DNA of 64,000 bases from a virus. The translations under genes were made by a program, and so were the position numbers. Positions 1 through 64,000 of the stretch are shown piece after piece; position 1 is the stretch's first letter; every line of letters begins with the position of its first letter. The notes below the pieces were generated by a model. That model was not told the DNA's origin, did not search any database, and worked only from the letters and a program-made list of their open reading frames with translations. The DNA lies in IMG/VR virus record IMGVR_UViG_3300037069_002825, positions 1 through 64,000 of that record; one strand, written 5' to 3'.

Positions 1-1
1 A

Positions 2-244
2 GGCCACGGCAATGTCGCGGCGGCGAAGGCGCTGATAAAGCGGCGTGCAAAGGCGCTCGGCAAGGCGAACATGCTCCCCGAGGATTGGGCGTCCGTCGAC
101 GAAATGCTGCACCTACCGCCGCAGGCCGTCAAGCAGATGGAAGCGATCCTGAACATGATCGTTCGCGCGGACCAGGAAGTGGACCGGGCTCAGCCCGCGC
201 TCGCGGCGCTGCTCGGCAGGCCGAACCCGGACCAAAATCACTGA
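2..244 (+). CDS. 3' end of a head-region protein (partial)
   Basis: Open frame from the window edge to TGA at 242-244; KALIKRRAKALGKANMLPEDW resembles a short motif seen in phage head-assembly proteins. Confidence 0.6.
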   Translation, partial: GHGNVAAAKALIKRRAKALGKANMLPEDWASVDEMLHLPPQAVKQMEAILNMIVRADQEVDRAQPALAALLGRPNPDQNH

Positions 245-261
245 GGCTGGCCGGGGCCGGA

Positions 262-270
262 CGTATATTA
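262..270 (+). promoter_or_regulatory. CGTATATTA putative late-promoter -10 element (likely leaderless start at ATG 278)
   Basis: Exact 9-mer recurs at 851, 7259 and 63082, all on + strand; 7 nt upstream of the ATG, no SD sequence. Confidence 0.6.
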
Positions 271-277
271 CGTCGGC

Positions 278-1615
278 ATGGGAACAACCATGCTGGCTAA
301 GCCCCACGTCTTCGAGCGGGGCGACAAGGTCTACCTCACCACGCCACTGACGCTGGTCAGGCCCTCGGAGTCTGAGATCGCGGAGTACGCATTCGCCTCG
401 GCGGTGAAGACCAAGGCGCCGAACCAAAACATCGGTTGGGTCCAGGGCCGCTACGTCGAGGCTGGACGCGCGAACCTCAACAACGCGATGTGGCTAAGCA
501 GGGAGCTGGCGGTCAAGGCCCTGACCCCGATGCTCATGCCCGTGACGGTGATGCATGATCCCCGGACGGCGGTTGGCACTATCGCGGACTGCAAGCTCGT
601 GACCGGCGGCGCGGAGACGGCCGGCACGGCATCGGCGCGCATCGAAACCATCCTCGCCGTGTGGGCTCACCGCTTCCCGGAGGTGTGGGACGAGGTCACG
701 CACAACATCGAGAACGCGGAAATGATGCAGAGCATGGAGTGTTACGCGCCCTGGTACTGCTGCTCGGAGTGCGACCAACAGTACGTCAAGCTCGCGAAAG
801 GTGCCGAGCAGGCGTCATGGTGTGACCACCTGAGAAACCAAACAGGCGCGCGTATATTAGGCGATGTCTGCTTCACAGGTACCGGATTGATATTCGGATC
901 ACGCGGAGCGAAGGGTGCTTACACCGAGGCTCACCTCGAACCCTTCGAGAACGAGATCGCTGAATATCACGACCGGGCTCACGTTGACGGTAGCTATCGA
1001 CCTTCCGAGAGGAGCACGCCACACATGGGACTCGTACAGATTGAGGAGAGTGAGCTGGCAACGCTCCGCGCCGAGCGTAACGAGGCCCGTACGAAGGCCG
1101 ACGAGCTAGCCGAGAAAGTCCGTGATCTCACCTCCAAGGTCGAGACTGCCGAGACCGCCCAGAAAGCCGCCGAGGAGAAAGCGGCAACGCTGGAGACCGA
1201 GAAGAAAGGCTTGGAGGAGAAGGCGCAGCGCGCCACCCTCAAGGACAAACGCCTCGGCGCCCTAGGCGACGGCTTTATGGCCAAGCTCGGTGACTTCACC
1301 CGCGAGCGCCTGAGTGAGGCGGCCGGCACTCAGTCCGACGAGGAGTGGGAGGCCACCCTCAAGGAGAAGGAGGAGATGGCCGACGTCAAGCGTGACGCCA
1401 AGAAGGAGGGCGGCACCGAGACGGCCAAAGGGACCGACGCCCCTTCGCCTTCCTTCGGCTCCGAGGAGGTGGCGTCCTTCATGCGCACCGGCGCCACGCT
1501 GCCGGCGACAGCGTCGGTGGGCGCCGACGGCACCAGCGCGGTGTCCAAGCTCGCTCGCGCGTTCAAACCGCCGGTCCCAGCTGCTGCCACATCCACCTCA
1601 CAGGGCGACAAGTAA
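278..1615 (+). CDS. Prohead protease / scaffold fusion
   Basis: N-terminal globular domain (MH...AVG, SMEC, CxxC...C-x-H) followed by an E/K/A coiled coil; lies just upstream of the capsid genes. Confidence 0.75.
   Translation: MGTTMLAKPHVFERGDKVYLTTPLTLVRPSESEIAEYAFASAVKTKAPNQNIGWVQGRYVEAGRANLNNAMWLSRELAVKALTPMLMPVTVMHDPRTAVGTIADCKLVTGGAETAGTASARIETILAVWAHRFPEVWDEVTHNIENAEMMQSMECYAPWYCCSECDQQYVKLAKGAEQASWCDHLRNQTGARILGDVCFTGTGLIFGSRGAKGAYTEAHLEPFENEIAEYHDRAHVDGSYRPSERSTPHMGLVQIEESELATLRAERNEARTKADELAEKVRDLTSKVETAETAQKAAEEKAATLETEKKGLEEKAQRATLKDKRLGALGDGFMAKLGDFTRERLSEAAGTQSDEEWEATLKEKEEMADVKRDAKKEGGTETAKGTDAPSPSFGSEEVASFMRTGATLPATASVGADGTSAVSKLARAFKPPVPAAATSTSQGDK
1025..1615 (+). CDS. Nested in-frame scaffolding protein
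   Basis: AGGAG at 1010-1014 and in-frame ATG 1025 at the start of the coiled coil; internal CGTATATTA at 851. Confidence 0.55.
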   Translation: MGLVQIEESELATLRAERNEARTKADELAEKVRDLTSKVETAETAQKAAEEKAATLETEKKGLEEKAQRATLKDKRLGALGDGFMAKLGDFTRERLSEAAGTQSDEEWEATLKEKEEMADVKRDAKKEGGTETAKGTDAPSPSFGSEEVASFMRTGATLPATASVGADGTSAVSKLARAFKPPVPAAATSTSQGDK

Positions 1616-1663
1616 CCCGAGTCGGCCGACCGAACCTGAGTCACTGAAAGGAGCCCTCACCAA

Positions 1664-2362
1664 ATGTCGCCCATAGCACTGACCCAGCAGGGTGCATACC
1701 CCCTCCTCGGGGTAGGCAAGCTCGTCAACGTCGGCGTCGCCTTCCCGGGTGAGGTCTGGTCGAACAAGCGCGCTTCGGGGATCATCATCCCCGGCTCCCT
1801 GATTCGCGAGTCCTCGGCTGCCGCCGAAGAAGAATTCATCGACCCGGCGACGGGTGAAACCGTCAAACGGGTCGCCGAAGCCGGCGAGGGCTCCTGGGTT
1901 CCGGTGAAAACCGGCGACACGATCGCCGTCGAAGGCGCGGGTATCCGGCGCGAGACCCTCGGGGTCGCCATGCGCCAGATCATGGTCCCCGACGTCAACC
2001 CCGGGTCGCAGTACAACCCGCAGCTCGGTCCCAACGAGATCATGAACCTGCCGATCGCCTCAGGGGACTGGCTGCGCTGCTACATGAGCGGCGTGCTGAA
2101 CATGACGCTCGTCGTGCCCGACGCGAGCTACAAAGAGGGCGATGTCATCGGCTGGGCACCGAAGGGCGAACGGCCCGTGGGCAAGGCGGAAGGCTCCGGC
2201 GCATGGGCCAAGATCGCCACCACCAAAGAAAACAAAATCCTGAAAGAAGAAGCACCGTGCATCGCGCACACCGACCTCTTTGTCGTCCACAAGGCGCCTG
2301 TGTTCTACGGAAGTGCCGGCGAGTGCGTGCTCACTCTCCGCTACCTCCGTACGAACGTCTAA
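1664..2362 (+). CDS. Capsid decoration / head fibre-like protein
   Basis: SD AAGGAG; sits between scaffold and major capsid genes; beta/Gly-rich. Confidence 0.5.
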   Translation: MSPIALTQQGAYPLLGVGKLVNVGVAFPGEVWSNKRASGIIIPGSLIRESSAAAEEEFIDPATGETVKRVAEAGEGSWVPVKTGDTIAVEGAGIRRETLGVAMRQIMVPDVNPGSQYNPQLGPNEIMNLPIASGDWLRCYMSGVLNMTLVVPDASYKEGDVIGWAPKGERPVGKAEGSGAWAKIATTKENKILKEEAPCIAHTDLFVVHKAPVFYGSAGECVLTLRYLRTNV

Positions 2363-2405
2363 TCCCCGGCACCACTGACCATTCCGAAGGGAGCTGAACC
2401 ACAAC

Positions 2406-3344
2406 ATGAATGAGCTGGTAGCCAGGGCCATGGAGGAGGTTGCCGCAGAGCAGGACCTCGATCGTCGGCAGGCGCTCATGCGGGACAGCAACCCCGTGCT
2501 GGGTCACCACTTCATCCGTCACCCGCAGGAGATGGAAGAGATCGCCTTCGCGCTCTTCGACATCGCTTGGCGTGACGCGATGGCCGAAGACATCGTGCCG
2601 AAAATCATCGAAACGAAGACGGTGGGCTTCGGTGAGCCCGACTTCGTCGATGAGGATCTGCGCGGGTTGCAGGCACAGTGGCAGGGCGCCGGTGGTCAGA
2701 TCATCTCGGGCGAGCTGCGCTATCAGCGCACGCTCATGCCGCGCGAGGAGATGGCCACGGCGATCGACCTTCACCGCAACGACATCCTGACCGACTTCTG
2801 GGACACCTTCCAGAAGCTCCAGGACCAGGCGCGGGAGAAGGTGTCCCAGCTCCCCGTCACCCGGCTCATCGAACTGGTCCAGGCGGGCATCACGTCCGGC
2901 GCGACCTTCTCGACAGCGCCCGCCTCGACGGTCACCGCCGAGAACCTGGACCCGGTCATCGACTTCGTGGCGCAGCGCTCGAAAGGTCAGGTCACCCTGA
3001 TCGGCGCCCGCAACGCGGTCCGCATTCTCTCGAACGTTGGTGTGCAGTTCGGCTACAACGTCGCGGAGAAAATCTTCAACGCGGGCCAGGTCGGCCTCTA
3101 CAAGGGCTACCCGATCGTCGAGGTGCAGAACTTCGAGAACTTCGCGGGCAACCTCGTGCTGCCGGTGAACGAGATCTGGGTGGTCGGGCAGAACGCCGGC
3201 CGTCTCACGTACTTCGGCAATCAGGCCAAGGTGCAGCAGCTTCCCCGTCCGGGCTTCTACGTCCGGTGGGAGTCCGCGCAGGACTCGGGCATGCTGCTCT
3301 ATGGAGTCGGACGCGGTCGCATCGGCCGCATCGTCTTCACCTGA
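2406..3344 (+). CDS. Major capsid protein (HK97-like fold)
   Basis: Size (312 aa), position, strongly biased codons, G-x-Y-x-G-x-P-I motif near the C-terminus, terminator-like hairpin downstream. Confidence 0.75.
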   Translation: MNELVARAMEEVAAEQDLDRRQALMRDSNPVLGHHFIRHPQEMEEIAFALFDIAWRDAMAEDIVPKIIETKTVGFGEPDFVDEDLRGLQAQWQGAGGQIISGELRYQRTLMPREEMATAIDLHRNDILTDFWDTFQKLQDQAREKVSQLPVTRLIELVQAGITSGATFSTAPASTVTAENLDPVIDFVAQRSKGQVTLIGARNAVRILSNVGVQFGYNVAEKIFNAGQVGLYKGYPIVEVQNFENFAGNLVLPVNEIWVVGQNAGRLTYFGNQAKVQQLPRPGFYVRWESAQDSGMLLYGVGRGRIGRIVFT

Positions 3345-3370
3345 GCCGACCCAGTTACACATAACGAAGT

Positions 3371-3399
3371 GCCCGGGCGTCTCCTAGGGGCGTCCGGGC
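3371..3399 (+). terminator. Stem-loop after the major capsid gene
   Basis: GCCCGGGCGTCTC-CTA-GGGGCGTCCGGGC, with G-U pairs on the + strand. Confidence 0.5.
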
Positions 3400-3438
3400 C
3401 GAAGTCTTCAAGAGCCACGAGAGGAGCACACGAGAATC

Positions 3439-4398
3439 ATGGGAGACGTAGACACAGGCTCAGCAGTACCGGCGGTGCAGAAGCGCCCCTTCAAGAACAA
3501 CACACTGGGCTGGTTGGGGGTCGTCATCCTCGACCACGCGGGCAAGCCTACGGGCGTGAGCATCGAACCGCAGGGGACCATCTGGCTGTCCGAGGCTGAG
3601 GTGCTGCTCACGGCGCGCGCGCCGCGCCAGCCCAAGGACAACCCCTTCGAGGAGCAGGTCTTTCTCGTGTCCGATGGCCTGGGGGGCCAGGTGCGCCAGA
3701 AGATGCGCCCGCTTGTCCCCATCGAAGACGCCCGTTGGGTGCCCCAGATGGATCGCTACACCCCACCCATCCCCGGCGACGCTCCCAAGGCGGTCTCCAC
3801 TGCCGCTGCCGCCGTGGCCGCCACCTCACCTGAGCCATCGCATGCCTCAGGCTCCGGCGACCCCGTGGCCGAGGCGTCGGCCAAGATCCTGGCGCCCCAG
3901 CACGATCAGATGATCCCGGCCACACAGCCCCAGCCAGCCGTGCCGGCGCTGTCGGAGGACCAGATCCCCGGCTCGTCACCCGCAGGCCCACAGGGCACTC
4001 CACAGCCTCCCAACACGCCGCCCGGCGGCCAGGGCGTTCCGCCCGGGGGTGAGGTCACCCCCGACGGCGAGAACGCGACGAGCTGGACTGAGCCTCCCAA
4101 CGGTCAGCTGCGCGCGACGGGTACGCTCGCCGGTGAGAATCCGCCGGACGAGCCCGACGTGCAGGGACGAACGACTGTCCCGAGCGAGAGCGCCGGAACG
4201 GCCGAGAACGCGGGATCTCCCTCTGAACAATCGACAGTTGTCGCGTCGACAGGCGAGGAGACCGCCTCCCAGCAGCCGATCGTGGCCGAGGGGGAGGAGA
4301 CCGGCGCCGCTGTCCCGCCGTCGGGCGAGCCGGTCGAGGGCGAGTTCGCCTCGCACGAGGAGGTCGGCGACCCGGGGGCTGCTCAGCAGTCGCAGTAG
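3439..4398 (+). CDS. Hypothetical protein: N-terminal globular domain, long P/E/G-rich disordered tail
   Basis: SD GAGGAG; ORF track. Confidence 0.7.
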   Translation: MGDVDTGSAVPAVQKRPFKNNTLGWLGVVILDHAGKPTGVSIEPQGTIWLSEAEVLLTARAPRQPKDNPFEEQVFLVSDGLGGQVRQKMRPLVPIEDARWVPQMDRYTPPIPGDAPKAVSTAAAAVAATSPEPSHASGSGDPVAEASAKILAPQHDQMIPATQPQPAVPALSEDQIPGSSPAGPQGTPQPPNTPPGGQGVPPGGEVTPDGENATSWTEPPNGQLRATGTLAGENPPDEPDVQGRTTVPSESAGTAENAGSPSEQSTVVASTGEETASQQPIVAEGEETGAAVPPSGEPVEGEFASHEEVGDPGAAQQSQ

Positions 4399-4439
4399 CT
4401 CTCCCATGTGGCCCGCGCTAACCGATCGTCGGAGTTGAC

Positions 4440-5351
4440 ATGGAAGGTGTGACCACCGGCTCCGAGGCGCTGATCCCGGCGCTGCTCAAGAACGATAAAG
4501 GGGAACCCGCCGACGTCATCGGCGAACTGACCCTGCTCGTTGTCCAGCCCGACGGGACGGAGAAAACCTTCGACCTAGCCGAAGTCACCCACCTCGGCAC
4601 AGGTGAATACAACAAGGCCATCGTCTTCAAAGAATCGGGTCTGTGGCGTTACCGCTGGATCGACGGTGAAGTCGTCGCTGACGAGGGTACGATCGAGGTC
4701 GAATCGGCCTTCGACGAAGCGCTCGCGCCAGACCTCACGGACCTGCGAGTTCTTGTGCCCCAGGCGCGGCGGGCGTGCGAGGGGCCTTACGGCGCTCCCG
4801 CCGGCCGTCCGCCGCTCTCGGAATCGGTCATCTACGGCATGGTGGCTGACGCCTGTGCCGAGGTGATCCTTTTCAGCGGGACACTCTTCGGGCACGAACT
4901 GCTGGTCAAGCAACGCGATCCGGCGCGCGGCTTTCCGACCGAGTGGAAGACGGCGCAGACATTGAATCAGTGGGAGGGAACGATCATCATCTGCCAGGTC
5001 GCGCTCGACTACTTCTTCCACCTCTTCCGCGATCTCAAGACGAGCGAAACGCTCAAGAATGAGGGCACCGAGTGGACGTGGGCACTGTCGGCGAACGTGC
5101 TGCGCAACTATCTGGAATCGCTCAAAGAGGCGCGCGACAAGGCCCTCGAAGGTCTCCGCGCCCACAACCCCGTGCTCGACACCTACGCCTCGAACATCCG
5201 CATCCGCGACCAAGCGACGGTCGGCATTCTGGAGTGGTGGGACACGGTCAGCCCCGGCCTCAGCGGAAGCGTCGGTGTGCCGAGCGGCCAGGAGGCCGGC
5301 GTCATCCCCTGGACACCCGGTTGGACGGGGCCGGGCTGGTCGCCGGAATGA
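4440..5351 (+). CDS. Head-tail adaptor / head completion protein with N-terminal Ig-like domain
   Basis: Synteny; N-terminal beta motif (QPDG...G.Y...G.W.YRW); helical C-terminal part. Confidence 0.55.
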   Translation: MEGVTTGSEALIPALLKNDKGEPADVIGELTLLVVQPDGTEKTFDLAEVTHLGTGEYNKAIVFKESGLWRYRWIDGEVVADEGTIEVESAFDEALAPDLTDLRVLVPQARRACEGPYGAPAGRPPLSESVIYGMVADACAEVILFSGTLFGHELLVKQRDPARGFPTEWKTAQTLNQWEGTIIICQVALDYFFHLFRDLKTSETLKNEGTEWTWALSANVLRNYLESLKEARDKALEGLRAHNPVLDTYASNIRIRDQATVGILEWWDTVSPGLSGSVGVPSGQEAGVIPWTPGWTGPGWSPE

Positions 5352-5599
5352 TCGGCATGCAGCGAGACATTCAGCTCATGCGCGTTCGGGTGATCGTCGA
5401 CCACCGTACGCGGGGAGAAGCGGCCGTAGCGATCGAGACCGACGGCGAGACCATCACCGAGCAGCGTCTGCATGCCGCCGAGGGCCTCGGCCTTGAGGGT
5501 GTGGCGCCCGGCCGAATCCAGCTACGTATCTGCGATCCACTGGACGCGATCGCCTACTCCGCCGCCCTCGGCAATGTTCAGTTTGGTGCGGACGAATGA
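5348..5599 (+). CDS. Small hypothetical neck-region protein
   Basis: ATGA overlaps with both neighbours. Confidence 0.55.
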   Translation: MIGMQRDIQLMRVRVIVDHRTRGEAAVAIETDGETITEQRLHAAEGLGLEGVAPGRIQLRICDPLDAIAYSAALGNVQFGADE

Positions 5600-6048
5600 C
5601 CGCGAGCATGACACCGGCCGCTCCGAACATCGCCGGCTTCATCGAAGCGGCCGTACGCCTGCGACGGGAAGCCGGGACGGATGTGGCGTTCAAGGTCCCG
5701 GTCACTGACATCTGGCCGGAAGGCACCAAGGTCAACCCCGACACGGGCCAACCCTTCGATCCCACGATCAAACCGACCAGCGACCCCTTCACCGTAATCA
5801 CCAAGCGCGCGCTCATCATCGCCAAGCAGGGCTCACCGCTGCGACCACAGTCCGACACCTACTGGGAGCAGGCGGGGATGCTCACTGGCATGGACATCAT
5901 CCTCGACGTGGGCGCCGAGGACTTCGCCGAGATCGAAGACGCCAGCGAGATGACCGTCAACACGCTGAACTATAAGATCGAGGAGGCCAAGCCGTTCGCG
6001 GTCGACGGTACGATCTATCGCTGGCTCGTGTATGGGCGTGAGCGCTGA
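5596..6048 (+). CDS. Head-tail connector (stopper-like)
   Basis: Synteny, size, overlapping start and stop. Confidence 0.5.
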   Translation: MTASMTPAAPNIAGFIEAAVRLRREAGTDVAFKVPVTDIWPEGTKVNPDTGQPFDPTIKPTSDPFTVITKRALIIAKQGSPLRPQSDTYWEQAGMLTGMDIILDVGAEDFAEIEDASEMTVNTLNYKIEEAKPFAVDGTIYRWLVYGRER

Positions 6049-6542
6049 TGGCGGTTCTGCGCGAGGATCTCATGGAGTATTCAGTGCTGCGCGCGGTGAA
6101 GGTAGCGCTCCCGGAATACGGCTACATCCTCACGCCCGAACCAAACGCCAACCTCGAAGTGCTGCCCGCGTTCCCCACCCCCGAGGAGCGTGCACGGGAG
6201 CTGACGATCACCACGCTGGCCTTCGGGTTCAACATCGACGACGGCGGCAGGGAAGCCGAGCTGGGCTCGACGCTCACCGAGTACAAACACACACTGATGG
6301 CGTGGGTCTTTGGCATGGAGAACTCACTCGCGCGTCAGGTCGCCAACTCGATCAAGCACATCCTGCGCCACGCTGACGATGGCATACCACTCCTGGACTT
6401 CAACCAGGAAGGCGAGCCCCAGATCGACACACTCCGCGTAGAGAAAGTGCAGGTCGCCCACCAGGGGAATAGCTCCAACCGGCCGTGGGATCAGTACCTG
6501 TGGTCGGCCTCAGCCGTTATCACGGACACGTTTTATGAGTGA
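6048..6542 (+). CDS. Tail terminator-like protein
   Basis: Synteny and size. Confidence 0.5.
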   Translation: MAVLREDLMEYSVLRAVKVALPEYGYILTPEPNANLEVLPAFPTPEERARELTITTLAFGFNIDDGGREAELGSTLTEYKHTLMAWVFGMENSLARQVANSIKHILRHADDGIPLLDFNQEGEPQIDTLRVEKVQVAHQGNSSNRPWDQYLWSASAVITDTFYE

Positions 6543-7225
6543 TGCCGGACGCCTTCGCCTACTACCTCTATGCTCGGGACCTACCGGAGCTGGTGGCGGC
6601 CACCGCAGCCGCCCAGGCTAAGCTGCGGGTTGATGGCCACGCGGCTCTGGCCGACCGCGTCGTGAAGGCCTACGCCGAGCTTGAGCGCGACCTGGAGTAT
6701 CTCGCCGCCTCGGTATCGGGGGCAGGTACCGTCAAGCTGGTAGAGACCGAGCGGGCGACTAAGGTCCGCCCCGACACCCTGGGCGCCGGCGGCCCGAGAC
6801 TGGAGGACTCGCTCGTATGCGACCCGATCCCGGAGTTCCCCGGCTCGGTCGGCGTGGCCAACGAGGCGGTCCTCGACGCGCACGTGCCGTGGTGGGAGAC
6901 CAACGAGATCGGCAGTAGCGCTCGCGTCGGTGGCCACATCTTCGGCACGTTCTACGAGTCCGGTGGCGGCGGTGGCTCACCACCCGGTGGCAACTTCCGC
7001 GAACACGCCCTGTTCCGCGCTGAGGTGGGCGGAAGCGCCGGCCCCGGCGTCATCCACAGGCCGATCCCGGAGAGGCGATTTATAGAGCAGTCCATTCCCG
7101 ACATCAGGGCAGCCTGGAAGTCGGGGTTCGCCGCGATCAAGGCGAAGTACAACGCTCAGCTGGACTCGGTCTTCGCCTCTCTGGCGGCGGAGGAAGTCAC
7201 GCGAGGGCTGGAGTCGGCACGGTGA
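6539..7225 (+). CDS. Neck protein (HK97 gp10-like)
   Basis: W...E.G ... I.....F pattern; synteny. Confidence 0.45.
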   Translation: MMPDAFAYYLYARDLPELVAATAAAQAKLRVDGHAALADRVVKAYAELERDLEYLAASVSGAGTVKLVETERATKVRPDTLGAGGPRLEDSLVCDPIPEFPGSVGVANEAVLDAHVPWWETNEIGSSARVGGHIFGTFYESGGGGGSPPGGNFREHALFRAEVGGSAGPGVIHRPIPERRFIEQSIPDIRAAWKSGFAAIKAKYNAQLDSVFASLAAEEVTRGLESAR

Positions 7226-7536
7226 GCGCGGCAGCGTCCAGCGACGCGCACGCCGGAACGTATATTAGAGGCGACGGTCGTAGTGGCGCCGACAAGGCGG
7301 CGATCCTGCACAAGCGTCGCAAGCGGGCAATGACAGCTCTGCTTACGGAGTTCGAGCGGGAAATCGAACCACTGATCGCGGCCGGTCACCAAGAGGCGAT
7401 CGATAACTTCAAGGGAGTCTGCCGAGCCAAGATCAACGGCATCACATTCGAGGCGGTAGGTCTGCTGAGGGGTGGAACCGTCAACGATGTAGCCGTACAG
7501 CTCGCCGAACAACACGAGTTTCCCCAGGAGGACTGA
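7222..7536 (+). CDS. Hypothetical protein
   Basis: GTGA overlap; contains CGTATATTA motif, so the true start may lie further downstream. Confidence 0.45.
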   Translation: MSAAASSDAHAGTYIRGDGRSGADKAAILHKRRKRAMTALLTEFEREIEPLIAAGHQEAIDNFKGVCRAKINGITFEAVGLLRGGTVNDVAVQLAEQHEFPQED

Positions 7537-7539
7537 GCC

Positions 7540-8808
7540 ATTTCCATTCCAGCAGGAAGCATCATCACCGTAGCGGGCCTCAACGTCGTCGATCGCCTCC
7601 AGGACGCCGGACTCCAGGACCCCAAAGTCCCCACGGAGACGGTGCGTGAGACGGGCAACAACCTCGTGGTCGGCAAGGTCCTCACCGAGGCTGACTTCAA
7701 CTTCCAGATGACGAGCTGGGACACCAACTGCGACATGATGGCGCTGCTGGAAGGCAAAACCGGCGACATCGCCGCGAGTCACGGCCCGGCACACTCCGAC
7801 GCCGCCAAAACGCGCTACCGCTGGGAGAACGCCAGCTACGTGAACATCGCCTCGCCGTGGAAGGTCAACACAGGCACGCAGGGCGGCAACATCGGCTCGG
7901 GCGTGCTCATCCCGTCCTACTTCCCCTCGGCACTGAACTACAAGTTCGGCGTCAAAAGCATGGCAGAGCAGGTGGTGACCCTTCGCGGGGGCGCCTACTT
8001 CATGAACTACGGCGGCTACCCGATCGAGGAAATCGCCAAAGGCACGGGCGAAGCTGTCAGCTTCGAAACCAAAGAGACCGCAGCTGTGCTCAGGGTCGGC
8101 GGCCACGGCTCGACCGAATATCAGCACATATTTGGCGTGTTGGTGAACGGCGAAATCCAGCTGAACAACGTGGACTATGTTGAGGAAGGCGGCGCCAAAC
8201 CGGGCGAAGCCGCCACTAAGGTGAAAATCAAATTCGCCAAAGCGCCTCCCGCCGAAGCGGTCGTCCGGTTCATGTACTTCTCGACCGAAGCGCACGCTCT
8301 CAACCAGACCGTGCATGAGTCGACCATCACGAGCCCGGCGGCGGTCCGTGGACGTGACATCGAAATCTTCGTCGGCAAAATCGGGGAAGGCGCCGTGAAG
8401 ATCCACGGCATCCAGGACATCAGCCTGGAAGCTACCTGCACCGGAGAAATCCTGCGCGAGATGGGGACCTACGACCCGATCGGTTACGCGGTGACAGGCA
8501 CCGACACGAACGGCCAGATCAGCATGCAGCCCCAGAACCAGGAAGCGTTCTACAAAGCCATCAGCGAGATGACGGGGCTGGAACTGACCGACGTGATCGG
8601 CTACATCAACCAGTACCCGATCCCCCTCACGATGGTGATAAACAACCCCTCGTCACGCGGGAGCGTCTTGAAGTCGATCTACGTCGAAGACGCCATCTTC
8701 CAGCCCCCGGGGTCGACCGTGAAGGTCAACACCGTCAGCACCTTCCCCATTCGCTGGGAGTCCCTAGAGGGCACCTTTAGCGAGTTCAAGGAATCGCTCC
8801 CGGCCTAG
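7540..8808 (+). CDS. Major tail tube protein, probable ATT start (MSIPAGSIITVAG...)
   Basis: AGGAGG at 7526-7531, 8 nt before ATT 7540; frame open into the ORF called at 7642; upstream of chaperones and tape measure. Confidence 0.7.
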   Translation: MSIPAGSIITVAGLNVVDRLQDAGLQDPKVPTETVRETGNNLVVGKVLTEADFNFQMTSWDTNCDMMALLEGKTGDIAASHGPAHSDAAKTRYRWENASYVNIASPWKVNTGTQGGNIGSGVLIPSYFPSALNYKFGVKSMAEQVVTLRGGAYFMNYGGYPIEEIAKGTGEAVSFETKETAAVLRVGGHGSTEYQHIFGVLVNGEIQLNNVDYVEEGGAKPGEAATKVKIKFAKAPPAEAVVRFMYFSTEAHALNQTVHESTITSPAAVRGRDIEIFVGKIGEGAVKIHGIQDISLEATCTGEILREMGTYDPIGYAVTGTDTNGQISMQPQNQEAFYKAISEMTGLELTDVIGYINQYPIPLTMVINNPSSRGSVLKSIYVEDAIFQPPGSTVKVNTVSTFPIRWESLEGTFSEFKESLPA

Positions 8809-8811
8809 GCC

Positions 8812-9273
8812 ATGGCTCCCGAGGAGGTCATAGTCCAGGGCGAGGAGGAGGCCGGCGCGACCGACGGCAAAGTCACGGTCAAAGCCAACACCAACACCCT
8901 CGTCCTTGCCGCCAACACCGCTCGCACCGGCGGCTACATCACCAACGGGAGCGCGCACGACGCGTGGCTGTCGCTGGGCACGGGTGCGGCGGTCGTGGGC
9001 GCTGGCTACTACCTCAAGAAGGAAGGCGGCACCTTCGACCTCGCCGGCTTCACCGGGGAAGTCCGGGCCAACGCGGGCGAAGAAATCAGCCTCGCTGTCA
9101 CCGAGATCGACGCCTCCAGGGAAACCACCCTCACCCGCGATGAAGCCTTCACGCCCGGCTCGAATGGCTGGGCCGGCGAGGGGCTCCTTCCGCCGGGATG
9201 GAAGGCCACGCCGGGCATGAACGGCGTAGGTGACGGCGGCTACGGCGAGGACGTTCACAGCCCCGAGGAGTAG
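8812..9273 (+). CDS. Small beta-rich virion-associated protein
   Basis: ORF with biased codons between tail tube and chaperone. Confidence 0.55.
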   Translation: MAPEEVIVQGEEEAGATDGKVTVKANTNTLVLAANTARTGGYITNGSAHDAWLSLGTGAAVVGAGYYLKKEGGTFDLAGFTGEVRANAGEEISLAVTEIDASRETTLTRDEAFTPGSNGWAGEGLLPPGWKATPGMNGVGDGGYGEDVHSPEE

Positions 9274-9336
9274 CGCCACGGAGCGACAGTCGTTGGACCA
9301 ACAGGCAACCGGGACACGTCCCGAGGAGGAGCACCA

Positions 9337-10218
9337 ATGGAGACAGCATCGTTGCCGGAGACCACCGACGGTCTTCTGCCCACGCAGCCCGAGCCGCCCG
9401 AGACCGCCGCTGCGGCGACGCGCTCAAACAGCAAGCTCTTTGAGTGGAGTGGGTTCGTACACGTCGGCGACGGCGCGAACGAGTGCCCACAGCGCGAGGA
9501 GGGCGTTTGCGACGACCCCGACCACTTCCATGCCTGGGTGTGCCTGCCCAACCCGCTCCAGATCAGGGACATCGGCGACAAGGCGCGGGCGGCCAAGGCT
9601 CGCAAGATCCGCGCACTGAAAGACTCGGGCGACGGCGAGCGCGAGGAGAGTGACAGCTACATCACCCTTGAGGCGTCCATCGAAGAAGCGATCGAGACCG
9701 AACTGCCCATGGTCATCGGTGAGATCGTCGAGGAGCGCGCGGCCAAGGCGCTGGGGACGGTCTATCAGCAGCTCAAGGAAGAGGAGCGCTTCGAGGGCTA
9801 CGACCAGGACATCGAGGAGCTACGCCGTCAGGAGATCCTCCCGGAGGATCAGCGCGACGCCGACTACCCGCAGCTTGTCCTAACCGCTGATCGGTTCGAG
9901 GAGGCACTGAATCAGCGCCTGGAGGAGTTCCGCAAAGACGGCCGCCAATCGCTGGAGGGACTGAGCGCCGAAGAGATCGCGGCGCTGCTGCGCGCCAAGC
10001 GCATCCAGGAGATCGCGGGCGAGACCTTCCTCAATGCCTACTACACGTGGCAGATCTTCGTCGGCACGCGCAAGGTCTACCAGCACAACGCGCGAGTCTT
10101 CACGAACATCGGTGAATACAAGATGGCGGCGCCGGAGATCATCGATGCGCTGCGTGACAAAATCGCCGAACTGGAGAATCGTACAACGGGCCGGGACGGT
10201 GGTTCGGGAAACTCGTAA
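9337..10218 (+). CDS. Tail assembly chaperone (gpG-like)
   Basis: SD GGAGGAG; ends at slippery GGGAAAC; precedes tape measure. Confidence 0.75.
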   Translation: METASLPETTDGLLPTQPEPPETAAAATRSNSKLFEWSGFVHVGDGANECPQREEGVCDDPDHFHAWVCLPNPLQIRDIGDKARAAKARKIRALKDSGDGEREESDSYITLEASIEEAIETELPMVIGEIVEERAAKALGTVYQQLKEEERFEGYDQDIEELRRQEILPEDQRDADYPQLVLTADRFEEALNQRLEEFRKDGRQSLEGLSAEEIAALLRAKRIQEIAGETFLNAYYTWQIFVGTRKVYQHNARVFTNIGEYKMAAPEIIDALRDKIAELENRTTGRDGGSGNS

Positions 10219-10538
10219 CGGACGATGCGTGGCTCGGCGCCGTTCGTGTTGCTCGCGACGCCGGGGACATATCGTCCCTGTTCCCCTCCGGCTTCGATCG
10301 GCTGCTGGACCTGCCGTACACGATCTTCCAAGCGATCCAACGCGGGCTCTACTACGTCTCGTTCGACGAACTGCCCAAGGCGGAGCGACCACCGCGCTAC
10401 ATCTGGGAGGACAGCGACCGCATGGCCGAGCACTGGGAGCAGGTCGAGCGGATGCGCGAGGAACACAAGGAGGGTCGCCCCGACCTGAGCGGCATGCCGC
10501 AGAACGATCTGGTGAAGAACCTGTTGGTGAAAGGCTGA
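10206..10538 (+). CDS. -1 frameshift extension of the chaperone (gpGT-like)
   Basis: G GGA AAC at 10206-10212; -1 frame reads KLVTDDAWLGAVRVARD...LLVKG to TGA 10536-10538. Confidence 0.8.
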   Translation, partial: GKLVTDDAWLGAVRVARDAGDISSLFPSGFDRLLDLPYTIFQAIQRGLYYVSFDELPKAERPPRYIWEDSDRMAEHWEQVERMREEHKEGRPDLSGMPQNDLVKNLLVKG

Positions 10539-10541
10539 GTT

Positions 10542-13500
10542 GTGGCGATAAACTACGGTGAGTCCAGTGAAGGCTTCTCCGACTCCCTAGCGAAGCTGCG
10601 CGCCCAGGCAGCGGCGAAAGACACGCTGATCGCCAAGGAGACCGAGCGCGCCAAGGCCGAAGAGACCTCGACCCGAGCGGCCAACGAGAACACGGTCGCG
10701 CGCACGCGCACCGCCTCGGCGGCCAACGCACTCGTCGACACCATTGGCCGCTCGATCGAGATCGTCAACGCCGAGTCCGAGGCCGTCAGGGCGAACACGA
10801 CCGCGTGGCTGGCCAACGCCACAGCGCGCGGGAGTGCCATCGCTGCATCGCGCGGCGGATCGGCTGGCGGCGTAGCGTTGCCGCCGGGGCTAGCCGCCAA
10901 AGGCACACCTCTCGCATCAACGAGTGTCCTACCGAAAGGCTCCCCCAGTGGAGCGGCAGCAGCTGGAGCGAGCGCGGCGGCCGGCGCCGATCTGTCGGCC
11001 GTAGCCGAGCGCAACGCCGCGTCACTGGAGACGCTCGGCGCGCGACAGGCCGAGGTCAACGACCTGCTCAACCGCTCAGCAGCTGCCTACGCCGCCAGCT
11101 CAAACACGCTCCAGCAGCATGGCGCCCTCACCACCGAGTTCATCCAGGGCCTCGCTCGTGGCGAGGTTACGATCAAGGAGTTCGAGACGCAGATGGTCTC
11201 GACGATCGGCAAGTTTGGTGGATGGGCGGTGGCCGGCGGTCTGGTCTACGGTGCCTTCGACGCGGTGAAGGGGATTGGCGCGGGGATCTCCGCCACCCAG
11301 TCCGGCGTCGAGCAGCTCAAGCGGTCGCTCGGTGAAGGGGTGGATGAAAACAAGGCCGCCGCCGGCTTCCGACGCGTCGCACAGGAAGTGAACGTCTCGA
11401 TCCGCGAAGTCGCCGACGCTCAGTTCTACGCGGCACGCGCGTTTCAGAATCAGGACGAATCCCTGGCGGTGGCTAGCATCGCGCTCAAGGCCTACAAGCT
11501 CGACAACGTCGACACCCAGGAAGCGATCAAGACGTTCGGTGCGCTCAACGTCGCCTTCGGGCTCAACGCCTCGGGCGTGGGCGAAGTCTTCAACATCCTC
11601 GATGTCGGCCAGCTCAAATTCAACGCTCGGCTCAACCAGACGCTGCCGCAGATGGGACGTGCTGCCGCCTCCTTCCACAACGCCGGCGGTTCGGCAAAGG
11701 AACTGGCCGATCAGCTGATCGAGCTGAACCGTGCGACGGGTGGCGGGGGAGGCACGGGTGGTGGTAACCCGGCGACCGCCCTAATCAGAGAGCCCGCGAA
11801 CCTGACGAAGCCCGCGACCGAACAGGTGTTGCGTCAATACGGCTTCGACCCTCGCTTTGCCCAAAACAATGTGGGCGCGTTCAACCGGCAGGTGCAAGAG
11901 CGCGCGGCGCTAAAGCCCGGTGAGAAAGGCGCGCTTACTGACACCGATCTGCGTAACCTGGCCACGGCCGTGGGCGGCGGCTCGGCCCTCGGCCTGCGCT
12001 ATCTGCTCCCCCTGTTCGAGGCCGGGCGCACCGGGCTGGCCACGGCTGTCCCGGAGGCAACATCCAAAGCCAGCGGCTCCGCGCAGGAGGACCTCAACCA
12101 CAAGCTCGCGCAGTTCGACGAAGAGATCCACCGTCTCGGCGTTGACTTCGAAGTCGTCGGGTCGAAGCTCGCCAGCGCCGGCTTCGGCAAGGGGCTCAGC
12201 GACGTCGTCAACGTGCTCGGGCTCGTGCTGGAAGGGGCATCGCTCGTCGTCGAACCGCTGGTGCTGGTCGGCGAAACGCTGAACAATCTGCCGGGGCCGT
12301 TGCGGCTCCTGGTGGAGGGCCTCCTCGCGGTGAAGGGCGCAACGGCCATCTCGCGCTCGGGTCCGGGTGTGACGGCAACAGCCATCGGTGAGCAGGCTGG
12401 GCTCTCCTTCCTCGGCGGCAACTCCAAGGACCTGCTAGCGGTCCAGGCCACTCAGCGCGAATACATCGGCCGACTCCAGCAGTTGCGCGGGAGCGCGGCC
12501 AGCGCCTCTCTCAACGCCGGCCTGCGGGCGCAGACGGCTGGCAGCGCCCTCGCGGCCTTCCAGGCGCAAGCGCCCGCCGCAGGCGCGAGCGATGCCGAGC
12601 AGCTCGCCTACCAGCAGGAGCTGGCCAACCTCAACGCGAGGTTCATCACGACCAAAGATCTCCAGGTGGCGGCCAGCGAGAAGCTGCTCGCGATCGAAGC
12701 CGAACTGACCGCCAAGACGCAGCTGCTCAACACGCTGACCGACCGCAAGATCGCCGTCGAGGACCGCTTGGCGGCAGCCAGCGAGGCGGGCGTCTACTCG
12801 GCCCAGCGTGGCTTTCCGAACACGCTGCCCCTGGTTGCACCCAACCAGGCCGCCGCAGAGGCGGAGGCGGCCCGTGTGGGGGGCGCAGGGACCACAACAG
12901 CTGCCGCTGCGGCGGCGAGCGGCGCTGCGGCCACCGGAAGCGCAGCTCGGGACGTCTCGACGGCCTCGGCGGTCATCTCCGAGGAGAGCGTGGCCGCCGC
13001 CGGCTCGCTCTCGATCGTCGGCTCCGCACTGACGGGCGCGGGCTCCAAGATCGCGGCCCTTCCCGGTGGCCTGATATCCACCGCCAGCAGGCTGGGGAGC
13101 TTCATCGGCGGTCTCGGCGTGCTCGGGCAGGCGCTCCTCGCGTTCGTCGCCCTCGAAGGGATCGAGAAGTTCAGCGGGGAGAGCGAACGGTTTGCGCAGG
13201 GTTCCAACGCCATCGCGGCCCTCGAATCCCAGCCGACCACCGAAGCGGACCTCATCAGCAAAGTCCAGCAGGCCCGCAAGAACACGTTCAAGCCACAGTA
13301 CGCCAGCCAGACTCTCGGCGCGTCACTGATCGCCACGGCCGAGCACCCTGTGCGGGAAGCCGGGTCATTCGTCCATGACCTGAAAGCGGGCTTCGGGCTG
13401 CTGGGTGAAACTAGCAGTGAACAGTACGAAAAGGCACAGGCGCAGATAGCCAAACGTGAAACCCAGCGCAAGGCCGGCGCCTTCAAGAACCTCGGGACGA

Positions 13501-15377
13501 GTAATACACTCGGGTCAAGCGAAGTCGAAAACTACGTAGCGAGTTACGAATCCTACCTGACGGGCCTTCTCGAAGGTGGCAAAAACGCTGAAAAAGCCGG
13601 AACGGCGCTGGCCAAACAGAACAAACTCCTCACGGATCAGATCAAGCTGTTCGGCACTAAGGGGGGCCAGGGGCAGCAGCCGCTCCAGGAGCTGGGCCTA
13701 AGCGTAGGCCTCCAGGGTGCGAGGGCTACTGTCACTCAGAACCCCGTCGGGCTCGACGAGTACGCGCGCTTTGCCGACGAAGGACTCACGGCCATCACAA
13801 CGCTGGTCGCCGAAGAAGTCAAGCGCGGTGAGAAGACCGCGACGACCGCGACGGCACGCCAGGCGCTGATTGCTCACGCCAGGAGCACACTGAGCGGCTA
13901 CTACGCAAACGCTTACGGCAAGGCCACGGCGAATGTCAACGAAGAACTTGGCGACAAGCGCTCCGAACTGACGGACGTCACTCACCAGCTGAGCAAAGCG
14001 CAGCCTGGGAGTGGGCAGGCGAAAACGATTGAGGCGAACAAGAGCCGGATTGAAAGTGAAATCAAAGCTCGCGAAGCCGCCCTCAAGAGCCTAGCCGCTG
14101 CCTCTACTACGGCTGCCGAAAAGATCGAGGATCAGCTCCAGACCTCCCTGTCGGAAGTGTTCGCCAAGGAATCGGCGGAAATCAAATCCAAGACCAAACT
14201 TGGCGAATCGCAGCTGGGTGGCGCATCGCGAGCGAAGGAAGCGGTCGGCCTCACAGGGTTGGAAGAGGAGCTGGCGGCGGCACGCAAGCTAAAGGGACCG
14301 GAAGGTGAAGACAAGGTCCGGGAACTGGAAGCCGAAGTCAACAACGCTCGCAATAAGAAAACCACGGCCGGCCTGGACACGGTCAAGCGGCGTGCTGAAA
14401 AAGCGAAGGCCGAAGCGGGGCCGGGACAGACCGAACAAGCGCGCTCAGACCTCACCGCCGCCGAAACCGAAGCGGCGTACATCGACGCTCACGCGAAAGC
14501 CTTCGGCCCGGAAGAAGTGGAAAAAGCACAGACGGCTATCCTCAAAGCTAAGCGGGCGCTCGCGGAAGCCATCCGCACGGAAGCAAGTCAGCTGGGCAAA
14601 TTGCGCACGCAGATCGCGGAAGCCGAAGACGTCGGCAACAACCTCGCGCAGGCCTCCGACGCCGAAGCCGGCGCGATCGAAGCTGCCGCCCGGGCAGTGC
14701 TCCCGGCTGAAAAGCTCCAGGCCCAGCTCGACTTGATAAACGCGCAGAACAAGTCGCACAAAGCGCTCCAGGAACGAGTGAAAGCCGAAGGCGACCTACG
14801 AGCGTCGGAAACCACCAACCCCGTGCTCCAGGGCCAGATCGCTGTGCAGACGGCGCGGAAGGAGGTCGGGCTGGCGAAGGGGCCGGACGAAAGGATCACG
14901 GCCCAGACCGACCTGAACAAGGCACGCCAACAGGCGTCCCAGACACTGGTCACAACGCGCGAGGCCGAAATTCACTTCCACGAAGAAATGCGCGAAATCT
15001 CCAAGCAGCAGGCGATCCAACAGTACGAGGAACTACTCAAGGTCCAGCACCTATCCACTCAGACGCGGGATGACCTGCGTAGCAAAATCCGCTCGCTCCA
15101 GCTGGCGGCCAACAACAATCAGGTCTACGACCTCGCGCCCGGCTCGATCAAACTCCCAACAGCCTATGACGTGCGTCGTGCCGTGACCAACGCCACGCTG
15201 AGCGCCAATCCGGGGCACACTCTGGCTGTCGGCGGAACACAGGTCACGCAGAACAACACGATCAGCATCAACGTAAAGAACGCCAAAGACGCGGCCAGGG
15301 TCGGCTCGGAGATCGAACGAGTCACCGGCGCCTCGCTGCGCACGCGCGTTCGCAAGGCCGGACTGAGGGGAACCTGA
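10542..15377 (+). CDS. Tape measure protein
   Basis: 1611 aa, Ala-rich helical with hydrophobic stretches; follows the chaperones. Confidence 0.9.
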   Translation: MAINYGESSEGFSDSLAKLRAQAAAKDTLIAKETERAKAEETSTRAANENTVARTRTASAANALVDTIGRSIEIVNAESEAVRANTTAWLANATARGSAIAASRGGSAGGVALPPGLAAKGTPLASTSVLPKGSPSGAAAAGASAAAGADLSAVAERNAASLETLGARQAEVNDLLNRSAAAYAASSNTLQQHGALTTEFIQGLARGEVTIKEFETQMVSTIGKFGGWAVAGGLVYGAFDAVKGIGAGISATQSGVEQLKRSLGEGVDENKAAAGFRRVAQEVNVSIREVADAQFYAARAFQNQDESLAVASIALKAYKLDNVDTQEAIKTFGALNVAFGLNASGVGEVFNILDVGQLKFNARLNQTLPQMGRAAASFHNAGGSAKELADQLIELNRATGGGGGTGGGNPATALIREPANLTKPATEQVLRQYGFDPRFAQNNVGAFNRQVQERAALKPGEKGALTDTDLRNLATAVGGGSALGLRYLLPLFEAGRTGLATAVPEATSKASGSAQEDLNHKLAQFDEEIHRLGVDFEVVGSKLASAGFGKGLSDVVNVLGLVLEGASLVVEPLVLVGETLNNLPGPLRLLVEGLLAVKGATAISRSGPGVTATAIGEQAGLSFLGGNSKDLLAVQATQREYIGRLQQLRGSAASASLNAGLRAQTAGSALAAFQAQAPAAGASDAEQLAYQQELANLNARFITTKDLQVAASEKLLAIEAELTAKTQLLNTLTDRKIAVEDRLAAASEAGVYSAQRGFPNTLPLVAPNQAAAEAEAARVGGAGTTTAAAAAASGAAATGSAARDVSTASAVISEESVAAAGSLSIVGSALTGAGSKIAALPGGLISTASRLGSFIGGLGVLGQALLAFVALEGIEKFSGESERFAQGSNAIAALESQPTTEADLISKVQQARKNTFKPQYASQTLGASLIATAEHPVREAGSFVHDLKAGFGLLGETSSEQYEKAQAQIAKRETQRKAGAFKNLGTSNTLGSSEVENYVASYESYLTGLLEGGKNAEKAGTALAKQNKLLTDQIKLFGTKGGQGQQPLQELGLSVGLQGARATVTQNPVGLDEYARFADEGLTAITTLVAEEVKRGEKTATTATARQALIAHARSTLSGYYANAYGKATANVNEELGDKRSELTDVTHQLSKAQPGSGQAKTIEANKSRIESEIKAREAALKSLAAASTTAAEKIEDQLQTSLSEVFAKESAEIKSKTKLGESQLGGASRAKEAVGLTGLEEELAAARKLKGPEGEDKVRELEAEVNNARNKKTTAGLDTVKRRAEKAKAEAGPGQTEQARSDLTAAETEAAYIDAHAKAFGPEEVEKAQTAILKAKRALAEAIRTEASQLGKLRTQIAEAEDVGNNLAQASDAEAGAIEAAARAVLPAEKLQAQLDLINAQNKSHKALQERVKAEGDLRASETTNPVLQGQIAVQTARKEVGLAKGPDERITAQTDLNKARQQASQTLVTTREAEIHFHEEMREISKQQAIQQYEELLKVQHLSTQTRDDLRSKIRSLQLAANNNQVYDLAPGSIKLPTAYDVRRAVTNATLSANPGHTLAVGGTQVTQNNTISINVKNAKDAARVGSEIERVTGASLRTRVRKAGLRGT

Positions 15378-15856
15378 TGCCAGCGATAACACTCGGTGGC
15401 CATGTCTACGCACTCGAAGCGAACCGCAACTACTTCATCGACCCGAGTACCCTGGAAGTCTACAAATGGCACCTAAATCACCGACCCGATGGTGACAAGG
15501 GAACCGAGAAGAAACGGAACATCGAAGCGACGGCCAACTCCGGCAATGTGGGACTCATCCGGCAACAGTCCGACGACGAACCGCTGAGTCTCAAACGGGA
15601 AGGCGACATTCTCCACAGCGATCAGGAGATCGCGATGTGGCAGTGGTTCCAGCGCTGCAAGTCGCGCACCATCTACTTCGTCGAATTCAACGGTGACGCC
15701 TACGAGGTGCAGATCACCGACCTAAAGGTCGAACGACTGGGTGTTGTGGCGGTCACCGCCGCCGGGGGCAAACGCTACTACGCCAAGTACGACCTGGAGA
15801 TGACCGTCTACGCGATGCTGGCAGGGGTCCTCGCCGAAGCGGGCATCACACCGTGA
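15377..15856 (+). CDS. Distal tail protein-like
   Basis: Immediately after tape measure. Confidence 0.5.
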   Translation: MPAITLGGHVYALEANRNYFIDPSTLEVYKWHLNHRPDGDKGTEKKRNIEATANSGNVGLIRQQSDDEPLSLKREGDILHSDQEIAMWQWFQRCKSRTIYFVEFNGDAYEVQITDLKVERLGVVAVTAAGGKRYYAKYDLEMTVYAMLAGVLAEAGITP

Positions 15857-17895
15857 GCGTCTCCCCCGAACTGTATGCTCGCTGGCGATCCAAAGAGCAC
15901 GTCGGACCAGCCAAGCCGTCACTGCGCGTGACGGTGACAAGGGGCCTCATGGACAAGACCTACCGACCCTTCGAATTTATTGGCGGTGGCAGCGAGCGGT
16001 TTATGACGATCGTGAATGGTGAAAACGACGAACCGTGGCAGGGGTTCTGGCGTGCGACCGGCGAGCCCATCGAACTGCCGAATGTGCTGTCGGTGGTGTG
16101 GGACCAAGCTATGAAGGAGAAGGGCGCGCGGTCGGCCACCATTGAGATAGAGAACATCGTCTTCAAGGCCATAGCGGGGCCGGGCGGCGTCTTCCATCAG
16201 GTGAGTCGTGGCTATCTCTCTCCGACGCTTGGCGCCAGACTGCTGACGCGCCTTGCGCAGATCGACGAGGCCCAGAACGAATGGTACGAGATCCTCAACA
16301 ACGGTTATAAGATCGATGTCTACGAGGGCTACGGCGACCAGACGACGCGGACGTACAGCGGGCTGATAGACACCACCCAGCTTGAGACGCACCCCGATCG
16401 CATCACCATCAACTCGCGTTCGTTTTGGATGGTGTTCACCGACCAGCGGGTTATGGGCAGCAACAAGGCTCCGGAAATCATCTCCCCCCTGATCGTTGCG
16501 GACAGGGAGTCCACACTGGGAATCAAGCCTGTCGGCTCGACACCTGTCGCTTCGAGCACTGCGGCCGGTCGGAGCGTCCACGATATCGTGGCCAAAGACA
16601 ACAGCAAAAGCTGGCTCTCTAAGGGGCGCTCGGACGGAACTGGGACCGAGTGGGTGGAGATAGACCTGCCCCCCGGGTACTACGAGAACTTCTACCTTCG
16701 GCTGCCGTTCGCCGGCCAATCAATCCATGTCGGAGTCTTCGCGGGGGCGGGCAGCGACTGGAACGGCACGCTCGTGGGCGTAGACGAGTGGGTGGACGCG
16801 GGCAAAGGCAGCTTTGGCGGCGTACCCTTCACAAACTACTGGGGCGCAAGCAATGCCACGGGGGAGAAGCGGTCGCTGGGCGCACCCTTCCAGGCGGCAA
16901 AAGGGAGCAAACTGCGGGTCACGTTCTCCAAGCTGCCCTATCGCCCGGAATCGCACGACTACCGCGCCGGCTGCACACGGCTCGCAGCCTTCCTCTTTGG
17001 CACCGATTCGAAGCACCCACTCAACGGGCACGCCGGGGTGAACGCTAATCACTGGGTACTGATCGACGACCTTGCGGATATTGCCAAGCTGGTCTTCATG
17101 TGGGGCGGCTACCACGAGTGGGAGGTCGAGGATGTGGGTCTCTCCCTCTACTTCCCCATGTCATGGCAGCAGGACAAGTTCCTGATCGACATGATCGACG
17201 ACGCCCTCGCGCAATGCAACTGGGTGTGTTACGAGAAGAGTCCCTCGGCCAGCTCGGAAAGCCTGGGTGTCCCAGTGTTCGAGCACAATCGCGCCATGGA
17301 TAAGCCGGCCTCCAAAGGCATGCTCCAGATCACGGACGACGACATGATCGAGACGATCAACCCCACCTTCGATCTCTCGAACCTACCTTACGTCATCCGT
17401 GCGCGAGGTGCGGTCGACACTAAGAACGGCAACGAGTACGGTGAAGAACTGATCCGCCGCTATATGGCCACCTACTTCCCACCGTGGTCGGGCGCCGGGC
17501 CGCACATCACCGAGGCGGGCCGCGTGGCTGGCATAAGGCGTCACGACCTTTCGGTGAACGAAAAGCTCTTCTCTGACACGGAGTGCGAGTTTTACGCGCT
17601 GCTCATCGCCGAGCAATACGCGCTCGAAGCCTATAAAGCTCAGCTCCAGATCGCAGGCTACCCGGGAATCGAGATGAATCAGCAGGTATCGATCGTGAGT
17701 GACACGACGGGCATCAACTCGCGACTGCTGGTCGACAGCATTCACTCCGAGCACACCACTGGCCCCAAGGGCTCATGGAAGATGACGGTCGCCGGTTCGC
17801 TTCTCGACAACATCGACATGCAGCAGATTCGTGCCGACCTGTTCGAACGGGAAGCCGAAGTGCAGGCAGAGAAACGACTCAAGGAGCCCGTGTGA
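15853..17895 (+). CDS. Tail hub / baseplate protein with inserted beta-sandwich (discoidin-like) domain
   Basis: Synteny; ASS...D....W.S...EWVEIDL motif. Confidence 0.55.
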   Translation: MSVSPELYARWRSKEHVGPAKPSLRVTVTRGLMDKTYRPFEFIGGGSERFMTIVNGENDEPWQGFWRATGEPIELPNVLSVVWDQAMKEKGARSATIEIENIVFKAIAGPGGVFHQVSRGYLSPTLGARLLTRLAQIDEAQNEWYEILNNGYKIDVYEGYGDQTTRTYSGLIDTTQLETHPDRITINSRSFWMVFTDQRVMGSNKAPEIISPLIVADRESTLGIKPVGSTPVASSTAAGRSVHDIVAKDNSKSWLSKGRSDGTGTEWVEIDLPPGYYENFYLRLPFAGQSIHVGVFAGAGSDWNGTLVGVDEWVDAGKGSFGGVPFTNYWGASNATGEKRSLGAPFQAAKGSKLRVTFSKLPYRPESHDYRAGCTRLAAFLFGTDSKHPLNGHAGVNANHWVLIDDLADIAKLVFMWGGYHEWEVEDVGLSLYFPMSWQQDKFLIDMIDDALAQCNWVCYEKSPSASSESLGVPVFEHNRAMDKPASKGMLQITDDDMIETINPTFDLSNLPYVIRARGAVDTKNGNEYGEELIRRYMATYFPPWSGAGPHITEAGRVAGIRRHDLSVNEKLFSDTECEFYALLIAEQYALEAYKAQLQIAGYPGIEMNQQVSIVSDTTGINSRLLVDSIHSEHTTGPKGSWKMTVAGSLLDNIDMQQIRADLFEREAEVQAEKRLKEPV

Positions 17896-18374
17896 TGAGC
17901 GACGAGGGGCGCCCCGTCGGGCAGCTTGAGCGCGGTCTCGTCGGGCTCACGATCGATATACACCGCGAGAAGGACCAGCGCACCCGCAAGCTGGACGAGG
18001 TCGCGGGACACGAGATCGAGCAGCAGATCCGGGCGCCAATCAGCGGAACGGCGGGGACCGACTGGACCTTCATCGATCGCGGGTACGGCTTCCTTTATCC
18101 GTTCGTATGGCGCCCGATGCAGCGTGGCGCGCCGTTCAAGACGCCGCACTTTTCCTACGGGATAGAGCACGTGACCGGCTCGGACGAACTTGTGTTGGTC
18201 CAAGCGGCTATTGTGAAGTGGAATATCAACACGTCGAGCCTCGTTGTGGGCGCTCGGGTGAGGTTCAGCGCACAGGCACCGAACGCATCGTTGGTCCCGG
18301 CGTCGTTTAGTGCTGTCGTTCATCTGACCTTCCAGGGCTGGGCCGGCGAGACTGAGGAAGGGGAAGTGGTCTAA
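17895..18374 (+). CDS. Minor tail protein
   Basis: TGATG overlap, SD AAGGAG. Confidence 0.55.
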   Translation: MSDEGRPVGQLERGLVGLTIDIHREKDQRTRKLDEVAGHEIEQQIRAPISGTAGTDWTFIDRGYGFLYPFVWRPMQRGAPFKTPHFSYGIEHVTGSDELVLVQAAIVKWNINTSSLVVGARVRFSAQAPNASLVPASFSAVVHLTFQGWAGETEEGEVV

Positions 18375-21300
18375 ATGCCCGAAGCGTCCTACACGTCGTT
18401 CGCGGGGCTGCTGCGGCTACCGCCAGGCTCTCCGCTCAGCTCTGATGGGTTCGCGTTCCAGTGGATCGATCCGCTCACAATCGACAGGTTGCTCAAAATC
18501 GGCGCAGTCACGCACCATCACGACGGGGTGGCCGCCATGGGCAACCCGGTGGCGCTCCCGACAGTCAACGTCAAAGGCGCAGGTGGCTCGATCGCGGCGA
18601 ACACCACGGTCGGCGTGACCTATACGATCGTCGACGATGAGGGCGGCGAGAGCCTTCCCGCCCCTCCACAGTCGGTCACCACGTCCGGCGGCGTCCCGGA
18701 CCCACAGGAGGCACCAGCGGCGGCCGTCAGCTACGCGGCGGGCAATCTGTTGGCCTACACCTACACCTACGGCCTCACGATCACAGACGGCGCGGGTGGC
18801 GAGACGGCCCTTAGTCCACTGGTCACCGTCACGGTCGAACCCGGCTTCCTGCACGCGGAGGTCACACTGACCAAACTCGCTGAAATACTCGCCGAAGTCG
18901 GAGGAGGAGAATGGCGGCTGTGGCGCATGCAGGAAGGTGGCGAATGGAACCTGATCGGCAATGGGACGGCCGCTGAATTCAAAGACGACGGCACGCACAC
19001 GCCCGATTGCACCGTCACCCCACCGACCACCTCGACGACGCATGGCACGAGCGCACTGGAAGTGATAGTGCCCAACCCAGCTGAACCCCGGGCCACTTTC
19101 ATCAGGCTCTACGCCACAACCGACGGCTCTTTCGGACCATCCTCCTACATCGCCGAATACCCCATCAGTGAAGCCGGCAAAGCAATCGAACTAACGGCGC
19201 TTGCGCTGCTAAATGGTGCCCCTCCCGCCGTCAGTAGGTCGGTAGCTCACGCGGCCAAGATTGACCCAGACACGGACCTGATCGCCTTCCCCTGGAAGCG
19301 GCCCGTGGGCAAAGCGAGCGAACTCCCAACCGAACACAATGAAAACGGGGACGTGCGGGAGAGCCTCGACGATCACAAGCTCCACTCCTGGGACGCCGAA
19401 TCGAAAACCTGGGTGACCATCACCAGCGAAGGTGGTGGCAGCCTGGAGATAGAGAACCCTGCGGGCGAAGGGATGCCCGGCGAGCCCAAGCTCCAGTTCA
19501 CGGGCGCTGGGGTTGCCTCGGTGGCCGACGACCCTACGCACAACCGTACCGTGGTCACCGTCAACGCGGGCACGATCATCAGCTACAAAGGCGTGTGGGC
19601 CGGGGGCACCACCTATCACGCGGGTGATGTCGTCACGCGCCTCGGCAGCTCCTACTTCGGAATCTCCGAAAGCAAAGGCGACGATCCGTCCACCGACGAA
19701 GGGGTCCACTGGGGACTGCTCGCGGCCGCAGGCGCAAAAGGTGAAGGCGGCGGAGGCGGGGGACTGACATGGCGCGGCGCCTGGGCGAACGCCACGACTT
19801 ACGCGGTGAACGACGTGGTCTCCGAAGGTGGCAGCTCCTATGTGAGCGTCGTCGCCGAAAACGTCGGTCACAAACCCGCAGGGGACGAAACCCACTGGGC
19901 CGTCGTCGCGGAGGCCGGCGCGGGACTCACCCCAAGGGGTGCATGGTCGGAAGCGACGACTTACAACGTCGCCGATCTCGTGGAGTACGAAGGCTCGGCC
20001 TACGTCAGCCGCACCGGCGCCAATCTCAACCACAACCCCGAAACGGACCCCACCCACTGGACGCTCTACATCGAGCGAGGCCTTGAAGGGCCGAAAGGGC
20101 TCAAAGGTGAAATTGGACCGCCCGGATCGCCGGGCATGCGCTGGCGAGGCGTGTGGGGCGCGGGGACCACCTATGCCGAAGATGATGTGGTGCAGCGCGA
20201 AGGCAGCTCCTACCTCAGCGTGGCCGTCGGCAACAAAGGACACGACCCCGCAACGGATGGCGAAGTTCACTGGCAGCTCGTGGCCGTGAAGGGGGCGGCG
20301 GGTGCCGCAGGCGCCCCCGGCGCCGAAGGCCCGGGGATTAGGTGGCGTGGAGTATGGAAATCTGGAACAGCCTATGCAGTGCATGATGCCGTCCAGCGGG
20401 GCGGTTCGTCCTACATCACGCAGGTTGGCAGCACGGGAGAAGATCCGCTGATCCCGAACATGATCGCCAACGGCAGCGCCGAGTCCGGGAGCATGACGGG
20501 GATCTCCGGGGTCAACGCCGCGACAGTCGCCCGGAGCAAAGAACAGGCTCACGATGGGGTCTGGTCGTTCAAGGTGGTTACGGCAGCCGGTGCTGATTCT
20601 GGGGTGCTGTTCGCCGGGCCTACCATCACCTCGGGCGAGACATGCCGAGCCGAAGCCGCTATTTACGGGGAAGCGGGCGACAAATACCGCATCGCCTTCA
20701 TGAACGGTGCGACACCCGAGATCGTCTACGAAGGCGAACTCGCCGAAGCCGGCTGGAATATCGTCACCGTAGCCGGAACGGCGACGACCACGATCGACCA
20801 CTTGCGCATCGATAACGGTGCAACGGGCGGGGCGCACAACTGGTACGTGGACAGCGTTGGCGCCTTCGCCGACAACTGGGAACTGCTCGCGGCCCGAGGT
20901 GGGAGCGCCTACGCTGTGACCGAAGCGGCCGAAGCCGGACGCATCATCGAGGACACGTGGTCGCTATCCGAAGCTATAGCGGTGGGCGCGAGGCCCGGGT
21001 TCTCAGTGCGCCTCGGCTCCAGTGACATTTCCCAGCATGTGATTGGAGTACGAACCCACCTCGCCGAAGGCGAAGTTACCGTGACGTTCCTCAAGAACGG
21101 GGAAGCGATACCCGGCCTCACCGGAATCGTCATCAAAGCGGGCGCAACCGAGTTCGATCTGACCGCGAAAAGCAAAGCCGAAGAAGAAGGTGGCGCGCAT
21201 CCGCCGCTCGCCGTCGCTACGCACGACTATCTATCGATGGAAGTGACTGCGGCTACGGGCAGCCCGGCCCAGCTGTCGATGACGATCTTCCGTGAAGCGA

Positions 21301-22007
21301 GGACCGATGGACCGCTCCAGGGTCCGGAAGGCAAACCGGGACCGGAAGGCAAAGAAGGTAAAGAAGGTAAAGCGGGCGAAGGTGGTGGCGGCGGCGGCGC
21401 CCCCACCCCTGTCCTCGACGAACCGTTTACCGAAAACCACCTCGCCTCATACACGTTCCTGGAAGAAACCAAAGAAGAAGGACTGACGGTTAGTGCCGGC
21501 GTACTGCATTGCGGGGACACTAATCCGCATGTGTTTGCCGATACGGGCGTGAACATCACCGACTTCAAGGGGGTCGTGAAGCTCATACCGGCGGGGGTGC
21601 AGCCGGTTATCACCCTGGGCAAGGAGGTCAGCAGTGGCAATATGATCTACGCCCAGATCAGCGCCAGCAAACTCTGGATATTCAAGGAGATCGCTGGTGT
21701 CGCCTCCTCACTGATAAACGAAGCGTTCCCGAAAACCGAAGGACAGTCCTACTGGCTCGTCGTACGCATGGTGGGAAACCTTTTCACCGCCGAGATCTGG
21801 ACGGAGGACCCACGGTACGCCATGCCCGAGGCGAGGCAGATCGTTATTACCTACATGCTGACGGGCGAAGACGCCACGGACCTTGGTGTCGGCGTCTCCG
21901 GGCATCCCGTGATGTCACTGGCTAGCGGGAGCCTCGCCGCGACGGAAACGGTTGTCGATGACTGGGTAGTCACCGACCTCGAACTCGGGTCGAGAGGCGC
22001 GTTCTAG
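18375..22007 (+). CDS. Tail fibre / receptor-binding protein with five CBM5/12-like W-repeats, collagen-like segments and a CBM-like insert
   Basis: Repeats (W/Y)RG.W...T.Y...D.V...GS.Y; G-x-x triplets. Confidence 0.8.
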   Translation: MPEASYTSFAGLLRLPPGSPLSSDGFAFQWIDPLTIDRLLKIGAVTHHHDGVAAMGNPVALPTVNVKGAGGSIAANTTVGVTYTIVDDEGGESLPAPPQSVTTSGGVPDPQEAPAAAVSYAAGNLLAYTYTYGLTITDGAGGETALSPLVTVTVEPGFLHAEVTLTKLAEILAEVGGGEWRLWRMQEGGEWNLIGNGTAAEFKDDGTHTPDCTVTPPTTSTTHGTSALEVIVPNPAEPRATFIRLYATTDGSFGPSSYIAEYPISEAGKAIELTALALLNGAPPAVSRSVAHAAKIDPDTDLIAFPWKRPVGKASELPTEHNENGDVRESLDDHKLHSWDAESKTWVTITSEGGGSLEIENPAGEGMPGEPKLQFTGAGVASVADDPTHNRTVVTVNAGTIISYKGVWAGGTTYHAGDVVTRLGSSYFGISESKGDDPSTDEGVHWGLLAAAGAKGEGGGGGGLTWRGAWANATTYAVNDVVSEGGSSYVSVVAENVGHKPAGDETHWAVVAEAGAGLTPRGAWSEATTYNVADLVEYEGSAYVSRTGANLNHNPETDPTHWTLYIERGLEGPKGLKGEIGPPGSPGMRWRGVWGAGTTYAEDDVVQREGSSYLSVAVGNKGHDPATDGEVHWQLVAVKGAAGAAGAPGAEGPGIRWRGVWKSGTAYAVHDAVQRGGSSYITQVGSTGEDPLIPNMIANGSAESGSMTGISGVNAATVARSKEQAHDGVWSFKVVTAAGADSGVLFAGPTITSGETCRAEAAIYGEAGDKYRIAFMNGATPEIVYEGELAEAGWNIVTVAGTATTTIDHLRIDNGATGGAHNWYVDSVGAFADNWELLAARGGSAYAVTEAAEAGRIIEDTWSLSEAIAVGARPGFSVRLGSSDISQHVIGVRTHLAEGEVTVTFLKNGEAIPGLTGIVIKAGATEFDLTAKSKAEEEGGAHPPLAVATHDYLSMEVTAATGSPAQLSMTIFREARTDGPLQGPEGKPGPEGKEGKEGKAGEGGGGGGAPTPVLDEPFTENHLASYTFLEETKEEGLTVSAGVLHCGDTNPHVFADTGVNITDFKGVVKLIPAGVQPVITLGKEVSSGNMIYAQISASKLWIFKEIAGVASSLINEAFPKTEGQSYWLVVRMVGNLFTAEIWTEDPRYAMPEARQIVITYMLTGEDATDLGVGVSGHPVMSLASGSLAATETVVDDWVVTDLELGSRGAF

Positions 22008-22011
22008 CATC

Positions 22012-22659
22012 ATGAAACCATTCAAGTCGTTGCTCGGCGTCCAGTTCTCGGCGCTCGGTGCCAATCCCTACGAACCGTTCTACGCGGGACAGATTTGGAC
22101 ATTGAGTTCTAACGCCAGCGAAAAAGGCGGCACAGTCTTTGAAGCGGGCAACGTGGAAGTTGTGGAGCTGTACACGGAAAGCGGGACTGCGACGAGCATC
22201 TGGTTCGGCATCTACGATTACGATCTCTTCAAAACGGGCGAAACGAGCGAATATCTCCCCAACAACCCACTGATCAGCGCACACCACATAGGAGCAGTGC
22301 CGGTCAACGGCGTGATCCGCGTCGCACTGCCATTGACCGTTGCGTCGGGCGATCATCGAACCCTGGCGGTGCTCCCGCTCGGGGGCGACGTGAAACCCGC
22401 TCTCGCCACTGGGGGGGGCGGGCTTGACAACGTCCTGTGGCAGAACGAAACCCAGCGGCCGCCCTATACGGGCTGGGACACGCGGAAAGAAACGAGGCCG
22501 GGGGTCACGCCGTTCGAAGAACTGATCAAAGATCTACACGGGCCCAATGAAGGCGGTCTACCGTCGAACATCTCCGGGCCGTCGGGGGGGGAACGTACAG
22601 CCGCGTTCGCCATCAGGGCAGGGCATGACCTCGGTAGTGAGCTGGCGATGATGCTCTGA
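22012..22659 (+). CDS. Hypothetical tail-region protein
   Basis: ORF within the tail operon. Confidence 0.6.
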   Translation: MKPFKSLLGVQFSALGANPYEPFYAGQIWTLSSNASEKGGTVFEAGNVEVVELYTESGTATSIWFGIYDYDLFKTGETSEYLPNNPLISAHHIGAVPVNGVIRVALPLTVASGDHRTLAVLPLGGDVKPALATGGGGLDNVLWQNETQRPPYTGWDTRKETRPGVTPFEELIKDLHGPNEGGLPSNISGPSGGERTAAFAIRAGHDLGSELAMML

Positions 22660-23552
22660 TGCCGCTGCCCGGCTTTGAAGCGCCGCTGATCAAAGAACCC
22701 GACGTTGAACTCGTGCGTGGGATCGCGGTCGACGGCACCTATATCTACTGGGCCAACAACGAAAGCCTAGCTGAAGGTACATCGAGCATCGGCCGCTCCA
22801 AGCTCGACGGGTCGGAAGTCATCCCCCACTTCATCGTCGTGGCGACCAAAGACCCCAGTGACGACCACCCCGTTACCGTGGCCGTCAACGCCACGCATGT
22901 CTACTGGACGACGGAACCTAACGGTCGGGTAGGTCGGGCAAGACTGGACGGGTCCGAAGTGGAACACGAATTGCACAAAATGAAAGGCGAAAGCCTGGGG
23001 CTGGCTCTCAGCGCGACACACGTCCACTGGAGCTGGGTATATGGGTTCGAAGGGAAGAACGGGATCGGCCGAGCTAATCTCGACGGCTCGTCTGCGGAAG
23101 AAGCGTTCCTGCTGCTCACCGAAGAAGTGAAGCGTTACGGCAAACTGGCATGTGACGGCACCTACCTGTACTTCACCTATGGCAACTTTGCCCCCAACAT
23201 CGGCCGCTGCAAGCTCGACGGCAGCGAAATCATCACCAACTTCGTCCCCATTCCTATCACCGGCGGCGAAGTCGCCCTAGCGGTCGCAGACGGCAAACTA
23301 TGGTGGCGGGCGCCAAGCGAATCCGAAGGCTACGTCATCTTCACCGCCGGGCTCGACGGCAAAGTACCCAAAGAACTGTACGCGACGGGGAGCGGTGAAC
23401 AGATCGCGGTCACCGTCAGCCAGCGTGTCTACGTGTCGCATCGAGGCACACCCGTGGGTGGCTACATAGCCCGCAACGAGGTCAGCAAACCGTCCGCCAC
23501 AACAGGGGCCATCGTGGCGGCGAGGGGCACGATCGGCGCCATACATGGGTAG
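22659..23552 (+). CDS. YWTD-like beta-propeller protein
   Basis: Repeats DGTYIYW...IGRSKLDGS / VYWT...VGRARLDGS / IGRANLDGS / IGRCKLDGS. Confidence 0.7.
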   Translation: MPLPGFEAPLIKEPDVELVRGIAVDGTYIYWANNESLAEGTSSIGRSKLDGSEVIPHFIVVATKDPSDDHPVTVAVNATHVYWTTEPNGRVGRARLDGSEVEHELHKMKGESLGLALSATHVHWSWVYGFEGKNGIGRANLDGSSAEEAFLLLTEEVKRYGKLACDGTYLYFTYGNFAPNIGRCKLDGSEIITNFVPIPITGGEVALAVADGKLWWRAPSESEGYVIFTAGLDGKVPKELYATGSGEQIAVTVSQRVYVSHRGTPVGGYIARNEVSKPSATTGAIVAARGTIGAIHG

Positions 23553-23664
23553 CCCACGCATCACCACAGGGCCGCCGACTCCGGGCATAGTGCAGCCACG
23601 GCTGTGGATAGTGGGCGTGACGGGGTCGCCCGTAAGTATTTCACTTCAACTAGGAGACGAAATT

Positions 23665-24777
23665 ATGAAACTTCTTGACAACCTCGACCTTCAAAAGCAC
23701 GAACTACTCAACGCGGTAATCGAGAAGCTATCTGCACCGCCCGAAGGCGTGGAAGGTCTCGTCTACTTTGACACCACCAAACACGAATTCGGCTGTTACA
23801 ACGGCACCGCCTGGGTTTATAGCGCGACCCTCGCGGAAGCCACCGAAACCACCCTGGGAGGAGTCAAGCTAGCGGGAGATCTCAAAGGCGGCACGGGAGC
23901 AGCGCCGCATGTCACCAACCTGCATCTCGAAGGTGATACGGCGATCAACCACAAGCTCACGTCCGTCACGGACCCCACGAATCCCCAGGACGCCGCCACG
24001 CTGAAATTCGTGCTTGGCAAGGTCAACGGGCTCTCGTGGAAGCAGCACGTCCAGCTCGCTACCTTCGGCGCCCTCCCCGCCTACACACATTCGGGCACGG
24101 GTGAAACCGGCACCCTAGAAGCCAACGCAAACGGTGCCCTGACCGTTGACGGCGTAGCCGTGACCGTAGGCATGAGGATCTTCGTCACACAGGCCGTGGA
24201 AGAAAAGCACAACGGCATCTACGAAGTCACACAAGCTGGAGGCGCCGGGGAAAAGTACAAGCTCGTCCGATCCTCCGACGCCGACACGGGCGCGCTTCTC
24301 GAAAACGCAGCGGCCTTCGTGCAGGAGGGGACGGAATACGCGACGCAGGAGTTCGTGGTGTCTGACACGGGCGCGATCAACATCGACGTGACGGCCGTGA
24401 AAGTCATCGACTACTCAAGCGGCACGAGTGTCGTAGGCGATGGCACATACACCACCCGCACGGGCAACACGATCGCGCTCAAACCGAACACAGCTGTGCC
24501 CGCCGTGCCTGCCGAAGGGGCGGTCAGCGCGGTTGGCTCCGGAGCCGTGCGTGTCAAGCGCTTCGCCATCACAGGAAACGCCGCCAAGACAGAATTCGAA
24601 GCGGAACACAAACTCGGGACCAAGCTACTCCTTGTGCAATGTCAGGAAAACGCAGCGGGTGAACCTACGGCTCCTGTGGAAATCGATTGGGAACCCGTCA
24701 GCACGGAAATCATCAAGATCAAGTTCGTAACAGCGCCCGCCAAAGGCACCAGCTACTTTGTAACGGTCATGGGTTGA
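23665..24777 (+). CDS. Tail or head fibre protein
   Basis: SD AGGAG; DPTNPQDAAT stalk motif; NGIY.V...RS.DAD fibre motif. Confidence 0.65.
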   Translation: MKLLDNLDLQKHELLNAVIEKLSAPPEGVEGLVYFDTTKHEFGCYNGTAWVYSATLAEATETTLGGVKLAGDLKGGTGAAPHVTNLHLEGDTAINHKLTSVTDPTNPQDAATLKFVLGKVNGLSWKQHVQLATFGALPAYTHSGTGETGTLEANANGALTVDGVAVTVGMRIFVTQAVEEKHNGIYEVTQAGGAGEKYKLVRSSDADTGALLENAAAFVQEGTEYATQEFVVSDTGAINIDVTAVKVIDYSSGTSVVGDGTYTTRTGNTIALKPNTAVPAVPAEGAVSAVGSGAVRVKRFAITGNAAKTEFEAEHKLGTKLLLVQCQENAAGEPTAPVEIDWEPVSTEIIKIKFVTAPAKGTSYFVTVMG

Positions 24778-24781
24778 TCCT

Positions 24782-25687
24782 ATGAGCGCTATAAAGCCCT
24801 TTATTGAGACAGTACAGCTAAACAACGGTTTGATTATTCCGGCCTCAGCTGCTGCCGGACGAGTGCTCATGTCCGATGCCTCAGGCAATGCGACATGGGA
24901 GCCGGATGATATAGGAGTTATCAAGACAAGCGCAAGTGCTTTTACGTTGCCAGAAAACTATGAATTTTGTAACGGGAGAACGTACGAACGCACAGGCGAA
25001 TTCGCCGTCTTGTATGAAATACTTTCTCACTCTTCCTTCAAAGTAAGTCTAACTAAAGGCTCCAAGATTCTCACTCTCAGCACTGCGTTTTCTAACTCAG
25101 GGTTCGGTATAGGGTGGCCCGTAGAGCTAGCTGGTGCGATCCCTGCGGGTACGAAAATAGCTAAACTTGTAGGTACCAAAGAAATCGAATTGACAGCTGC
25201 TGCATCCGCAACTGTAACATCAGGTGAAAACCTTGCCGCTATATTTTTCCCGTGGGGAAACGGGAACGGAACAACTACATTCAACATACCTAATATACCT
25301 GCCGGTACGGCTCTTGTGAACGGAGGCACCACTGCATTTCCGGTAGCTGTGGCAGGGGGAGCAGCTACGGTAACTCTGGCCGTAACTCACTTGCCTTCCC
25401 ACGCACATGGAGGCAAAACTGGTACTGGGACCACGGGGACAGAAAGCGCGACCCACATACATAACCCTCCTGGGGGCAGTGAAGGTTCCGTTTTTCTTAC
25501 AGGTGGAGCAACCAACTCGAACATAGGGCTGGGATCATCTTTCGCTACGGCCGCACATACAGGGGCAAATACAACAACGCACACTCATGCTGTTCCGGCG
25601 CTGACAGTTAGTGCCGAAGGCGGCGGAGAAGCGCATAGCAATATGCCTCCCTACGTAGGCACCAGTTTCATCATCAAGGTCAGCTAG
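24782..25687 (+). CDS. Tail collar-domain fibre protein (low GC)
   Basis: P....CNG..Y.R...L...; G.G.G.TTFNIP; GG...H.NMPPY....IIK. Confidence 0.8.
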   Translation: MSAIKPFIETVQLNNGLIIPASAAAGRVLMSDASGNATWEPDDIGVIKTSASAFTLPENYEFCNGRTYERTGEFAVLYEILSHSSFKVSLTKGSKILTLSTAFSNSGFGIGWPVELAGAIPAGTKIAKLVGTKEIELTAAASATVTSGENLAAIFFPWGNGNGTTTFNIPNIPAGTALVNGGTTAFPVAVAGGAATVTLAVTHLPSHAHGGKTGTGTTGTESATHIHNPPGGSEGSVFLTGGATNSNIGLGSSFATAAHTGANTTTHTHAVPALTVSAEGGGEAHSNMPPYVGTSFIIKVS

Positions 25688-25794
25688 AGGGCTGCTCGCA
25701 ATTTGCGGGATTTACCGACGACGGGCGACCGGCCATGGTTGTAGTATCGCTCTACACAGCCACCGAGACGCAGAGAGCCCAGGAGGACCACCGC

Positions 25795-26751
25795 ATGCCC
25801 GAAGTCGCAGAGCCGCTCAAGACGCAACGCGAAGGTAGCCGCTGGCGCTACGCGCGTCCCACCCCCCAGGAAGTGAGCGAGTGGTTCAAGACCCAACCGC
25901 TCGACGAGGGGATGAGGCACGAGGAGTATGAGAGCGGCGTCGTGATAATCCCCGCAAGCGAGAAGGTCAAAAAGCAGCGGTCCGACGGCAGGGGCACCGA
26001 AGACGTCTACGAGATGACCTTTACCCCCTATATGCGCGTCGATATGCGCGTGCTCTACTTCCGCCGACTGGCCGAGCGGCGTCGCCTAAAGCCGGTGATC
26101 GAGCCGGTCCCCGCCGTGCGCATCGACGACACCAAGTCGGCCTACTTCAACGGCAACCTCGGTGAGGGTCTCTGGTGGCACGTCGTGAGGGGCTCCGATG
26201 GGGCTGCGGTGCGCTACCTGGCCGCCACCTGGCGGGTGGCCCTCTACGAGCCCCACAAGCTCGCCAACGACGAGGGTGCCGAGATCGAAGGTGTGGCCAC
26301 TAAGCAGGTCGCAGGCGGCGCCGACATCAACGGGATCATGAAGGCCGAGACGGGCGCGATCGGTCGCGCGCTCGCAGCTGCCGGCATCCTGGTGCTGGGG
26401 ACGGGGCTCGCCTCGGCCGAGGACATGCAGGATCTCGCTAGCGCTGGGCCGGCTGGCGGCGTTGAGCCGCTCGACACGGGGCGTTCCCCGGCCGTTGCCA
26501 CCGACCCGGAGGAGGAGCGCAAACAGCTCATCGGCCGGCCCGCCGAGCTGGAGGCGACGATGAGAGCCCGGGCGCCCGAGAGCTGGACGTCGTTCGCCGC
26601 CTGGTGGGACGAGCGTAAGCGGGCCGAGGGCTGGGCCAATATCACCTCGGTGCCCACCGACGCGCTGCGGGGGATCATCGTGAAGATGGAACGCGAGCTG
26701 GACGCGGCACTCCACGCGCAGGCGAACCTCCCCACAGCGGGCGCGTCATGA
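25795..26751 (+). CDS. Putative single-strand annealing protein (Rad52-like)
   Basis: KAETGAIGRALA.AG...ASAEDM motif; first gene of the recombination module; SD AGGAGG. Confidence 0.55.
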   Translation: MPEVAEPLKTQREGSRWRYARPTPQEVSEWFKTQPLDEGMRHEEYESGVVIIPASEKVKKQRSDGRGTEDVYEMTFTPYMRVDMRVLYFRRLAERRRLKPVIEPVPAVRIDDTKSAYFNGNLGEGLWWHVVRGSDGAAVRYLAATWRVALYEPHKLANDEGAEIEGVATKQVAGGADINGIMKAETGAIGRALAAAGILVLGTGLASAEDMQDLASAGPAGGVEPLDTGRSPAVATDPEEERKQLIGRPAELEATMRARAPESWTSFAAWWDERKRAEGWANITSVPTDALRGIIVKMERELDAALHAQANLPTAGAS

Positions 26752-26939
26752 GGGCCACGCGCGCCAAAGAGCTGAAAGACCGCGTCGTGATCGAGGGCGG
26801 CGGACGGCCCGAGTATCGGCGCCGGAAGAAGCTCTACATGGAGGTAAGACGCAGCAAGGGTGTAACGCCCGTGGTCAAACGAGAACGCCAACGCCGCGCC
26901 CTCCGGGCGAAGCCCCCGACAACCGAGAGCATCTTCTGA
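26748..26939 (+). CDS. Small basic protein
   Basis: Overlaps both neighbours. Confidence 0.5.
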   Translation: MRATRAKELKDRVVIEGGGRPEYRRRKKLYMEVRRSKGVTPVVKRERQRRALRAKPPTTESIF

Positions 26940-27274
26940 TGCCGGCCGAGGTCGAGAGTGGCGAGCCCGTCATCAAACTTGGTGAGCAGCTGAGGGAGCT
27001 GCGGGAGGAGTGGGGTGACGGCTTCGACGAGGACATTGCTCAGCCGATCGCCAAGTGGATCAAGAAAGTCCGCGAGCAGCTCGCCGGCCAGACGGCCGAT
27101 CACGAATGCGATATCGATAGGCTTGAGGAACAGGTCGAGGACCTTGATCGCGAGCTGGAGGAGTCGCGGATTAGGGCCACGCAGGTTGAGCGCGTGCTGG
27201 AGGATCTCGCGGACATCGGTCGCGGAGTACGCACCGTCGAGGAGGTATTGGAGAAGTGGGGGCCCGTCCCGTGA
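26939..27274 (+). CDS. Coiled-coil hypothetical protein
   Basis: ORF, overlaps. Confidence 0.6.
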   Translation: MPAEVESGEPVIKLGEQLRELREEWGDGFDEDIAQPIAKWIKKVREQLAGQTADHECDIDRLEEQVEDLDRELEESRIRATQVERVLEDLADIGRGVRTVEEVLEKWGPVP

Positions 27275-27681
27275 TCAAGACGTTCGTGCTCACCTACGAC
27301 GAGGCACCTAAGTCGCTCAACGCGGGCGGCGCGGGTTCGCGCAGTCACTGGAGCAAGGGTTACGCCGAGAAGCGTCGCTGGGAAGGGATCTGGGCGCTGC
27401 TCCTGATCGAGGGCAAGGTTCCGCGCGGGATGACGCACTGCTCGGTCGAGGGACTGATCGAGTTCGTGCGCGCCCAGAGACGTGACGTGGAGAACTACCG
27501 CCCTGCCCTGGTGAAGGCCTTTGCCGACGCGCTCGTGCACGGAGGCTGGCTCCCCGACGACGAGGAGCGGTTCTTCGTAATGGCCGGTCTGACCCTTCGG
27601 GCCGGGATGGAGTCCGGCAACCCATTCGTGCAGGGTCGCACCACGCTCACACTTCAGGCGACCTATCCGGATGCCGACTGA
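27271..27681 (+). CDS. RusA-like Holliday junction resolvase
   Basis: P.SLN...; RRD.EN....K...DALV..G.L.DD motif. Confidence 0.7.
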   Translation: MIKTFVLTYDEAPKSLNAGGAGSRSHWSKGYAEKRRWEGIWALLLIEGKVPRGMTHCSVEGLIEFVRAQRRDVENYRPALVKAFADALVHGGWLPDDEERFFVMAGLTLRAGMESGNPFVQGRTTLTLQATYPDAD

Positions 27682-28339
27682 GGCGCCAACGATCCGCACC
27701 TTCGCGGAGTACATGGCCGAGCGACGCTGGGTGGACATGCGCGTCGTCACCGTAGGCCGGGTAGACCGCGTGCGCATAGAGGGCCTCGACATCAGGCTGC
27801 ACCAAGACCACGTGCACGTGCGGCAGAAGTTCCTGGAGAGTGAGACGGTGCGCTCCGCCGATCATGTGTTCGATTGTGAAGACGTGCGGTGGGTCAGGCC
27901 CACCAAACTGATGCTCGACCAGGTGCGCCCGTTGAGCCAGCCGCGCCCGGTGCCCGGCGGCGAGTCGGTCGACGATAAACAGGCGCAGGAGATAGTGGAC
28001 GCAATCGTCTCGGTGGTCTCGTTCACAAGTGGCGAGGCTGTCAGCGCGATCCGTGCGGGCGCCAACCGCGCGGGTCTGGACGAGCGTCAGGTTGCCATGT
28101 GGTGCGCCTTCGAGATGACCGACCTCTCGCTGGAAGTGATCTGCAAGCGTGAATTCGGATACCTCTCGACAATGCCCCTGGCTACGGTCCTCTCCTACAT
28201 AGAAGACTTCTATCGGGGTGACCGATTTAGCAAGCGCTTCGTGGAAAGGGTCAGGGCCGCCGCCACGGGTGCCAGTCTCGCGCTGGGGTACGTGCCTCGA
28301 CGCTCCGCTCTTGTCCCGGACTGGAAACGGGTGCTCTGA
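27671..28339 (+). CDS. Hypothetical protein
   Basis: ORF in operon. Confidence 0.6.
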   Translation: MPTEAPTIRTFAEYMAERRWVDMRVVTVGRVDRVRIEGLDIRLHQDHVHVRQKFLESETVRSADHVFDCEDVRWVRPTKLMLDQVRPLSQPRPVPGGESVDDKQAQEIVDAIVSVVSFTSGEAVSAIRAGANRAGLDERQVAMWCAFEMTDLSLEVICKREFGYLSTMPLATVLSYIEDFYRGDRFSKRFVERVRAAATGASLALGYVPRRSALVPDWKRVL

Positions 28340-29541
28340 TGGACCTCACCATCTTCGGCAACGCCGTGGGGATCTCCGACATCAACGACTGGCGCGAATG
28401 CCCCGCTCGGATGGCGGACGGCATGCGCCGGCACACCGAGGGTGAGCTGCCCGGTCACACCAACTGGACCAACGCCTACGGCTCGGCGATCCACGAGGCA
28501 ATCTCGGTCGTCGAGAAAGAGTTGGTGTCCAACGAAGAGGCCATCGACCGCGTGTGGATCACCTACGGACCCTACCTCGACCCCGAGGATCTCGCGCTGT
28601 TGCGGGAGGACCTAGACAAATACCGTCGCGACACGCCGCTTGGCTTCCGGCTGGTGGCGGCCGAGGTGGACTGCCGCGTGCCGCTGGCCGTGATAGACGG
28701 CACGCAGTATTACTTTCGCTTCAAGCTCGACGCGCTATATCAGTCGCTCGCCAACCCGTCACTCTTCTTTCACCGCGACTACAAGTCCTCCAAGTGGCCG
28801 AAAAGCGAGGAAGAAGTCCACAAAGATCCCCAGATGTCGGCGTACAACTGGGCGATTTTCGAGCTGTACCCCGAGTGCCAACGGCTGGTGCAGTCCTATG
28901 AGCAGCTGCGCCACGGCAACATCATCACCTCTCGCAACGACACGCAACGCGCCGAGACCAAGGACTGGCTGATCAGGAACGTGAAGGCGCTGCTCGCTGA
29001 CGAGGAGATGAAGCCAAAGATCAACGACTTCTGTCGCTATTGCCCGAAAGTCATGGTGTGTCACGAGACGGAGCGCGCGACCACCTACTGGCGTGGCACG
29101 CTGGCGGTGCTCGCGCCGATGAGCAAGGAGGGCCGGCGCATCAAGGTCGACTTGGGCGACGACCAGGAAGAGGTCGAGCGGCTGATAACTGACGTGCTGC
29201 CCCGCGCCATCACCGCGCGCAAGCACCTCGAATACTTCGAGAAGACACTAAAGGGCGTGCTCGACGAGATGCCAAGCGGTGAAAGGTCTCGGCTTGGCTG
29301 GCGCACCAAGGATCGCAAGTCGAAAACCTTCAACCCCGATGGACTGAAACGCATCCACGAGGCGACGGGCGATCTCTTCTACGACCTGATAAGTCTCAGC
29401 CGTAAAGCCGTCGACACCTTCATCGGGAAGCCGGAAAAGGGCAAGCCGCTCACCCCGCAGCTGACAGTGATCCGCGAACAGGAGCTGGAGATCGTGGGCT
29501 CATCCCTTGAGGTGCCCGAGCGGGCGCCGGACGAGGACTGA
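28339..29541 (+). CDS. PD-(D/E)XK exonuclease (RecB/Cas4-like)
   Basis: CP...G.A.H; E...KLD...DYKS; Q...Y; C.YCP....C. Confidence 0.8.
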   Translation: MDLTIFGNAVGISDINDWRECPARMADGMRRHTEGELPGHTNWTNAYGSAIHEAISVVEKELVSNEEAIDRVWITYGPYLDPEDLALLREDLDKYRRDTPLGFRLVAAEVDCRVPLAVIDGTQYYFRFKLDALYQSLANPSLFFHRDYKSSKWPKSEEEVHKDPQMSAYNWAIFELYPECQRLVQSYEQLRHGNIITSRNDTQRAETKDWLIRNVKALLADEEMKPKINDFCRYCPKVMVCHETERATTYWRGTLAVLAPMSKEGRRIKVDLGDDQEEVERLITDVLPRAITARKHLEYFEKTLKGVLDEMPSGERSRLGWRTKDRKSKTFNPDGLKRIHEATGDLFYDLISLSRKAVDTFIGKPEKGKPLTPQLTVIREQELEIVGSSLEVPERAPDED

Positions 29542-29668
29542 GCTTTTCGCCGCACGTGGGGCGAAGCTGGTGCTCTCAACCCGACACGGGTCCGCCCGTC
29601 AGATGGGAAGTATCCCGGAAGTACGCGCCGGTCGCGGAAACCGGACTCAAGTGAAAGCCACACGTTGG

Positions 29669-29878
29669 TCATGGCCTCACCGCCGATTTGTGCCGCTCGA
29701 TCACGTGCTGCACGACGACCCGCGTGTAACCGCTGTGCTTCTTTGCCTCGGCTCGCATGGCCTCCAGGGCCTCGTCGTGAGTGGCAGCCGTGCGTAGGAG
29801 ACCCCACCGTGTAACCAAATTCGGGCGCCATTCGATTCGGTAGGGAGCCAGGCGGTCAATCTCCTCCAGCGAAGCCAT
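29669..29878 (-). CDS. Hypothetical protein
   Basis: SD GGAGG; overlaps upstream gene. Confidence 0.5.
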   Translation of the reverse strand: MASLEEIDRLAPYRIEWRPNLVTRWGLLRTAATHDEALEAMRAEAKKHSGYTRVVVQHVIERHKSAVRP

Positions 29879-30182
29879 CCTCCCTCACCTCCCCGCCATG
29901 TAGACGGAGTTCGCGCTCTAGCTCGGCGACGATCAGCGCCGCCGCCTTCACCAGGCTGCGTCGTCGCGTCGAGAGTTTGAAGTCGCCAAGGTCCCAGGGC
30001 CAGTAGCGCTCCGCGAGGGGAGCGGGGTCGAGGTACGCGATCGCCGCGAACGCAAGCTCACCAAATAGGTGGTTGTCGTCATGCTCGGGCGTCCAGCCCT
30101 TTGCGATCTGCTGGGCGCGCTCGGCGCGGACCAGGTCGAGCGCGGTCCCCTCGGTCGCGTGGCCCATCCGCTCGGCGCCCAT
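29856..30182 (-). CDS. Conserved phage hypothetical protein
   Basis: ER.QQ..KGWT.EHDD.H...ELA.AA...WPW...R..LVKAAALI.AE.ER motif. Confidence 0.7.
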   Translation of the reverse strand: MGAERMGHATEGTALDLVRAERAQQIAKGWTPEHDDNHLFGELAFAAIAYLDPAPLAERYWPWDLGDFKLSTRRRSLVKAAALIVAELERELRLHGGEVREDGFAGGD

Positions 30183-30655
30183 CACACCCTCTCCGCCGCG
30201 CCCAGCACCTGCCGGGCAAGAGTCATGGGCGTTGGCTCGCCCTCCTCCAGCTCGCTCTCGGCCCACCCGAGCTGCGTGAGCGAGTCCTCGATCGCCTCGG
30301 CGCCCGCGTGCACCCGCTTCTCGAAGGTCGGTTCGTCGACCTCGTACTGAAACGGCATCGGGGTGGTGAGCCGGTAGGTGAAGTCTGGATCGAGTGCGTC
30401 CAGGAACACCCGGCCGAGGTCCTCCTCCAGCGCGATCTGGGTTCTGCGGCCCCTAGCGAAGCGCACCCCAATCGAGTCGATCCCCCGCTCTTCGACGATG
30501 GCCGCGAAGGGAAGGGGGCGCCTGTTGGAGTGCTCGGGCGGCCGGATCGCCAGCACCCACGCCTCTCCGGGCATCGGGCCGGCGGCCGGGCGGGGCTCGA
30601 CCGCGACGGGCTGGACTAGATCCTGGGTGGTGTCCTTCGGTTGGAGCTGCGGCAT
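30182..30655 (-). CDS. Hypothetical protein
   Basis: SD GGGGAG; biased codons. Confidence 0.55.
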   Translation of the reverse strand: MPQLQPKDTTQDLVQPVAVEPRPAAGPMPGEAWVLAIRPPEHSNRRPLPFAAIVEERGIDSIGVRFARGRRTQIALEEDLGRVFLDALDPDFTYRLTTPMPFQYEVDEPTFEKRVHAGAEAIEDSLTQLGWAESELEEGEPTPMTLARQVLGAAERV

Positions 30656-30761
30656 CGTTCTCCCCTTCGGTCGCTTGGTCGAGACGCATCCTAACCCGGA
30701 CGTTGCGAGCTTGCCCACGCCGACCCCGCAAACTCCGACAGCCGGGCGGAAGATCGAGCCG

Positions 30762-31706
30762 ATGCGCCGTGTACGGTCAGAGCAAGTGCCCGTCACACTC
30801 CCCTTCTACGCCGTGCTGAGCCGCGCTGAGGTGCGAAAGCTCCCGTGCCCCAAGTGCAACGCCGATATCGGCGGCAACTGTCTCGCCGACGATGGGTCGG
30901 AGAGCGAGAGGAACCACACGGCACGTACCCAACTGGCGATTGAGCGCTCGCTCATCACGATCGACGATCACGGAAATCTCCTAAATAGCGGAGGAAATAT
31001 CGTCGCGTCAGTGGCGGGGGCCTTGACAAGCCGAGGAGTGACGATAGTGTGGGACTACGGGGATTCTTCGTCTGAACTGCCAACTGCGTCAGAGCGCAAT
31101 CCCCCAGAGCGAAGCGAATCCCCTCCCTCCCCTCGTAGTAGACGATCAGGGACAACACCGCGCGCACGTGTATGGGACCACTACGACCGTGTGATCCTGA
31201 AATCGAGGGGAATGGACCGTCGGCTCGAAGTAAAGCGCGCCAAAGTCATTGACAAAGCGCTGGAGGTGCGAACAATCCAGCAGTGCTGCCGCGCTATCGA
31301 TGGGCTCAATGTGTCAGCGCACCACAACGGTGTGAATGACAGGCGCAAAAAGTACCTCGACATCCGGTACGCCCTCGCCGGGATCGGCAAGGAAGGTGAT
31401 GACGAACGAATCGACAAAATGGCGGAGAAAGCGCCGAGGCAGGACACGAGCACAGCCCAGGTCAGCGCCGGCTTCGTGACGGTCACCGAGTTCGTGGACA
31501 GCGTTCCGTCGGTCGTGGGCGAAAACGTCTGGACCCACGTGAAGAATGTTGAGCGCATGAGGAGAACGCCCGAGCATCTAACGCTACTATCCATTGGACA
31601 GCAGTCCGAACGAGAGCTGCGGGATCGCTTTCGCGTGGAGGTCCTACTAACCGACGCGGATGGCAGGGCTTACCCCCGGCCGATGCTGAGACGCCTGGAG
31701 GCATGA
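30762..31706 (+). CDS. Replication initiator-like protein with N-terminal zinc finger
   Basis: CPKC.A..G..C...H..R; S/P-rich linker; precedes DnaB; start uncertain. Confidence 0.5.
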   Translation: MRRVRSEQVPVTLPFYAVLSRAEVRKLPCPKCNADIGGNCLADDGSESERNHTARTQLAIERSLITIDDHGNLLNSGGNIVASVAGALTSRGVTIVWDYGDSSSELPTASERNPPERSESPPSPRSRRSGTTPRARVWDHYDRVILKSRGMDRRLEVKRAKVIDKALEVRTIQQCCRAIDGLNVSAHHNGVNDRRKKYLDIRYALAGIGKEGDDERIDKMAEKAPRQDTSTAQVSAGFVTVTEFVDSVPSVVGENVWTHVKNVERMRRTPEHLTLLSIGQQSERELRDRFRVEVLLTDADGRAYPRPMLRRLEA

Positions 31707-31891
31707 TGGACCCCGTCGTGATCGCCGTCGTGCGCTCGGCCGGTAGGCTCACCGAAGGCGAGCTACGCTATCAGCTCCAGAAGCGCGGGCATCCCATGTG
31801 CGACAGCGCCGAGCTGCTCGGCGAGCTGGTCGATCTTGAACGCTGGGGTCTCGTCAAGACCGAGCTGCTGATCACGGCGGCGAGAGCATGA
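31703..31891 (+). CDS. Small winged-helix-like protein
   Basis: Overlaps both neighbours. Confidence 0.45.
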   Translation: MMDPVVIAVVRSAGRLTEGELRYQLQKRGHPMCDSAELLGELVDLERWGLVKTELLITAARA

Positions 31892-33261
31892 CGGTCCCGC
31901 CCGCAAGCGCGGCGGCCGAGTGGCAGGTCGTGGCGCACATGATCGACAAGCCGATGACGATCCCGGAGGTCGTCGGCATCCAGCTTGAGAGCCGGGACTT
32001 CGCCTCCACCGACGCGGCCTTGCTCTACGCGACCGCGACGGAGCTGTACTACTCAGACCTGCGGGTTGACCCAGTGATCGTCGGCGAGCGCCTTAGACCG
32101 TCGCTCTCGAAGCTCTGGAACGTCGCTGAGGGTCGGGTCTACGAGGAGCTGACGGGCCGAATCGCCCGAGCCGGCTATGCGGAGAACGTCCTAGAGCACG
32201 CGCACATCGTGAAGCGGCTCTCGGTCAGTCGCCAGCTCCTGAAGATAGCCATCCAGGCTCAGGGTGAGATCGCCGACGGGCGACTGACTCCACAGGAGAT
32301 CGGCGACAGGATGTCGGCCGAGGCGCTGAAAGTCACGAGCGAAACGATCAGGCGCTCGGAGCTGCTCACCTGGATGGAGGTCGGCACCGAGTACGCCAAG
32401 CACCTGCGTCGGCAGCGCATCGCCCGCGAGCAGGGGATCGAGCTGGCCGTCTACACGGGCCTGCCCTTCATCGACGACTGGACCATGGGGATAGCGCCCG
32501 GGGAGCTGATGTTCCTCGCCGGAGACCCAGGTGTCGGCAAGACAGCCATTGCATGGAGCGCCCTCAAGGGGTTCGCCGATCGCCAGCTAATGAAGCTCCG
32601 CGATCAGCAAATGGCGACCCTGGTGCTCTCGCTTGAGATGAGCCTGATCGCCTCGACGGCGCGGCAGGTGCAGGCCCTCACGAAAATCGACGGCATGCGC
32701 CTACGCTCCGGCGATATCTCAGATCGCGAGTGGAAACACATCCTGCGCGACTGGAAGGATCACGAGAACCTGCCGATCTTCTTCAACTTCGCATCGTCGT
32801 TCCGTCTGTCCCAGATGAGAGCATTGATTGTGGAGGCGATCCGCAAGTACAACGTGGGGTTCGTCGTCATCGACCACTTCAGGCAGATCGATGCTGACCA
32901 GAAATTCGCAAATTCCAATGACGCCGACGAGGCCAAGGTGCGTTTCCTCAAGGAGGAGATTGCAAAGGATCTCAACGTCGCGGTACTGTGCCTGGCGCAC
33001 ACGATCAAGGTCGGCCGAGGCGAGGGTGACCGCCGCCCGAAACTCTCGGACCTACGGGGCAGTGGCCAGATCAGTGCGCATGCAGACTTCGTCGCGTTCA
33101 TGTACCGACCGGCAAAGCATGCCGGACCGGAGGAGATGTCCATGGGCGCGATGGATGAGACGGACGCCGAGCTGGTCTGGAGCAAGAATCGACACGGCAC
33201 AGACGGCATAGCGCCGTTTTACTTCGAACCGACAACGATGACCGCCCGAGCGCGGTACTGA
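31888..33261 (+). CDS. dnaB: Replicative DNA helicase
   Basis: AGDPGVGKT, SLEMS, VIDH, RPKLSDLRGSGQI...AD, KNRHG. Confidence 0.92.
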   Translation: MTVPPASAAAEWQVVAHMIDKPMTIPEVVGIQLESRDFASTDAALLYATATELYYSDLRVDPVIVGERLRPSLSKLWNVAEGRVYEELTGRIARAGYAENVLEHAHIVKRLSVSRQLLKIAIQAQGEIADGRLTPQEIGDRMSAEALKVTSETIRRSELLTWMEVGTEYAKHLRRQRIAREQGIELAVYTGLPFIDDWTMGIAPGELMFLAGDPGVGKTAIAWSALKGFADRQLMKLRDQQMATLVLSLEMSLIASTARQVQALTKIDGMRLRSGDISDREWKHILRDWKDHENLPIFFNFASSFRLSQMRALIVEAIRKYNVGFVVIDHFRQIDADQKFANSNDADEAKVRFLKEEIAKDLNVAVLCLAHTIKVGRGEGDRRPKLSDLRGSGQISAHADFVAFMYRPAKHAGPEEMSMGAMDETDAELVWSKNRHGTDGIAPFYFEPTTMTARARY

Positions 33262-33273
33262 GAGGAGCAGCAA

Positions 33274-34245
33274 ATGATGGACGGAGACGGCAGTGGATTC
33301 AGTCAGGGCCTCGACGATGATCCCTTCGAGGGCTCGGAGTTCGACGACGAGCTGATGGGCGGCGGCGAGTCGGAGGGCGCGACCACCATCTCGCAGGCGG
33401 CTCAGGCCGCAGTGACGCACCCCGCGCCGGCCGAGGCGGCGCAGCCCATCGCACAGGCCGGGGTCGCCCAGGAGCCGGAGCTGCCCGTCGTGAACAGGGA
33501 GGGCGAGCCCGTCGACCCTCCGATTGCCCCTACGACTGGGGCATCGACTGTCCAGCCTGTCGCGACATCGCCAGCGGCGACTCCCGAGCCGGCTTCGGCC
33601 CCCGCCGATCAGACGGCGCCTTCGAGTTCCGAGTCCCCCGTTCTGAGTGGACCTGGTGAGCCCGGTGAGCTGCGCCGGGAGCCCGAGGAGGTCACGCCGG
33701 AGCGCGCAGCCGAGGAGCTGTCGGTAAACGCGGCGGTCGCCGAGGCACTGGTCGCCGACCCGTCGGAGCCGCAGGAGACGGAGAAGGCCGCCCGTGGTGG
33801 GGCGATGCTGGGATCGCCGGGCGAGCCGGAGCCGGACCCTACGCAGCCTTTCGAGCCGCCGAGCGCATCAGAGCCGACGCAAGACGTGCTTGAGCCCCTA
33901 GAGCCCGAGGACGCAGCGCCGCCGGAGCAGGTGGCCACCAAAGACGGGCGAGTGACGCACAGGCGCTATGTGGTCCTGACCCCAGACAGGGGCGGCGTTT
34001 TTAGGCGCGTCTACTGGTACGAGAAGAATGGCGAGCTGTGCACGCGGGGCACACCGGGAGCGAAGCGCCAGAGCCTCGCGCTTGCGCGAGACGCGGACGG
34101 CGCCCGAGCCATCGCCTACCGAGCGTTGGGCAACGAGGGCCCAGTCGATCTCGTTGCGGTCTCGGAGTCCAACTTCCAGGTTGTGACAGTCGAGCCCGAC
34201 GAACCGAAACCTGCCAAGCGCAAGCTGAAAATGACCCGGCGGTAG
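33274..34245 (+). CDS. Hypothetical protein: acidic disordered N-terminus, small C-terminal domain
   Basis: SD GAGGAG; ORF. Confidence 0.65.
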   Translation: MMDGDGSGFSQGLDDDPFEGSEFDDELMGGGESEGATTISQAAQAAVTHPAPAEAAQPIAQAGVAQEPELPVVNREGEPVDPPIAPTTGASTVQPVATSPAATPEPASAPADQTAPSSSESPVLSGPGEPGELRREPEEVTPERAAEELSVNAAVAEALVADPSEPQETEKAARGGAMLGSPGEPEPDPTQPFEPPSASEPTQDVLEPLEPEDAAPPEQVATKDGRVTHRRYVVLTPDRGGVFRRVYWYEKNGELCTRGTPGAKRQSLALARDADGARAIAYRALGNEGPVDLVAVSESNFQVVTVEPDEPKPAKRKLKMTRR

Positions 34246-34257
34246 GAGAAGAGTCCG

Positions 34258-34614
34258 ATGGCAGAGCAGGTGAAAGCCAACGAGAAGGAGATGCAACTCA
34301 AGATCACGGGTTGCTCTCCCGTCTATTCGGGGAAAAATACACGCGGCGACGACTATACGATCTTCGAGATATTTGCGGAGAAGCCAGACGGCACGCCGAT
34401 AACCGAAAAGCTCAGGGCTTTCACCGCTCTGCCGGTCGGACAGTTCATGGACGTGACAGTAAAAGCCTTCAACAGCGAGGAGCACGGACGCTCCTTCACC
34501 GTCTTCCCAAAGGACAAGAAAGCCAGTGCCACCCAGGCCGTGAACGAGCTGACCGAGATGGTCACCGACCTCATGCGCCGGGTGGGAGAGTTGGAGAGGC
34601 GCGGTGGTGTCTAG
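34258..34614 (+). CDS. OB-fold / SSB-like hypothetical protein
   Basis: SD AGGAG; beta-rich domain followed by coiled coil. Confidence 0.45.
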   Translation: MAEQVKANEKEMQLKITGCSPVYSGKNTRGDDYTIFEIFAEKPDGTPITEKLRAFTALPVGQFMDVTVKAFNSEEHGRSFTVFPKDKKASATQAVNELTEMVTDLMRRVGELERRGGV

Positions 34615-34655
34615 GCGACACCCGTCCGAGTGTCAGTGCTACAGTGTCCGCCGAG

Positions 34656-35264
34656 ATGAGTAACTCGTCGCTTAGCGCCGTCGAGCTGGAGCCCTACGAG
34701 GGCCTGATCTTCACCACGGCGCGCAGATTTGCCACGAGATGCGGGATGGAGGAAGAGGATCTCCGTCAAGAGCTACGGCTCAAGGCGGCTCAGGCGGTGG
34801 TGAAATACGACTCCTCGCGGAGCAGGCAGCCACTCGCAAACTGGGTGTTCAGCCTGATAGTGAATCGGGTGACAGATCTACGGCGCACACACATGCGCCA
34901 AAGGCTGAGCGTGGGCCACATCGAGGATTTCAGGGGTCACAGTAGCGACGGCAGTGATATGGACCTCAGCCAGTTCGAGCTGCGCTACTTTCACCTCGAT
35001 CACGACACCGTCTACGGGCGCATCGATGAGGGCGGGTTCGTAATGCCCGCGACCCTCACCGAGCGCGAGACGAACGTGTTGCGCCTGCTCCTGCTCGACT
35101 ACTCCAAGGTGGAAGCCGCGAAGATCCTCGGCCTCACCGACTGGATGGTGTACGAAGCGGTCGAACGGCTGAGAGAAAAGCTCAGCGACTGGCACCCTAC
35201 CTCACAGCCCGACAACTGTTCAGTTGTCGGGCTGCACGGCGCCGAGCTTCCCGTCGCTGCCTAG
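34656..35264 (+). CDS. RNA polymerase sigma-70 family (ECF-like) factor
   Basis: Region 2 (EDL.QE......YD..R...W....N...D..R) and region 4 HTH (LTERE..VL.L....S..E.A..LG). Confidence 0.85.
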   Translation: MSNSSLSAVELEPYEGLIFTTARRFATRCGMEEEDLRQELRLKAAQAVVKYDSSRSRQPLANWVFSLIVNRVTDLRRTHMRQRLSVGHIEDFRGHSSDGSDMDLSQFELRYFHLDHDTVYGRIDEGGFVMPATLTERETNVLRLLLLDYSKVEAAKILGLTDWMVYEAVERLREKLSDWHPTSQPDNCSVVGLHGAELPVAA

Positions 35265-35585
35265 CTCGCGGCCGTGCAAAACGCCGGCTAGGTAGGAAAC
35301 CAGCATCGCGTAGACCCAGCTCCTGACAGCGCCCTCGGCATCAGCTATCTCCTCGCGAAGGTTCAGATCGGACCTCTTGAACTGGGCCTCGACCGCGACT
35401 ATCAGCTCGTCGAAGCTCTCGCGTGTGGCGAGCATAATCGCTCCGCCTGTGGCGTTGATGTCTACTCCTAGCGCCGCACAGTTGCCCTCCAGCGCCGCGA
35501 GCGCGCTCGCGGCGTCCTCGTTGGACCACATCGGCCATCGCTGGATCTCCGCGAACAGTTCGGCGACCTGCTCCTCGGACTTCAT
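35220..35585 (-). CDS. Hypothetical protein
   Basis: ATGA overlap with the recombinase gene. Confidence 0.55.
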   Translation of the reverse strand: MKSEEQVAELFAEIQRWPMWSNEDAASALAALEGNCAALGVDINATGGAIMLATRESFDELIVAVEAQFKRSDLNLREEIADAEGAVRSWVYAMLVSYLAGVLHGRELGSDGKLGAVQPDN

Positions 35586-36598
35586 GCCACGAGCCCGAGA
35601 CGCTCAGCGAACGCGCCTTCCGTCTGTTCGCCAACGCGCTGGATGTCGGCCTTTGCGATGCGTGCGTAGGCAAGGGTCTGATCGATCGAGCCGTGTCCCA
35701 TCGTGATCTGGAGGTGCTCAAGCGGCATGCCGGCGCGCAGGCTCTCGGTTGCGTAGGTGTGACGGAACGGGTGCCAGTTCCAGACCTTACCGGAGAGGCT
35801 GATCCCGTTGTGCATCTGGTCGAGTGTCATTGGCGTGAGGTAGTCCGGTGGGTACAGCCGGAGCCACGGTCGGTTGTGGGTGACGCCGAGTCGCTCGCGG
35901 AACTCCAGCCATTCGGCGACGGCTAGGCGTGAATGGGCCATGTAGGGGACCTCGCGTTCCTTCGCCGTGCCCGGTCCCTGCTTGGCGGTGACGACGATCA
36001 CACCGTCGTTGTCGGGGTGAATCTGGGCCATCGTAATATGGCATATCTCGATGCAACGCAGGCCCTCCTCCAACGCGAGTGAGACCTGCGCCTCCAGCTG
36101 GTAGCGCCTCGCCCATAGCCAGATCCCCCGTTGGATCGGCGTCTTGCCCTCGTCGAAGCGCTTGAGTTTGCGAGAGCCCTTCCCGCTCAGCGGCGGTGAC
36201 GGGTAACGCTCGGCCAGCTCGCGGTAGAAGGTGCGGATCTCGCTGGGTGTGTAGGGCTTCGGCGTAGACTGCGCGGAGCTGCCCCGTGGGTTCGGTACGG
36301 CTTTCAGGCGCAGGCGCAGCTCGGCGTCGATGAGTCCCGCTCTAAAGGCCCACGTGTGAAAGGCGCGAATCATCCCGTGCTTCGTTCGTACGGTGTTGGG
36401 GTGAAGACCACGGTCAATCTCGGCACCCATCCACTCCATGACCTCGCCGGGTTGCATCTCCACCAGCGGACGGTCATTCAGCACTTCCTCGGCAAAGCTC
36501 CCCAGCAGGGCAAGCTGTTCCTTGCGCCGCTGGGGAGTCACGCTGTTGGGCGCCATGTGCTCTTGCTCAAAGCGCAGCAGCAGCTCCTTGTTCGTCAT
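35582..36598 (-). CDS. Tyrosine recombinase (integrase/Xer family)
   Basis: Catalytic R (GLRCIE), K, HPFRH, GH and Y (LAY); N-terminal SAM-like domain. Confidence 0.9.
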   Translation of the reverse strand: MTNKELLLRFEQEHMAPNSVTPQRRKEQLALLGSFAEEVLNDRPLVEMQPGEVMEWMGAEIDRGLHPNTVRTKHGMIRAFHTWAFRAGLIDAELRLRLKAVPNPRGSSAQSTPKPYTPSEIRTFYRELAERYPSPPLSGKGSRKLKRFDEGKTPIQRGIWLWARRYQLEAQVSLALEEGLRCIEICHITMAQIHPDNDGVIVVTAKQGPGTAKEREVPYMAHSRLAVAEWLEFRERLGVTHNRPWLRLYPPDYLTPMTLDQMHNGISLSGKVWNWHPFRHTYATESLRAGMPLEHLQITMGHGSIDQTLAYARIAKADIQRVGEQTEGAFAERLGLVA

Positions 36599-36602
36599 GG
36601 GC

Positions 36603-37085
36603 TTAGGACGCGGTCCCGGTCCCGGGGACGGTGGTGACCTTCAGGGCGAGGCTCGCATCCTCCAGGCGCTGCCTGCGCTCGGCCAGCTCGGAGATCTCAA
36701 ACGTCAACGCTTCGACCCGACCCTCGACGTGGGCGATGCGCCCGGTGACGGTCGCCAGCTCACGTGAGACGTGATCCTCGACCGACAGGGCATCGTCCGG
36801 CCGAGCGTCGAGCAGGGTCGGTTCACCTTTGATACCCGAGCGCTTGGGGGCGTCCGCCTTCGGCCGTGAGGTGATGGCCTGCCCTGTCCGGGCGCGCGGG
36901 CTACGGCGACCGCGCCGCGATCCCAGGCCGCCGATTTTGTAGCCGGCCTCCTCTATCCGCCGTTTGTGCTGGTAGATGCCGTTCACCGAGATGCCCATGA
37001 CCTTTGCGGCCTCCTCGGCATCCTTTCCTGCGACCAGCAGGTCATGCACCCGCTGTTGCTTCGGTGTGAGCTTGGCTTTCGCCAT
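36603..37085 (-). CDS. LuxR/sigma4-type HTH DNA-binding protein with coiled coil
   Basis: LTPKQQRVHDLL..G....E.A..MGIS..GIYQH. Confidence 0.7.
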   Translation of the reverse strand: MAKAKLTPKQQRVHDLLVAGKDAEEAAKVMGISVNGIYQHKRRIEEAGYKIGGLGSRRGRRSPRARTGQAITSRPKADAPKRSGIKGEPTLLDARPDDALSVEDHVSRELATVTGRIAHVEGRVEALTFEISELAERRQRLEDASLALKVTTVPGTGTAS

Positions 37086-37090
37086 CCTTG

Positions 37091-37597
37091 TCAGCCTCCG
37101 TTTTGGTTTGTGTTTTGTTTGTTGGGTGTGTTGGATGGTACTACAGCTGGCTGCGCTGACTGCACCTTCGCAACGATGCCGTCAGCCTGATCCCCTACCA
37201 GCTTGTAACGCTCGATGAGCGCAGTGGCTACGTCCTGCGGTGGGTACCCCATAGCAAGCGCCGCCATGGCCTCCCCTTCCATCGCCGCCTCCCGACGTGA
37301 GGCAGCCTTCCTAAACGCACGGGCCTTGTCGGCGAGGGCGTTTCGGTAAGGAGAGAGGACATCCTTCAGCACGATCTTGCCATCGACCGAGCCTGGCGCC
37401 ATCCAGGAGCCGAATCGGTCATGCACGTAGTAGGTGACGCCCTCAGTGCTGAGCCGAGCGTGCAGGTAGCCGTCGGGGTGCATGCTGAACTTTGTGATTC
37501 GGAAGCTGTCGCAGCGTCCGACTGGCTCGATCACGTCGCGTGCCGCCTCTGCCATCAGGCGCTCGTCTTCGGCAACTCCACGCTCGTCGTCGCTCAC
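37091..37597 (-). CDS. Hypothetical protein
   Basis: SD AGGAGG before GTG. Confidence 0.55.
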   Translation of the reverse strand: MSDDERGVAEDERLMAEAARDVIEPVGRCDSFRITKFSMHPDGYLHARLSTEGVTYYVHDRFGSWMAPGSVDGKIVLKDVLSPYRNALADKARAFRKAASRREAAMEGEAMAALAMGYPPQDVATALIERYKLVGDQADGIVAKVQSAQPAVVPSNTPNKQNTNQNGG

Positions 37598-37770
37598 TGG
37601 GCCTCCTGTTCGTTGGTGGTGGTCTTGCCGCAGCCCTGGCAGGTTGGGCACGGCGCTGGGAGCGTAGGTGGTCCGACACGCCCGGCACCCCCGCACTGCG
37701 GGCAAGTCACGATCTCCACGCCGCACATGGCGCGCTCCACTAGCTCTCGGTCGGACACGTGTCCCGTCAT
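37594..37770 (-). CDS. Small DnaJ-type zinc-finger protein
   Basis: CPQCGGAG...CPTCQGCG; overlaps both neighbours. Confidence 0.55.
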   Translation of the reverse strand: MTGHVSDRELVERAMCGVEIVTCPQCGGAGRVGPPTLPAPCPTCQGCGKTTTNEQEAQ

Positions 37771-38015
37771 GAGACGATTTCACCCACCTCGCCCACGGCG
37801 TCGGCGTCGGCGTCCTCTATGTAGGGCAGGTGGACGACACCAACGCGCCCGGGCTCGTGGCCGAAGCTCATGCGGAACAGCGCCACGATCGCTTCGCGAA
37901 CCTGATGGATCGACCCCTGGCGTGGCAGTTCCGTCATGCCGACCTTCGCCTCCACCGAGTAGCCCTCGGTGTCGCAGGCCCGCGCGATGATTACGTACTT
38001 GATTGCATCGGTCAT
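37767..38015 (-). CDS. Hypothetical protein
   Basis: SD AGGAG. Confidence 0.5.
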   Translation of the reverse strand: MTDAIKYVIIARACDTEGYSVEAKVGMTELPRQGSIHQVREAIVALFRMSFGHEPGRVGVVHLPYIEDADADAVGEVGEIVS

Positions 38016-38059
38016 TCGATCGGTCTCCTCGTGCTCGTGGGTGGGAACCTTGCGTAGCT

Positions 38060-38684
38060 TTATGGTTGTCGCCGGCGTGAGTCGTAGGGCTTTGTGAGGA
38101 AGGCCCAGAATGTCCGTGGGTCGCTTAGGTCATAGCCCATCGCCTCGCCGCTACGTTCCTCGGCGATCGACCGGTCGATGATCGGCCGGCCCTCAACGGC
38201 CGCGACAGCCTCGACGTAATCGGGGTGAATCTCGACGCCCCAGTAGCCCCAGTGGGTCGGGTCGAGCGACTCGAATCGACCGCCGTTGCCCGCTGCGATT
38301 TCCACGGATTCCCAGGTCGGCATTGACAGCTCCAGTAGCTCGTCGTCGGGCGTGACGGCCCAGGCGTGAGTGGTGTAGTGGCCGAAGCCGGACGAGTAGA
38401 CCCCCCTCGAAGTAGCGAAGAGCCGGGTCGATGCGCACGGCAGCGATCGCATTTTCGAAGCACCGCAGGTTCTCACCCATCAGGTGCCGGTACTTTTCGG
38501 GCAACACTCGTCCCGCGAAGAAGCGGCCGTGCTTGAGCAGAATCTCCGCCGCCCCGGCATAGACGGTGCCGGAGGCACGGGGCTCACGGAGCCACTGGGC
38601 CACCCGCCGTTCAAGCTCTCGCCTGAGGGCGATGCGGTTACGGTCGGCTGGCGTGGTGCCGGTGAGGTCGTTGAACAGGCTCAT
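38060..38684 (-). pseudogene. Frameshifted papain/transglutaminase-like protein
   Basis: CFENA..RYFEG in one frame joins VYSSG..THAWAV in another at a G6 run (38401-38406). Confidence 0.6.
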
Positions 38685-39370
38685 CGGGTCTCCGGCCTGT
38701 AATTAGGCCCGGTGCTGATCCCGGGTCGCCAGTCGCGCTGCGAGCCCTTGCTGTCATCGAGGCCCAGCTCTTTCAGCCGGCGCCGGCGTTCCTCGTCGTT
38801 CAGCATGAGACCTTCGGGGAAGCCCACGGAGATGGCTTGACCGGCGGCCGTCACCCAGATGTGCGTCTGGTCCGCCTGGTCTACCAGTCGTGCCTCGGCC
38901 GGGAACAGCTCGAAACCCTCGCGACCCCAACCACAGATCTCGTTCTTGATCGCCTGGAGATCGCGCCAGTCATGCGCGGGCGTCTTGTCCCAGCGCTTGA
39001 TCGACAGGTGCATTGGCCCCGCGCGCCCACGGTCGCCGAGATACATAACCTTCACTTCGTATTCGTCATTTTTCCACACCTCGTCGATGGTTTCGGCGAT
39101 TACGAGTTGCTCGTGGTTTACCTCGCCGCGCTTGAGGGGTTGCCATGGGAGTCGGCCGCTCAGCACCTCGAATAGCAGTCTCAGTCGATCGCGCTCCTCG
39201 ACGATCGCGGATACCTGGTCCCACGGCACCCAGCCTTCACCGCGCGCTTGAACATTATTTACGCGCGGCCATTTGCGGCCGGTCCGTTCGCTTTCGTGTT
39301 CACCCCTGTGATCCGGCGGGAGCCAGCACACCCCGTGCTCGCCGCTTATGCCGCAACGCTCACGACTCAT
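38681..39370 (-). CDS. Conserved phage protein (DUF7694-like)
   Basis: HLSI.R.D....DW.DLQ.IKNE.......E.FP....LVD.....H.W. Confidence 0.7.
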   Translation of the reverse strand: MSRERCGISGEHGVCWLPPDHRGEHESERTGRKWPRVNNVQARGEGWVPWDQVSAIVEERDRLRLLFEVLSGRLPWQPLKRGEVNHEQLVIAETIDEVWKNDEYEVKVMYLGDRGRAGPMHLSIKRWDKTPAHDWRDLQAIKNEICGWGREGFELFPAEARLVDQADQTHIWVTAAGQAISVGFPEGLMLNDEERRRRLKELGLDDSKGSQRDWRPGISTGPNYRPETR

Positions 39371-39412
39371 CGGTGTGCTCCTTACGGCGCCGCTGGTCGG
39401 TCGTACACCTCA

Positions 39413-40498
39413 TCACAGCCTCCTTGCTCGGGCCACGCCCGTCGGTGTTAGTTCACGGCCCTGCGGCGATACTTGGACGAGCCCCTGCTGGAGCAACCAC
39501 GGCTCCACAAAGAGCGCGACGTTCTTGGTGTCGCGCGAGAAGCCGAGCGCGGTGGCGATCGTGTTGACCGAGGCTCGATACTTCGTCTCTCCGCCGACGA
39601 CCCGTTCGGCCGAGAGTAGAAACCGCAGCATCCGCTGCATCGGCATCGTGAGCCCGTCGAGCGTGGTCGAGTTGAGGTCGACCACGACTTCCCTGGCGAT
39701 CTCCCCCCCGATCAGCCCCTCGGCCAGCGAGCTGGCGTTGCGGAGATAGCGGTTGAGCTGGCGCGGGTTGGCGCGCGACGCCCCGGCGAAGATGCGCGCG
39801 GCCACGGCCGTGAGCCCCAGACCCAGCGCAGCGGCGTTGTGGCGGGCCAGCACGGCCATGTCATCGGTCGTATAGGGGTCGAGCTGGGGTTGGAGCGGAA
39901 ATCGCCCCAGGAACGGCTCAGGAAGCAGCCCCGCGTCGGTCGTGCACCCGATGATCGTGATCGCCGGGAAGTCCACGACCCCGGTGCTGGTCACTAGCCG
40001 GCGGTCCTCCATGACCGAGAAGAACGCCTCGGGGTCGGCCGCCTGGGTGATCCCACGTCGATCGCCGCTGACCTGCATGTGGATCTCGTCCACGATCACC
40101 ACGTCGCCATCCTGGGCCACCTGGCGCAGCTGCTCGAACACATCGGTGGTCACGGGTGCACCCACCTGGAAGACTCGGCGCCCGGATTCATGGGCGATCA
40201 CCTGGCCGAGCGTCGTCTTTCCGGTCCCCGAGGCACCGACCAGCAGGATGTGATCCAGGGGCCGCCCGCTGGCGCGAGAAGCGCCCACGATGCGCCCCAG
40301 CAGCCGCTTGAGCCGCTGCTGGCCCACCATGTCGGCAAAGGTCTGGGGCCGCAGCTCGTTGGCCGAGCGCGATTCGAAGTCGAGCGGGGCGATCGTCGTG
40401 CGAGCTACCTGCTCCTCCGGCACAAGCGTCAGCCGACGGGCCATGTGCTGGGTGGCCTTGGCGCGGTCACGCTCCATCACGTCTGCGAGCGTTCTCAT
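39413..40498 (-). CDS. ruvB: RuvB-like Holliday junction branch-migration ATPase
   Basis: LRP.TF...VGQ, LDH.LL.G..G.GKTT, DEIH, MED, C-terminal EP.LLQ.G....P.GR. Confidence 0.88.
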   Translation of the reverse strand: MRTLADVMERDRAKATQHMARRLTLVPEEQVARTTIAPLDFESRSANELRPQTFADMVGQQRLKRLLGRIVGASRASGRPLDHILLVGASGTGKTTLGQVIAHESGRRVFQVGAPVTTDVFEQLRQVAQDGDVVIVDEIHMQVSGDRRGITQAADPEAFFSVMEDRRLVTSTGVVDFPAITIIGCTTDAGLLPEPFLGRFPLQPQLDPYTTDDMAVLARHNAAALGLGLTAVAARIFAGASRANPRQLNRYLRNASSLAEGLIGGEIAREVVVDLNSTTLDGLTMPMQRMLRFLLSAERVVGGETKYRASVNTIATALGFSRDTKNVALFVEPWLLQQGLVQVSPQGRELTPTGVARARRL

Positions 40499-40740
40499 GC
40501 CTCAACCCCGGTTCTCTTGTGGGTTCTCATGTGGTCGAGGACGGTACCCCAGTCTTGCTCGGGCTTGCCGCACTCGATGCATCGAGTGGGGTCTTCGCCC
40601 GGCGCACGTTGAGTCAGCGGTTCCCAGTGTCCGGCGGGCGCAGTCTCGATCGCGCAGCGACCGCAGAGCGACCACTTGCGTTTGTGGTGACGGAAGCCGA
40701 TCACTGGCATCCCGGCGGTGTGGGTGACAATCGACCCCAT
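40495..40740 (-). CDS. Small zinc-binding protein
   Basis: Two CxxC motifs. Confidence 0.5.
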   Translation of the reverse strand: MGSIVTHTAGMPVIGFRHHKRKWSLCGRCAIETAPAGHWEPLTQRAPGEDPTRCIECGKPEQDWGTVLDHMRTHKRTGVEA

Positions 40741-40741
40741 G

Positions 40742-41386
40742 TTAGGGTTTCACCTTTCTGTACTCCGCGATGCCCCAGACGATTGCCCAGCAGCACCAAA
40801 GATAGTGGTTGTCCCACTCACGCATGTCATATTCGTATGCGTCGCGGATGGTAAGCCGGTCGTGCTCGAACCCCTCCAGTCGTTCGATGGCCGCGCGCCG
40901 GTCACATGGCTCTTCGACGTCAAGGAGCTGTTCCCTTACCGCCAGCCGTAGGTCGGCGACTACTCGCAACCCCGGGTCGCCGGGGTCGCCCTCGTCCACG
41001 CCCTCCCCGATCTCCTCGACCGCTTCCTTCAGCCATTCCTCCACGGTACGCCGATAGGCGTCAACGGTGAACACGCGGGTCGCTGCGCGGTCCGGGCGCG
41101 AGGTGATCTTCTCGGCCCAGTAGTCGGGACTGATGGTGTCCGAACCACCAAAGAAGTCGAACATATCGGGGATGCGCGAGAAGGTGTGATCCTGAACATC
41201 CCCGGCAATCGCAAGGTGCCCGGGCCAGGTGATGATGTCGAAGCCGTAAATGTAAGTGCGCGGTGCCTGGAAGCGAAGGTGTCGGTAGAGGCCCTCGTCG
41301 TGAAGGACGCGCATCTCGTGTTGCTCCGTATCGGCACGGAAACGCTCCCGTGCCACCATGTAAGGGTCACCACCGCCCATCATCAC
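40742..41386 (-). CDS. Conserved phage hypothetical protein
   Basis: H.M.VL.D.G.YRHLRF...FD.ITWPG.L...GD motif. Confidence 0.7.
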   Translation of the reverse strand: MMMGGGDPYMVARERFRADTEQHEMRVLHDEGLYRHLRFQAPRTYIYGFDIITWPGHLAIAGDVQDHTFSRIPDMFDFFGGSDTISPDYWAEKITSRPDRAATRVFTVDAYRRTVEEWLKEAVEEIGEGVDEGDPGDPGLRVVADLRLAVREQLLDVEEPCDRRAAIERLEGFEHDRLTIRDAYEYDMREWDNHYLWCCWAIVWGIAEYRKVKP

Positions 41387-42378
41387 TCACCACCCAGTCC
41401 TTTCAGTTGCTTGCGCATCAGCTCGATAGCCTGATCGACCTCTTCGCTCTCGTCGGCCAGCGCGGCGTTGTAAGCGGCGGCCCTGCGTTGAAGTGACCTG
41501 AGCTTCGACCAGTGCACCTGGATCACGTTGCCACGGATAGCCTTGGTGCGGTCCTCGTAGGCGAGCACTTTGCGCACCTCCTCGATCGCCTGCTTGCTCT
41601 CTTCGAGCGCGCTGGCAATGTGGTGGCGACGAATCAGCTCCCGCTCACTGGCGCCATCGGCCAGTGGGACCGAATGCAGGTAGCCCCGGTGCTCGCTAAA
41701 CAGGCGGTCGAGCACTTCGGACAACGCCTCGACCTGCTCAGCGTGCCGCGCGAGCACAAAGTACACACCTCCAGCCTGACCGCGAAGGCTAGTACCTGAC
41801 AGCCCGACGATCCCACGACCCTCGTCGCTGTCCTGCTTGATGTAGTTGCGGATGATCCCACGGACCTTGCGACCCGTGACGCTCTTCGCGTACTTCTCCA
41901 CATAGTTATCGATCTCCGTCATCATCGGCAAGCACTCCGCGCGTGGCACGCCGCCGAGCACGTAGTATTTCACCTCGTCTGTTTCCTTGTTGAAGATGAC
42001 ACGCATGGCTCGGGGGTAATCGACGGCCTTCTCCTCCAAGTCACGAACAACCCGGCTGATCTGATAGACGATCTCCACCTCACCGTTCACTACGTCCACA
42101 ACGTCTGTCTGCGTGATCGTGCGATCGGGATTGGTCACGCGAGCTTCCTGGGCACGCATCGCGCGCCGGAAGATATCGGCGGCCTTCTGATCGCGCGGCA
42201 ACGGCTCGGGATCGAGGCCGGCGAGTAGCCACTCACGACGCAGCTTGCTGATCTGTACCGGCTCCTCCGGCATCGAGAACCAGCACACGTAGCCAAGCGG
42301 TTTGATCTTCGAGTCCTTGCTTACTGCCACCAGCCCGTCAAGGTTCCTCCCCGGACGGGAGGTGGTCGCGGACGACAT
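41383..42378 (-). CDS. DUF6744-like protein
   Basis: LG...WFS.....L......GL....P.....D.FRRA; GG.YFV; usual neighbour of AAA+/VWA pairs. Confidence 0.6.
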   Translation of the reverse strand: MSSATTSRPGRNLDGLVAVSKDSKIKPLGYVCWFSMPEEPVQISKLRREWLLAGLDPEPLPRDQKAADIFRRAMRAQEARVTNPDRTITQTDVVDVVNGEVEIVYQISRVVRDLEEKAVDYPRAMRVIFNKETDEVKYYVLGGVPRAECLPMMTEIDNYVEKYAKSVTGRKVRGIIRNYIKQDSDEGRGIVGLSGTSLRGQAGGVYFVLARHAEQVEALSEVLDRLFSEHRGYLHSVPLADGASERELIRRHHIASALEESKQAIEEVRKVLAYEDRTKAIRGNVIQVHWSKLRSLQRRAAAYNAALADESEEVDQAIELMRKQLKGLGGE

Positions 42379-42413
42379 TTTTGGTTCTCCGTTCATCGAG
42401 TGTTAGTTGGAAA

Positions 42414-44102
42414 TCAGGATATGTGTGTCGCGAGCATCGTCGTGGCGTCGCTCGGGTCAGTAAGATCGAAATCGCTGACGGGCACGACGTGCTCGCAGTA
42501 TTGGTCCAGGTAGTTGAAGCTGCCACCGATGCCGATGCCCCACAACCTGACCCCCATTTCTGTGAGCTGATTGCGCAGGCGCTCATCTTCGACGCTAAAG
42601 CCGGCCTCGCCGTCGCCGACCATGACCAGATCGGCCTTGCGGAACTCCGGCGCCTCGGACATCACCTTGGCCGCAGCCTGCACGCCGATCAGCGGGATGG
42701 TGCCGCCACCGAAGAAGTGAGAGCACATCTCCACGAGCAATTCGGGATCGAGGCCCTGCTTAGCCGGGAACATCCACTGTTCCGTCGAGCCGGAGAACTC
42801 GATGAGGCCAAAGTCTCGCTTCTCGGTCCTCGCGATGTGGAGTAGGCACATGGAGATCGCTCGCGCCCACACGTTCCGCTCACCGTCCATCGAGCTGGAG
42901 CCGTCAACGATCATGAGGATCGGACCACGACCAGCGTGCTCCTCCCCGACCGTGGAGTACACCAGCAGCTCGCTGCTCACGTACCGGGACAGGAAGTCGT
43001 CCTCCAGGTCGGCGTCCGCAAACGCGGCCAGCTCGCCAGCGGTGATGCGGTTCAGGGCGTCACCGAACTTGACATCCACAATCTCGTCCTGGCCGCCAGT
43101 GACACGCTTCGAGCGGTGGAAGCGGATATCGCGGTCGAGCCGGCCAAACATCTCGGCCATGCGCTTCAGGTCGGGGTTGTTGGTCCACTGCTCGGCGATG
43201 CTCAGCGCCTGCTCGGGCGACTTGTAGTGAGGCTCACCCGCGCCGAAGCCCTGGCCAAAGCTCGGGATGCCAGCGCCAGATTCCGCCGCTTCACCCCCCG
43301 CAGCCGCCGCCTGGGCGATGGCTTCAGCCGCAGCGGCAGACATTGGAGTGGCAGATTCGGCAGCGCCGATGGCCTGCTGTTGGGCCTGCTGCTTGGCCTT
43401 CACCTGTTCGGCGATCTGTTCCTTCAATGCCTGGGGTATCGGCTGGCCGTTTTCGTGGTGGTTGCGCGCTTCCTGGCGTAGACCTTCCAGCCCCTGCATC
43501 GCGGACTGGGCCTGTTCGCGCATCTGTTCGTATTCCTGCGACTCGCGCGCCTGCACCACAAGCTCCTCGGTGAGCGTGTCCTTGAGCTTGTCGAGCACGG
43601 CCATCGTCGCCAGCGCGGACATCGCGGGGTCCTCGCGGGTGACGTTACGAGACTGTGCGTGGTCGTCCGTCGAGAAGAGCTTGGGCAGGATGCGTTTATG
43701 CAGCGAGACGCCGGGGTCGACCGGATCATCAACGAGCTTGGGCTGTTCCCGGGAGTGATAGCTGTAGAACACGTCCCGAGTGAGGTCAGCCCAGGCCTTG
43801 TACGGCTCGGCTTTTTCACGCGCAGCCTTGGCGTCACGCGCAGCCTTCTGATACTCCTGGATCTCTTGCTGCGAGGCGGTGGTGATGTCGATCATGTCCG
43901 GCTCCGGCACGTCGGGCACGATCACCGGCGCCTCTTTGACGGCCATGCGCTGGAAACGCGGGCTGTCTTCCACGTAGGTGTTGTGCTCCAGTTGGTCGAT
44001 CGAATCGTGAGCGACCACAGAGCGGTCCAGCTTCACCTTAGGCGCAGCGATGCGCTGTCCGGCGTGACCGAACAGGCGCTGTAGTCGCTCACTGATTGGC
44101 AT
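42414..44102 (-). CDS. VWA-domain protein (ViaA-like)
   Basis: MIDAS DGSSSM, GGT, GDG. Confidence 0.85.
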   Translation of the reverse strand: MPISERLQRLFGHAGQRIAAPKVKLDRSVVAHDSIDQLEHNTYVEDSPRFQRMAVKEAPVIVPDVPEPDMIDITTASQQEIQEYQKAARDAKAAREKAEPYKAWADLTRDVFYSYHSREQPKLVDDPVDPGVSLHKRILPKLFSTDDHAQSRNVTREDPAMSALATMAVLDKLKDTLTEELVVQARESQEYEQMREQAQSAMQGLEGLRQEARNHHENGQPIPQALKEQIAEQVKAKQQAQQQAIGAAESATPMSAAAAEAIAQAAAAGGEAAESGAGIPSFGQGFGAGEPHYKSPEQALSIAEQWTNNPDLKRMAEMFGRLDRDIRFHRSKRVTGGQDEIVDVKFGDALNRITAGELAAFADADLEDDFLSRYVSSELLVYSTVGEEHAGRGPILMIVDGSSSMDGERNVWARAISMCLLHIARTEKRDFGLIEFSGSTEQWMFPAKQGLDPELLVEMCSHFFGGGTIPLIGVQAAAKVMSEAPEFRKADLVMVGDGEAGFSVEDERLRNQLTEMGVRLWGIGIGGSFNYLDQYCEHVVPVSDFDLTDPSDATTMLATHIS

Positions 44103-44121
44103 GGTGGTCCTTCCCCCCCCT

Positions 44122-44535
44122 TTAGGAGCTGTAGGTCGCCCGCTCGTTGTCGGTGGGATAGATGACGCCCAGCTCAGGGTCGTCTACCGAGAAGGCGATA
44201 AAGTCGTCGCTTGCGGCGGCGTAACGGTTGATCGCCCGTTCGAGAAAGCTCACGCCGTAGGGCTGTGGCGCGGGCTTGGCGGGAATCGCGGTCTTCGTGA
44301 GTGGGAGCACTAGGACTGTTCCGACATTCCTCCTCTCCTCGAAGGGAATCGCGGCGCCGCCGCTTTCCAGCTCGTCGGCCATCGTCCGGAGCGCTGTGAC
44401 TGCCTTCGGGCGCAGTCGCTCGATCGCGGCCTCGCGCTTAGCCGTCCAGCCGTCACGTTCTCGTACGAGCCTATCCCGCTGCTTAGTCGCATCCGAAATC
44501 AGCTTTTTCCTGTCGATCTTGATTTTCGCGGCCAT
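44122..44535 (-). CDS. Hypothetical protein
   Basis: SD GGGAG. Confidence 0.6.
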   Translation of the reverse strand: MAAKIKIDRKKLISDATKQRDRLVRERDGWTAKREAAIERLRPKAVTALRTMADELESGGAAIPFEERRNVGTVLVLPLTKTAIPAKPAPQPYGVSFLERAINRYAAASDDFIAFSVDDPELGVIYPTDNERATYSS

Positions 44536-44563
44536 GTTGCTCCCTTTTTGTGGTGGTGGATTG

Positions 44564-45784
44564 CTAAGCGGCCTCGCCGGTGAGGGCCGTCTCGGCCCAT
44601 TCCAGCGCGGTTGCGATCTGCGCAGCGACCCCTTCGAGCATCGTCACGTCCTGGCCCTGTTTCTTGCCGTCAGCGATGGCGGTGGCGCTGTTTTTACGCA
44701 GCTTGCGGAGGTTGCGCATCAGCTTCCAGCCGCTGTCCATCAGCTCGTCCTTCTCCTCCTCGGTGCCGGCGCCTTCGAGGTTCGACTTCAGCTCTTCCAT
44801 TTCGAGGTTGATCGGCTCGAATGCCTCACGCAGTTCCGTCGCCTTGCGAGTAAACCTGCTAGCGAACTCCAAGATCACGTTGCGCGCCGAGTCGATGTCA
44901 TCGGGTCGATCCCAGGCCATGTGCTGGCAGGGCAGCAGATCGTCAGACGCCACGGTGGTGCGTTCGTTTGACCATGCGCGCGCCTTGATGACCTTCCACA
45001 TCTGCCCGATGCGTCGCTGGCTGGGAGGATGGGAGGCCTCAAGCCATTTCGCCTGAGCATTGACCATCGTGTCGCGGATCGCGTCCGGGACCTTGACAGT
45101 GCGCACCTCCTCGCGGATGGCGTAAATCTCTTCGAGCGACAGCGGTTCGAGGCCGGTCGTGTCGATCCCTTCGCTCTGGAAGTCCAGCTGGATGTCCGTG
45201 ACCGCGCGCCGGTCTTCCGGCGAGCGCACTTCCTTCACGATCTTGGTGATCCCGATACGGTTACGGAACGCAGCGAGGTCCTCGCGGTCGGGCAACTCGT
45301 TGGAGGACATCAGGATCGCCAGGAGCTGTTTGCAGTCCTGCACCACACCACCAGTCTTTAGGATGCGGTTGGCGAGCAGATCGAGCAGCGGGTTGAGCAT
45401 CGGCGGTGAGGCCTTGAACACCTCGTCGAGGTAGGCGTAGTTTGCCTCGGGGAGGTAGCCAGCCGTGAGACGAGCGATCTTGCCTTCCTTCATCGCCATG
45501 ATGTCCCGTGGTCCCAGCACCTCGTCTGCCGATTGGTCCTTGGCGAGCAGGTGCGAGAACAGTGCGCTTTCGGTGAGACACTCGTTCACCAGAAGCTCGA
45601 TCATCCACGTCTTGCCAACGCCGGGATCGCCGAGCAGGAGCATGTCCACGCCCGAGATCGTTGCAAGGCCGAGTAGTTCGATCTCCTCACGTCTGTCGAT
45701 GTTGTGCCGGTCGAGGAACCCGTCGGCGCCAAAAATTGTCTGGTAGCGCTGAACGAGCGTCTGCTGTGCGGTTGCGGTTGCCAT
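44564..45784 (-). CDS. MoxR/RavA-like AAA+ ATPase
   Basis: GDPGVGKT, DEVLGP, GYLPEA, LDEVFKA, LN.LL, SNELP. Confidence 0.88.
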   Translation of the reverse strand: MATATAQQTLVQRYQTIFGADGFLDRHNIDRREEIELLGLATISGVDMLLLGDPGVGKTWMIELLVNECLTESALFSHLLAKDQSADEVLGPRDIMAMKEGKIARLTAGYLPEANYAYLDEVFKASPPMLNPLLDLLANRILKTGGVVQDCKQLLAILMSSNELPDREDLAAFRNRIGITKIVKEVRSPEDRRAVTDIQLDFQSEGIDTTGLEPLSLEEIYAIREEVRTVKVPDAIRDTMVNAQAKWLEASHPPSQRRIGQMWKVIKARAWSNERTTVASDDLLPCQHMAWDRPDDIDSARNVILEFASRFTRKATELREAFEPINLEMEELKSNLEGAGTEEEKDELMDSGWKLMRNLRKLRKNSATAIADGKKQGQDVTMLEGVAAQIATALEWAETALTGEAA

Positions 45785-45786
45785 GT

Positions 45787-45978
45787 TTACCCCTGCTCCT
45801 GTTCGTATTTCACTTGCCGTTCCGCGATGCCGATTAGGTCATCCAGCATCTCCGCCATGCGCTGTACCGAGGCGCGGGCTTGGCGGAGGACTGCGCCGGT
45901 TCGCTGTGAAAGGTGTAGCGATCCTTCACGTCGATTGCAGGCTTGCCGTCGCGAAGCACGATCGATTGATCTGTCATG
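45787..45978 (-). pseudogene. Small gene with apparent 1-nt frameshift
   Basis: MTDQSIV...SEPAQ continues as VLRQARASVQRMAEM.. in another frame. Confidence 0.4.
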
Positions 45979-46195
45979 ACCTTTGTACCTCCTCGTTGTC
46001 GGTCTCGATCTCTTGCCAGTGGTGGCCCGGGTTGCGCGGGTGATCGTTGCGGCCCACCCTGGCCTCCTCCACCGTGTACCACGACAGCGAGTCACTTCGA
46101 TACTCCTCCCTGATGACACCCATGATGCGCGCCATCGCAGCGGGTGAAAGCTCGCCGAGATAGATCCGGTTGAATGTGCGCTGCCCAATGCCCAT
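45974..46195 (-). CDS. Hypothetical protein
   Basis: ORF in operon. Confidence 0.5.
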   Translation of the reverse strand: MGIGQRTFNRIYLGELSPAAMARIMGVIREEYRSDSLSWYTVEEARVGRNDHPRNPGHHWQEIETDNEEVQRS

Positions 46196-46247
46196 CGTTA
46201 CTCGCTTTCGTTGTGCGGCTCGTGAAGTTCCTGCGCCTCGGAGTGAT

Positions 46248-46607
46248 TTATGCGCACGATTGCACCGTCTCGCGGCCGCTAACCAAATACTTGCCGCCGG
46301 TCTTGACGTGGAAGTCGTCAAAGCCGTTGTATGGCCCAATGATCGCCTCTCGGTCGATCAGGTAAAGCTGAGCGATCCATTCGCCCCACTCATCCCACGT
46401 GGCGCCATAGCCGTGGCCGGCACCTACGGTGCCGCTGTTGCGCCGCCGCCGCCCGGGAATGGGTGCCGCGTCGAGCTGAACCTCATAGGCACGATCGCGC
46501 TTCCTCGATCCGTGGAGGGTCGATTCGACCGTGATGTCTTTCAACCCTGCGCGTTCGAGCGCAGCTGGGAAGTCGTGATAGTGCAGCTTGGCGGTGTGGA
46601 CTCTCAT
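46248..46607 (-). CDS. Conserved actinophage-type hypothetical protein
   Basis: HGSR....A.EV.L...ATWDEWG.....LY..D motif; SD AGGGAG. Confidence 0.6.
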   Translation of the reverse strand: MRVHTAKLHYHDFPAALERAGLKDITVESTLHGSRKRDRAYEVQLDAAPIPGRRRRNSGTVGAGHGYGATWDEWGEWIAQLYLIDREAIIGPYNGFDDFHVKTGGKYLVSGRETVQSCA

Positions 46608-46642
46608 GGCAACTCCCTTGTAAAGTTCGCGGGTTCGTGTAA

Positions 46643-47041
46643 CTACCAATCCATACAGCGGTGTATGTCGTCGCCCTCGCGGGCTTTGCTTATCCCCTTG
46701 ATGTCGAGTACCTTCGCCGCTTGGTCTGGCGAGAGGCGATAGAAGCCGCCCGTGCAGTTACGCTCCCAGGAGAAGAAGCACTGTGGCTTGAATCCAAGCG
46801 CCGAGACCATGCTGCGTCTGGCCCTGTGGCTGGTCGCCTTGATAAGTACCGTGGCCGGTTCGTCGGGCGTCTCGTCGACGATCCCCCACCGACCCACCGT
46901 GTTGCCGTTGGCGTCGGGCACGCCACCCTCCCAGTAGCCTTCGCGGAGCGCCTCAGCGACGCCGTAGACAGCCTGAGCTACATCCTCCAGGTCGCTCATG
47001 GCATCGTTGCCGAGCTTGATCTGGACGGTGAGGACTGACAT
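46643..47041 (-). CDS. Hypothetical protein
   Basis: SD GGAGG; N.A......D.NGN.VG.W motif common in phage early genes. Confidence 0.6.
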   Translation of the reverse strand: MSVLTVQIKLGNDAMSDLEDVAQAVYGVAEALREGYWEGGVPDANGNTVGRWGIVDETPDEPATVLIKATSHRARRSMVSALGFKPQCFFSWERNCTGGFYRLSPDQAAKVLDIKGISKAREGDDIHRCMDW

Positions 47042-47229
47042 GGAGGGCCTCCGTAGATTCATAGGTGTTTGTGGCGATGTCCGGCGCGTTTGTGGACGGC
47101 TTCGGCCAATATACACGAACGTTCAAGGCTGGGAAAGTCGGAATGCGGGGAGCGGTGATGTACCACGGTCAACGGGGCTTGTTCGCGGCTCCGTTCGTAT
47201 AGCGACTCACCCCGAGCGGCAGCGCGGGA

Positions 47230-47251
47230 GCGAGCACCCGAAGGTGCTCGC
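47230..47251 (-). terminator. C(UUCG)G-capped hairpin
   Basis: Minus strand GCGAGCACC-TTCG-GGTGCTCGC, just after the stop of 47266-47550. Confidence 0.5.
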
Positions 47252-47265
47252 AGTGCGCGAGATGT

Positions 47266-47550
47266 TCAGGATCGAGCCGCGCGAAGCTGCTCGATCTCAG
47301 CGTCTGTGATGACCTGACCGAGGATGGCGGCGCCGACGTAGCCAAGAGGCGTGCCGGTCATCGTGGAACCATCCACGTGAATGAGGTGCGGCGCGCCAGT
47401 CTTGACGTGCACGCCGCGCGTGACGAAACAACCTTCGCCAGTGACCGCGCGAGGCGCGCCGTCGTCAATGCGAAAGGCAGGCGGGCGCCGCGCGACCGTA
47501 AGAAGCTCGGCCACGTGCGATGCGTCGGACTGCTTAGCAGCTGCGGGCAT
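47266..47550 (-). CDS. Hypothetical protein
   Basis: SD GGGAG. Confidence 0.55.
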   Translation of the reverse strand: MPAAAKQSDASHVAELLTVARRPPAFRIDDGAPRAVTGEGCFVTRGVHVKTGAPHLIHVDGSTMTGTPLGYVGAAILGQVITDAEIEQLRAARS

Positions 47551-47587
47551 TGTGAATTGCTCCCGTGTTGGTTGGATGCTTACACAG

Positions 47588-47669
47588 GGGACAGTCCGAT
47601 GACCCAGCCAAACCTTACAGGCTGACACTCGATCCGTTGTAAGGTTCCGAGCGGTCAGCGGACTGTCCC
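47588..47669 (-). ncRNA. Candidate structured leader RNA (three-way junction with 9-bp kissing loops)
   Basis: Pairings read directly from the sequence; see findings. Confidence 0.5.
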
Positions 47670-47792
47670 TTATGAATCACGATCCTCCTACCCCAATCGG
47701 CCGGAGACTACGACGCCACCCACACTCAATCTCATCGGGGTGGACGCAAAGTCTCCGGCCGAGCGGATGGAAAGTCCAACGAGCGTCCATGA

Positions 47793-47821
47793 TTTGACAG
47801 ACGGTCGAATGGTCTGTAGCT
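47793..47821 (+). promoter_or_regulatory. Housekeeping-sigma promoter TTGACA-N17-TAGCTT with an overlapping inverted repeat
   Basis: Consensus -35 and 17-nt spacer; ACAGAC/GTCTGT inverted repeat spans the spacer. Confidence 0.55.
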
Positions 47822-47870
47822 TTCTATCCGACACTCGTCTTACGGAAAGCCAACCGAGAGGAATCGTGAA

Positions 47871-48785
47871 ATGTCCATCCTGACTCCAAAGCAGTGGCGC
47901 GAACAGCGTCAACTCCTCACCCCGACAGAGCTACTCAGCCGCTGTAAGTCGGCGGCCCGCCTAGAGATGCGCGGCCAGATGTTCTCGACAGACGACCGAC
48001 TGGAATGTGCCGCGTCGATCATGGCCGATGGTGTCGCCGAGCTGAAAGGCTCGATGCCACGAGAGGGCGATCAGCGTCACTCGCTCAACGCCTACTGTGG
48101 CCGCGCCAAAAACTACAGGCGATCCATCCAGCGCCAGCGAGACCGCGACGCGGCAGACGCCGAGCGCTGCGCCGATGAGCAGGCCTGGACACTCGATGCA
48201 CTGATGCCCGACTACGGCGTGGACGTCGAGCCTCCCAGCATGGAAACCGCCGCGAGAGCCGCCGAGCACGCCATGCAACGGCTCGACCTGGACGGCGAGA
48301 ACGTCTTCACGCTCTTCTACGGCTACTGCCGAGACCTGCCTGGGCCAGTCGTCGCAGACGAGCTGACGATCAGCGCCAACGCCTATGACGTGCGCTGTCT
48401 GCGCGCCAAGGCGGTTGTGCGGGACGCATACCCGACGGCAGTCGAGTTCCTTGCCGCACTGGTAGGCGAGCCGATCCGCGTCGATGATCCGCTCACCGGC
48501 GAGACAATGCTCCGGTTCTGCCTGGAGGATGCCAGCAGCGAGGCGCACAACCGCACTCACTGCCTGCACCAGCCGTGGCGCGAGGGAACAGATGCCGGCA
48601 GCTGGCCAACACGGCCAGAGACCGCCGATGCTGCCCGCGCCGTCTGTGAGGTGCGCCAGCGCCGCGCCGCGCCAAAGCTCGCCGTCGAGAACATCCGCAA
48701 GGCAACGCGCGGAACCTCGATCGAGCAGGTGCAGGCAGACAGCTTGCTGCGACTCAGCCGCGCGCTGGTCGCAGGGCGCCGATAG
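47871..48785 (+). CDS. Divergent ECF sigma-like protein with C-terminal extension
   Basis: Region-4-like AMQRL.....VF.L.Y.....PVVADELTIS......R..RA; degenerate region 2. Confidence 0.5.
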   Translation: MSILTPKQWREQRQLLTPTELLSRCKSAARLEMRGQMFSTDDRLECAASIMADGVAELKGSMPREGDQRHSLNAYCGRAKNYRRSIQRQRDRDAADAERCADEQAWTLDALMPDYGVDVEPPSMETAARAAEHAMQRLDLDGENVFTLFYGYCRDLPGPVVADELTISANAYDVRCLRAKAVVRDAYPTAVEFLAALVGEPIRVDDPLTGETMLRFCLEDASSEAHNRTHCLHQPWREGTDAGSWPTRPETADAARAVCEVRQRRAAPKLAVENIRKATRGTSIEQVQADSLLRLSRALVAGRR

Positions 48786-49300
48786 GAACTTACTCAGTCC
48801 GCCAGCGGAAAGTACCGAGAGCCAACATGGAAGTTGGCTATCCGCTGGCGGACATCGCTGGCGGACATCGCTCATACATACGTCCAAACCACTACAGGAC
48901 CGTGGGAAAGTCGCCGATACTAGAACCATGATGACATTGACACTCATAGCGGCGCTGCTCACAGCCACCTGGCTGGTGCTCAGCGCCCCACACATGCAGA
49001 CACCAGACCAGCAGGTGTGCTGGTCAACCACCACAGCAGCACGCATCGACAGCAGCACCACCATCGTCTCACGGCTCCGCTGGGCAGCACACCACCTCAG
49101 CCACCCAGGTACAGCGGAGTGCTGGTCGTGAGCACCGACCTCGACGCACGCACAGCCTGGGTAAGGCAGCAGTCGCTCTCATGCGGCGGCACGTACCAGC
49201 GCTGGCAGGCAGAACAGCAGACAGCAGAGCGTCGGCGCACACGGCGCGACCGTCGCACCAACCTAGTCCGCCGACTACTCGGCCGAAGGAGCACAGACAG

Positions 49301-49636
49301 ATGACCACCACCACGGAGCGCCAGTCAATCGACCGTGCGAAGGTCGCCGGAGCGAAGATCGTCAACGGCACCACGGCCATCATGGCCACCATCGCATTCC
49401 TCACCGTCGCCGCCATCGCCGTCGCAGTCCTAGTCCATGCAGCTACTGACGGGGCAGCAGGGATTTTCGCCGTGATCGGAGTGATACTCCTCTCCAAACA
49501 CACCACTAAGCCCAAGGAGAGCAAGACAACCCAAAACACACGGGTAGCGACCCTGGCTCAGTGCATCGAAATCCAGCAGCAGCAGGACAGAGAATGGCGC
49601 GAGAAGCTCAACCACACCGCGCACAGCAGGAGCTAG
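49301..49636 (+). CDS. Small two-helix membrane protein
   Basis: SD AAGGAG; two hydrophobic segments. Confidence 0.6.
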   Translation: MTTTTERQSIDRAKVAGAKIVNGTTAIMATIAFLTVAAIAVAVLVHAATDGAAGIFAVIGVILLSKHTTKPKESKTTQNTRVATLAQCIEIQQQQDREWREKLNHTAHSRS

Positions 49637-49645
49637 AGACCGCAG

Positions 49646-49837
49646 ATGAACACTCCAGCACAGCCCCCATACGAATACAGCGCCGGTGACAAGATCGAAG
49701 ACGACGACGGTACGTGGGGCGTCGTCATGTATGCAGACCCCGAGAGGGGTGGCGTCGTCCGCTGGGACGATGGAGAAGAAACGGACTACACGTGGCATCA
49801 ACTCGGGATGCTTCCACCGCAGCGGTGCATGCCCTGA
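49646..49837 (+). CDS. Small SH3-like hypothetical protein
   Basis: SD AGGAG; GD.I...G..G.V.....V.WDDG. Confidence 0.55.
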   Translation: MNTPAQPPYEYSAGDKIEDDDGTWGVVMYADPERGGVVRWDDGEETDYTWHQLGMLPPQRCMP

Positions 49838-50964
49838 CACACGGAGGTTTGGGGGACGCGCACACCACATGGCATGTACTTTCACACGGAACCGTCGCAC
49901 AATCACACGGTCACGTAGGTCCGTCCAAAATTGGACGGTGGCGCCACGTGCCTCCCCCCCTTCCGCCAAGATTTGGGCCGGTTTCGACGAACGAGCAACA
50001 CCACACTCCCTCAAGCAGTGAACCCCAAAATCCACTTTCGGCCACGGTAGAAACCTGGCTTTCGCACAATCTCCCCTCGTTGCCTTGGCCCGGGGCTTTG
50101 CAGGGCTTTTTCCTCCGCCAGACGGATGGCGCCCGCACAAAGTCTGCCTTTCCCCCAGACGCGTGTCGAGGGGTGAGCCTGGGTGCAAACCACCCTGCCC
50201 GAGCATGCCGTGGTGCTGTCGTGGTGGCCTGTGTGCGGGAGATCCCGGGAAAGGGCCGCAAAATGGACAGTCGGCGAGCTTTCCAGGAAAGTTCCGAGGA
50301 TATGTGTGCATATCCAGGTGGAGGTGTGATATGTTCGTTTAGCCCGGAACACCTGCTCATCAGCCCCGCGCTGAGAGCCAGGAAACCGGGTGTCATATGT
50401 CTCGCCTTTCCAGGAGAAGCCCCCGGCGGCCCGGCATGGACTGCCGGGGGTGTGTCCTGGAGGTTGCGGTATCGCCAGTTCGCCCGACGGAGAGCCTCGG
50501 AAGGTTGGGGGATTCGACCTCCGAGGCTCTCCCCGGGAAAGGCAGGCGGCAAAAAATAATCGGTTGCGCTCACGCGCAGTTGAATCTCCCAGCCCTCGGT
50601 GTAGGATGGATCAAGGAGGATCGTGTGCGATACCAGGCGAGACAGCTCAAGGACGACGAGGCGAAGACTCACCCATGCCTGGTCAACTACGTCGACGTCG
50701 CAAGCAATGGCGTTCGCCGAGAAGACCCTGCAACTTGCCCGCGAGAACGAAGCCCGCGCCGGACGCCCGTGGCTGCTCTTCACCTGGTGGAAGGTCACTC
50801 GTCGGATCGACCGCCGGAGCGCGTGCGATGAAACGCTACCAATCGTTCAAAATCCTCCGTGCGAGGCGCCGCTATCTCGCGCAGGTGAACGCGGGACAGC
50901 CGGCGAGAGTCGAACCGCACCGTTGCCACCCGCGCCGTGACAGGCGCCGACCGGGCAAGCCGAG

Positions 50965-51453
50965 ATGACAACCACCATCGTTCTTCAGCTGGATACCGCC
51001 GAGAGTCGCCAGCTCGCTGAGTTCAAGGCCCGAGTCAAGGACAGGCGCGCCCTCGAACTGAGCGACCAGGAGGTCGCCAAGGCGGCGCTCCTCGCGGCGC
51101 TCGCCGAAGCGCGCGTCGCCCCCGCAAACGAACGGGGCTTCTACCACCTGCTTCTGTCCTTCGCAGAACTCATGAGGGGGCGTGTGACCACGACAGCGGC
51201 AGCCGCCCCCGCGACTGCCGCGACGACGCCTGCCCCCGATCAAGAGACCGTGAAGATCTATACGTGGGTCCGGGTCGTGGGTCTTGAGCCCATCGAGGTC
51301 AAGGAGGACGCCGAGGTCGTGCTGGAACAACACCGCAGGGCGCTGAATCACGACAGTCGTTGGGTTGAGCTTCACCCGGCGGCGGGTGGCTTCCTCCTCG
51401 TGGTCGCCGAGGACATCCGGGGGATCGTCCAGCGAAACGCCGAGCGACTTTGA
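50965..51453 (+). CDS. Hypothetical protein
   Basis: Biased codons. Confidence 0.6.
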   Translation: MTTTIVLQLDTAESRQLAEFKARVKDRRALELSDQEVAKAALLAALAEARVAPANERGFYHLLLSFAELMRGRVTTTAAAAPATAATTPAPDQETVKIYTWVRVVGLEPIEVKEDAEVVLEQHRRALNHDSRWVELHPAAGGFLLVVAEDIRGIVQRNAERL

Positions 51454-51707
51454 TGGAGGGCGACGTGTGGAACAGGATTGCAATGATCGAAGCCGCTCGC
51501 GTCGATTGCCGATCCCGGGGCTGCACGTGCGGCGACCGCGCGTTGATCGTGACACTCGGGGACAGCGTCATCACCGACGCCGACGTGGCGCTCGGGATCT
51601 ATCACCTAGCCTGCTGTCCGCTTTGGGTGCCCCGCGATCTGCGAAACCTGCCGCCGGACACCCAGTGTGACTCCATCGTCAATGTTGAGCTACCGGACAT
51701 CGGCTAG
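51453..51707 (+). CDS. Small Cys-rich protein
   Basis: TGATG overlap; C.C...H...CP. Confidence 0.5.
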   Translation: MEGDVWNRIAMIEAARVDCRSRGCTCGDRALIVTLGDSVITDADVALGIYHLACCPLWVPRDLRNLPPDTQCDSIVNVELPDIG

Positions 51708-51711
51708 GAAC

Positions 51712-52188
51712 ATGAAAGCGATCTCGCTGTGGCAACCGTGGGCCTCCCTCATCATGCTCGACGCGAAGCGCATCGAGACGCGCTCGTGGAAGCCGCCGGA
51801 GTCAGTCATCGGGCAGCGAGTGTTCATCCACGCCGCCAAACGGCTGGACCCGTGCGTGCTGGAGGAACCCTTCTCGACGGTGATCGGTGATCCCGCCAAC
51901 GCACCGATAGGTGTGCTGCTCGGCAGTGTGAAGCTAGAGGGCGCGTGGCGCATCGACCATGAGTGCGAGGCCGGGATGCTCGCGCGGGAGTACCATCGCA
52001 CGGATGATGGCCGGCGTGACCCGGCTGCTGCCGAGCGAGAGCTGGCATTCGGTGACTTCACTGTGGGAAGGTGGGCATGGGGGCTAGCCGATGTGCGCCC
52101 GTTGCAAAGGCCGCTCCCGTGGAACGGCGGCCAACGATTCTGGAATCTCGGCGAGACCCTCGAAGGGCTGCTAGCCCACCACGCGTGA
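51712..52188 (+). CDS. ASCH-domain protein
   Basis: MKAISLWQPWASLI....K.IETRSW...IHAAK...G.Q..W. Confidence 0.88.
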   Translation: MKAISLWQPWASLIMLDAKRIETRSWKPPESVIGQRVFIHAAKRLDPCVLEEPFSTVIGDPANAPIGVLLGSVKLEGAWRIDHECEAGMLAREYHRTDDGRRDPAAAERELAFGDFTVGRWAWGLADVRPLQRPLPWNGGQRFWNLGETLEGLLAHHA

Positions 52189-52216
52189 TGATTATCGATC
52201 GAAGTCGAGCGGGCAC

Positions 52217-54025
52217 ATGACCCCCGGGCACCCCGTAGAGGGAGAGGCACGAGAGGCGCGCTGGGGTTCCGGCGGTCCAGGTAGGGGCGCTCTCGCTGCC
52301 CTGTTGGGTGCGCTTGAGCGTCGTCGCGCATTGTTCTGGACGGGCCGCGTGCTGATAGAGCTTGACCGCGAGTTTGACCCGGTTGAGGAGGGCACGGGTG
52401 CTGTCCAGATGGTCCTCGACGACCAAGACTTCGCGGCTTTGAAGGCGCTGGCCGTCCCGGTCGAGCGGGGAGAGGCACGAGAGGCGACGTGGCAGGACGC
52501 GATCGACTGGCTGCGACGTGAATACGCCCACGAGCGGGCCGACACGATCATGCACTACTACGCATATCGCTACGCCGACGACCTTGAGCGACACAAGCCT
52601 GCCGCCGTCCCGGTCGAGCGGGAGCACGAGGACACACCAACGTGTCTCCCGATGAGCGTACGGGAGCTACTAGCGGAGCTTTTCCTGCATGTCCAGAAGC
52701 ACGAGGTCGACGAAGTCGAGCGACGCGTTGCCGACGCGCTCGCGGGGAAGCTTCACTGGATCAGCGACGACCAGCGGGCACTCGAACTTGCGCGTTGCGT
52801 CCTCGCTGCTGCTGGTGGCGCCTCAGGGTTCCAAGGGGTCCGCCATCGTTTCGAGGCTGACTGGGTGCCGGTCGACCGGACGCACGACGATGCACGCGCG
52901 ATGGAGAAGACGCCTGGGCGGCAGGAGGACCCTTGGCATGCGGTCGGTCGTGAGATCGGTGAGGCGCACCGGGAGCGGGAGCACGAGGTCTCAGACGCCG
53001 AAGTGAAGGCGGTCGCGGCGATCCTCAGGAACGTATGGCTCAAAGAGCTAGACGGCCTGGGGGTCATCGCGGACGAAGCGGAGAACATCGCTATCGATTG
53101 CCTCCGGGCCGCTCGGCGCGCTGCTGTTCGTGGCACCTCACTCGACTCGTGGGAGTTGCCAGAAGGGTGGGAAGATCACGATCTGGAGGAGCTTGATCTC
53201 TATGCGCGCAAGCTGACCATCGATGTGGACGAGATGATCGATGCTGGAAGCTTCACCCGCGATGGGCTACGGAGGGCCATTAGCGCAGTTGTGGCGGGGC
53301 GTGACACCTCACCCGAGCGCGTGAACGTCCCTGGCTATCGGGTGCGTGGAGAGGACGGGACGCTCGGCAACACGGTAGTCGATCGCCGCAAAGGTGAGCG
53401 CCGGCAGGGTGAACGGCGCAGCGAGGCGAACAGCCCCCGGTCGGAAATGCTGCCTCAGCGTCGGGACTGGGGCAAGGGCGATCGCCGGAGCGGGAACGAC
53501 CGCCGTGACACCTCACCCGAGCAGTCGGGGGGGCCAACCGACGAGGAGCTGACGGAGCTGATCGAGCTTCCCCGTGACCTCGCTGCTGTCTTGAAGGACC
53601 CGGGCATCATCATCGCCCAGGACCAAAAGGTATTCGAGCTGATCGCAAAGTGGCAGAACGCTGCGTGTCCGACCCTCGGCGTTACCCCGACCTCACCCGA
53701 GCAGCCGGAGGAATCGCACGCGACGCAGCCTGCGGGGCTTCGTGTCGGCGGCCGGGTTTGGAGAGGCGGCCATTGGCGGTCGGCGAGCACCGAAGACGGG
53801 GGTGGCCCCGCCATTGTCAAGACTCCCGACGTAGAGCCAGATTCACACGGCGAGCATGCCCCCGCGTCCCATGATGAGGTAGAGCGGCTCGCCAAGTGGC
53901 TGCACGGCAATTGCTCCGACATAGAGAAGACCTACACATGGGCGAGATTGCCCTTCTTCTATCGCCACCGCTTTCGCTCACAGGCCCGGGCCGCTCTCGC
54001 CGCTACACAGGGAGGCCGGGACTGA
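52217..54025 (+). CDS. Modular polyprotein of short domains joined by repeated linkers
   Basis: In-frame repeats (PVER)GEAREA, EREHE and (D)TSPE. Confidence 0.65.
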   Translation: MTPGHPVEGEAREARWGSGGPGRGALAALLGALERRRALFWTGRVLIELDREFDPVEEGTGAVQMVLDDQDFAALKALAVPVERGEAREATWQDAIDWLRREYAHERADTIMHYYAYRYADDLERHKPAAVPVEREHEDTPTCLPMSVRELLAELFLHVQKHEVDEVERRVADALAGKLHWISDDQRALELARCVLAAAGGASGFQGVRHRFEADWVPVDRTHDDARAMEKTPGRQEDPWHAVGREIGEAHREREHEVSDAEVKAVAAILRNVWLKELDGLGVIADEAENIAIDCLRAARRAAVRGTSLDSWELPEGWEDHDLEELDLYARKLTIDVDEMIDAGSFTRDGLRRAISAVVAGRDTSPERVNVPGYRVRGEDGTLGNTVVDRRKGERRQGERRSEANSPRSEMLPQRRDWGKGDRRSGNDRRDTSPEQSGGPTDEELTELIELPRDLAAVLKDPGIIIAQDQKVFELIAKWQNAACPTLGVTPTSPEQPEESHATQPAGLRVGGRVWRGGHWRSASTEDGGGPAIVKTPDVEPDSHGEHAPASHDEVERLAKWLHGNCSDIEKTYTWARLPFFYRHRFRSQARAALAATQGGRD

Positions 54026-54261
54026 TGGACCCAAACGGCAACATCTATCTCCTTCCGGAGGACGAGATTCCGGCCGAGGACAAGGCACGGATGGATGGCT
54101 ACCTCCGAGGCAAGGCTGAGAACGATCTGGAGGTTTCGCGCCTCTTCTTGCAGGTCGGAGTCGAGCGGGAGAGAGCCGCAATGGCTGAGGTTGCAGCACG
54201 TGAGGCATTGACCGAACGCGACGAAGCCGAGGCTACACAAGGAGACGGCGACCGTGGATGA
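54025..54261 (+). CDS. Hypothetical protein
   Basis: SD GGAGG; TGATG overlap. Confidence 0.55.
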   Translation: MDPNGNIYLLPEDEIPAEDKARMDGYLRGKAENDLEVSRLFLQVGVERERAAMAEVAAREALTERDEAEATQGDGDRG

Positions 54262-54414
54262 ATACGAGCGCATGAAGCAGGCGATCGAAGTTGGCCGTGG
54301 CGTAGGGCAATCGCCAGTGATGTCGGTAGCGAGGATGAGACCGGTTTGCAAAGACGCTGGTGTTCTCCTGCGCCGCTGGCTTGACGAGCAGGGCGCTACA
54401 CAAGGAGAGGGCGA

Positions 54415-54711
54415 GTGATCGTCGGGTACCGACAGATGAATCCCCGCGAGAGGGCATCGATGCGCCGAGAGGTCCTAATCGACATCTTGCGCGAGCGGCC
54501 GCTGCTCAGTACAAGCGAGTTGAGCGCCATTCTGCTTGCGGAGACGGGTGGTCCGCCCGCGATGCTTACAGGCGCGATCTTCGCTGGCCCTTGGACGGTC
54601 TACAGCGACCTCTCGACGCTCGCAAAGCAGGGCGTCGTGCATCGCTGGAAGGCGTCCGAGCGGCGCGCCGTCTCATGGTCTGTCGCTGATTCGGGAGGAG
54701 CGGGCGAGTGA
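54415..54711 (+). CDS. Winged-HTH protein
   Basis: LST.ELS...VYSDL..L...G.V. Confidence 0.55.
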   Translation: MIVGYRQMNPRERASMRREVLIDILRERPLLSTSELSAILLAETGGPPAMLTGAIFAGPWTVYSDLSTLAKQGVVHRWKASERRAVSWSVADSGGAGE

Positions 54712-55118
54712 GCCTCAAGGCGATGGAGAAGGTCTGCTGGGAGGCGACCTGCGACAACTGCGGCGAGGGCGACAACTTCGAATACTACGGGAGCTTCCAC
54801 TACCCGAGCCGTGAGGCGGCGCTGGAAACCATCGTCAGTGACCTTGAGTGGGTCGAGCGCGACGGAATCCTGCTCTGCAACGGCTGCATCGAAAACGAGG
54901 ATTACCCCCCGGAGGATGTAGAGAAGGCGGTCGCGTCGCTGATTGAGAAGGTGCGCGCCGAGCGGGCCGATGGCTCACCCGAGCACTCGTCCTGCTGTGG
55001 TGTGGGCGTCCGTGTTGATAGCGGCGATGAGGGGACGAGCTGCTACGTGTGCGAGCGGTGCGGCAAGCCGTGTGATGCGCGTCGTGGCTCTCCTGAGCGG
55101 GGAGGAGAGGGCAAGTGA
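54708..55118 (+). CDS. Two-module zinc-ribbon protein
   Basis: CxxC pairs in two modules joined by the ADGSPEH linker. Confidence 0.6.
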   Translation: MSLKAMEKVCWEATCDNCGEGDNFEYYGSFHYPSREAALETIVSDLEWVERDGILLCNGCIENEDYPPEDVEKAVASLIEKVRAERADGSPEHSSCCGVGVRVDSGDEGTSCYVCERCGKPCDARRGSPERGGEGK

Positions 55119-55900
55119 GCACGCAACCCGACTACGAGTATCGGCTCTCGTGGGAGTGCCCGAGCGCCGCTTGTGTCATGGCTCATCAGGGCGTGGCTTG
55201 GGAGACGCTGACGGCTGAGGAATGGGACGGCCTTCCGTGGGAGTCGAGCTACCGGATCGCGGACGGCGGTGACATCTTCACGCAGCGACACACGCTCGAA
55301 CTATGGGCCGAGCATCACCACGAGCCCGTGCGCAACGTCCGCTTCGCGCGTCGCCCCATGCCCGATCCCGACGAGGGCTGGGACGAGATCGCTGAGCGTG
55401 GGGCGACGGGAGTAACCCACTGGAAGCCAGTTGACCGTGTCATGGCGCGGGCCGATGGCTCACCCGAGCACTCCCCGCACATCACGACGGCGCATCGCGT
55501 CTATGAGGGGAGCAGCGGTGAGATCGTGGTCGATCCCCCCGTTGACGGGCCGCACGTCTTCATCAACCGGCTGCGGTACGGGAACCTCTCGGAGCCGATG
55601 AGCGGGAGGGCGCTCCGCCTGCTACCCAACCCTCCGGTACCCGAAGACGACGACCTGTGGGAAGAGACTGCGGTCGGTGCCGATGGGGACCGTCTTGTCG
55701 GCCGTGACGACGTCCTGAAGGTCGGGAACGGCGAGCGGTTCTACACATCGCCTTCGTCAATCACTGCGGGCTCACCCGAGCACTCCACGGAGGAGGCGAA
55801 GGTCTGCAAGCTTTGCAACGGGAGGGGTTACCGGAAAGTGGCGGGTGCGCCCTACAGCGAACCGTGTGGCTGCGAGCACTCCACGGAGCCCGAGCGATGA
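55115..55900 (+). CDS. Three-module protein (includes a ubiquitin-like-looking middle module and a CxxCxG zinc finger)
   Basis: Modules separated by GSPEHS linkers. Confidence 0.55.
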   Translation: MSTQPDYEYRLSWECPSAACVMAHQGVAWETLTAEEWDGLPWESSYRIADGGDIFTQRHTLELWAEHHHEPVRNVRFARRPMPDPDEGWDEIAERGATGVTHWKPVDRVMARADGSPEHSPHITTAHRVYEGSSGEIVVDPPVDGPHVFINRLRYGNLSEPMSGRALRLLPNPPVPEDDDLWEETAVGADGDRLVGRDDVLKVGNGERFYTSPSSITAGSPEHSTEEAKVCKLCNGRGYRKVAGAPYSEPCGCEHSTEPER

Positions 55901-56445
55901 GCGATCGGCTTCGGATCGTCCCGATGATGCGCGACGAGGCGAACGATTTCGTGAAGCGCCATCATCGCCATTCGGGCATCCGCCAGGGCTACCGCTTTGC
56001 TCTCGGCGCCGCGCTCGGTGACGAGTTGGTTGGCGTGGCGATCGTCGGTCGTCCCGTGGCGCGTGGTCTGCAGGATGGCTGGACGGCCGAGGTTCTTCGG
56101 CTATGCACGACAGGCACGCGCAACGCCTGCTCGTTTCTCTATGGCGCTTGCTGGCGCGCTGCTAGAGCGCTCGGCTATACGAAGCTCGTCACGTACACCC
56201 TCGCGAGCGAGGCAGGAGCGTCGCTTCGCGCGTCGGGCTGGCGCGTAGTCGCCGAGGTAAAGGGCCGCGAGTGGACGACCCCGAGCCGCCCACGCGACCC
56301 AAGTCACCCACAGGATCGTCTCCGCTGGGAGCTGGCCGAGCACCCCACGACTGAACCGGCTGGACGTAAAGCGGTATCTGCTGAGGATCTCGCGCAGGCG
56401 ATTGACGGAGTTGCAGCCGGCATGATAGCTTCGCAACGCGCATAG
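55897..56445 (+). CDS. XF1762-family (Mom-like GNAT fold) protein
   Basis: AN.FV..HHRH...GVAIVGRPVAR..DG...EV.RLCT.G..NACS.LY...WR.ARALGY.K..TYTL..E.G.SL. Confidence 0.8.
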   Translation: MSDRLRIVPMMRDEANDFVKRHHRHSGIRQGYRFALGAALGDELVGVAIVGRPVARGLQDGWTAEVLRLCTTGTRNACSFLYGACWRAARALGYTKLVTYTLASEAGASLRASGWRVVAEVKGREWTTPSRPRDPSHPQDRLRWELAEHPTTEPAGRKAVSAEDLAQAIDGVAAGMIASQRA

Positions 56446-56478
56446 GCCAATATCAACGCAACGAAGAAGGGGAGGTCA

Positions 56479-56778
56479 GTGGTGGATAGACCCGAAGCAG
56501 TGAAGGTGCTGAGGACTCACGCGCAACGTCACTACGGTGAGCTTCGTTACGAGAAAATCACCCTAGTGCCGCTAATCAGGGGTGCGATCCTGGCGTCGAC
56601 GGACGAAACGGACGGAACGGAGTCTGGGTATGAGGTGGTGAACACGGCGATCGAAGCCCTTCTCGCGCCGGAGGGATCGGTGGCCGAGACGGGAAGCGAG
56701 CTGTTCATAGGCCGCGATGGCACCCTGTCGAAACTGGGGTCACCCGAGGCGGCTGGCCCACTGGCCGACGCTCAATAG
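56479..56778 (+). CDS. Hypothetical protein
   Basis: SD GGAGG. Confidence 0.5.
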   Translation: MVDRPEAVKVLRTHAQRHYGELRYEKITLVPLIRGAILASTDETDGTESGYEVVNTAIEALLAPEGSVAETGSELFIGRDGTLSKLGSPEAAGPLADAQ

Positions 56779-56781
56779 CTG

Positions 56782-57159
56782 ATGACCCGCGAGATTACGG
56801 TTACGTTCGGTGACGCGGGAGAGCCCACGGTCTACGTTGGCGGCGTCCGGCACCACTCGGTGGTCGACGTGATCTACCTTGAGCATGGGGCTCTTGAGGT
56901 CGGGAAGATCACCGTGGACCTGACGAGACCCGTGCGTCCGACGGTCGAGGAGCGCATGGCGGCGGCAACGCGCCGCCGCGAGCTGGAGCAGCGCATCAGG
57001 GCATATCCGGGAATCGCGACCGAGGCGCTGTTCGTCAACCTCGACTGCCGCACCTATCCAGGCGAGCACCCCAGGGGCGAAATGCTCGTGGATCTCGCGG
57101 AGTTGCATCGAGAAGGCAAGATCAAACGCGACGACGAGCAGAAATGGACCGTGATATAG
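56782..57159 (+). CDS. Hypothetical protein
   Basis: ORF, codon bias. Confidence 0.5.
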   Translation: MTREITVTFGDAGEPTVYVGGVRHHSVVDVIYLEHGALEVGKITVDLTRPVRPTVEERMAAATRRRELEQRIRAYPGIATEALFVNLDCRTYPGEHPRGEMLVDLAELHREGKIKRDDEQKWTVI

Positions 57160-57166
57160 TCGCGCC

Positions 57167-58282
57167 ATGGCCTCGATTGCCGGCAATGTAAGCGCTCTCT
57201 CTGCCGCCACGGCGCTCAACCCCGATGGTTCAGCGGTCATCAGCCTGACGGGGTCGGACGTTGCCCAGCAGCTTCGCTTCACGTCTAGCGAGGTTGTCAA
57301 CATCAGGGCCTCTCTCACCCCGCCATCGTCGATTCCCTTCGAACCGGGGATGAACACTGGAACGGAACCTGAGGACTTCCTTTGCCTCGCCAGGGAGGGT
57401 GTCAAGTTCGTCCGCGTCGAGATCAAAGCTGTGGACATATTTACGGCGCCGCCGACCACGTTGTCTCGCGCTAGCCTGGTCGTGGCGGCCTCCACCATCA
57501 TCGAAGAGTTCGCGGCGCAGGGTATTCGGGTGCAGCTCCTCGTGGGCGCCCACGGTTCGATGGTCTCACCCGAACACATGGCCGCGCTCGGTGACATCGC
57601 CAAGCGGTTCGGTCCCCACAGTGGCTTCCGCCTTCCGATCCGGCGGATCGAGCTGATGAACGAGACGAGCATGGGCTACCAGTACAACGACGGTCACGAA
57701 TCGGCGTCGTACAAGCTGCGCGCTCGCACCTACGCCGAACGCGCCAAGGAAGGCGCGCTCGCGATGCTCCCCTACGGCGTCGGGGCCATCGTGCAGGCCG
57801 AGGACGGCGGTTCCGGTTCCAGCGTCTGGGTCGACGAAATGTTCTCCGCCGTGCCGGATCTCGCTAGTCACGCCGGCGGCTGGGTGATCCACGCCTACCC
57901 GTCGCAGGGCAAACCGGGTGTCGTCGACACCGGCGGCGCACCGAAGCTGGAGCGGATGATCGCCGACCTCGCTGCGCACGGTGATCACACTATTCCGATC
58001 GAAATCACCGAGTGGGGCTTTTGCTCCAACAACGGAGAGGTACTCAACAACGGCCAGCACTTCACCTGGGCGGAAGCGGCGGTGATGGCCAAAGAACACC
58101 TCGCAGAAATCAAGGGCATCTGCGGGCCGCGTCTGCGTTCGTTTATGGTGTATCAGGTGCGCGACCAGGCGCCGAGTGTCCCGGCCAGCGCGGACCATGA
58201 ACGCTACTTCGGTGTGCTCGGCCACGAAGGGCAGCCTAAGGGTGCCTACACCGAAGCCATCGAGCACATCCTCGCCAGCTGA
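57167..58282 (+). CDS. Glycoside hydrolase, clan GH-A TIM barrel
   Basis: ELMNE acid/base, H.Y, ITEWG nucleophile, FG.L.....PK. Confidence 0.75.
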   Translation: MASIAGNVSALSAATALNPDGSAVISLTGSDVAQQLRFTSSEVVNIRASLTPPSSIPFEPGMNTGTEPEDFLCLAREGVKFVRVEIKAVDIFTAPPTTLSRASLVVAASTIIEEFAAQGIRVQLLVGAHGSMVSPEHMAALGDIAKRFGPHSGFRLPIRRIELMNETSMGYQYNDGHESASYKLRARTYAERAKEGALAMLPYGVGAIVQAEDGGSGSSVWVDEMFSAVPDLASHAGGWVIHAYPSQGKPGVVDTGGAPKLERMIADLAAHGDHTIPIEITEWGFCSNNGEVLNNGQHFTWAEAAVMAKEHLAEIKGICGPRLRSFMVYQVRDQAPSVPASADHERYFGVLGHEGQPKGAYTEAIEHILAS

Positions 58283-58349
58283 CGATTCACCCGCAGTTTG
58301 CGTGGTGATCACAGCGGGACGCGCCTCGGTTAGTGTAGGGTCATGCCAC

Positions 58350-58523
58350 ATGGACGACCCCGATGCTCCGCTGTTCGACACACCAAAGCTCGACAGGGAC
58401 GAAGGGATGTCGCTTGAGCCGACGTTCACGCCGATGTGGCTTGCGTCACTGGCGTTGGTCCTGGCCCTCGTGGCGTTCATCGTGGGGAGTCTGGCGCTGT
58501 TCATCGCCGTAGGGCCCCGCTGA
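58350..58523 (+). CDS. Small single-pass membrane protein
   Basis: Hydrophobic C-terminal helix; TGATG overlap. Confidence 0.45.
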   Translation: MDDPDAPLFDTPKLDRDEGMSLEPTFTPMWLASLALVLALVAFIVGSLALFIAVGPR

Positions 58524-59050
58524 TGCTCGCGACGCGGCCGCCCGACCTCCTTCATCGGCTCTATCCGCTCAAGCGTGAACTGAACGAATATGCCGACAAA
58601 TATGTCAATCAGGGGCCCGACGGTGAAATGGGTGCCGACTGGGTGGTCTTCGGCTCCTTCGTCTTGCTCCTCCACGGCCTGCGCGAGGGTATCGGCGATG
58701 TCGACGTGTTCGTGGCGCCCAGTCTCTGGGTCGCACTGTCCGGCACGCTGAACTGGCGCCTTCAGCTACCCAATCGTAAGGACCCTCCCCTCCTCGAACG
58801 CCTCGTCGGCGGGGTCCGCGTCCACGCTTTCTACGCTTGGACGACCAGCGAACCCGTCGTGACAGCCGAGGAGGCGCGCGAGCAAGCCGAGGTCGTCGGG
58901 GTGGGCGTCGATGCGTGGCCGTGCGTCCCCCTCTCGCTCATTCGCAGACACAAGATCGCCTCCCGGGAGTACAACCCCGGCAGTGTCGGTCACAACAAGC
59001 ACCGAGCCGACATCGCGGCAATCGACGGCTACCTCGGGGGTCAAGCGTGA
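58523..59050 (+). CDS. Minimal nucleotidyltransferase-fold protein
   Basis: hFGS..L..HG.....D.D motif; C-terminal K....K...D. Confidence 0.65.
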   Translation: MLATRPPDLLHRLYPLKRELNEYADKYVNQGPDGEMGADWVVFGSFVLLLHGLREGIGDVDVFVAPSLWVALSGTLNWRLQLPNRKDPPLLERLVGGVRVHAFYAWTTSEPVVTAEEAREQAEVVGVGVDAWPCVPLSLIRRHKIASREYNPGSVGHNKHRADIAAIDGYLGGQA

Positions 59051-59490
59051 TCGAGGTCTGGACCGACGGCGCCTGTTCGCAGAACCCGGGACCGGGCGGC
59101 TGGGCGTTTGTCATCCAGTCAGCCGAGGGGACAACGGAGGGCTCGGGCGGACACGTGTCTACCACAAACAACCGCATGGAGCTAATGGCTGCGATCCAGG
59201 GCCTCGCCGAACTTCCCGACGAGAGCGGCCCGATCGAGGTGGTGTCCGACTCGGTCTATGTCGTCGAAGGCGCGCGGGTGTGGATGCACAAGTGGAAGGC
59301 CAGGGGTTGGCGCAGGGCTGGCGGACCCCTGATCAACGTGGACCTCTGGAAGTTGCTCCACGCCCAGGTCGAGCGACTGTCACCGACCTTCCGCTGGGTA
59401 AAGGGGCACGCCGGCCACGCGCTCAACGAGCGCTGTGACGGGCTGGCGGTTGCAGCCGCCCTTCGGGCTACGAGGAAGTTCTCAACCTGA
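59047..59490 (+). CDS. rnhA: Ribonuclease HI
   Basis: TDGACS.NPGPGGW, TTNNRMEL.A, SDS.YV, N.DLW, WVKGHAG...NE.CD.LA. Confidence 0.95.
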   Translation: MIEVWTDGACSQNPGPGGWAFVIQSAEGTTEGSGGHVSTTNNRMELMAAIQGLAELPDESGPIEVVSDSVYVVEGARVWMHKWKARGWRRAGGPLINVDLWKLLHAQVERLSPTFRWVKGHAGHALNERCDGLAVAAALRATRKFST

Positions 59491-59626
59491 CACTCGTCGC
59501 CCCGAGGTGAGCAAAAGTGGGGTCTCGGGAAACTCCCTTCTTCCTGCGTCTCCGCAATTAATCATAGCTCTTCGACTCGCTAGCGCTCGCCGCGCCGCCT
59601 ACGGCTGGTAAGAAAACATAATCACC

Positions 59627-59890
59627 GTGTCAAATGTCCGCAACGAGCAGGTGAAACGCGATGTGCTCGCCTACGTCAGCTGGGTTTGGAGTCTCCAGGC
59701 GCGTGAGCGCGAACGCAACGATCCGGCGATCGACTGGCAGTCCGACATGAGCTGGGACGAGATAATGGCTTGCACCGGATGGGAGGGTCGGAACCTGATC
59801 TCGGCGATGACGCTGGCGCCGGGCGACCTCACCGGCAGTTCCGAGATCAACGCGCAGCTCTACTGGCCCGACACACCGCCGCAGCGGTAG
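59627..59890 (+). CDS. Hypothetical protein
   Basis: ORF, CATAAT upstream. Confidence 0.5.
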   Translation: MSNVRNEQVKRDVLAYVSWVWSLQARERERNDPAIDWQSDMSWDEIMACTGWEGRNLISAMTLAPGDLTGSSEINAQLYWPDTPPQR

Positions 59891-59902
59891 ATATGTAATG
59901 AT

Positions 59903-60074
59903 CCCCAAATCGGTGCGGTCGGCCACTGATGTGCACATGGGAACCCACAAGCCGACAGCGCGAGCGAACCTTCCTGCGACCCCCACGCCACGGGCACGTG
60001 CGGGAATCCCGGTAGGTCGGTGTGGCGCCGACCCCCGGGCTCTCGCGTCCACTGCCCCTCAGTGAGTGTTGGGG
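59903..60074 (+). ncRNA. Candidate multibranch structured RNA
   Basis: Seven nested helices with G-U pairs on the + strand. Confidence 0.55.
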
Positions 60075-60089
60075 CCGGGGCGTCGAAGG

Positions 60090-60118
60090 TTGCGCCCCGC
60101 AAAGCTTCCCGTTATGAT
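60090..60118 (+). promoter_or_regulatory. Promoter TTGCGC-N17-TATGAT for the tRNA-like RNA
   Basis: 17-nt spacer; predicted +1 coincides with the acceptor-stem 5' end. Confidence 0.65.
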
Positions 60119-60124
60119 GCGTGG

Positions 60125-60287
60125 GCGCCCCTAGCTCAGTTAGCCCAGCCGCTTGAGCTAAGCACCAACGTAGTGCTTAGCGAGGTGAAAGAGCACCCGT
60201 GGACGAAACGGGAGGTCGTCGGTGGTGACCAAGGCCTCGATTGGATCGATCTGGGCGGCGGAAACCAGGGCCAGCCGGCGGGGCGCA
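60125..60287 (+). ncRNA. tRNA-scaffold RNA with expanded D- and T-loops
   Basis: 7/4/5/5-bp stems with canonical spacers (TA, A, AGGTC); D-loop 53 nt, T-loop 52 nt. Confidence 0.8.
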
Positions 60288-60300
60288 CTCGAAGTGTTGT

Positions 60301-60678
60301 ATGATCCCACACGTGGATATTTATGACACCTACTCGGAGGTGCAGCGGCGGAAGGATAGGCCGATCTGGGAGGGCGAGGGCCCTTCCCGTGAGATGATCG
60401 AGAAGATCAGCGCGACGTTTCGCGCACAGGTGGGTCGCGAGATCGCCTCGGCCGAGCTAAAGACGACCCTGGACGGCATGGGCTGGCTGATGAGAATGGC
60501 CGCCGAGGAGGACGTCCCGCTGGAGGCTCTGATGCAGATCGCCGAAGACATCGAAAGTAAAGCGCGGGCCAACATCGCGCGGACCTCGATCGGGGTTCAC
60601 GACCAACTGTCAGTAGGCGTGGGCGCGGGCTTCTTCACTGGCCTGTGGGTCGGCATCCTATTCGAGCGGGAACGATGA
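60301..60678 (+). CDS. Hypothetical protein
   Basis: ORF, codon bias. Confidence 0.55.
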   Translation: MIPHVDIYDTYSEVQRRKDRPIWEGEGPSREMIEKISATFRAQVGREIASAELKTTLDGMGWLMRMAAEEDVPLEALMQIAEDIESKARANIARTSIGVHDQLSVGVGAGFFTGLWVGILFERER

Positions 60679-60914
60679 CCCAGCTCCGCTACAAGCAGTA
60701 CACCCGCGACGCGCTGCTACGCGAACTGGAACGGCATGCCGACTGGGACACGACGGGCGGCTACGCGCTGGCAATCCAACATTCGCGCACTACAACCCGC
60801 AGATATCTCGACCAGCTCGTCAGGGAGGGACGCGTCGAGGTATGGAAGATAACCCATTGCGGTCGAGCCCCGGGACCGGGGTCGTCGATGCACCTCTACC
60901 GGATAAAGATATGA
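60675..60914 (+). CDS. Winged-HTH protein
   Basis: TT...A......TTRRYL.QL..EG.V. Confidence 0.55.
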   Translation: MTQLRYKQYTRDALLRELERHADWDTTGGYALAIQHSRTTTRRYLDQLVREGRVEVWKITHCGRAPGPGSSMHLYRIKI

Positions 60915-61030
60915 GCTGCATCGCCCTCTGCCTGCTGGTGGCCCTCGTAGGCGTCTGGTCACCCGGCGCCTACGTCGCACGCTCTGACGACCGGGCGGCG
61001 CGTCGGATGATGCGCTGCTATCGCCGCCGC

Positions 61031-61213
61031 TCACGTAGACGCTGGTAGCCACGCCTCACCAGCGTGAAGCTGGCGCTCCTGCGGTGTCGCCGGCAGGCAT
61101 GCGGCCTCGTTGGCCTTGCGTAGGGCATCCTCGCCACCCTCGGCCATGATCTCGACGTTCTTCACCCAGGTATCGTCGGGGTCGTACATGGCCGCCTTCC
61201 ACAGCTTCCTCAC
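61031..61213 (-). CDS. Small hypothetical protein
   Basis: GTGA overlap. Confidence 0.45.
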   Translation of the reverse strand: MRKLWKAAMYDPDDTWVKNVEIMAEGGEDALRKANEAACLPATPQERQLHAGEAWLPAST

Positions 61214-61449
61214 GTGACACCCATCGCCTCGTGGGCTTCGGCCTCAACCCGGGCCTCAGCCTCGGCTTCGGCCCGCGCCTGCACTCGGTAGTGGTTGGCG
61301 AGATCCTCCACCTCGGGGTAGAGCGAGCGCAGGTGGGCCTCGTAGTCATCCACTGCCGTTTGCAGCAGGATCGTCTTGCCACAGTGTGCGCACATCTCCT
61401 CGCCGGGGAGATTGATGCGTTCGCACCGGCAGAGCTGCGTGGGCGTCAT
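61210..61449 (-). CDS. Small Cys-containing protein
   Basis: CxC...CxxC. Confidence 0.5.
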   Translation of the reverse strand: MTPTQLCRCERINLPGEEMCAHCGKTILLQTAVDDYEAHLRSLYPEVEDLANHYRVQARAEAEAEARVEAEAHEAMGVT

Positions 61450-61516
61450 GGTCGGGCCACCCTAACACGCTGTCGTGATGTTCTGTCCGAGCTGCATGGG
61501 ACTGTCTGACTACGTT

Positions 61517-61620
61517 GCCCATGTGGCGGAATTGGTAGACGCAGCCGGTCTAAACCCGGACAAAGCTCGAAGCCTCCTGGCGGCGGCGACGAGATGTGGG
61601 TTCGACTCCCACCGTGGGCA
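61517..61620 (+). tRNA. tRNA-Leu(TAA)-like, atypical (C33, 35-nt variable arm, no encoded CCA)
   Basis: GCCCATG/CGTGGGC acceptor stem, TGGCGGAATTGGTAGACGC D-arm, GTGGG-TTCGACT-CCCAC T-arm, discriminator A. Confidence 0.8.
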
Positions 61621-61707
61621 CCTTGTAGACTCTAGGGGATGAAAAGTCCGCGAATTGCGAGAACAAGGACCATGGTCTCGCGCATCTTCACGTAGGCTTC
61701 CTAGATC

Positions 61708-62232
61708 GTGCCGTCGCCGCCAGGAAAACTCCACGTTCGCGAGCGCATAGTGCTCCAGGCGCTCGCGCACTATCGCAGCACGCCACTGACTCCGGCCCAG
61801 GTCCAGCAGCGCGCCGAACGTGACAGCAGCGTGCTGCTGATGCGGCGGGCCGTGCACACTACGCTCGGCGGCCTCGTGCAGGGTGGCTTCGCCAACGCGC
61901 TGCGCTACAGCGAGGGCTATCGATACACCATCACCGAGGACGGTCGCCGCGAGGCTTCGATGATCACCCCAGATGAGGTCGAGCCCTCCTTCGCTCGGAT
62001 GGGGCTCGATCTACTGCTCGAACGATTCCCTACTCGCGACGTGGTGTCGATCGGCGATGGCAGCCGTTCTGGCGGCGTCTGGTTGGTCGTACGCTTCGCT
62101 GATGATGCGCGCTACGTGATCTGGCGGAACACGGGGCACATCTACGAGATGGACGATGATGGCGGTGTCGGTGACGACCCGGTGATCGAGAACCCCGCCT
62201 ACCAGTGCAACGATTGTTCAACCATAAGGTAA
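61708..62232 (+). CDS. Winged-helix protein with a second small domain
   Basis: L..LV..G.......Y.IT..GR motif. Confidence 0.55.
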   Translation: MPSPPGKLHVRERIVLQALAHYRSTPLTPAQVQQRAERDSSVLLMRRAVHTTLGGLVQGGFANALRYSEGYRYTITEDGRREASMITPDEVEPSFARMGLDLLLERFPTRDVVSIGDGSRSGGVWLVVRFADDARYVIWRNTGHIYEMDDDGGVGDDPVIENPAYQCNDCSTIR

Positions 62233-62233
62233 G

Positions 62234-63016
62234 GTGGGTAGAGCAGTGGATGAGGTAATCAGGGACAACAAACCCGGAGAGCGCTGGCACAGCGAGGGCG
62301 AGAGCTTCGAGCATTACGTTGAGCGCCAGTTCGTCTCCCTTCACGAAAGGCTGGACCGAATGGCCCCAGTAGAGCAGGAAATCGCCGCAGATGTGGACAC
62401 GCTTGCACAGGTGATCCCACAGCTCGCCACGGACATCGGTGACCTTCACACGACCGTCACCGAAAAGGAAACCAAGCTCACAGAAGCAATCGCCGCCAAG
62501 ACCGAAGATGACGCCGAGAAGGCCGCGCTGGAAGCGGAACTGAAAGCGATCCAGGGCCTGAAGCCGCAACTGGACTCGATCGTGCAGCAGGCGCAGAGCG
62601 TGGTGCAGCCGACGGGGGCGGGAGCGCCCGGCGCCGGAACATCTGCCGCAGCGCCGGGGGGGACGGTAGCGCCCGGCTTCGGAACATCCACCGCAGGTGC
62701 CGCACCGACTGGCCCGGGCACCAGTGCCGGGAGCAGTGTCGCGGCGGCGGCAGCTGGACCGGCCGCAGGGGAGAAGCCCAAATACACCTACCACGGTCCC
62801 GACGTGACCAAAGTCGATTCGGTCGTCTGGATCGAGACGACGCTGGTCGACTCGGCTGGCGAAAAGGTGTGGGAATTCGCGAGCGACACACCCGGAGGCG
62901 CCCCCACGGGCGCCGAGGCCGGCGTGTGGGAGGTTGCGAGCCCCCCCTTCACCGACACCGCCGCAGTACAGGGCTCGTCGGGCCAGGAGGCAGTCGCGCC
63001 GCCCGTCGCTGGGTAA
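62234..63016 (+). CDS. Coiled-coil plus low-complexity hypothetical protein (start may be 62360)
   Basis: ORF; GAAAGG before ATG 62360. Confidence 0.6.
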   Translation: MGRAVDEVIRDNKPGERWHSEGESFEHYVERQFVSLHERLDRMAPVEQEIAADVDTLAQVIPQLATDIGDLHTTVTEKETKLTEAIAAKTEDDAEKAALEAELKAIQGLKPQLDSIVQQAQSVVQPTGAGAPGAGTSAAAPGGTVAPGFGTSTAGAAPTGPGTSAGSSVAAAAAGPAAGEKPKYTYHGPDVTKVDSVVWIETTLVDSAGEKVWEFASDTPGGAPTGAEAGVWEVASPPFTDTAAVQGSSGQEAVAPPVAG

Positions 63017-63193
63017 GTAGTACAATCCCTCGCGTGGGGATGGTCGTAACGACGGGGCGCCGAGTCATTCTGGCGCCCCGTCGTATATTATGTCCGTAAC
63101 CGTCCAACAGTAGGGCGAAGCGCACTAAGCAAAACGCTTGTGTGATCCGGCCGCGACTAACGTTGCGTGCGACCCAAGTGAAAGGTCTAGGCT

Positions 63194-63637
63194 ATCCGCC
63201 TCCACCGCACACTCCTGGCCGTAATGACGTTGATCCTCCCGTCTCACCATCACAAACCAGTCCATCACCAGCGGTGCCGCACGGAAGCCTGTCACCAGCG
63301 TACAGACGCACGGTGGGGGCGCGAACATCACTGGCATGCACCCGCACCGCCGTTTCATGTCACCGAATTCGACTACTGCGTCGCCAATCGCGAGCAGGGC
63401 GAACCCGGCTCCGTCGATCCGGCCCTCATCCACTGGGACGCCCAGCAGGGAATCTACGGAGGCGCCTACTCGATGGAAGGAAGTAAATGGGAAGACGGCG
63501 GTGGCAAGGAATACGCTGCCAATCCATGGGAAGCGAGCGCAGTCGAGCAGACGCGGGTCTTCGAGCGATTGCGCCGTCGAGAACCCGGGGCCTGGCAAGA
63601 AACTCTGCCGCTGTGCCTGGATCGCGCTGGGGCGTAG
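63194..63637 (+). CDS. Rpf-like (lysozyme-fold) lytic transglycosylase, possibly secreted, possible ATC start
   Basis: C.A.RE.G...Y.G.Y......W...GG..YA.....AS..EQ......L......W....C; GAAAGG 8 nt before ATC gives signal-like MRLHRTLLAVMTLILPS. Confidence 0.65.
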   Translation: MRLHRTLLAVMTLILPSHHHKPVHHQRCRTEACHQRTDARWGREHHWHAPAPPFHVTEFDYCVANREQGEPGSVDPALIHWDAQQGIYGGAYSMEGSKWEDGGGKEYAANPWEASAVEQTRVFERLRRREPGAWQETLPLCLDRAGA

Positions 63638-63849
63638 AATTGAAGCGTGCGTTGGGTCTTAACTGATGGGACCTGTTGGCGAGCTGCGCGGTGGATCGCG
63701 TTCCGGCCGACGATGGCGGCACTACTAGCTCGTAAGGGCCGCCAGCGCACCCGGCCTGCGCGCGCTCCCATCCCTGCCGTGAGGTGGGAGCGCGACGCCG
63801 GGATTCAGCTACGATCCGCATAATTCCCACGAGAAAGAGGAGCGAGAAA

Positions 63850-64000
63850 ATGTCAGGCATCCCAGCGAAGGTCGAAGAGGGCACAAACCTGGTCCTCGAC
63901 GAGGAGGAAATCGCGCTCGCCGAAGGCTGGTCGAGCAAGCCCAGCGGTTCGTCGGTGGACCGCATCGGCGAGACGGTGATCGTGAGCCTCCAGGTCCGCT
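63850..64000 (+). CDS. Hypothetical protein, 5' part (runs off the window)
   Basis: SD GAGGAG; open to the window edge. Confidence 0.55.
   Translation, partial: MSGIPAKVEEGTNLVLDEEEIALAEGWSSKPSGSSVDRIGETVIVSLQVR

Follow-up and report, generated by a model that had tools for sequence, protein, structure and literature searches.

A 92-nt stem-loop on the minus strand, conserved in four phages, precedes the first gene of the leftward gene block of an uncultured soil phage. It is a genuine structure and not a product of chance. The window, the whole stretch of 64,000 nt that was analyzed, belongs to an IMG/VR record with a genome of ~80 kb (79.8 kb; ~91% complete), and its DNA is present in soil-metagenome runs. 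The architecture is best explained by a single rod-shaped stem-loop in three parts, a basal helix, a middle, and an apical helix. By analogy to known phage leaders, we tentatively regard the element as a leader-RNA stem-loop that would act as a double-stranded processing or stability signal, a reading that we hold at somewhat less than even confidence. The parts of the element are listed below, with columns referring to the four-phage alignment A4, in which column c corresponds to coordinate 47675-c:

47583..47674, minus strand: whole stem-loop, columns 1-92, with a minimum free energy (MFE) of -50.0 kcal/mol for the 92 nt
47658..47669, minus strand: 5' strand of the basal helix, columns 6-17, with the always-paired core at columns 9-16 (47659-47666)
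47588..47599, minus strand: 3' strand of the basal helix, columns 76-87, pairing with 47658-47669
47639..47644, minus strand: 5' strand of the apical helix, columns 31-36, CCUUAC, extending to 47638-47646 in the window; drawn as the first "kissing" loop in an earlier reading of the sequence
47613..47618, minus strand: 3' strand of the apical helix, columns 57-62, GUAAGG, extending to 47611-47619; drawn as the second "kissing" loop
47619..47638, minus strand: apical loop of 20 nt, bounded by UUAC and GUAA

The hairpin sits in a 320-bp divergent intergenic region, where it is accompanied by the following features:

47266..47550, minus strand: gene of a 94-aa protein (ATG at 47550), first of the leftward block, conserved and of unassigned function
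47560..47564, minus strand: ribosome-binding site GGGAG of the 94-aa gene, as read from the sequence, outside the hairpin
47697..47762, minus strand: second hairpin of 66 nt (-43.1 kcal/mol, z -6.5), 22 nt upstream of the main hairpin
47794..47822, plus strand: host-type promoter TTGACA-17-TAGCTT of the 304-aa gene, directed away from the hairpins
47871..48785, plus strand: divergent gene of a 304-aa, possibly ECF-sigma-like protein (ATG at 47871) with 13 homologs
47230-47251, minus strand: 9-bp hairpin with a UUCG loop, ~15 nt past the stop codon of the 94-aa gene
47135-47108, minus strand: promoter-like motif TTCCCA-16-TATATT

The element is an imperfect inverted repeat whose arms (47583-47619 and 47638-47674) comprise 37 nt each, are 78% complementary and enclose an 18-nt spacer. 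Its inner 82 nt (47588-47669) fold on the minus strand with an RNA MFE of -46.7 kcal/mol (z -6.1), which none of 200 shuffles equaled. When the whole 79.8-kb genome was scanned with sliding 90-nt segments, this fold ranked ~20th of ~5,300, and its G+C content of 0.58 is among the lowest in the list of the 25 best places that remained once overlaps were merged. The rod of the window phage consists of a lower stem of 4 + 11 + 5 bp, interrupted by two single mismatches, then a 6x6 internal loop, and an upper stem of 9-10 bp. Across the four phages, the basal helix measures 8-12 bp (~20 bp with the two mismatches in the window phage), the middle (columns 18-30) is mostly mismatched, variable and fast-evolving, and an apical helix of 6-10 bp around the invariant UUAC/GUAA closes the 20-nt loop. 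A search of RNA runs for this stretch listed none that contains it. DNA contigs in the sequencing runs are either identical to the window or short unrelated pieces, and the hairpin region shows no variants. Within the window phage's genome, the heptamer CCTTACA is confined to both hairpin arms and one unrelated site at 41359.

Protein searches with the products of the flanking genes yielded 12 homologs of the 94-aa and 13 of the 304-aa protein, and three loci with conserved synteny emerged from alignment-based scans:

L004: a 76-kb metagenome contig
L010: IMG/VR 3300036831_000050, 82 kb
L003/L011: an IMG/VR record of 80 kb

All three relatives have a long hairpin between both divergent genes, separated by 25-48 nt from the ATG of the 94-aa gene. 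The corresponding distance in the window is 37 nt, in agreement with the ~40 nt given by the sequence-only reading, whose claim that a structured element closely precedes the first gene of the leftward block is thus borne out by conservation in four phages. Alignment A4 covers the window, L004, L010, and L003, out of a set that includes ~10 further contigs known from the protein searches to encode homologs; it has 92 columns and not a single gap in the four sequences. Each of the four phages has arms of 28 nt from the CA box to UUAC and an apical loop of exactly 20 nt, while the loop sequence varies. In the basal core (columns 9-16/77-84), 31 of 32 cells are paired, with compensatory changes at columns 9, 12, 13, and 14. 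In the apical helix (columns 31-36/57-62) all of the 24 cells pair; the pairs at columns 31 and 32 alternate between CG, GC, and UA, with both partners changed, next to the invariant UUAC/GUAA. Taken over both helices, complementarity is maintained in 27 of 28 cells at the variable positions, in contrast to the drifting middle. The full symmetric rod of 36 pairs has 75% of its cells paired, compared to 30-41% when the partners are slid by 1-3 columns, and both sides have changed in 14 pairs as against 7.9 in shuffles (1/500). All these pair counts derive from four sequences, too few for formal covariation statistics. RNAalifold applied to A4 returned the same rod, of which the relatives retain the lower and upper stems. 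Because of the compensatory changes, we conclude that selection acts on base pairing itself.

A covariance-model search detected one copy of the element in each of three phage genomes, always in the same place. A dispersed repeat of the REP or MITE type, of which many copies would be expected, was therefore rejected. The basal stem used as an exact pattern had no match, and a degenerate pattern of the whole element retrieved only both known IMG/VR relatives again. One match to the core pattern (L009) lies inside an ORF of an unrelated AT-rich contig and was judged a chance hit from a rough estimate of the collection size. The 94-aa, 304-aa, and MoxR proteins had no match in IMG/VR when each was used as a single query, nor did a scan of the GTDB genomes with both protein alignments yield one. 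GenBank phages and plasmids contained neither a DNA nor a protein match, and thus no cultured phage with the flanking genes. When the whole window was compared to Rfam 15 at gathering thresholds, only a tRNA at 61517-61620 was found and nothing at the hairpin; with E-values up to 10, the hairpin region merely resembled microRNA-precursor models at 16-18 bits, compared to thresholds of 85-150. The earlier statement that the element belongs to no recognizable family consequently agrees with the database search.

According to the sequence-only reading, the region 47588-47669 forms a three-way junction of helices P1, P2, and P3 that is locked by a 9-bp loop-loop helix, can switch to a long rod, and may act as an antitermination element, riboswitch, nuclease-blocking RNA, or ribozyme. 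The strings quoted for it are all found on the minus strand of this region, and the rod that it mentioned as an alternative is in fact both the MFE structure and the conserved fold. The 9-nt complementarity AACCUUACA/UGUAAGGUU is present as well, but instead of joining two loops it constitutes the apical helix of the rod, and the supposed kissing bases are thus part of the rod's best-conserved helix. The bases of the window do allow P2 (6 bp with two G-U pairs) and P3 (5 bp), and the resulting junction is just 5 kcal/mol less stable than the MFE fold (-41.6 compared to -46.7 kcal/mol). However, they are paired in just 58 and 50% of the A4 cells, respectively, and the window alone supplies 11 of the 24 paired P2 and P3 cells. 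Among the relatives, pairing falls to 8 of 18 cells for P2 (44%) and 5 of 15 for P3 (33%), which corresponds to the background of 30-41% obtained with slid partners, although the three central pairs of P2 are paired in 10 of 12 cells. The junction also fails as an alternative fold of the window: with the apical helix forbidden, the 92 nt reach -45.0 kcal/mol as opposed to -50.0 kcal/mol for the rod, and shuffling the loop bases under the same constraint gives -39.9 ± 3.1 kcal/mol, with 41 of 500 shuffles doing equally well. In the relatives, the best alternative to the rod is 10-12 kcal/mol higher and is not a two-hairpin junction. Moreover, in known kissing complexes the loop-loop helix is stacked between two stems. 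A 9-bp kissing helix between hairpins of 5-6 bp could not easily form here, because RNA geometry would place the stem bases ~20 bp apart, yet the junction linker has 2 nt and the 10-nt loop has one spare base.

A true two-state option does occur in L010, which possesses three hairpin arms of alternating orientation. The middle arm can pair with either neighbor, and the two mutually exclusive hairpins, of arm 2 with arm 1 or with arm 3, have similar energies (-50.5 and -53.3 kcal/mol). Nevertheless, given the background-level pairing of P2 and P3 in the relatives, the loop shuffles, the strained geometry, and the lack of an Rfam match, we reject the three-way junction with its kissing loop with high confidence and consider a switch between junction and rod very improbable. 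Nothing supports a ribozyme or a riboswitch.

The leftward block comprises 12.3 kb of the minus strand and encodes the 94-aa protein, a MoxR AAA+ ATPase, a VWA protein, a DUF6744 protein, RuvB, and, at its end, an HTH protein and a tyrosine integrase. The 12 homologs of the 94-aa protein show a mean column identity of 74% and all begin with M-P/S/A. The protein matches no Pfam or PHROG family, and its structure model is of low confidence and has no informative match in the Atlas. The divergently encoded 304-aa protein lacks sequence matches in Pfam, PHROG, and the PDB. Its AlphaFold model (pLDDT 75) weakly suggests an ECF-sigma-like protein, as every one of the best-scoring PDB folds is an ECF sigma factor, although these matches are weak (E 0.04-0.4; best E 0.04, probability 0.95). 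A separate protein with a clear sigma region 2 is encoded at 34038-35264. Where this sigma gene of the plus strand converges with the end of the leftward block, a very strong hairpin with a G+C-rich stem of 12-15 bp (35176-35265; -53 kcal/mol on the minus strand in a 90-nt segment) is probably a bidirectional terminator. The spacer of the promoter TTGACA-17-TAGCTT contains the dyad ACAGAC-N9-GTCTGT, which could be an operator and whose half-site resembles the basal box ACAGUC of the hairpin.

Several other functions were considered for the element and discarded. An intrinsic terminator was rejected, since the region is divergent, no terminator-like site exists between 47200 and 48200, and neither strand carries a run of U after the hairpin. 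Within 47615-47689 of the minus strand, the strong Shine-Dalgarno sequence AGGAGG (47689-47684) is followed by GTG (47680), the start of an ORF of 21 codons that covers the 5' arm together with the loop and has the invariant UAA of the apical helix (47617-47615) as its stop codon. An ORF in L003 ends at the same UAA, but the relatives either lack the window's ORF or have it in a different frame, and L004 and L010 have no ORF that ends there; a leader peptide was thus dismissed. An ECF-type promoter in the arm (GGAAC-N17-GTC) was likewise dropped, as it occurs in the window only and is absent from the relatives.

If the preferred reading is correct, the element functions in single-stranded form, probably as RNA within the 5' leader of a leftward transcript that starts with the 94-aa gene. 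The leader hairpin would then be an RNase III-type target, comparable to those in the lambda N leader and the T7 early mRNA, or a protective 5' structure. The shape of the element, its helix of ~20 bp in the window phage and its position just upstream of an unoccluded ribosome-binding site are observed directly; transcription through the hairpin and the action of a nuclease on it are inferred. As the ribosome-binding site lies outside the hairpin it is not occluded, and a direct block of translation is therefore unlikely. The leader of the lambda PL operon carries a large RNase III hairpin, that of the N leader, and the RNase III sites of T7 early mRNA consist of a lower stem, an internal loop, and an upper stem. 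The element has the shape of such sites, which offer about two turns of helix or this succession of stem, internal loop, and stem. It resembles them further in being a large imperfect hairpin tens of nucleotides before the first gene of a leftward block with recombination functions and an integrase, and in its near-continuous helix of ~20 bp in the window phage. It differs from them in that no sequence relation exists, the basal helix of two relatives has only 9-10 bp, and the fixed 20-nt apical loop has no counterpart; cleavage by a host RNase III is hypothetical here.

The leader-RNA reading is supported by the strong fold, the four ungapped syntenic copies, the compensatory helices, and the single copy per genome in an invariable place. 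It gains further support from the leftward block with its HTH protein and tyrosine integrase, which recalls the lambda PL operon, and from the hairpin after the 94-aa gene, whose UUCG loop is read on the minus strand, that is, the coding strand of this gene. Extrusion of a cruciform from duplex DNA appears unlikely because of the asymmetric 20-nt center and the mismatched middle, which established DNA topology disfavors, and this speaks for pairing within a single strand. The direction of transcription is suggested by the only good host-type promoter nearby: it is directed away from the hairpin, and any transcript through the hairpin would therefore run leftward. Further hairpins directly upstream of the element in all four phages also fit a leftward RNA. 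Less certain is the earlier proposal that the element heads a leftward operon of ~12 kb. It does precede the first gene of the 12.3-kb block, but a single 12-kb transcript is uncertain because of the UUCG hairpin at 47230-47251 and the promoter-like motif at 47135-47108, and the sequence suggests that the 94-aa gene may be transcribed apart from the remaining block.

Other observations weaken the leader-RNA reading. No leftward promoter could be placed in the region, and a -10-like hexamer (TAAGCA, TAGTAA, TAGTGT) directly follows the hairpin in all four phages; if this hexamer belongs to a promoter, the hairpin is not transcribed. Furthermore, there is no strand bias. The earlier reading had considered P2 valid only on the minus strand on account of its G-U pairs, but for the element as a whole the plus strand folds nearly as well (-42.1 kcal/mol, z -6.0, equaled by 0 of 200 shuffles), both strands do so equally well in every one of the four phages, and 5 G-U compared to 8 A-C cells across the four homologs leave strand assignment by G-U pairs without a signal. 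The symmetric invariant boxes (CA..GC and TTAC) fit a protein-bound palindrome as well, and the third arm of L010 together with its copies of the apical box looks like an arrangement of DNA-level modules. This 9-mer, AAGGTTACG, has three exact copies and one with a single mismatch in L010, all within 290 bp of the control region, and none elsewhere in its 82 kb; arms and copies together are found at 2466-2628 and 2776-2784.

Alternatively, the element might be a regulatory palindrome that acts at the level of DNA and controls a leftward promoter, which we regard as possible but rather unlikely. The two boxes of each arm, CA-N4-GC on the outside and TTAC on the inside at a distance of 21 nt, would be bound by a phage regulator, possibly the partner of the ECF-sigma-like protein or the 94-aa protein. 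Like palindromic phage operators, the element lies between divergent genes, next to a promoter, and combines dyad symmetry with invariant boxes at a strict spacing free of indels. The lack of a strand signal, the -10-like hexamers, and the three alternating arms of L010 agree with such a function, as do the four copies of the box in the control region of L010, one of which is located at the -35 position of the likely promoter of the sigma-like gene. In contrast to these operators, however, the hairpin extends over 92 bp with mismatched middles and a non-symmetric center of 20 bp, and its half-sites are 24-27 bp apart from center to center; such a spacing and a 92-bp footprint would be unusual for an operator. 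Its complementarity is kept via compensatory change, and the variable helix positions paired in 27 of 28 cells would be expected to drift if they were uncontacted bases of half-sites. Finally, the boxes occur nowhere else in the genome of the window phage, and extra copies exist in L010 only.

A third possibility, which we consider quite improbable, is a cis-acting RNA for elongation control. The tandem hairpins at 47697-47762 and 47583-47674 would in this case act in a put-like or nut-like manner and allow transcription to read through internal stops of the block. The put RNA of phage HK022, located just downstream of PL, comprises ~70 nt with two stem-loops and is effective over more than 10 kb (PMC9378689). 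Its two short stems form a V and bind the zinc-binding domain of the beta-prime subunit, and put acts in cis without a small-molecule ligand (PMC9378689). Here, too, two adjacent stem-loops head a block of ~12 kb, and in each relative the main hairpin is immediately preceded by a second strong one. These upstream hairpins are unrelated and unalignable in sequence, though, so that of the two tandem hairpins only the proximal one is conserved, and the position of the promoter relative to them could not be located. The conserved 92-nt rod is much longer than either put stem, and neither a similarity to put nor an Rfam match was detected. In addition, a simple scan revealed no convincing minus-strand intrinsic terminators inside the block that would need to be overcome; both strands of the region together had 5 sites compared to 8.8 expected. 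HK022 put is a more distant analog of the element than the sites in the lambda N leader and in T7. In a broader form, the element might represent the central part of a novel phage RNA that acts in cis and sets the fate of the leftward unit with its recombination functions and integrase in a family of uncultured phages, as a factor-independent elongation or processing signal or as a target of the phage's own ECF-like sigma system, with a two-state switch as in L010 in some members; this we likewise deem improbable.

As a leader or intergenic stem-loop with a putative function, the hairpin is of an ordinary type, and the unusual architecture once proposed for it is unsupported. It nevertheless adds a conserved, covarying structured element without an Rfam family to uncultured phages of ~80 kb that have no cultured relative. 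In these phages the hairpin marks the main divergent control region, in which a host-type promoter and the ECF-sigma-like gene that it drives face a small conserved gene led by the hairpin. The element can aid the annotation of such phages and could reasonably serve to seed an RNA family.

Follow-up and report, generated by a model that had tools for sequence, protein, structure and literature searches.

The elbow of tRNA is the site contacted by the ribosome, RNase P, and many modification enzymes. It is mimicked (both the T and the D arms) by YrlA (Rfam RF02553), a Y RNA of bacteria and mycobacteriophages that carries a tRNA-like domain. Other tRNA-like RNAs are stable phage products; species 1 and 2 RNAs of phage T4 are of the same kind as the tRNA-like stable RNAs of phage T5. 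In the T5 record (NC_005859), which also has a tRNA flagged as a pseudogene, the annotation of RNA1 and RNA2 (144 and 125 nt, respectively) reads "tRNA-like stable RNA with unknown functions." RNA1 has a normal D arm, a T arm with GGTTCAACTCC, and an intact elbow, and it is the anticodon/variable part that is expanded. We describe here a 163-nt element, encoded by a phage found in soil metagenomes, whose layout is the opposite of that of RNA1, in that it retains the anticodon arm and has a replaced elbow; the two RNAs have no sequence similarity. Like the T5 RNAs, the element is phage encoded, tRNA derived, oversized, apparently unusable for decoding, and situated close to or among tRNA genes. 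By type, it would fall within the phage tRNA-like stable RNAs, a loose and poorly described class with which it shares phage origin, tRNA derivation, and excess size. Its likeness to YrlA, which binds a protein and not the ribosome, lies in being a noncoding RNA of comparable size in which part of a tRNA is mimicked; however, the elbow that YrlA mimics is the very part that the element has lost.

Genomic setting of the element

The window analyzed here covers the initial 64 kb of an IMG/VR virus record of 79,793 bp with a GC content of 63.7%. Six sequencing runs carry the stretch, all of them consisting of soil-metagenome DNA with no RNA run among them; the contigs in these runs are identical or fragmentary, with zero variants of the element. 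Searches of cultured phages for both close and distant DNA similarity gave zero matches to this phage, and its DnaB is at most 29% identical to cultured-phage proteins. The element lies on the gene strand within a 420-nt gap that has no convincing gene. The upstream neighbor is an 87-aa gene that ends at position 59890, and relatives sought by means of this gene were not found. The downstream neighbor, a 125-aa gene, is spaced 14 nt from the element, and the two may share a transcript. The C terminus of its product includes GAGFFTGLW, and this end is probably a membrane segment. Relatives of this gene (121/125 aa) were found in L002 (27% identity) and P0002, and the region upstream of the relative in L002 has no RNA like the element; a search of JGI metagenomes with the same gene found nothing. 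The genes flanking the element gave zero Pfam or PHROG matches. Rfam finds a single tRNA within the window, namely, an atypical tRNA-Leu-like gene (positions 61517 to 61620) at a distance of 1.2 kb from the element.

The earlier note on this DNA had proposed a TTGCGC-N17-TATGAT promoter just ahead of the element. This sequence stops 6 nt short of the element, but it was not called by a consensus scan because only 8 of its 12 positions match the consensus, and we therefore refer to it as promoter-like. That RNase P processing might be unneeded if transcription began at the acceptor end, as the earlier note suggested, is conceivable. No terminator for the element was found. Other candidate features of the region were considered and rejected. 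Upstream, a "170-nt multibranch RNA" (positions 59903 to 60078) folds at shuffle level (z score of -0.61). Sequestering of the downstream gene start by the element was also rejected; the two regions fold separately. Finally, an NTase/RNase HI/RNA "system" was unsupported. An NTase-like family (A3) lies beside DnaB both in the syntenic relative described below (G005) and in L048, but in these two genomes the RNase HI is located elsewhere and a tRNA-like RNA is absent.

Anatomy and ancestry

All stems and coordinates previously read for the cloverleaf were exact when checked against the sequence (Table 1). The stems follow the standard cloverleaf spacing, with 21 of 21 pairs present (42 stem bases). 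The core tertiary positions, which we read from the sequence and interpreted by established tRNA structure, are kept as well: U8, A14, A21, A9 with U12-A23, G46 with C13-G22, G15/C48, and G53-C61. What the element does not have is the tRNA elbow as ordinarily defined, i.e., a D loop of 7 to 11 nt with G18G19 and a T loop of 7 nt with the motif UUCRANY. The absence of the TTC/T loop, of U33, and of an encoded CCA, all reported earlier, was confirmed, and a pyrimidine at position 32 is missing too. In the anticodon arm, ACG occupies the anticodon position, and G32 and G33 replace C/U32 and U33. The 9-bp hairpin of the D insert closes a 7-nt loop, CAACGUA, which is also centered on ACG.

Table 1. 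Features of the element and its flanks in window coordinates (element position 1 is window position 60125)
Feature	Position	Strand	Remarks
Promoter-like TTGCGC-N17-TATGAT	60090..60118	+	Read from sequence; stops 6 nt short of 60125
Whole tRNA-Arg(ACG)-derived element	60125..60287	+	163 nt; closed by acceptor stem
Acceptor 5' strand GCGCCCC	60125..60131	+	Element 1-7 with 156-162; 7/7 pairs with 60280-60286
D stem 5' strand GCUC	60134..60137	+	Element 10-13 with 67-70; U8 A9 before, A14 G15 after
D-loop insert	60138..60190	+	53 nt, element 14-66; lacks G18G19; terminal AAA (A20/A21-like)
Perfect 9-bp hairpin GCUAAGCAC/GUGCUUAGC	60157..60181	+	Element 33-41 with 49-57
D stem 3' strand GAGC	60191..60194	+	A26 next
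Anticodon arm CCCGU/GGACGAA/ACGGG	60196..60212	+	Element 72-76 with 84-88
Variable loop AGGUC (G46, C48)	60213..60217	+	As in cellular tRNA-Arg
T stem 5' strand GUCGG	60218..60222	+	Element 94-98 with 151-155; 5/5 pairs, one G-U
T-loop insert	60223..60274	+	52 nt, element 99-150; UUCRANY motif absent
T stem 3' strand CCGGC	60275..60279	+	Partner of GUCGG
Acceptor 3' strand GGGGCGC plus discriminator A (A163)	60280..60287	+	No encoded CCA
Downstream 125-aa gene	60301..60678	+	ATG at 60301; codon score, 0.60

Bacterial tRNA-Arg(ACG) has the same first 15 nt, the same GCUC/GAGC, A26, ACGAA, AGGUC, and G53-C61, and the same GGGGCGC-A end. It differs in having a D loop of 9 nt (53 nt in the element) and a T loop of 7 nt (52 nt in the element), and the element lacks TPsiC and G18G19 and carries GG at positions 32 and 33. 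We scanned one genome per species for 185,579 prokaryote species with a pattern consisting of the element's first 15 bases, a D loop of normal size, GAGCA, 17 free bases, and AGGTC. The pattern matched 94 stretches, and among the 80 loci listed, all 80 were tRNA-Arg. The anticodon was ACG in 64 of the listed genes and UCG or UCU in the others, and each of the 80 ends in GGGGCGC followed by A or G, a 3' end that lay outside the search pattern. The ACGAA of the element also forms part of the CUACGAA loops of acidobacterial tRNA-Arg. Arginine identity elements C35, G36, and A73 are present, and the AAA that precedes the 3' strand of the D stem provides a candidate A20 within the 53-nt loop. When the inserts were trimmed in silico to loops of normal size, ARAGORN (default settings) called tRNA-Arg(acg) in 10 of 30 trimmings. 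The tRNA frame proposed earlier is thus upheld, and identified as that of tRNA-Arg(ACG), by the listed cellular tRNAs and by the trimmed ARAGORN call. Because of the primary sequence, the call on trimmed versions, and the kept core positions, we regard the descent of the element from a tRNA-Arg(ACG) gene as settled. The anticodon arm does not resemble those seen in cellular tRNA-Arg, and it was absent from 401 genomes of the class to which a Leucobacter genome belongs. It is nevertheless perfectly paired, a combination more suggestive of compensated divergence than of fresh copying.

As the earlier note had predicted of tRNA scanners, ARAGORN at default settings made zero gene calls on the intact element, whether for tRNA or for tmRNA, and an Rfam search of 2.2 kb returned nothing at the element even at an E value of ≤10, so that no known Rfam family was matched at that level. 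For canonical tRNA (RF00005), membership was defined by the Rfam gathering threshold of 29 bits or by a tRNA-finder call, and the element was unmatched even at an E value of ≤10. There were zero tmRNA (RF00023) calls by ARAGORN or Rfam, and the T arm of the element is not intact. YrlA/Y RNA (RF02553) was likewise unmatched at an E value of ≤10, and a TROVE (Ro/Rsr) domain was not found in the 79.8-kb record. Judged by its sequence, the element cannot decode, because it has G32G33, no T loop, no G18G19, and ~105 extra nucleotides at the elbow.

Folding and relatives

We next consider how far the geometry and folding of the element exceed chance. A cloverleaf descriptor based on geometry only (loops of 7 to 60 nt and no more than one G-U pair per stem) found the element as its sole match on both strands of the 79.8-kb genome, and random genomes with the same dinucleotide makeup gave 0.086 matches per genome. 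A looser descriptor (loops of ≤70 nt, two G-U pairs allowed) yielded approximately one spurious match per phage genome; these spurious matches were inside genes and lacked U8 and A14. The claim that structured domains occupy both loops held for one of them. In the D insert (minimum free energy [MFE] z score of -2.68), a hairpin of 9 bp or longer arose in only 0.0012 of shuffles. The T insert (z score of -0.66) has a longest hairpin of 5 bp, which was equaled in 25% of shuffles. The structure of the T insert is therefore at shuffle level, and significant structure is found in the D insert only. The earlier note took intact stems and folded inserts as a sign of selection; of these, the stems are intact (21/21 pairs), and selection would have to be read from them. 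Mutual complementarity of the D and T inserts (6 bp, equaled in 36% of shuffles) was at chance level and was rejected as a feature. Other copies of the two inserts were not found in this or related genomes, and the idea that the inserts are mobile mini-elements was rejected because no second copy was found.

The whole element has an MFE z score of -2.74, its predicted fold being a rod plus three hairpins, and it folds in a self-contained manner even when its 3' flank is included. The MFE structure (-75.4 kcal/mol) is more stable than the enforced cloverleaf (-70.0 kcal/mol), and the energy model pairs the D region with the T region, leaving the D and T stems with pair probabilities of ~0. The acceptor stem has pair probabilities of ~1.0, the 9-bp hairpin has pair probabilities of 0.98 to 1.0, and the anticodon arm has pair probabilities of 0.25 to 0.63. 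Nearest-neighbor models often misfold real tRNAs, and for this reason we take the preference of the energy model as a caution, not as a refutation of the cloverleaf. A second possible cloverleaf (-67.6 kcal/mol) is less stable than the enforced one by only 2.4 kcal/mol. In this alternative, GAGC at positions 60155 to 60158 contributes the D stem, the long hairpin becomes the anticodon arm, and the CCCGU hairpin becomes a long variable arm. The two hairpins have in common a 7-nt loop with a central ACG and a preceding GAGC-N motif. They could have arisen by internal duplication, a likeness that was spotted after the fact.

No homologue of the element was found in IMG/VR, in JGI metagenomes, or in the syntenic relative phage. 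Two pattern scans of IMG/VR for homologues found none, and a covariance model (R1) run on five related or relevant phage records found none. The syntenic relative, G005, is an 82,353-bp genome in which most genes show 40 to 74% amino acid identity to those of this phage. The region matching positions 49 to 63.7 kb of the window is replaced in G005, such that the whole region of the element is absent, and this genome has zero tRNA genes and zero R1 matches. Because no homologue was found and only DNA runs carry the stretch, conservation, covariation, selection, and expression of the element are unproven.

Expanded tRNAs of other kinds were readily found. An IMG/VR search for a D-loop pattern (TAGCTCAG, 25 to 55 free bases, and AGAGCA-N17-AGGTC) returned 23 loci, of which 14 are complete cloverleaves with D loops of 27 to 56 nt. 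These 14 have intact 7-bp acceptor stems and 5-bp T stems and come from unrelated phages with GC contents of 36 to 67%. The smaller expanded tRNAs, with hairpins of ~30 nt, are mostly tRNA-Glu(UUC) and have tRNA scores of 56 to 65 bits, and their extra hairpin shows compensatory changes. The larger look-alikes (L019, L023, L029, and L034) fall below the Rfam gathering score, and several of them lack U33. In a more distant phage (G001), which has only the replication module in common with this phage, a tRNA-Glu-like gene has a hairpin in its D loop, and the variable arm of a tRNA-Leu-like gene measures ~50 nt. Since D-loop-expanded tRNAs recur in unrelated phages, some of them with covariation, the D loop of phage tRNAs repeatedly takes up extra hairpins, which are tolerated and in some cases selected, and nondecoding versions of such tRNAs exist.

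L019, L020, L021, L023, L028, L029, L034, and the tRNA-Glu-like gene of G001 are expanded at the same D-loop site as the element, from A14-R15 to A21, and the set shares with it hairpin-forming inserts of 27 to 56 nt, intact stems, and, in several members, the loss of U33. The frame of L023 (ACGCCCC, then GAGC A CCCGG, and then CCGGG AGGUC) is very similar to that of the element. In contrast to the element, all of them have a T loop of the normal 7 nt, mostly with the canonical motif (it is off motif in L034 and perhaps in L018), and neither sequence nor gene context relates them to this phage. No expanded T loop was seen among ~470 kb of D-loop-expanded tRNA loci, and to date this element is the only one with both elbow loops replaced. 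The earlier remark that no similar family was known was too strong, given that D-loop-expanded phage tRNAs are common and that the T5 RNAs are known; the double elbow replacement itself was found only here. A literature search found no description of D-loop- or T-loop-expanded phage tRNAs, a weak result given that "D-loop" mostly retrieves papers on recombination.

Possible functions, alternatives, and implications

We see an even chance that the element is a working, expanded mimic of tRNA-Arg(ACG) that does not decode. In such a scheme, its transcription (+ strand) would start at the upstream promoter-like site, or else the element would form the leader of the 125-aa gene, and its RNA would fold as a module closed by the acceptor stem. 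The bulky elbow would bar translation and exclude the RNA from the ribosome. The RNA would then act as a protein-binding mimic of tRNA-Arg that displays the acceptor end and one or two ACG hairpin loops, with a host anticodon nuclease, ArgRS, or the A34 deaminase as putative targets. One may speculate about a mimic or decoy function of this kind, bearing in mind that the two ACG loops were spotted after the fact. A narrower version, in which the element is a decoy or inhibitor of a factor targeting tRNA-Arg(ACG) (anticodon nuclease, TadA, or ArgRS) with its elbow swapped for two domains, seems unlikely to us as it stands. In this version, the missing elbow would keep the RNA off RNase P- and ribosome-dependent pathways. 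We offer the decoy as the most concrete guess because phage tRNAs are known players against tRNA-cleaving defenses; that they take part in this conflict is described in two papers (PMC10264068 and PMC11555353).

A real, if tentative, alternative is that the element is a dead gene, i.e., a phage tRNA-Arg or a D-expanded look-alike that acquired a T-loop insertion and changes at positions 32 and 33 and has been drifting, with the damage being recent enough for the stems to be still intact. The T insert, which has no significant structure, would fit this history, but the D-insert hairpin is significant and resembles the D-loop hairpins that are conserved in other phage tRNAs. The cloverleaf is not favored by the energy model, and yet the two large changes are confined to loops, and almost every core tertiary position and all 42 stem bases are preserved. 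Also in keeping with a dead gene are the failure of the searches to find a homologue and the replacement of the 49- to 63.7-kb region, element included, in the sole syntenic relative; the T5 tRNA flagged as a pseudogene offers a precedent. Against this, the anticodon arm is divergent but perfectly paired, suggesting long compensated divergence, and phages rarely keep 160 nt of junk.

Formally, the signal could also be that of a gene, with the frame from 60020 to 60304 (94 aa), or part of it, being translated and the tRNA-like sequence being a remnant inside it. This frame is open and was called by one gene caller (P0003). Within the element, its codon log-odds value is 0.316 per codon, which is equaled by 0.14% of random sequences and is similar to the scores of neighboring small genes; however, four GAG and four CAG codons account for most of the score, and antisense windows of real genes score equally high in 27% of cases. 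The frame scores negatively at both of its ends (5', -0.18; 3', -0.68), 5 of its 7 Leu codons are rare ones, the point at which the codon signal begins lacks a start codon with a ribosome-binding site, and searches with the frame gave neither a homologue nor a Pfam or PHROG match. We consider translation of this frame very unlikely. The codon periodicity may instead reflect inserts captured from coding DNA.

It is still less probable, to the point of being scarcely credible, that the element is an intron-bearing tRNA-Arg from which both inserts are excised to give a working tRNA. To our knowledge, bacteria have no endonuclease/RtcB tRNA-splicing pathway. The phage encodes neither tRNA_int_endo nor RtcB, the inserts are far below self-splicing size, and the trimmed element still has no UUCRANY T-loop motif, no D-loop GG at positions 18 and 19, and G33 in place of U33. 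ARAGORN does accept some trimmed versions as tRNA-Arg(acg), and in archaeal tRNAs, D- and T-loop introns are possible (PMC3241643). Splicing of this element to an ordinary tRNA is unlikely, however, because excision would leave no T loop, the inserts are too small to self-splice, and the splicing endonuclease and RtcB ligase are missing. The faintest prospect of all is a chance arrangement of complementary GC-rich segments, since, although the looser descriptor yields one spurious match per phage genome (0.086 expected with the strict geometry), those matches lie inside genes and lack U8/A14, whereas the element sits in a noncoding gap and has the exact tRNA-Arg 15-mer, GAGCA, ACGAA, AGGUC, and the GGGGCGCA end.

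Whatever its fate, the element draws attention to the finding that tRNA genes with D-loop inserts of 27 to 56 nt are common in uncultured phages. Because the larger D-loop-expanded genes escape standard tRNA models, inventories of phage tRNAs and tRNA mimics are incomplete. If the element is a relic, it would be an ordinary by-product of the fast turnover of an accessory region. If it is a functional mimic of tRNA-Arg(ACG), the kept acceptor and anticodon features would suggest a specific target in the host, one that handles tRNA-Arg(ACG). Moreover, provided that the RNA is made and functional, it would mean that the remodeling of tRNAs by phages extends to the elbow and is not limited to the anticodon end, the part changed in T5 RNA1 and other look-alikes.

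The accessory region and its protein genes

Comparison of window positions 49000 to 63700 with positions 55900 to 62900 of the syntenic relative phage G005 revealed a 15-kb accessory region whose counterpart in that relative is nearly absent. RNase HI, a nucleotidyltransferase (NTase)-like gene, and the two atypical tRNA-like genes of the window all lie inside it. The NTase-like family (alignment A3) consists of small proteins of ~175 aa with the motifs FGS-x12-IGDVD-F, DPPLLE, and VHAF-W, for which neither Pfam nor PHROG gave a match. The NTase-like gene of relatives adjoins DnaB, and its neighbors there are not RNase HI or tRNA-like RNAs.

A near-repeat, TGTAATGATCCC (59893-59906) and TGTATGATCCC (60296-60308), flanks the entire non-coding gap that houses the main tRNA-derived element, and the ATG of the downstream gene lies within the second copy. 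Read in the frame of an ORF at 60020-60304, positions 60125 to 60286 showed codon-like periodicity (0.316 per codon; P = 0.0014 versus random). The inserts of the element may derive from captured coding DNA. A search of 5.8 billion proteins yielded just two relatives of the downstream gene product, whose invariant C-terminal motif is probably a membrane anchor.

Leu-type genes in the window and in a distant phage

The second atypical gene in the window, which resembles tRNA-Leu(UAA), was not called by ARAGORN at default settings; with introns allowed, it was called as tRNA-Ala with a 29-nt intron. It carries C33 and a G27-A43 mismatch, and its variable arm has ~32 nt extra. A Leu-type gene resembling it is found in the more distant phage G001, in which three genes for tRNAs or tRNA-like RNAs are each preceded by a repeated motif, TCCGAAGCC-TGTCTAG (L009 1470-1500, 1707-1730, and 1795-1825), that is probably a phage promoter. 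G001 also contains a group I intron-like match (L010 494-696, minus strand; 31.8 bits against a gathering score of 50), with a tRNA gene ~800 nt away.

Expanded D loops in other phages

Four loci hold complete cloverleaves with D loops of 42 to 56 nt, all below the gathering score of the Rfam tRNA model. They are probably non-decoding look-alikes, since U33 is replaced in each. A tmRNA gene (4547-4986) begins a few bases after the look-alike in L034.

Other phage tRNAs, with mostly Glu UUC anticodons, contain an extra hairpin in the D loop after AGUGGUCAA. A literature search found no published description of this hairpin. Between unrelated phages, the hairpin shows compensatory changes (alignment A4).

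Coordinates of protein genes, tRNA-like genes, and expanded tRNAs
Feature	Locus	Coordinates	Strand	Remark
NTase-like gene	window	58523-59047	+	alignment A3
Small protein family	window	60301-60678		invariant C-terminal GAGFFTGLW-G-L
Small protein family	P0002			same motif
Small protein family	L002	2989-3375		same motif
tRNA-Leu(UAA)-like gene	window	61517-61620	+	Rfam 45.7 bits
Leu-type gene	L009 (G001)	1501-1623		variable arm ~50 nt extra
Expanded cloverleaf	L019	750-869		C33
Expanded cloverleaf	L023	3199-3310		A33
Expanded cloverleaf	L029	433-538		A33
Expanded cloverleaf	L034	4431-4541		G33
D-loop-hairpin tRNA	L021	9768-9863		
D-loop-hairpin tRNA	L024	7451-7546		
D-loop-hairpin tRNA	L026	7012-7107	-	
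D-loop-hairpin tRNA	L026			second example
D-loop-hairpin tRNA	L035	2182-2278		
D-loop-hairpin tRNA	L025	2235-2329		
D-loop-hairpin tRNA	L028	3719-3811		
D-loop-hairpin tRNA	L004	1501-1592	-
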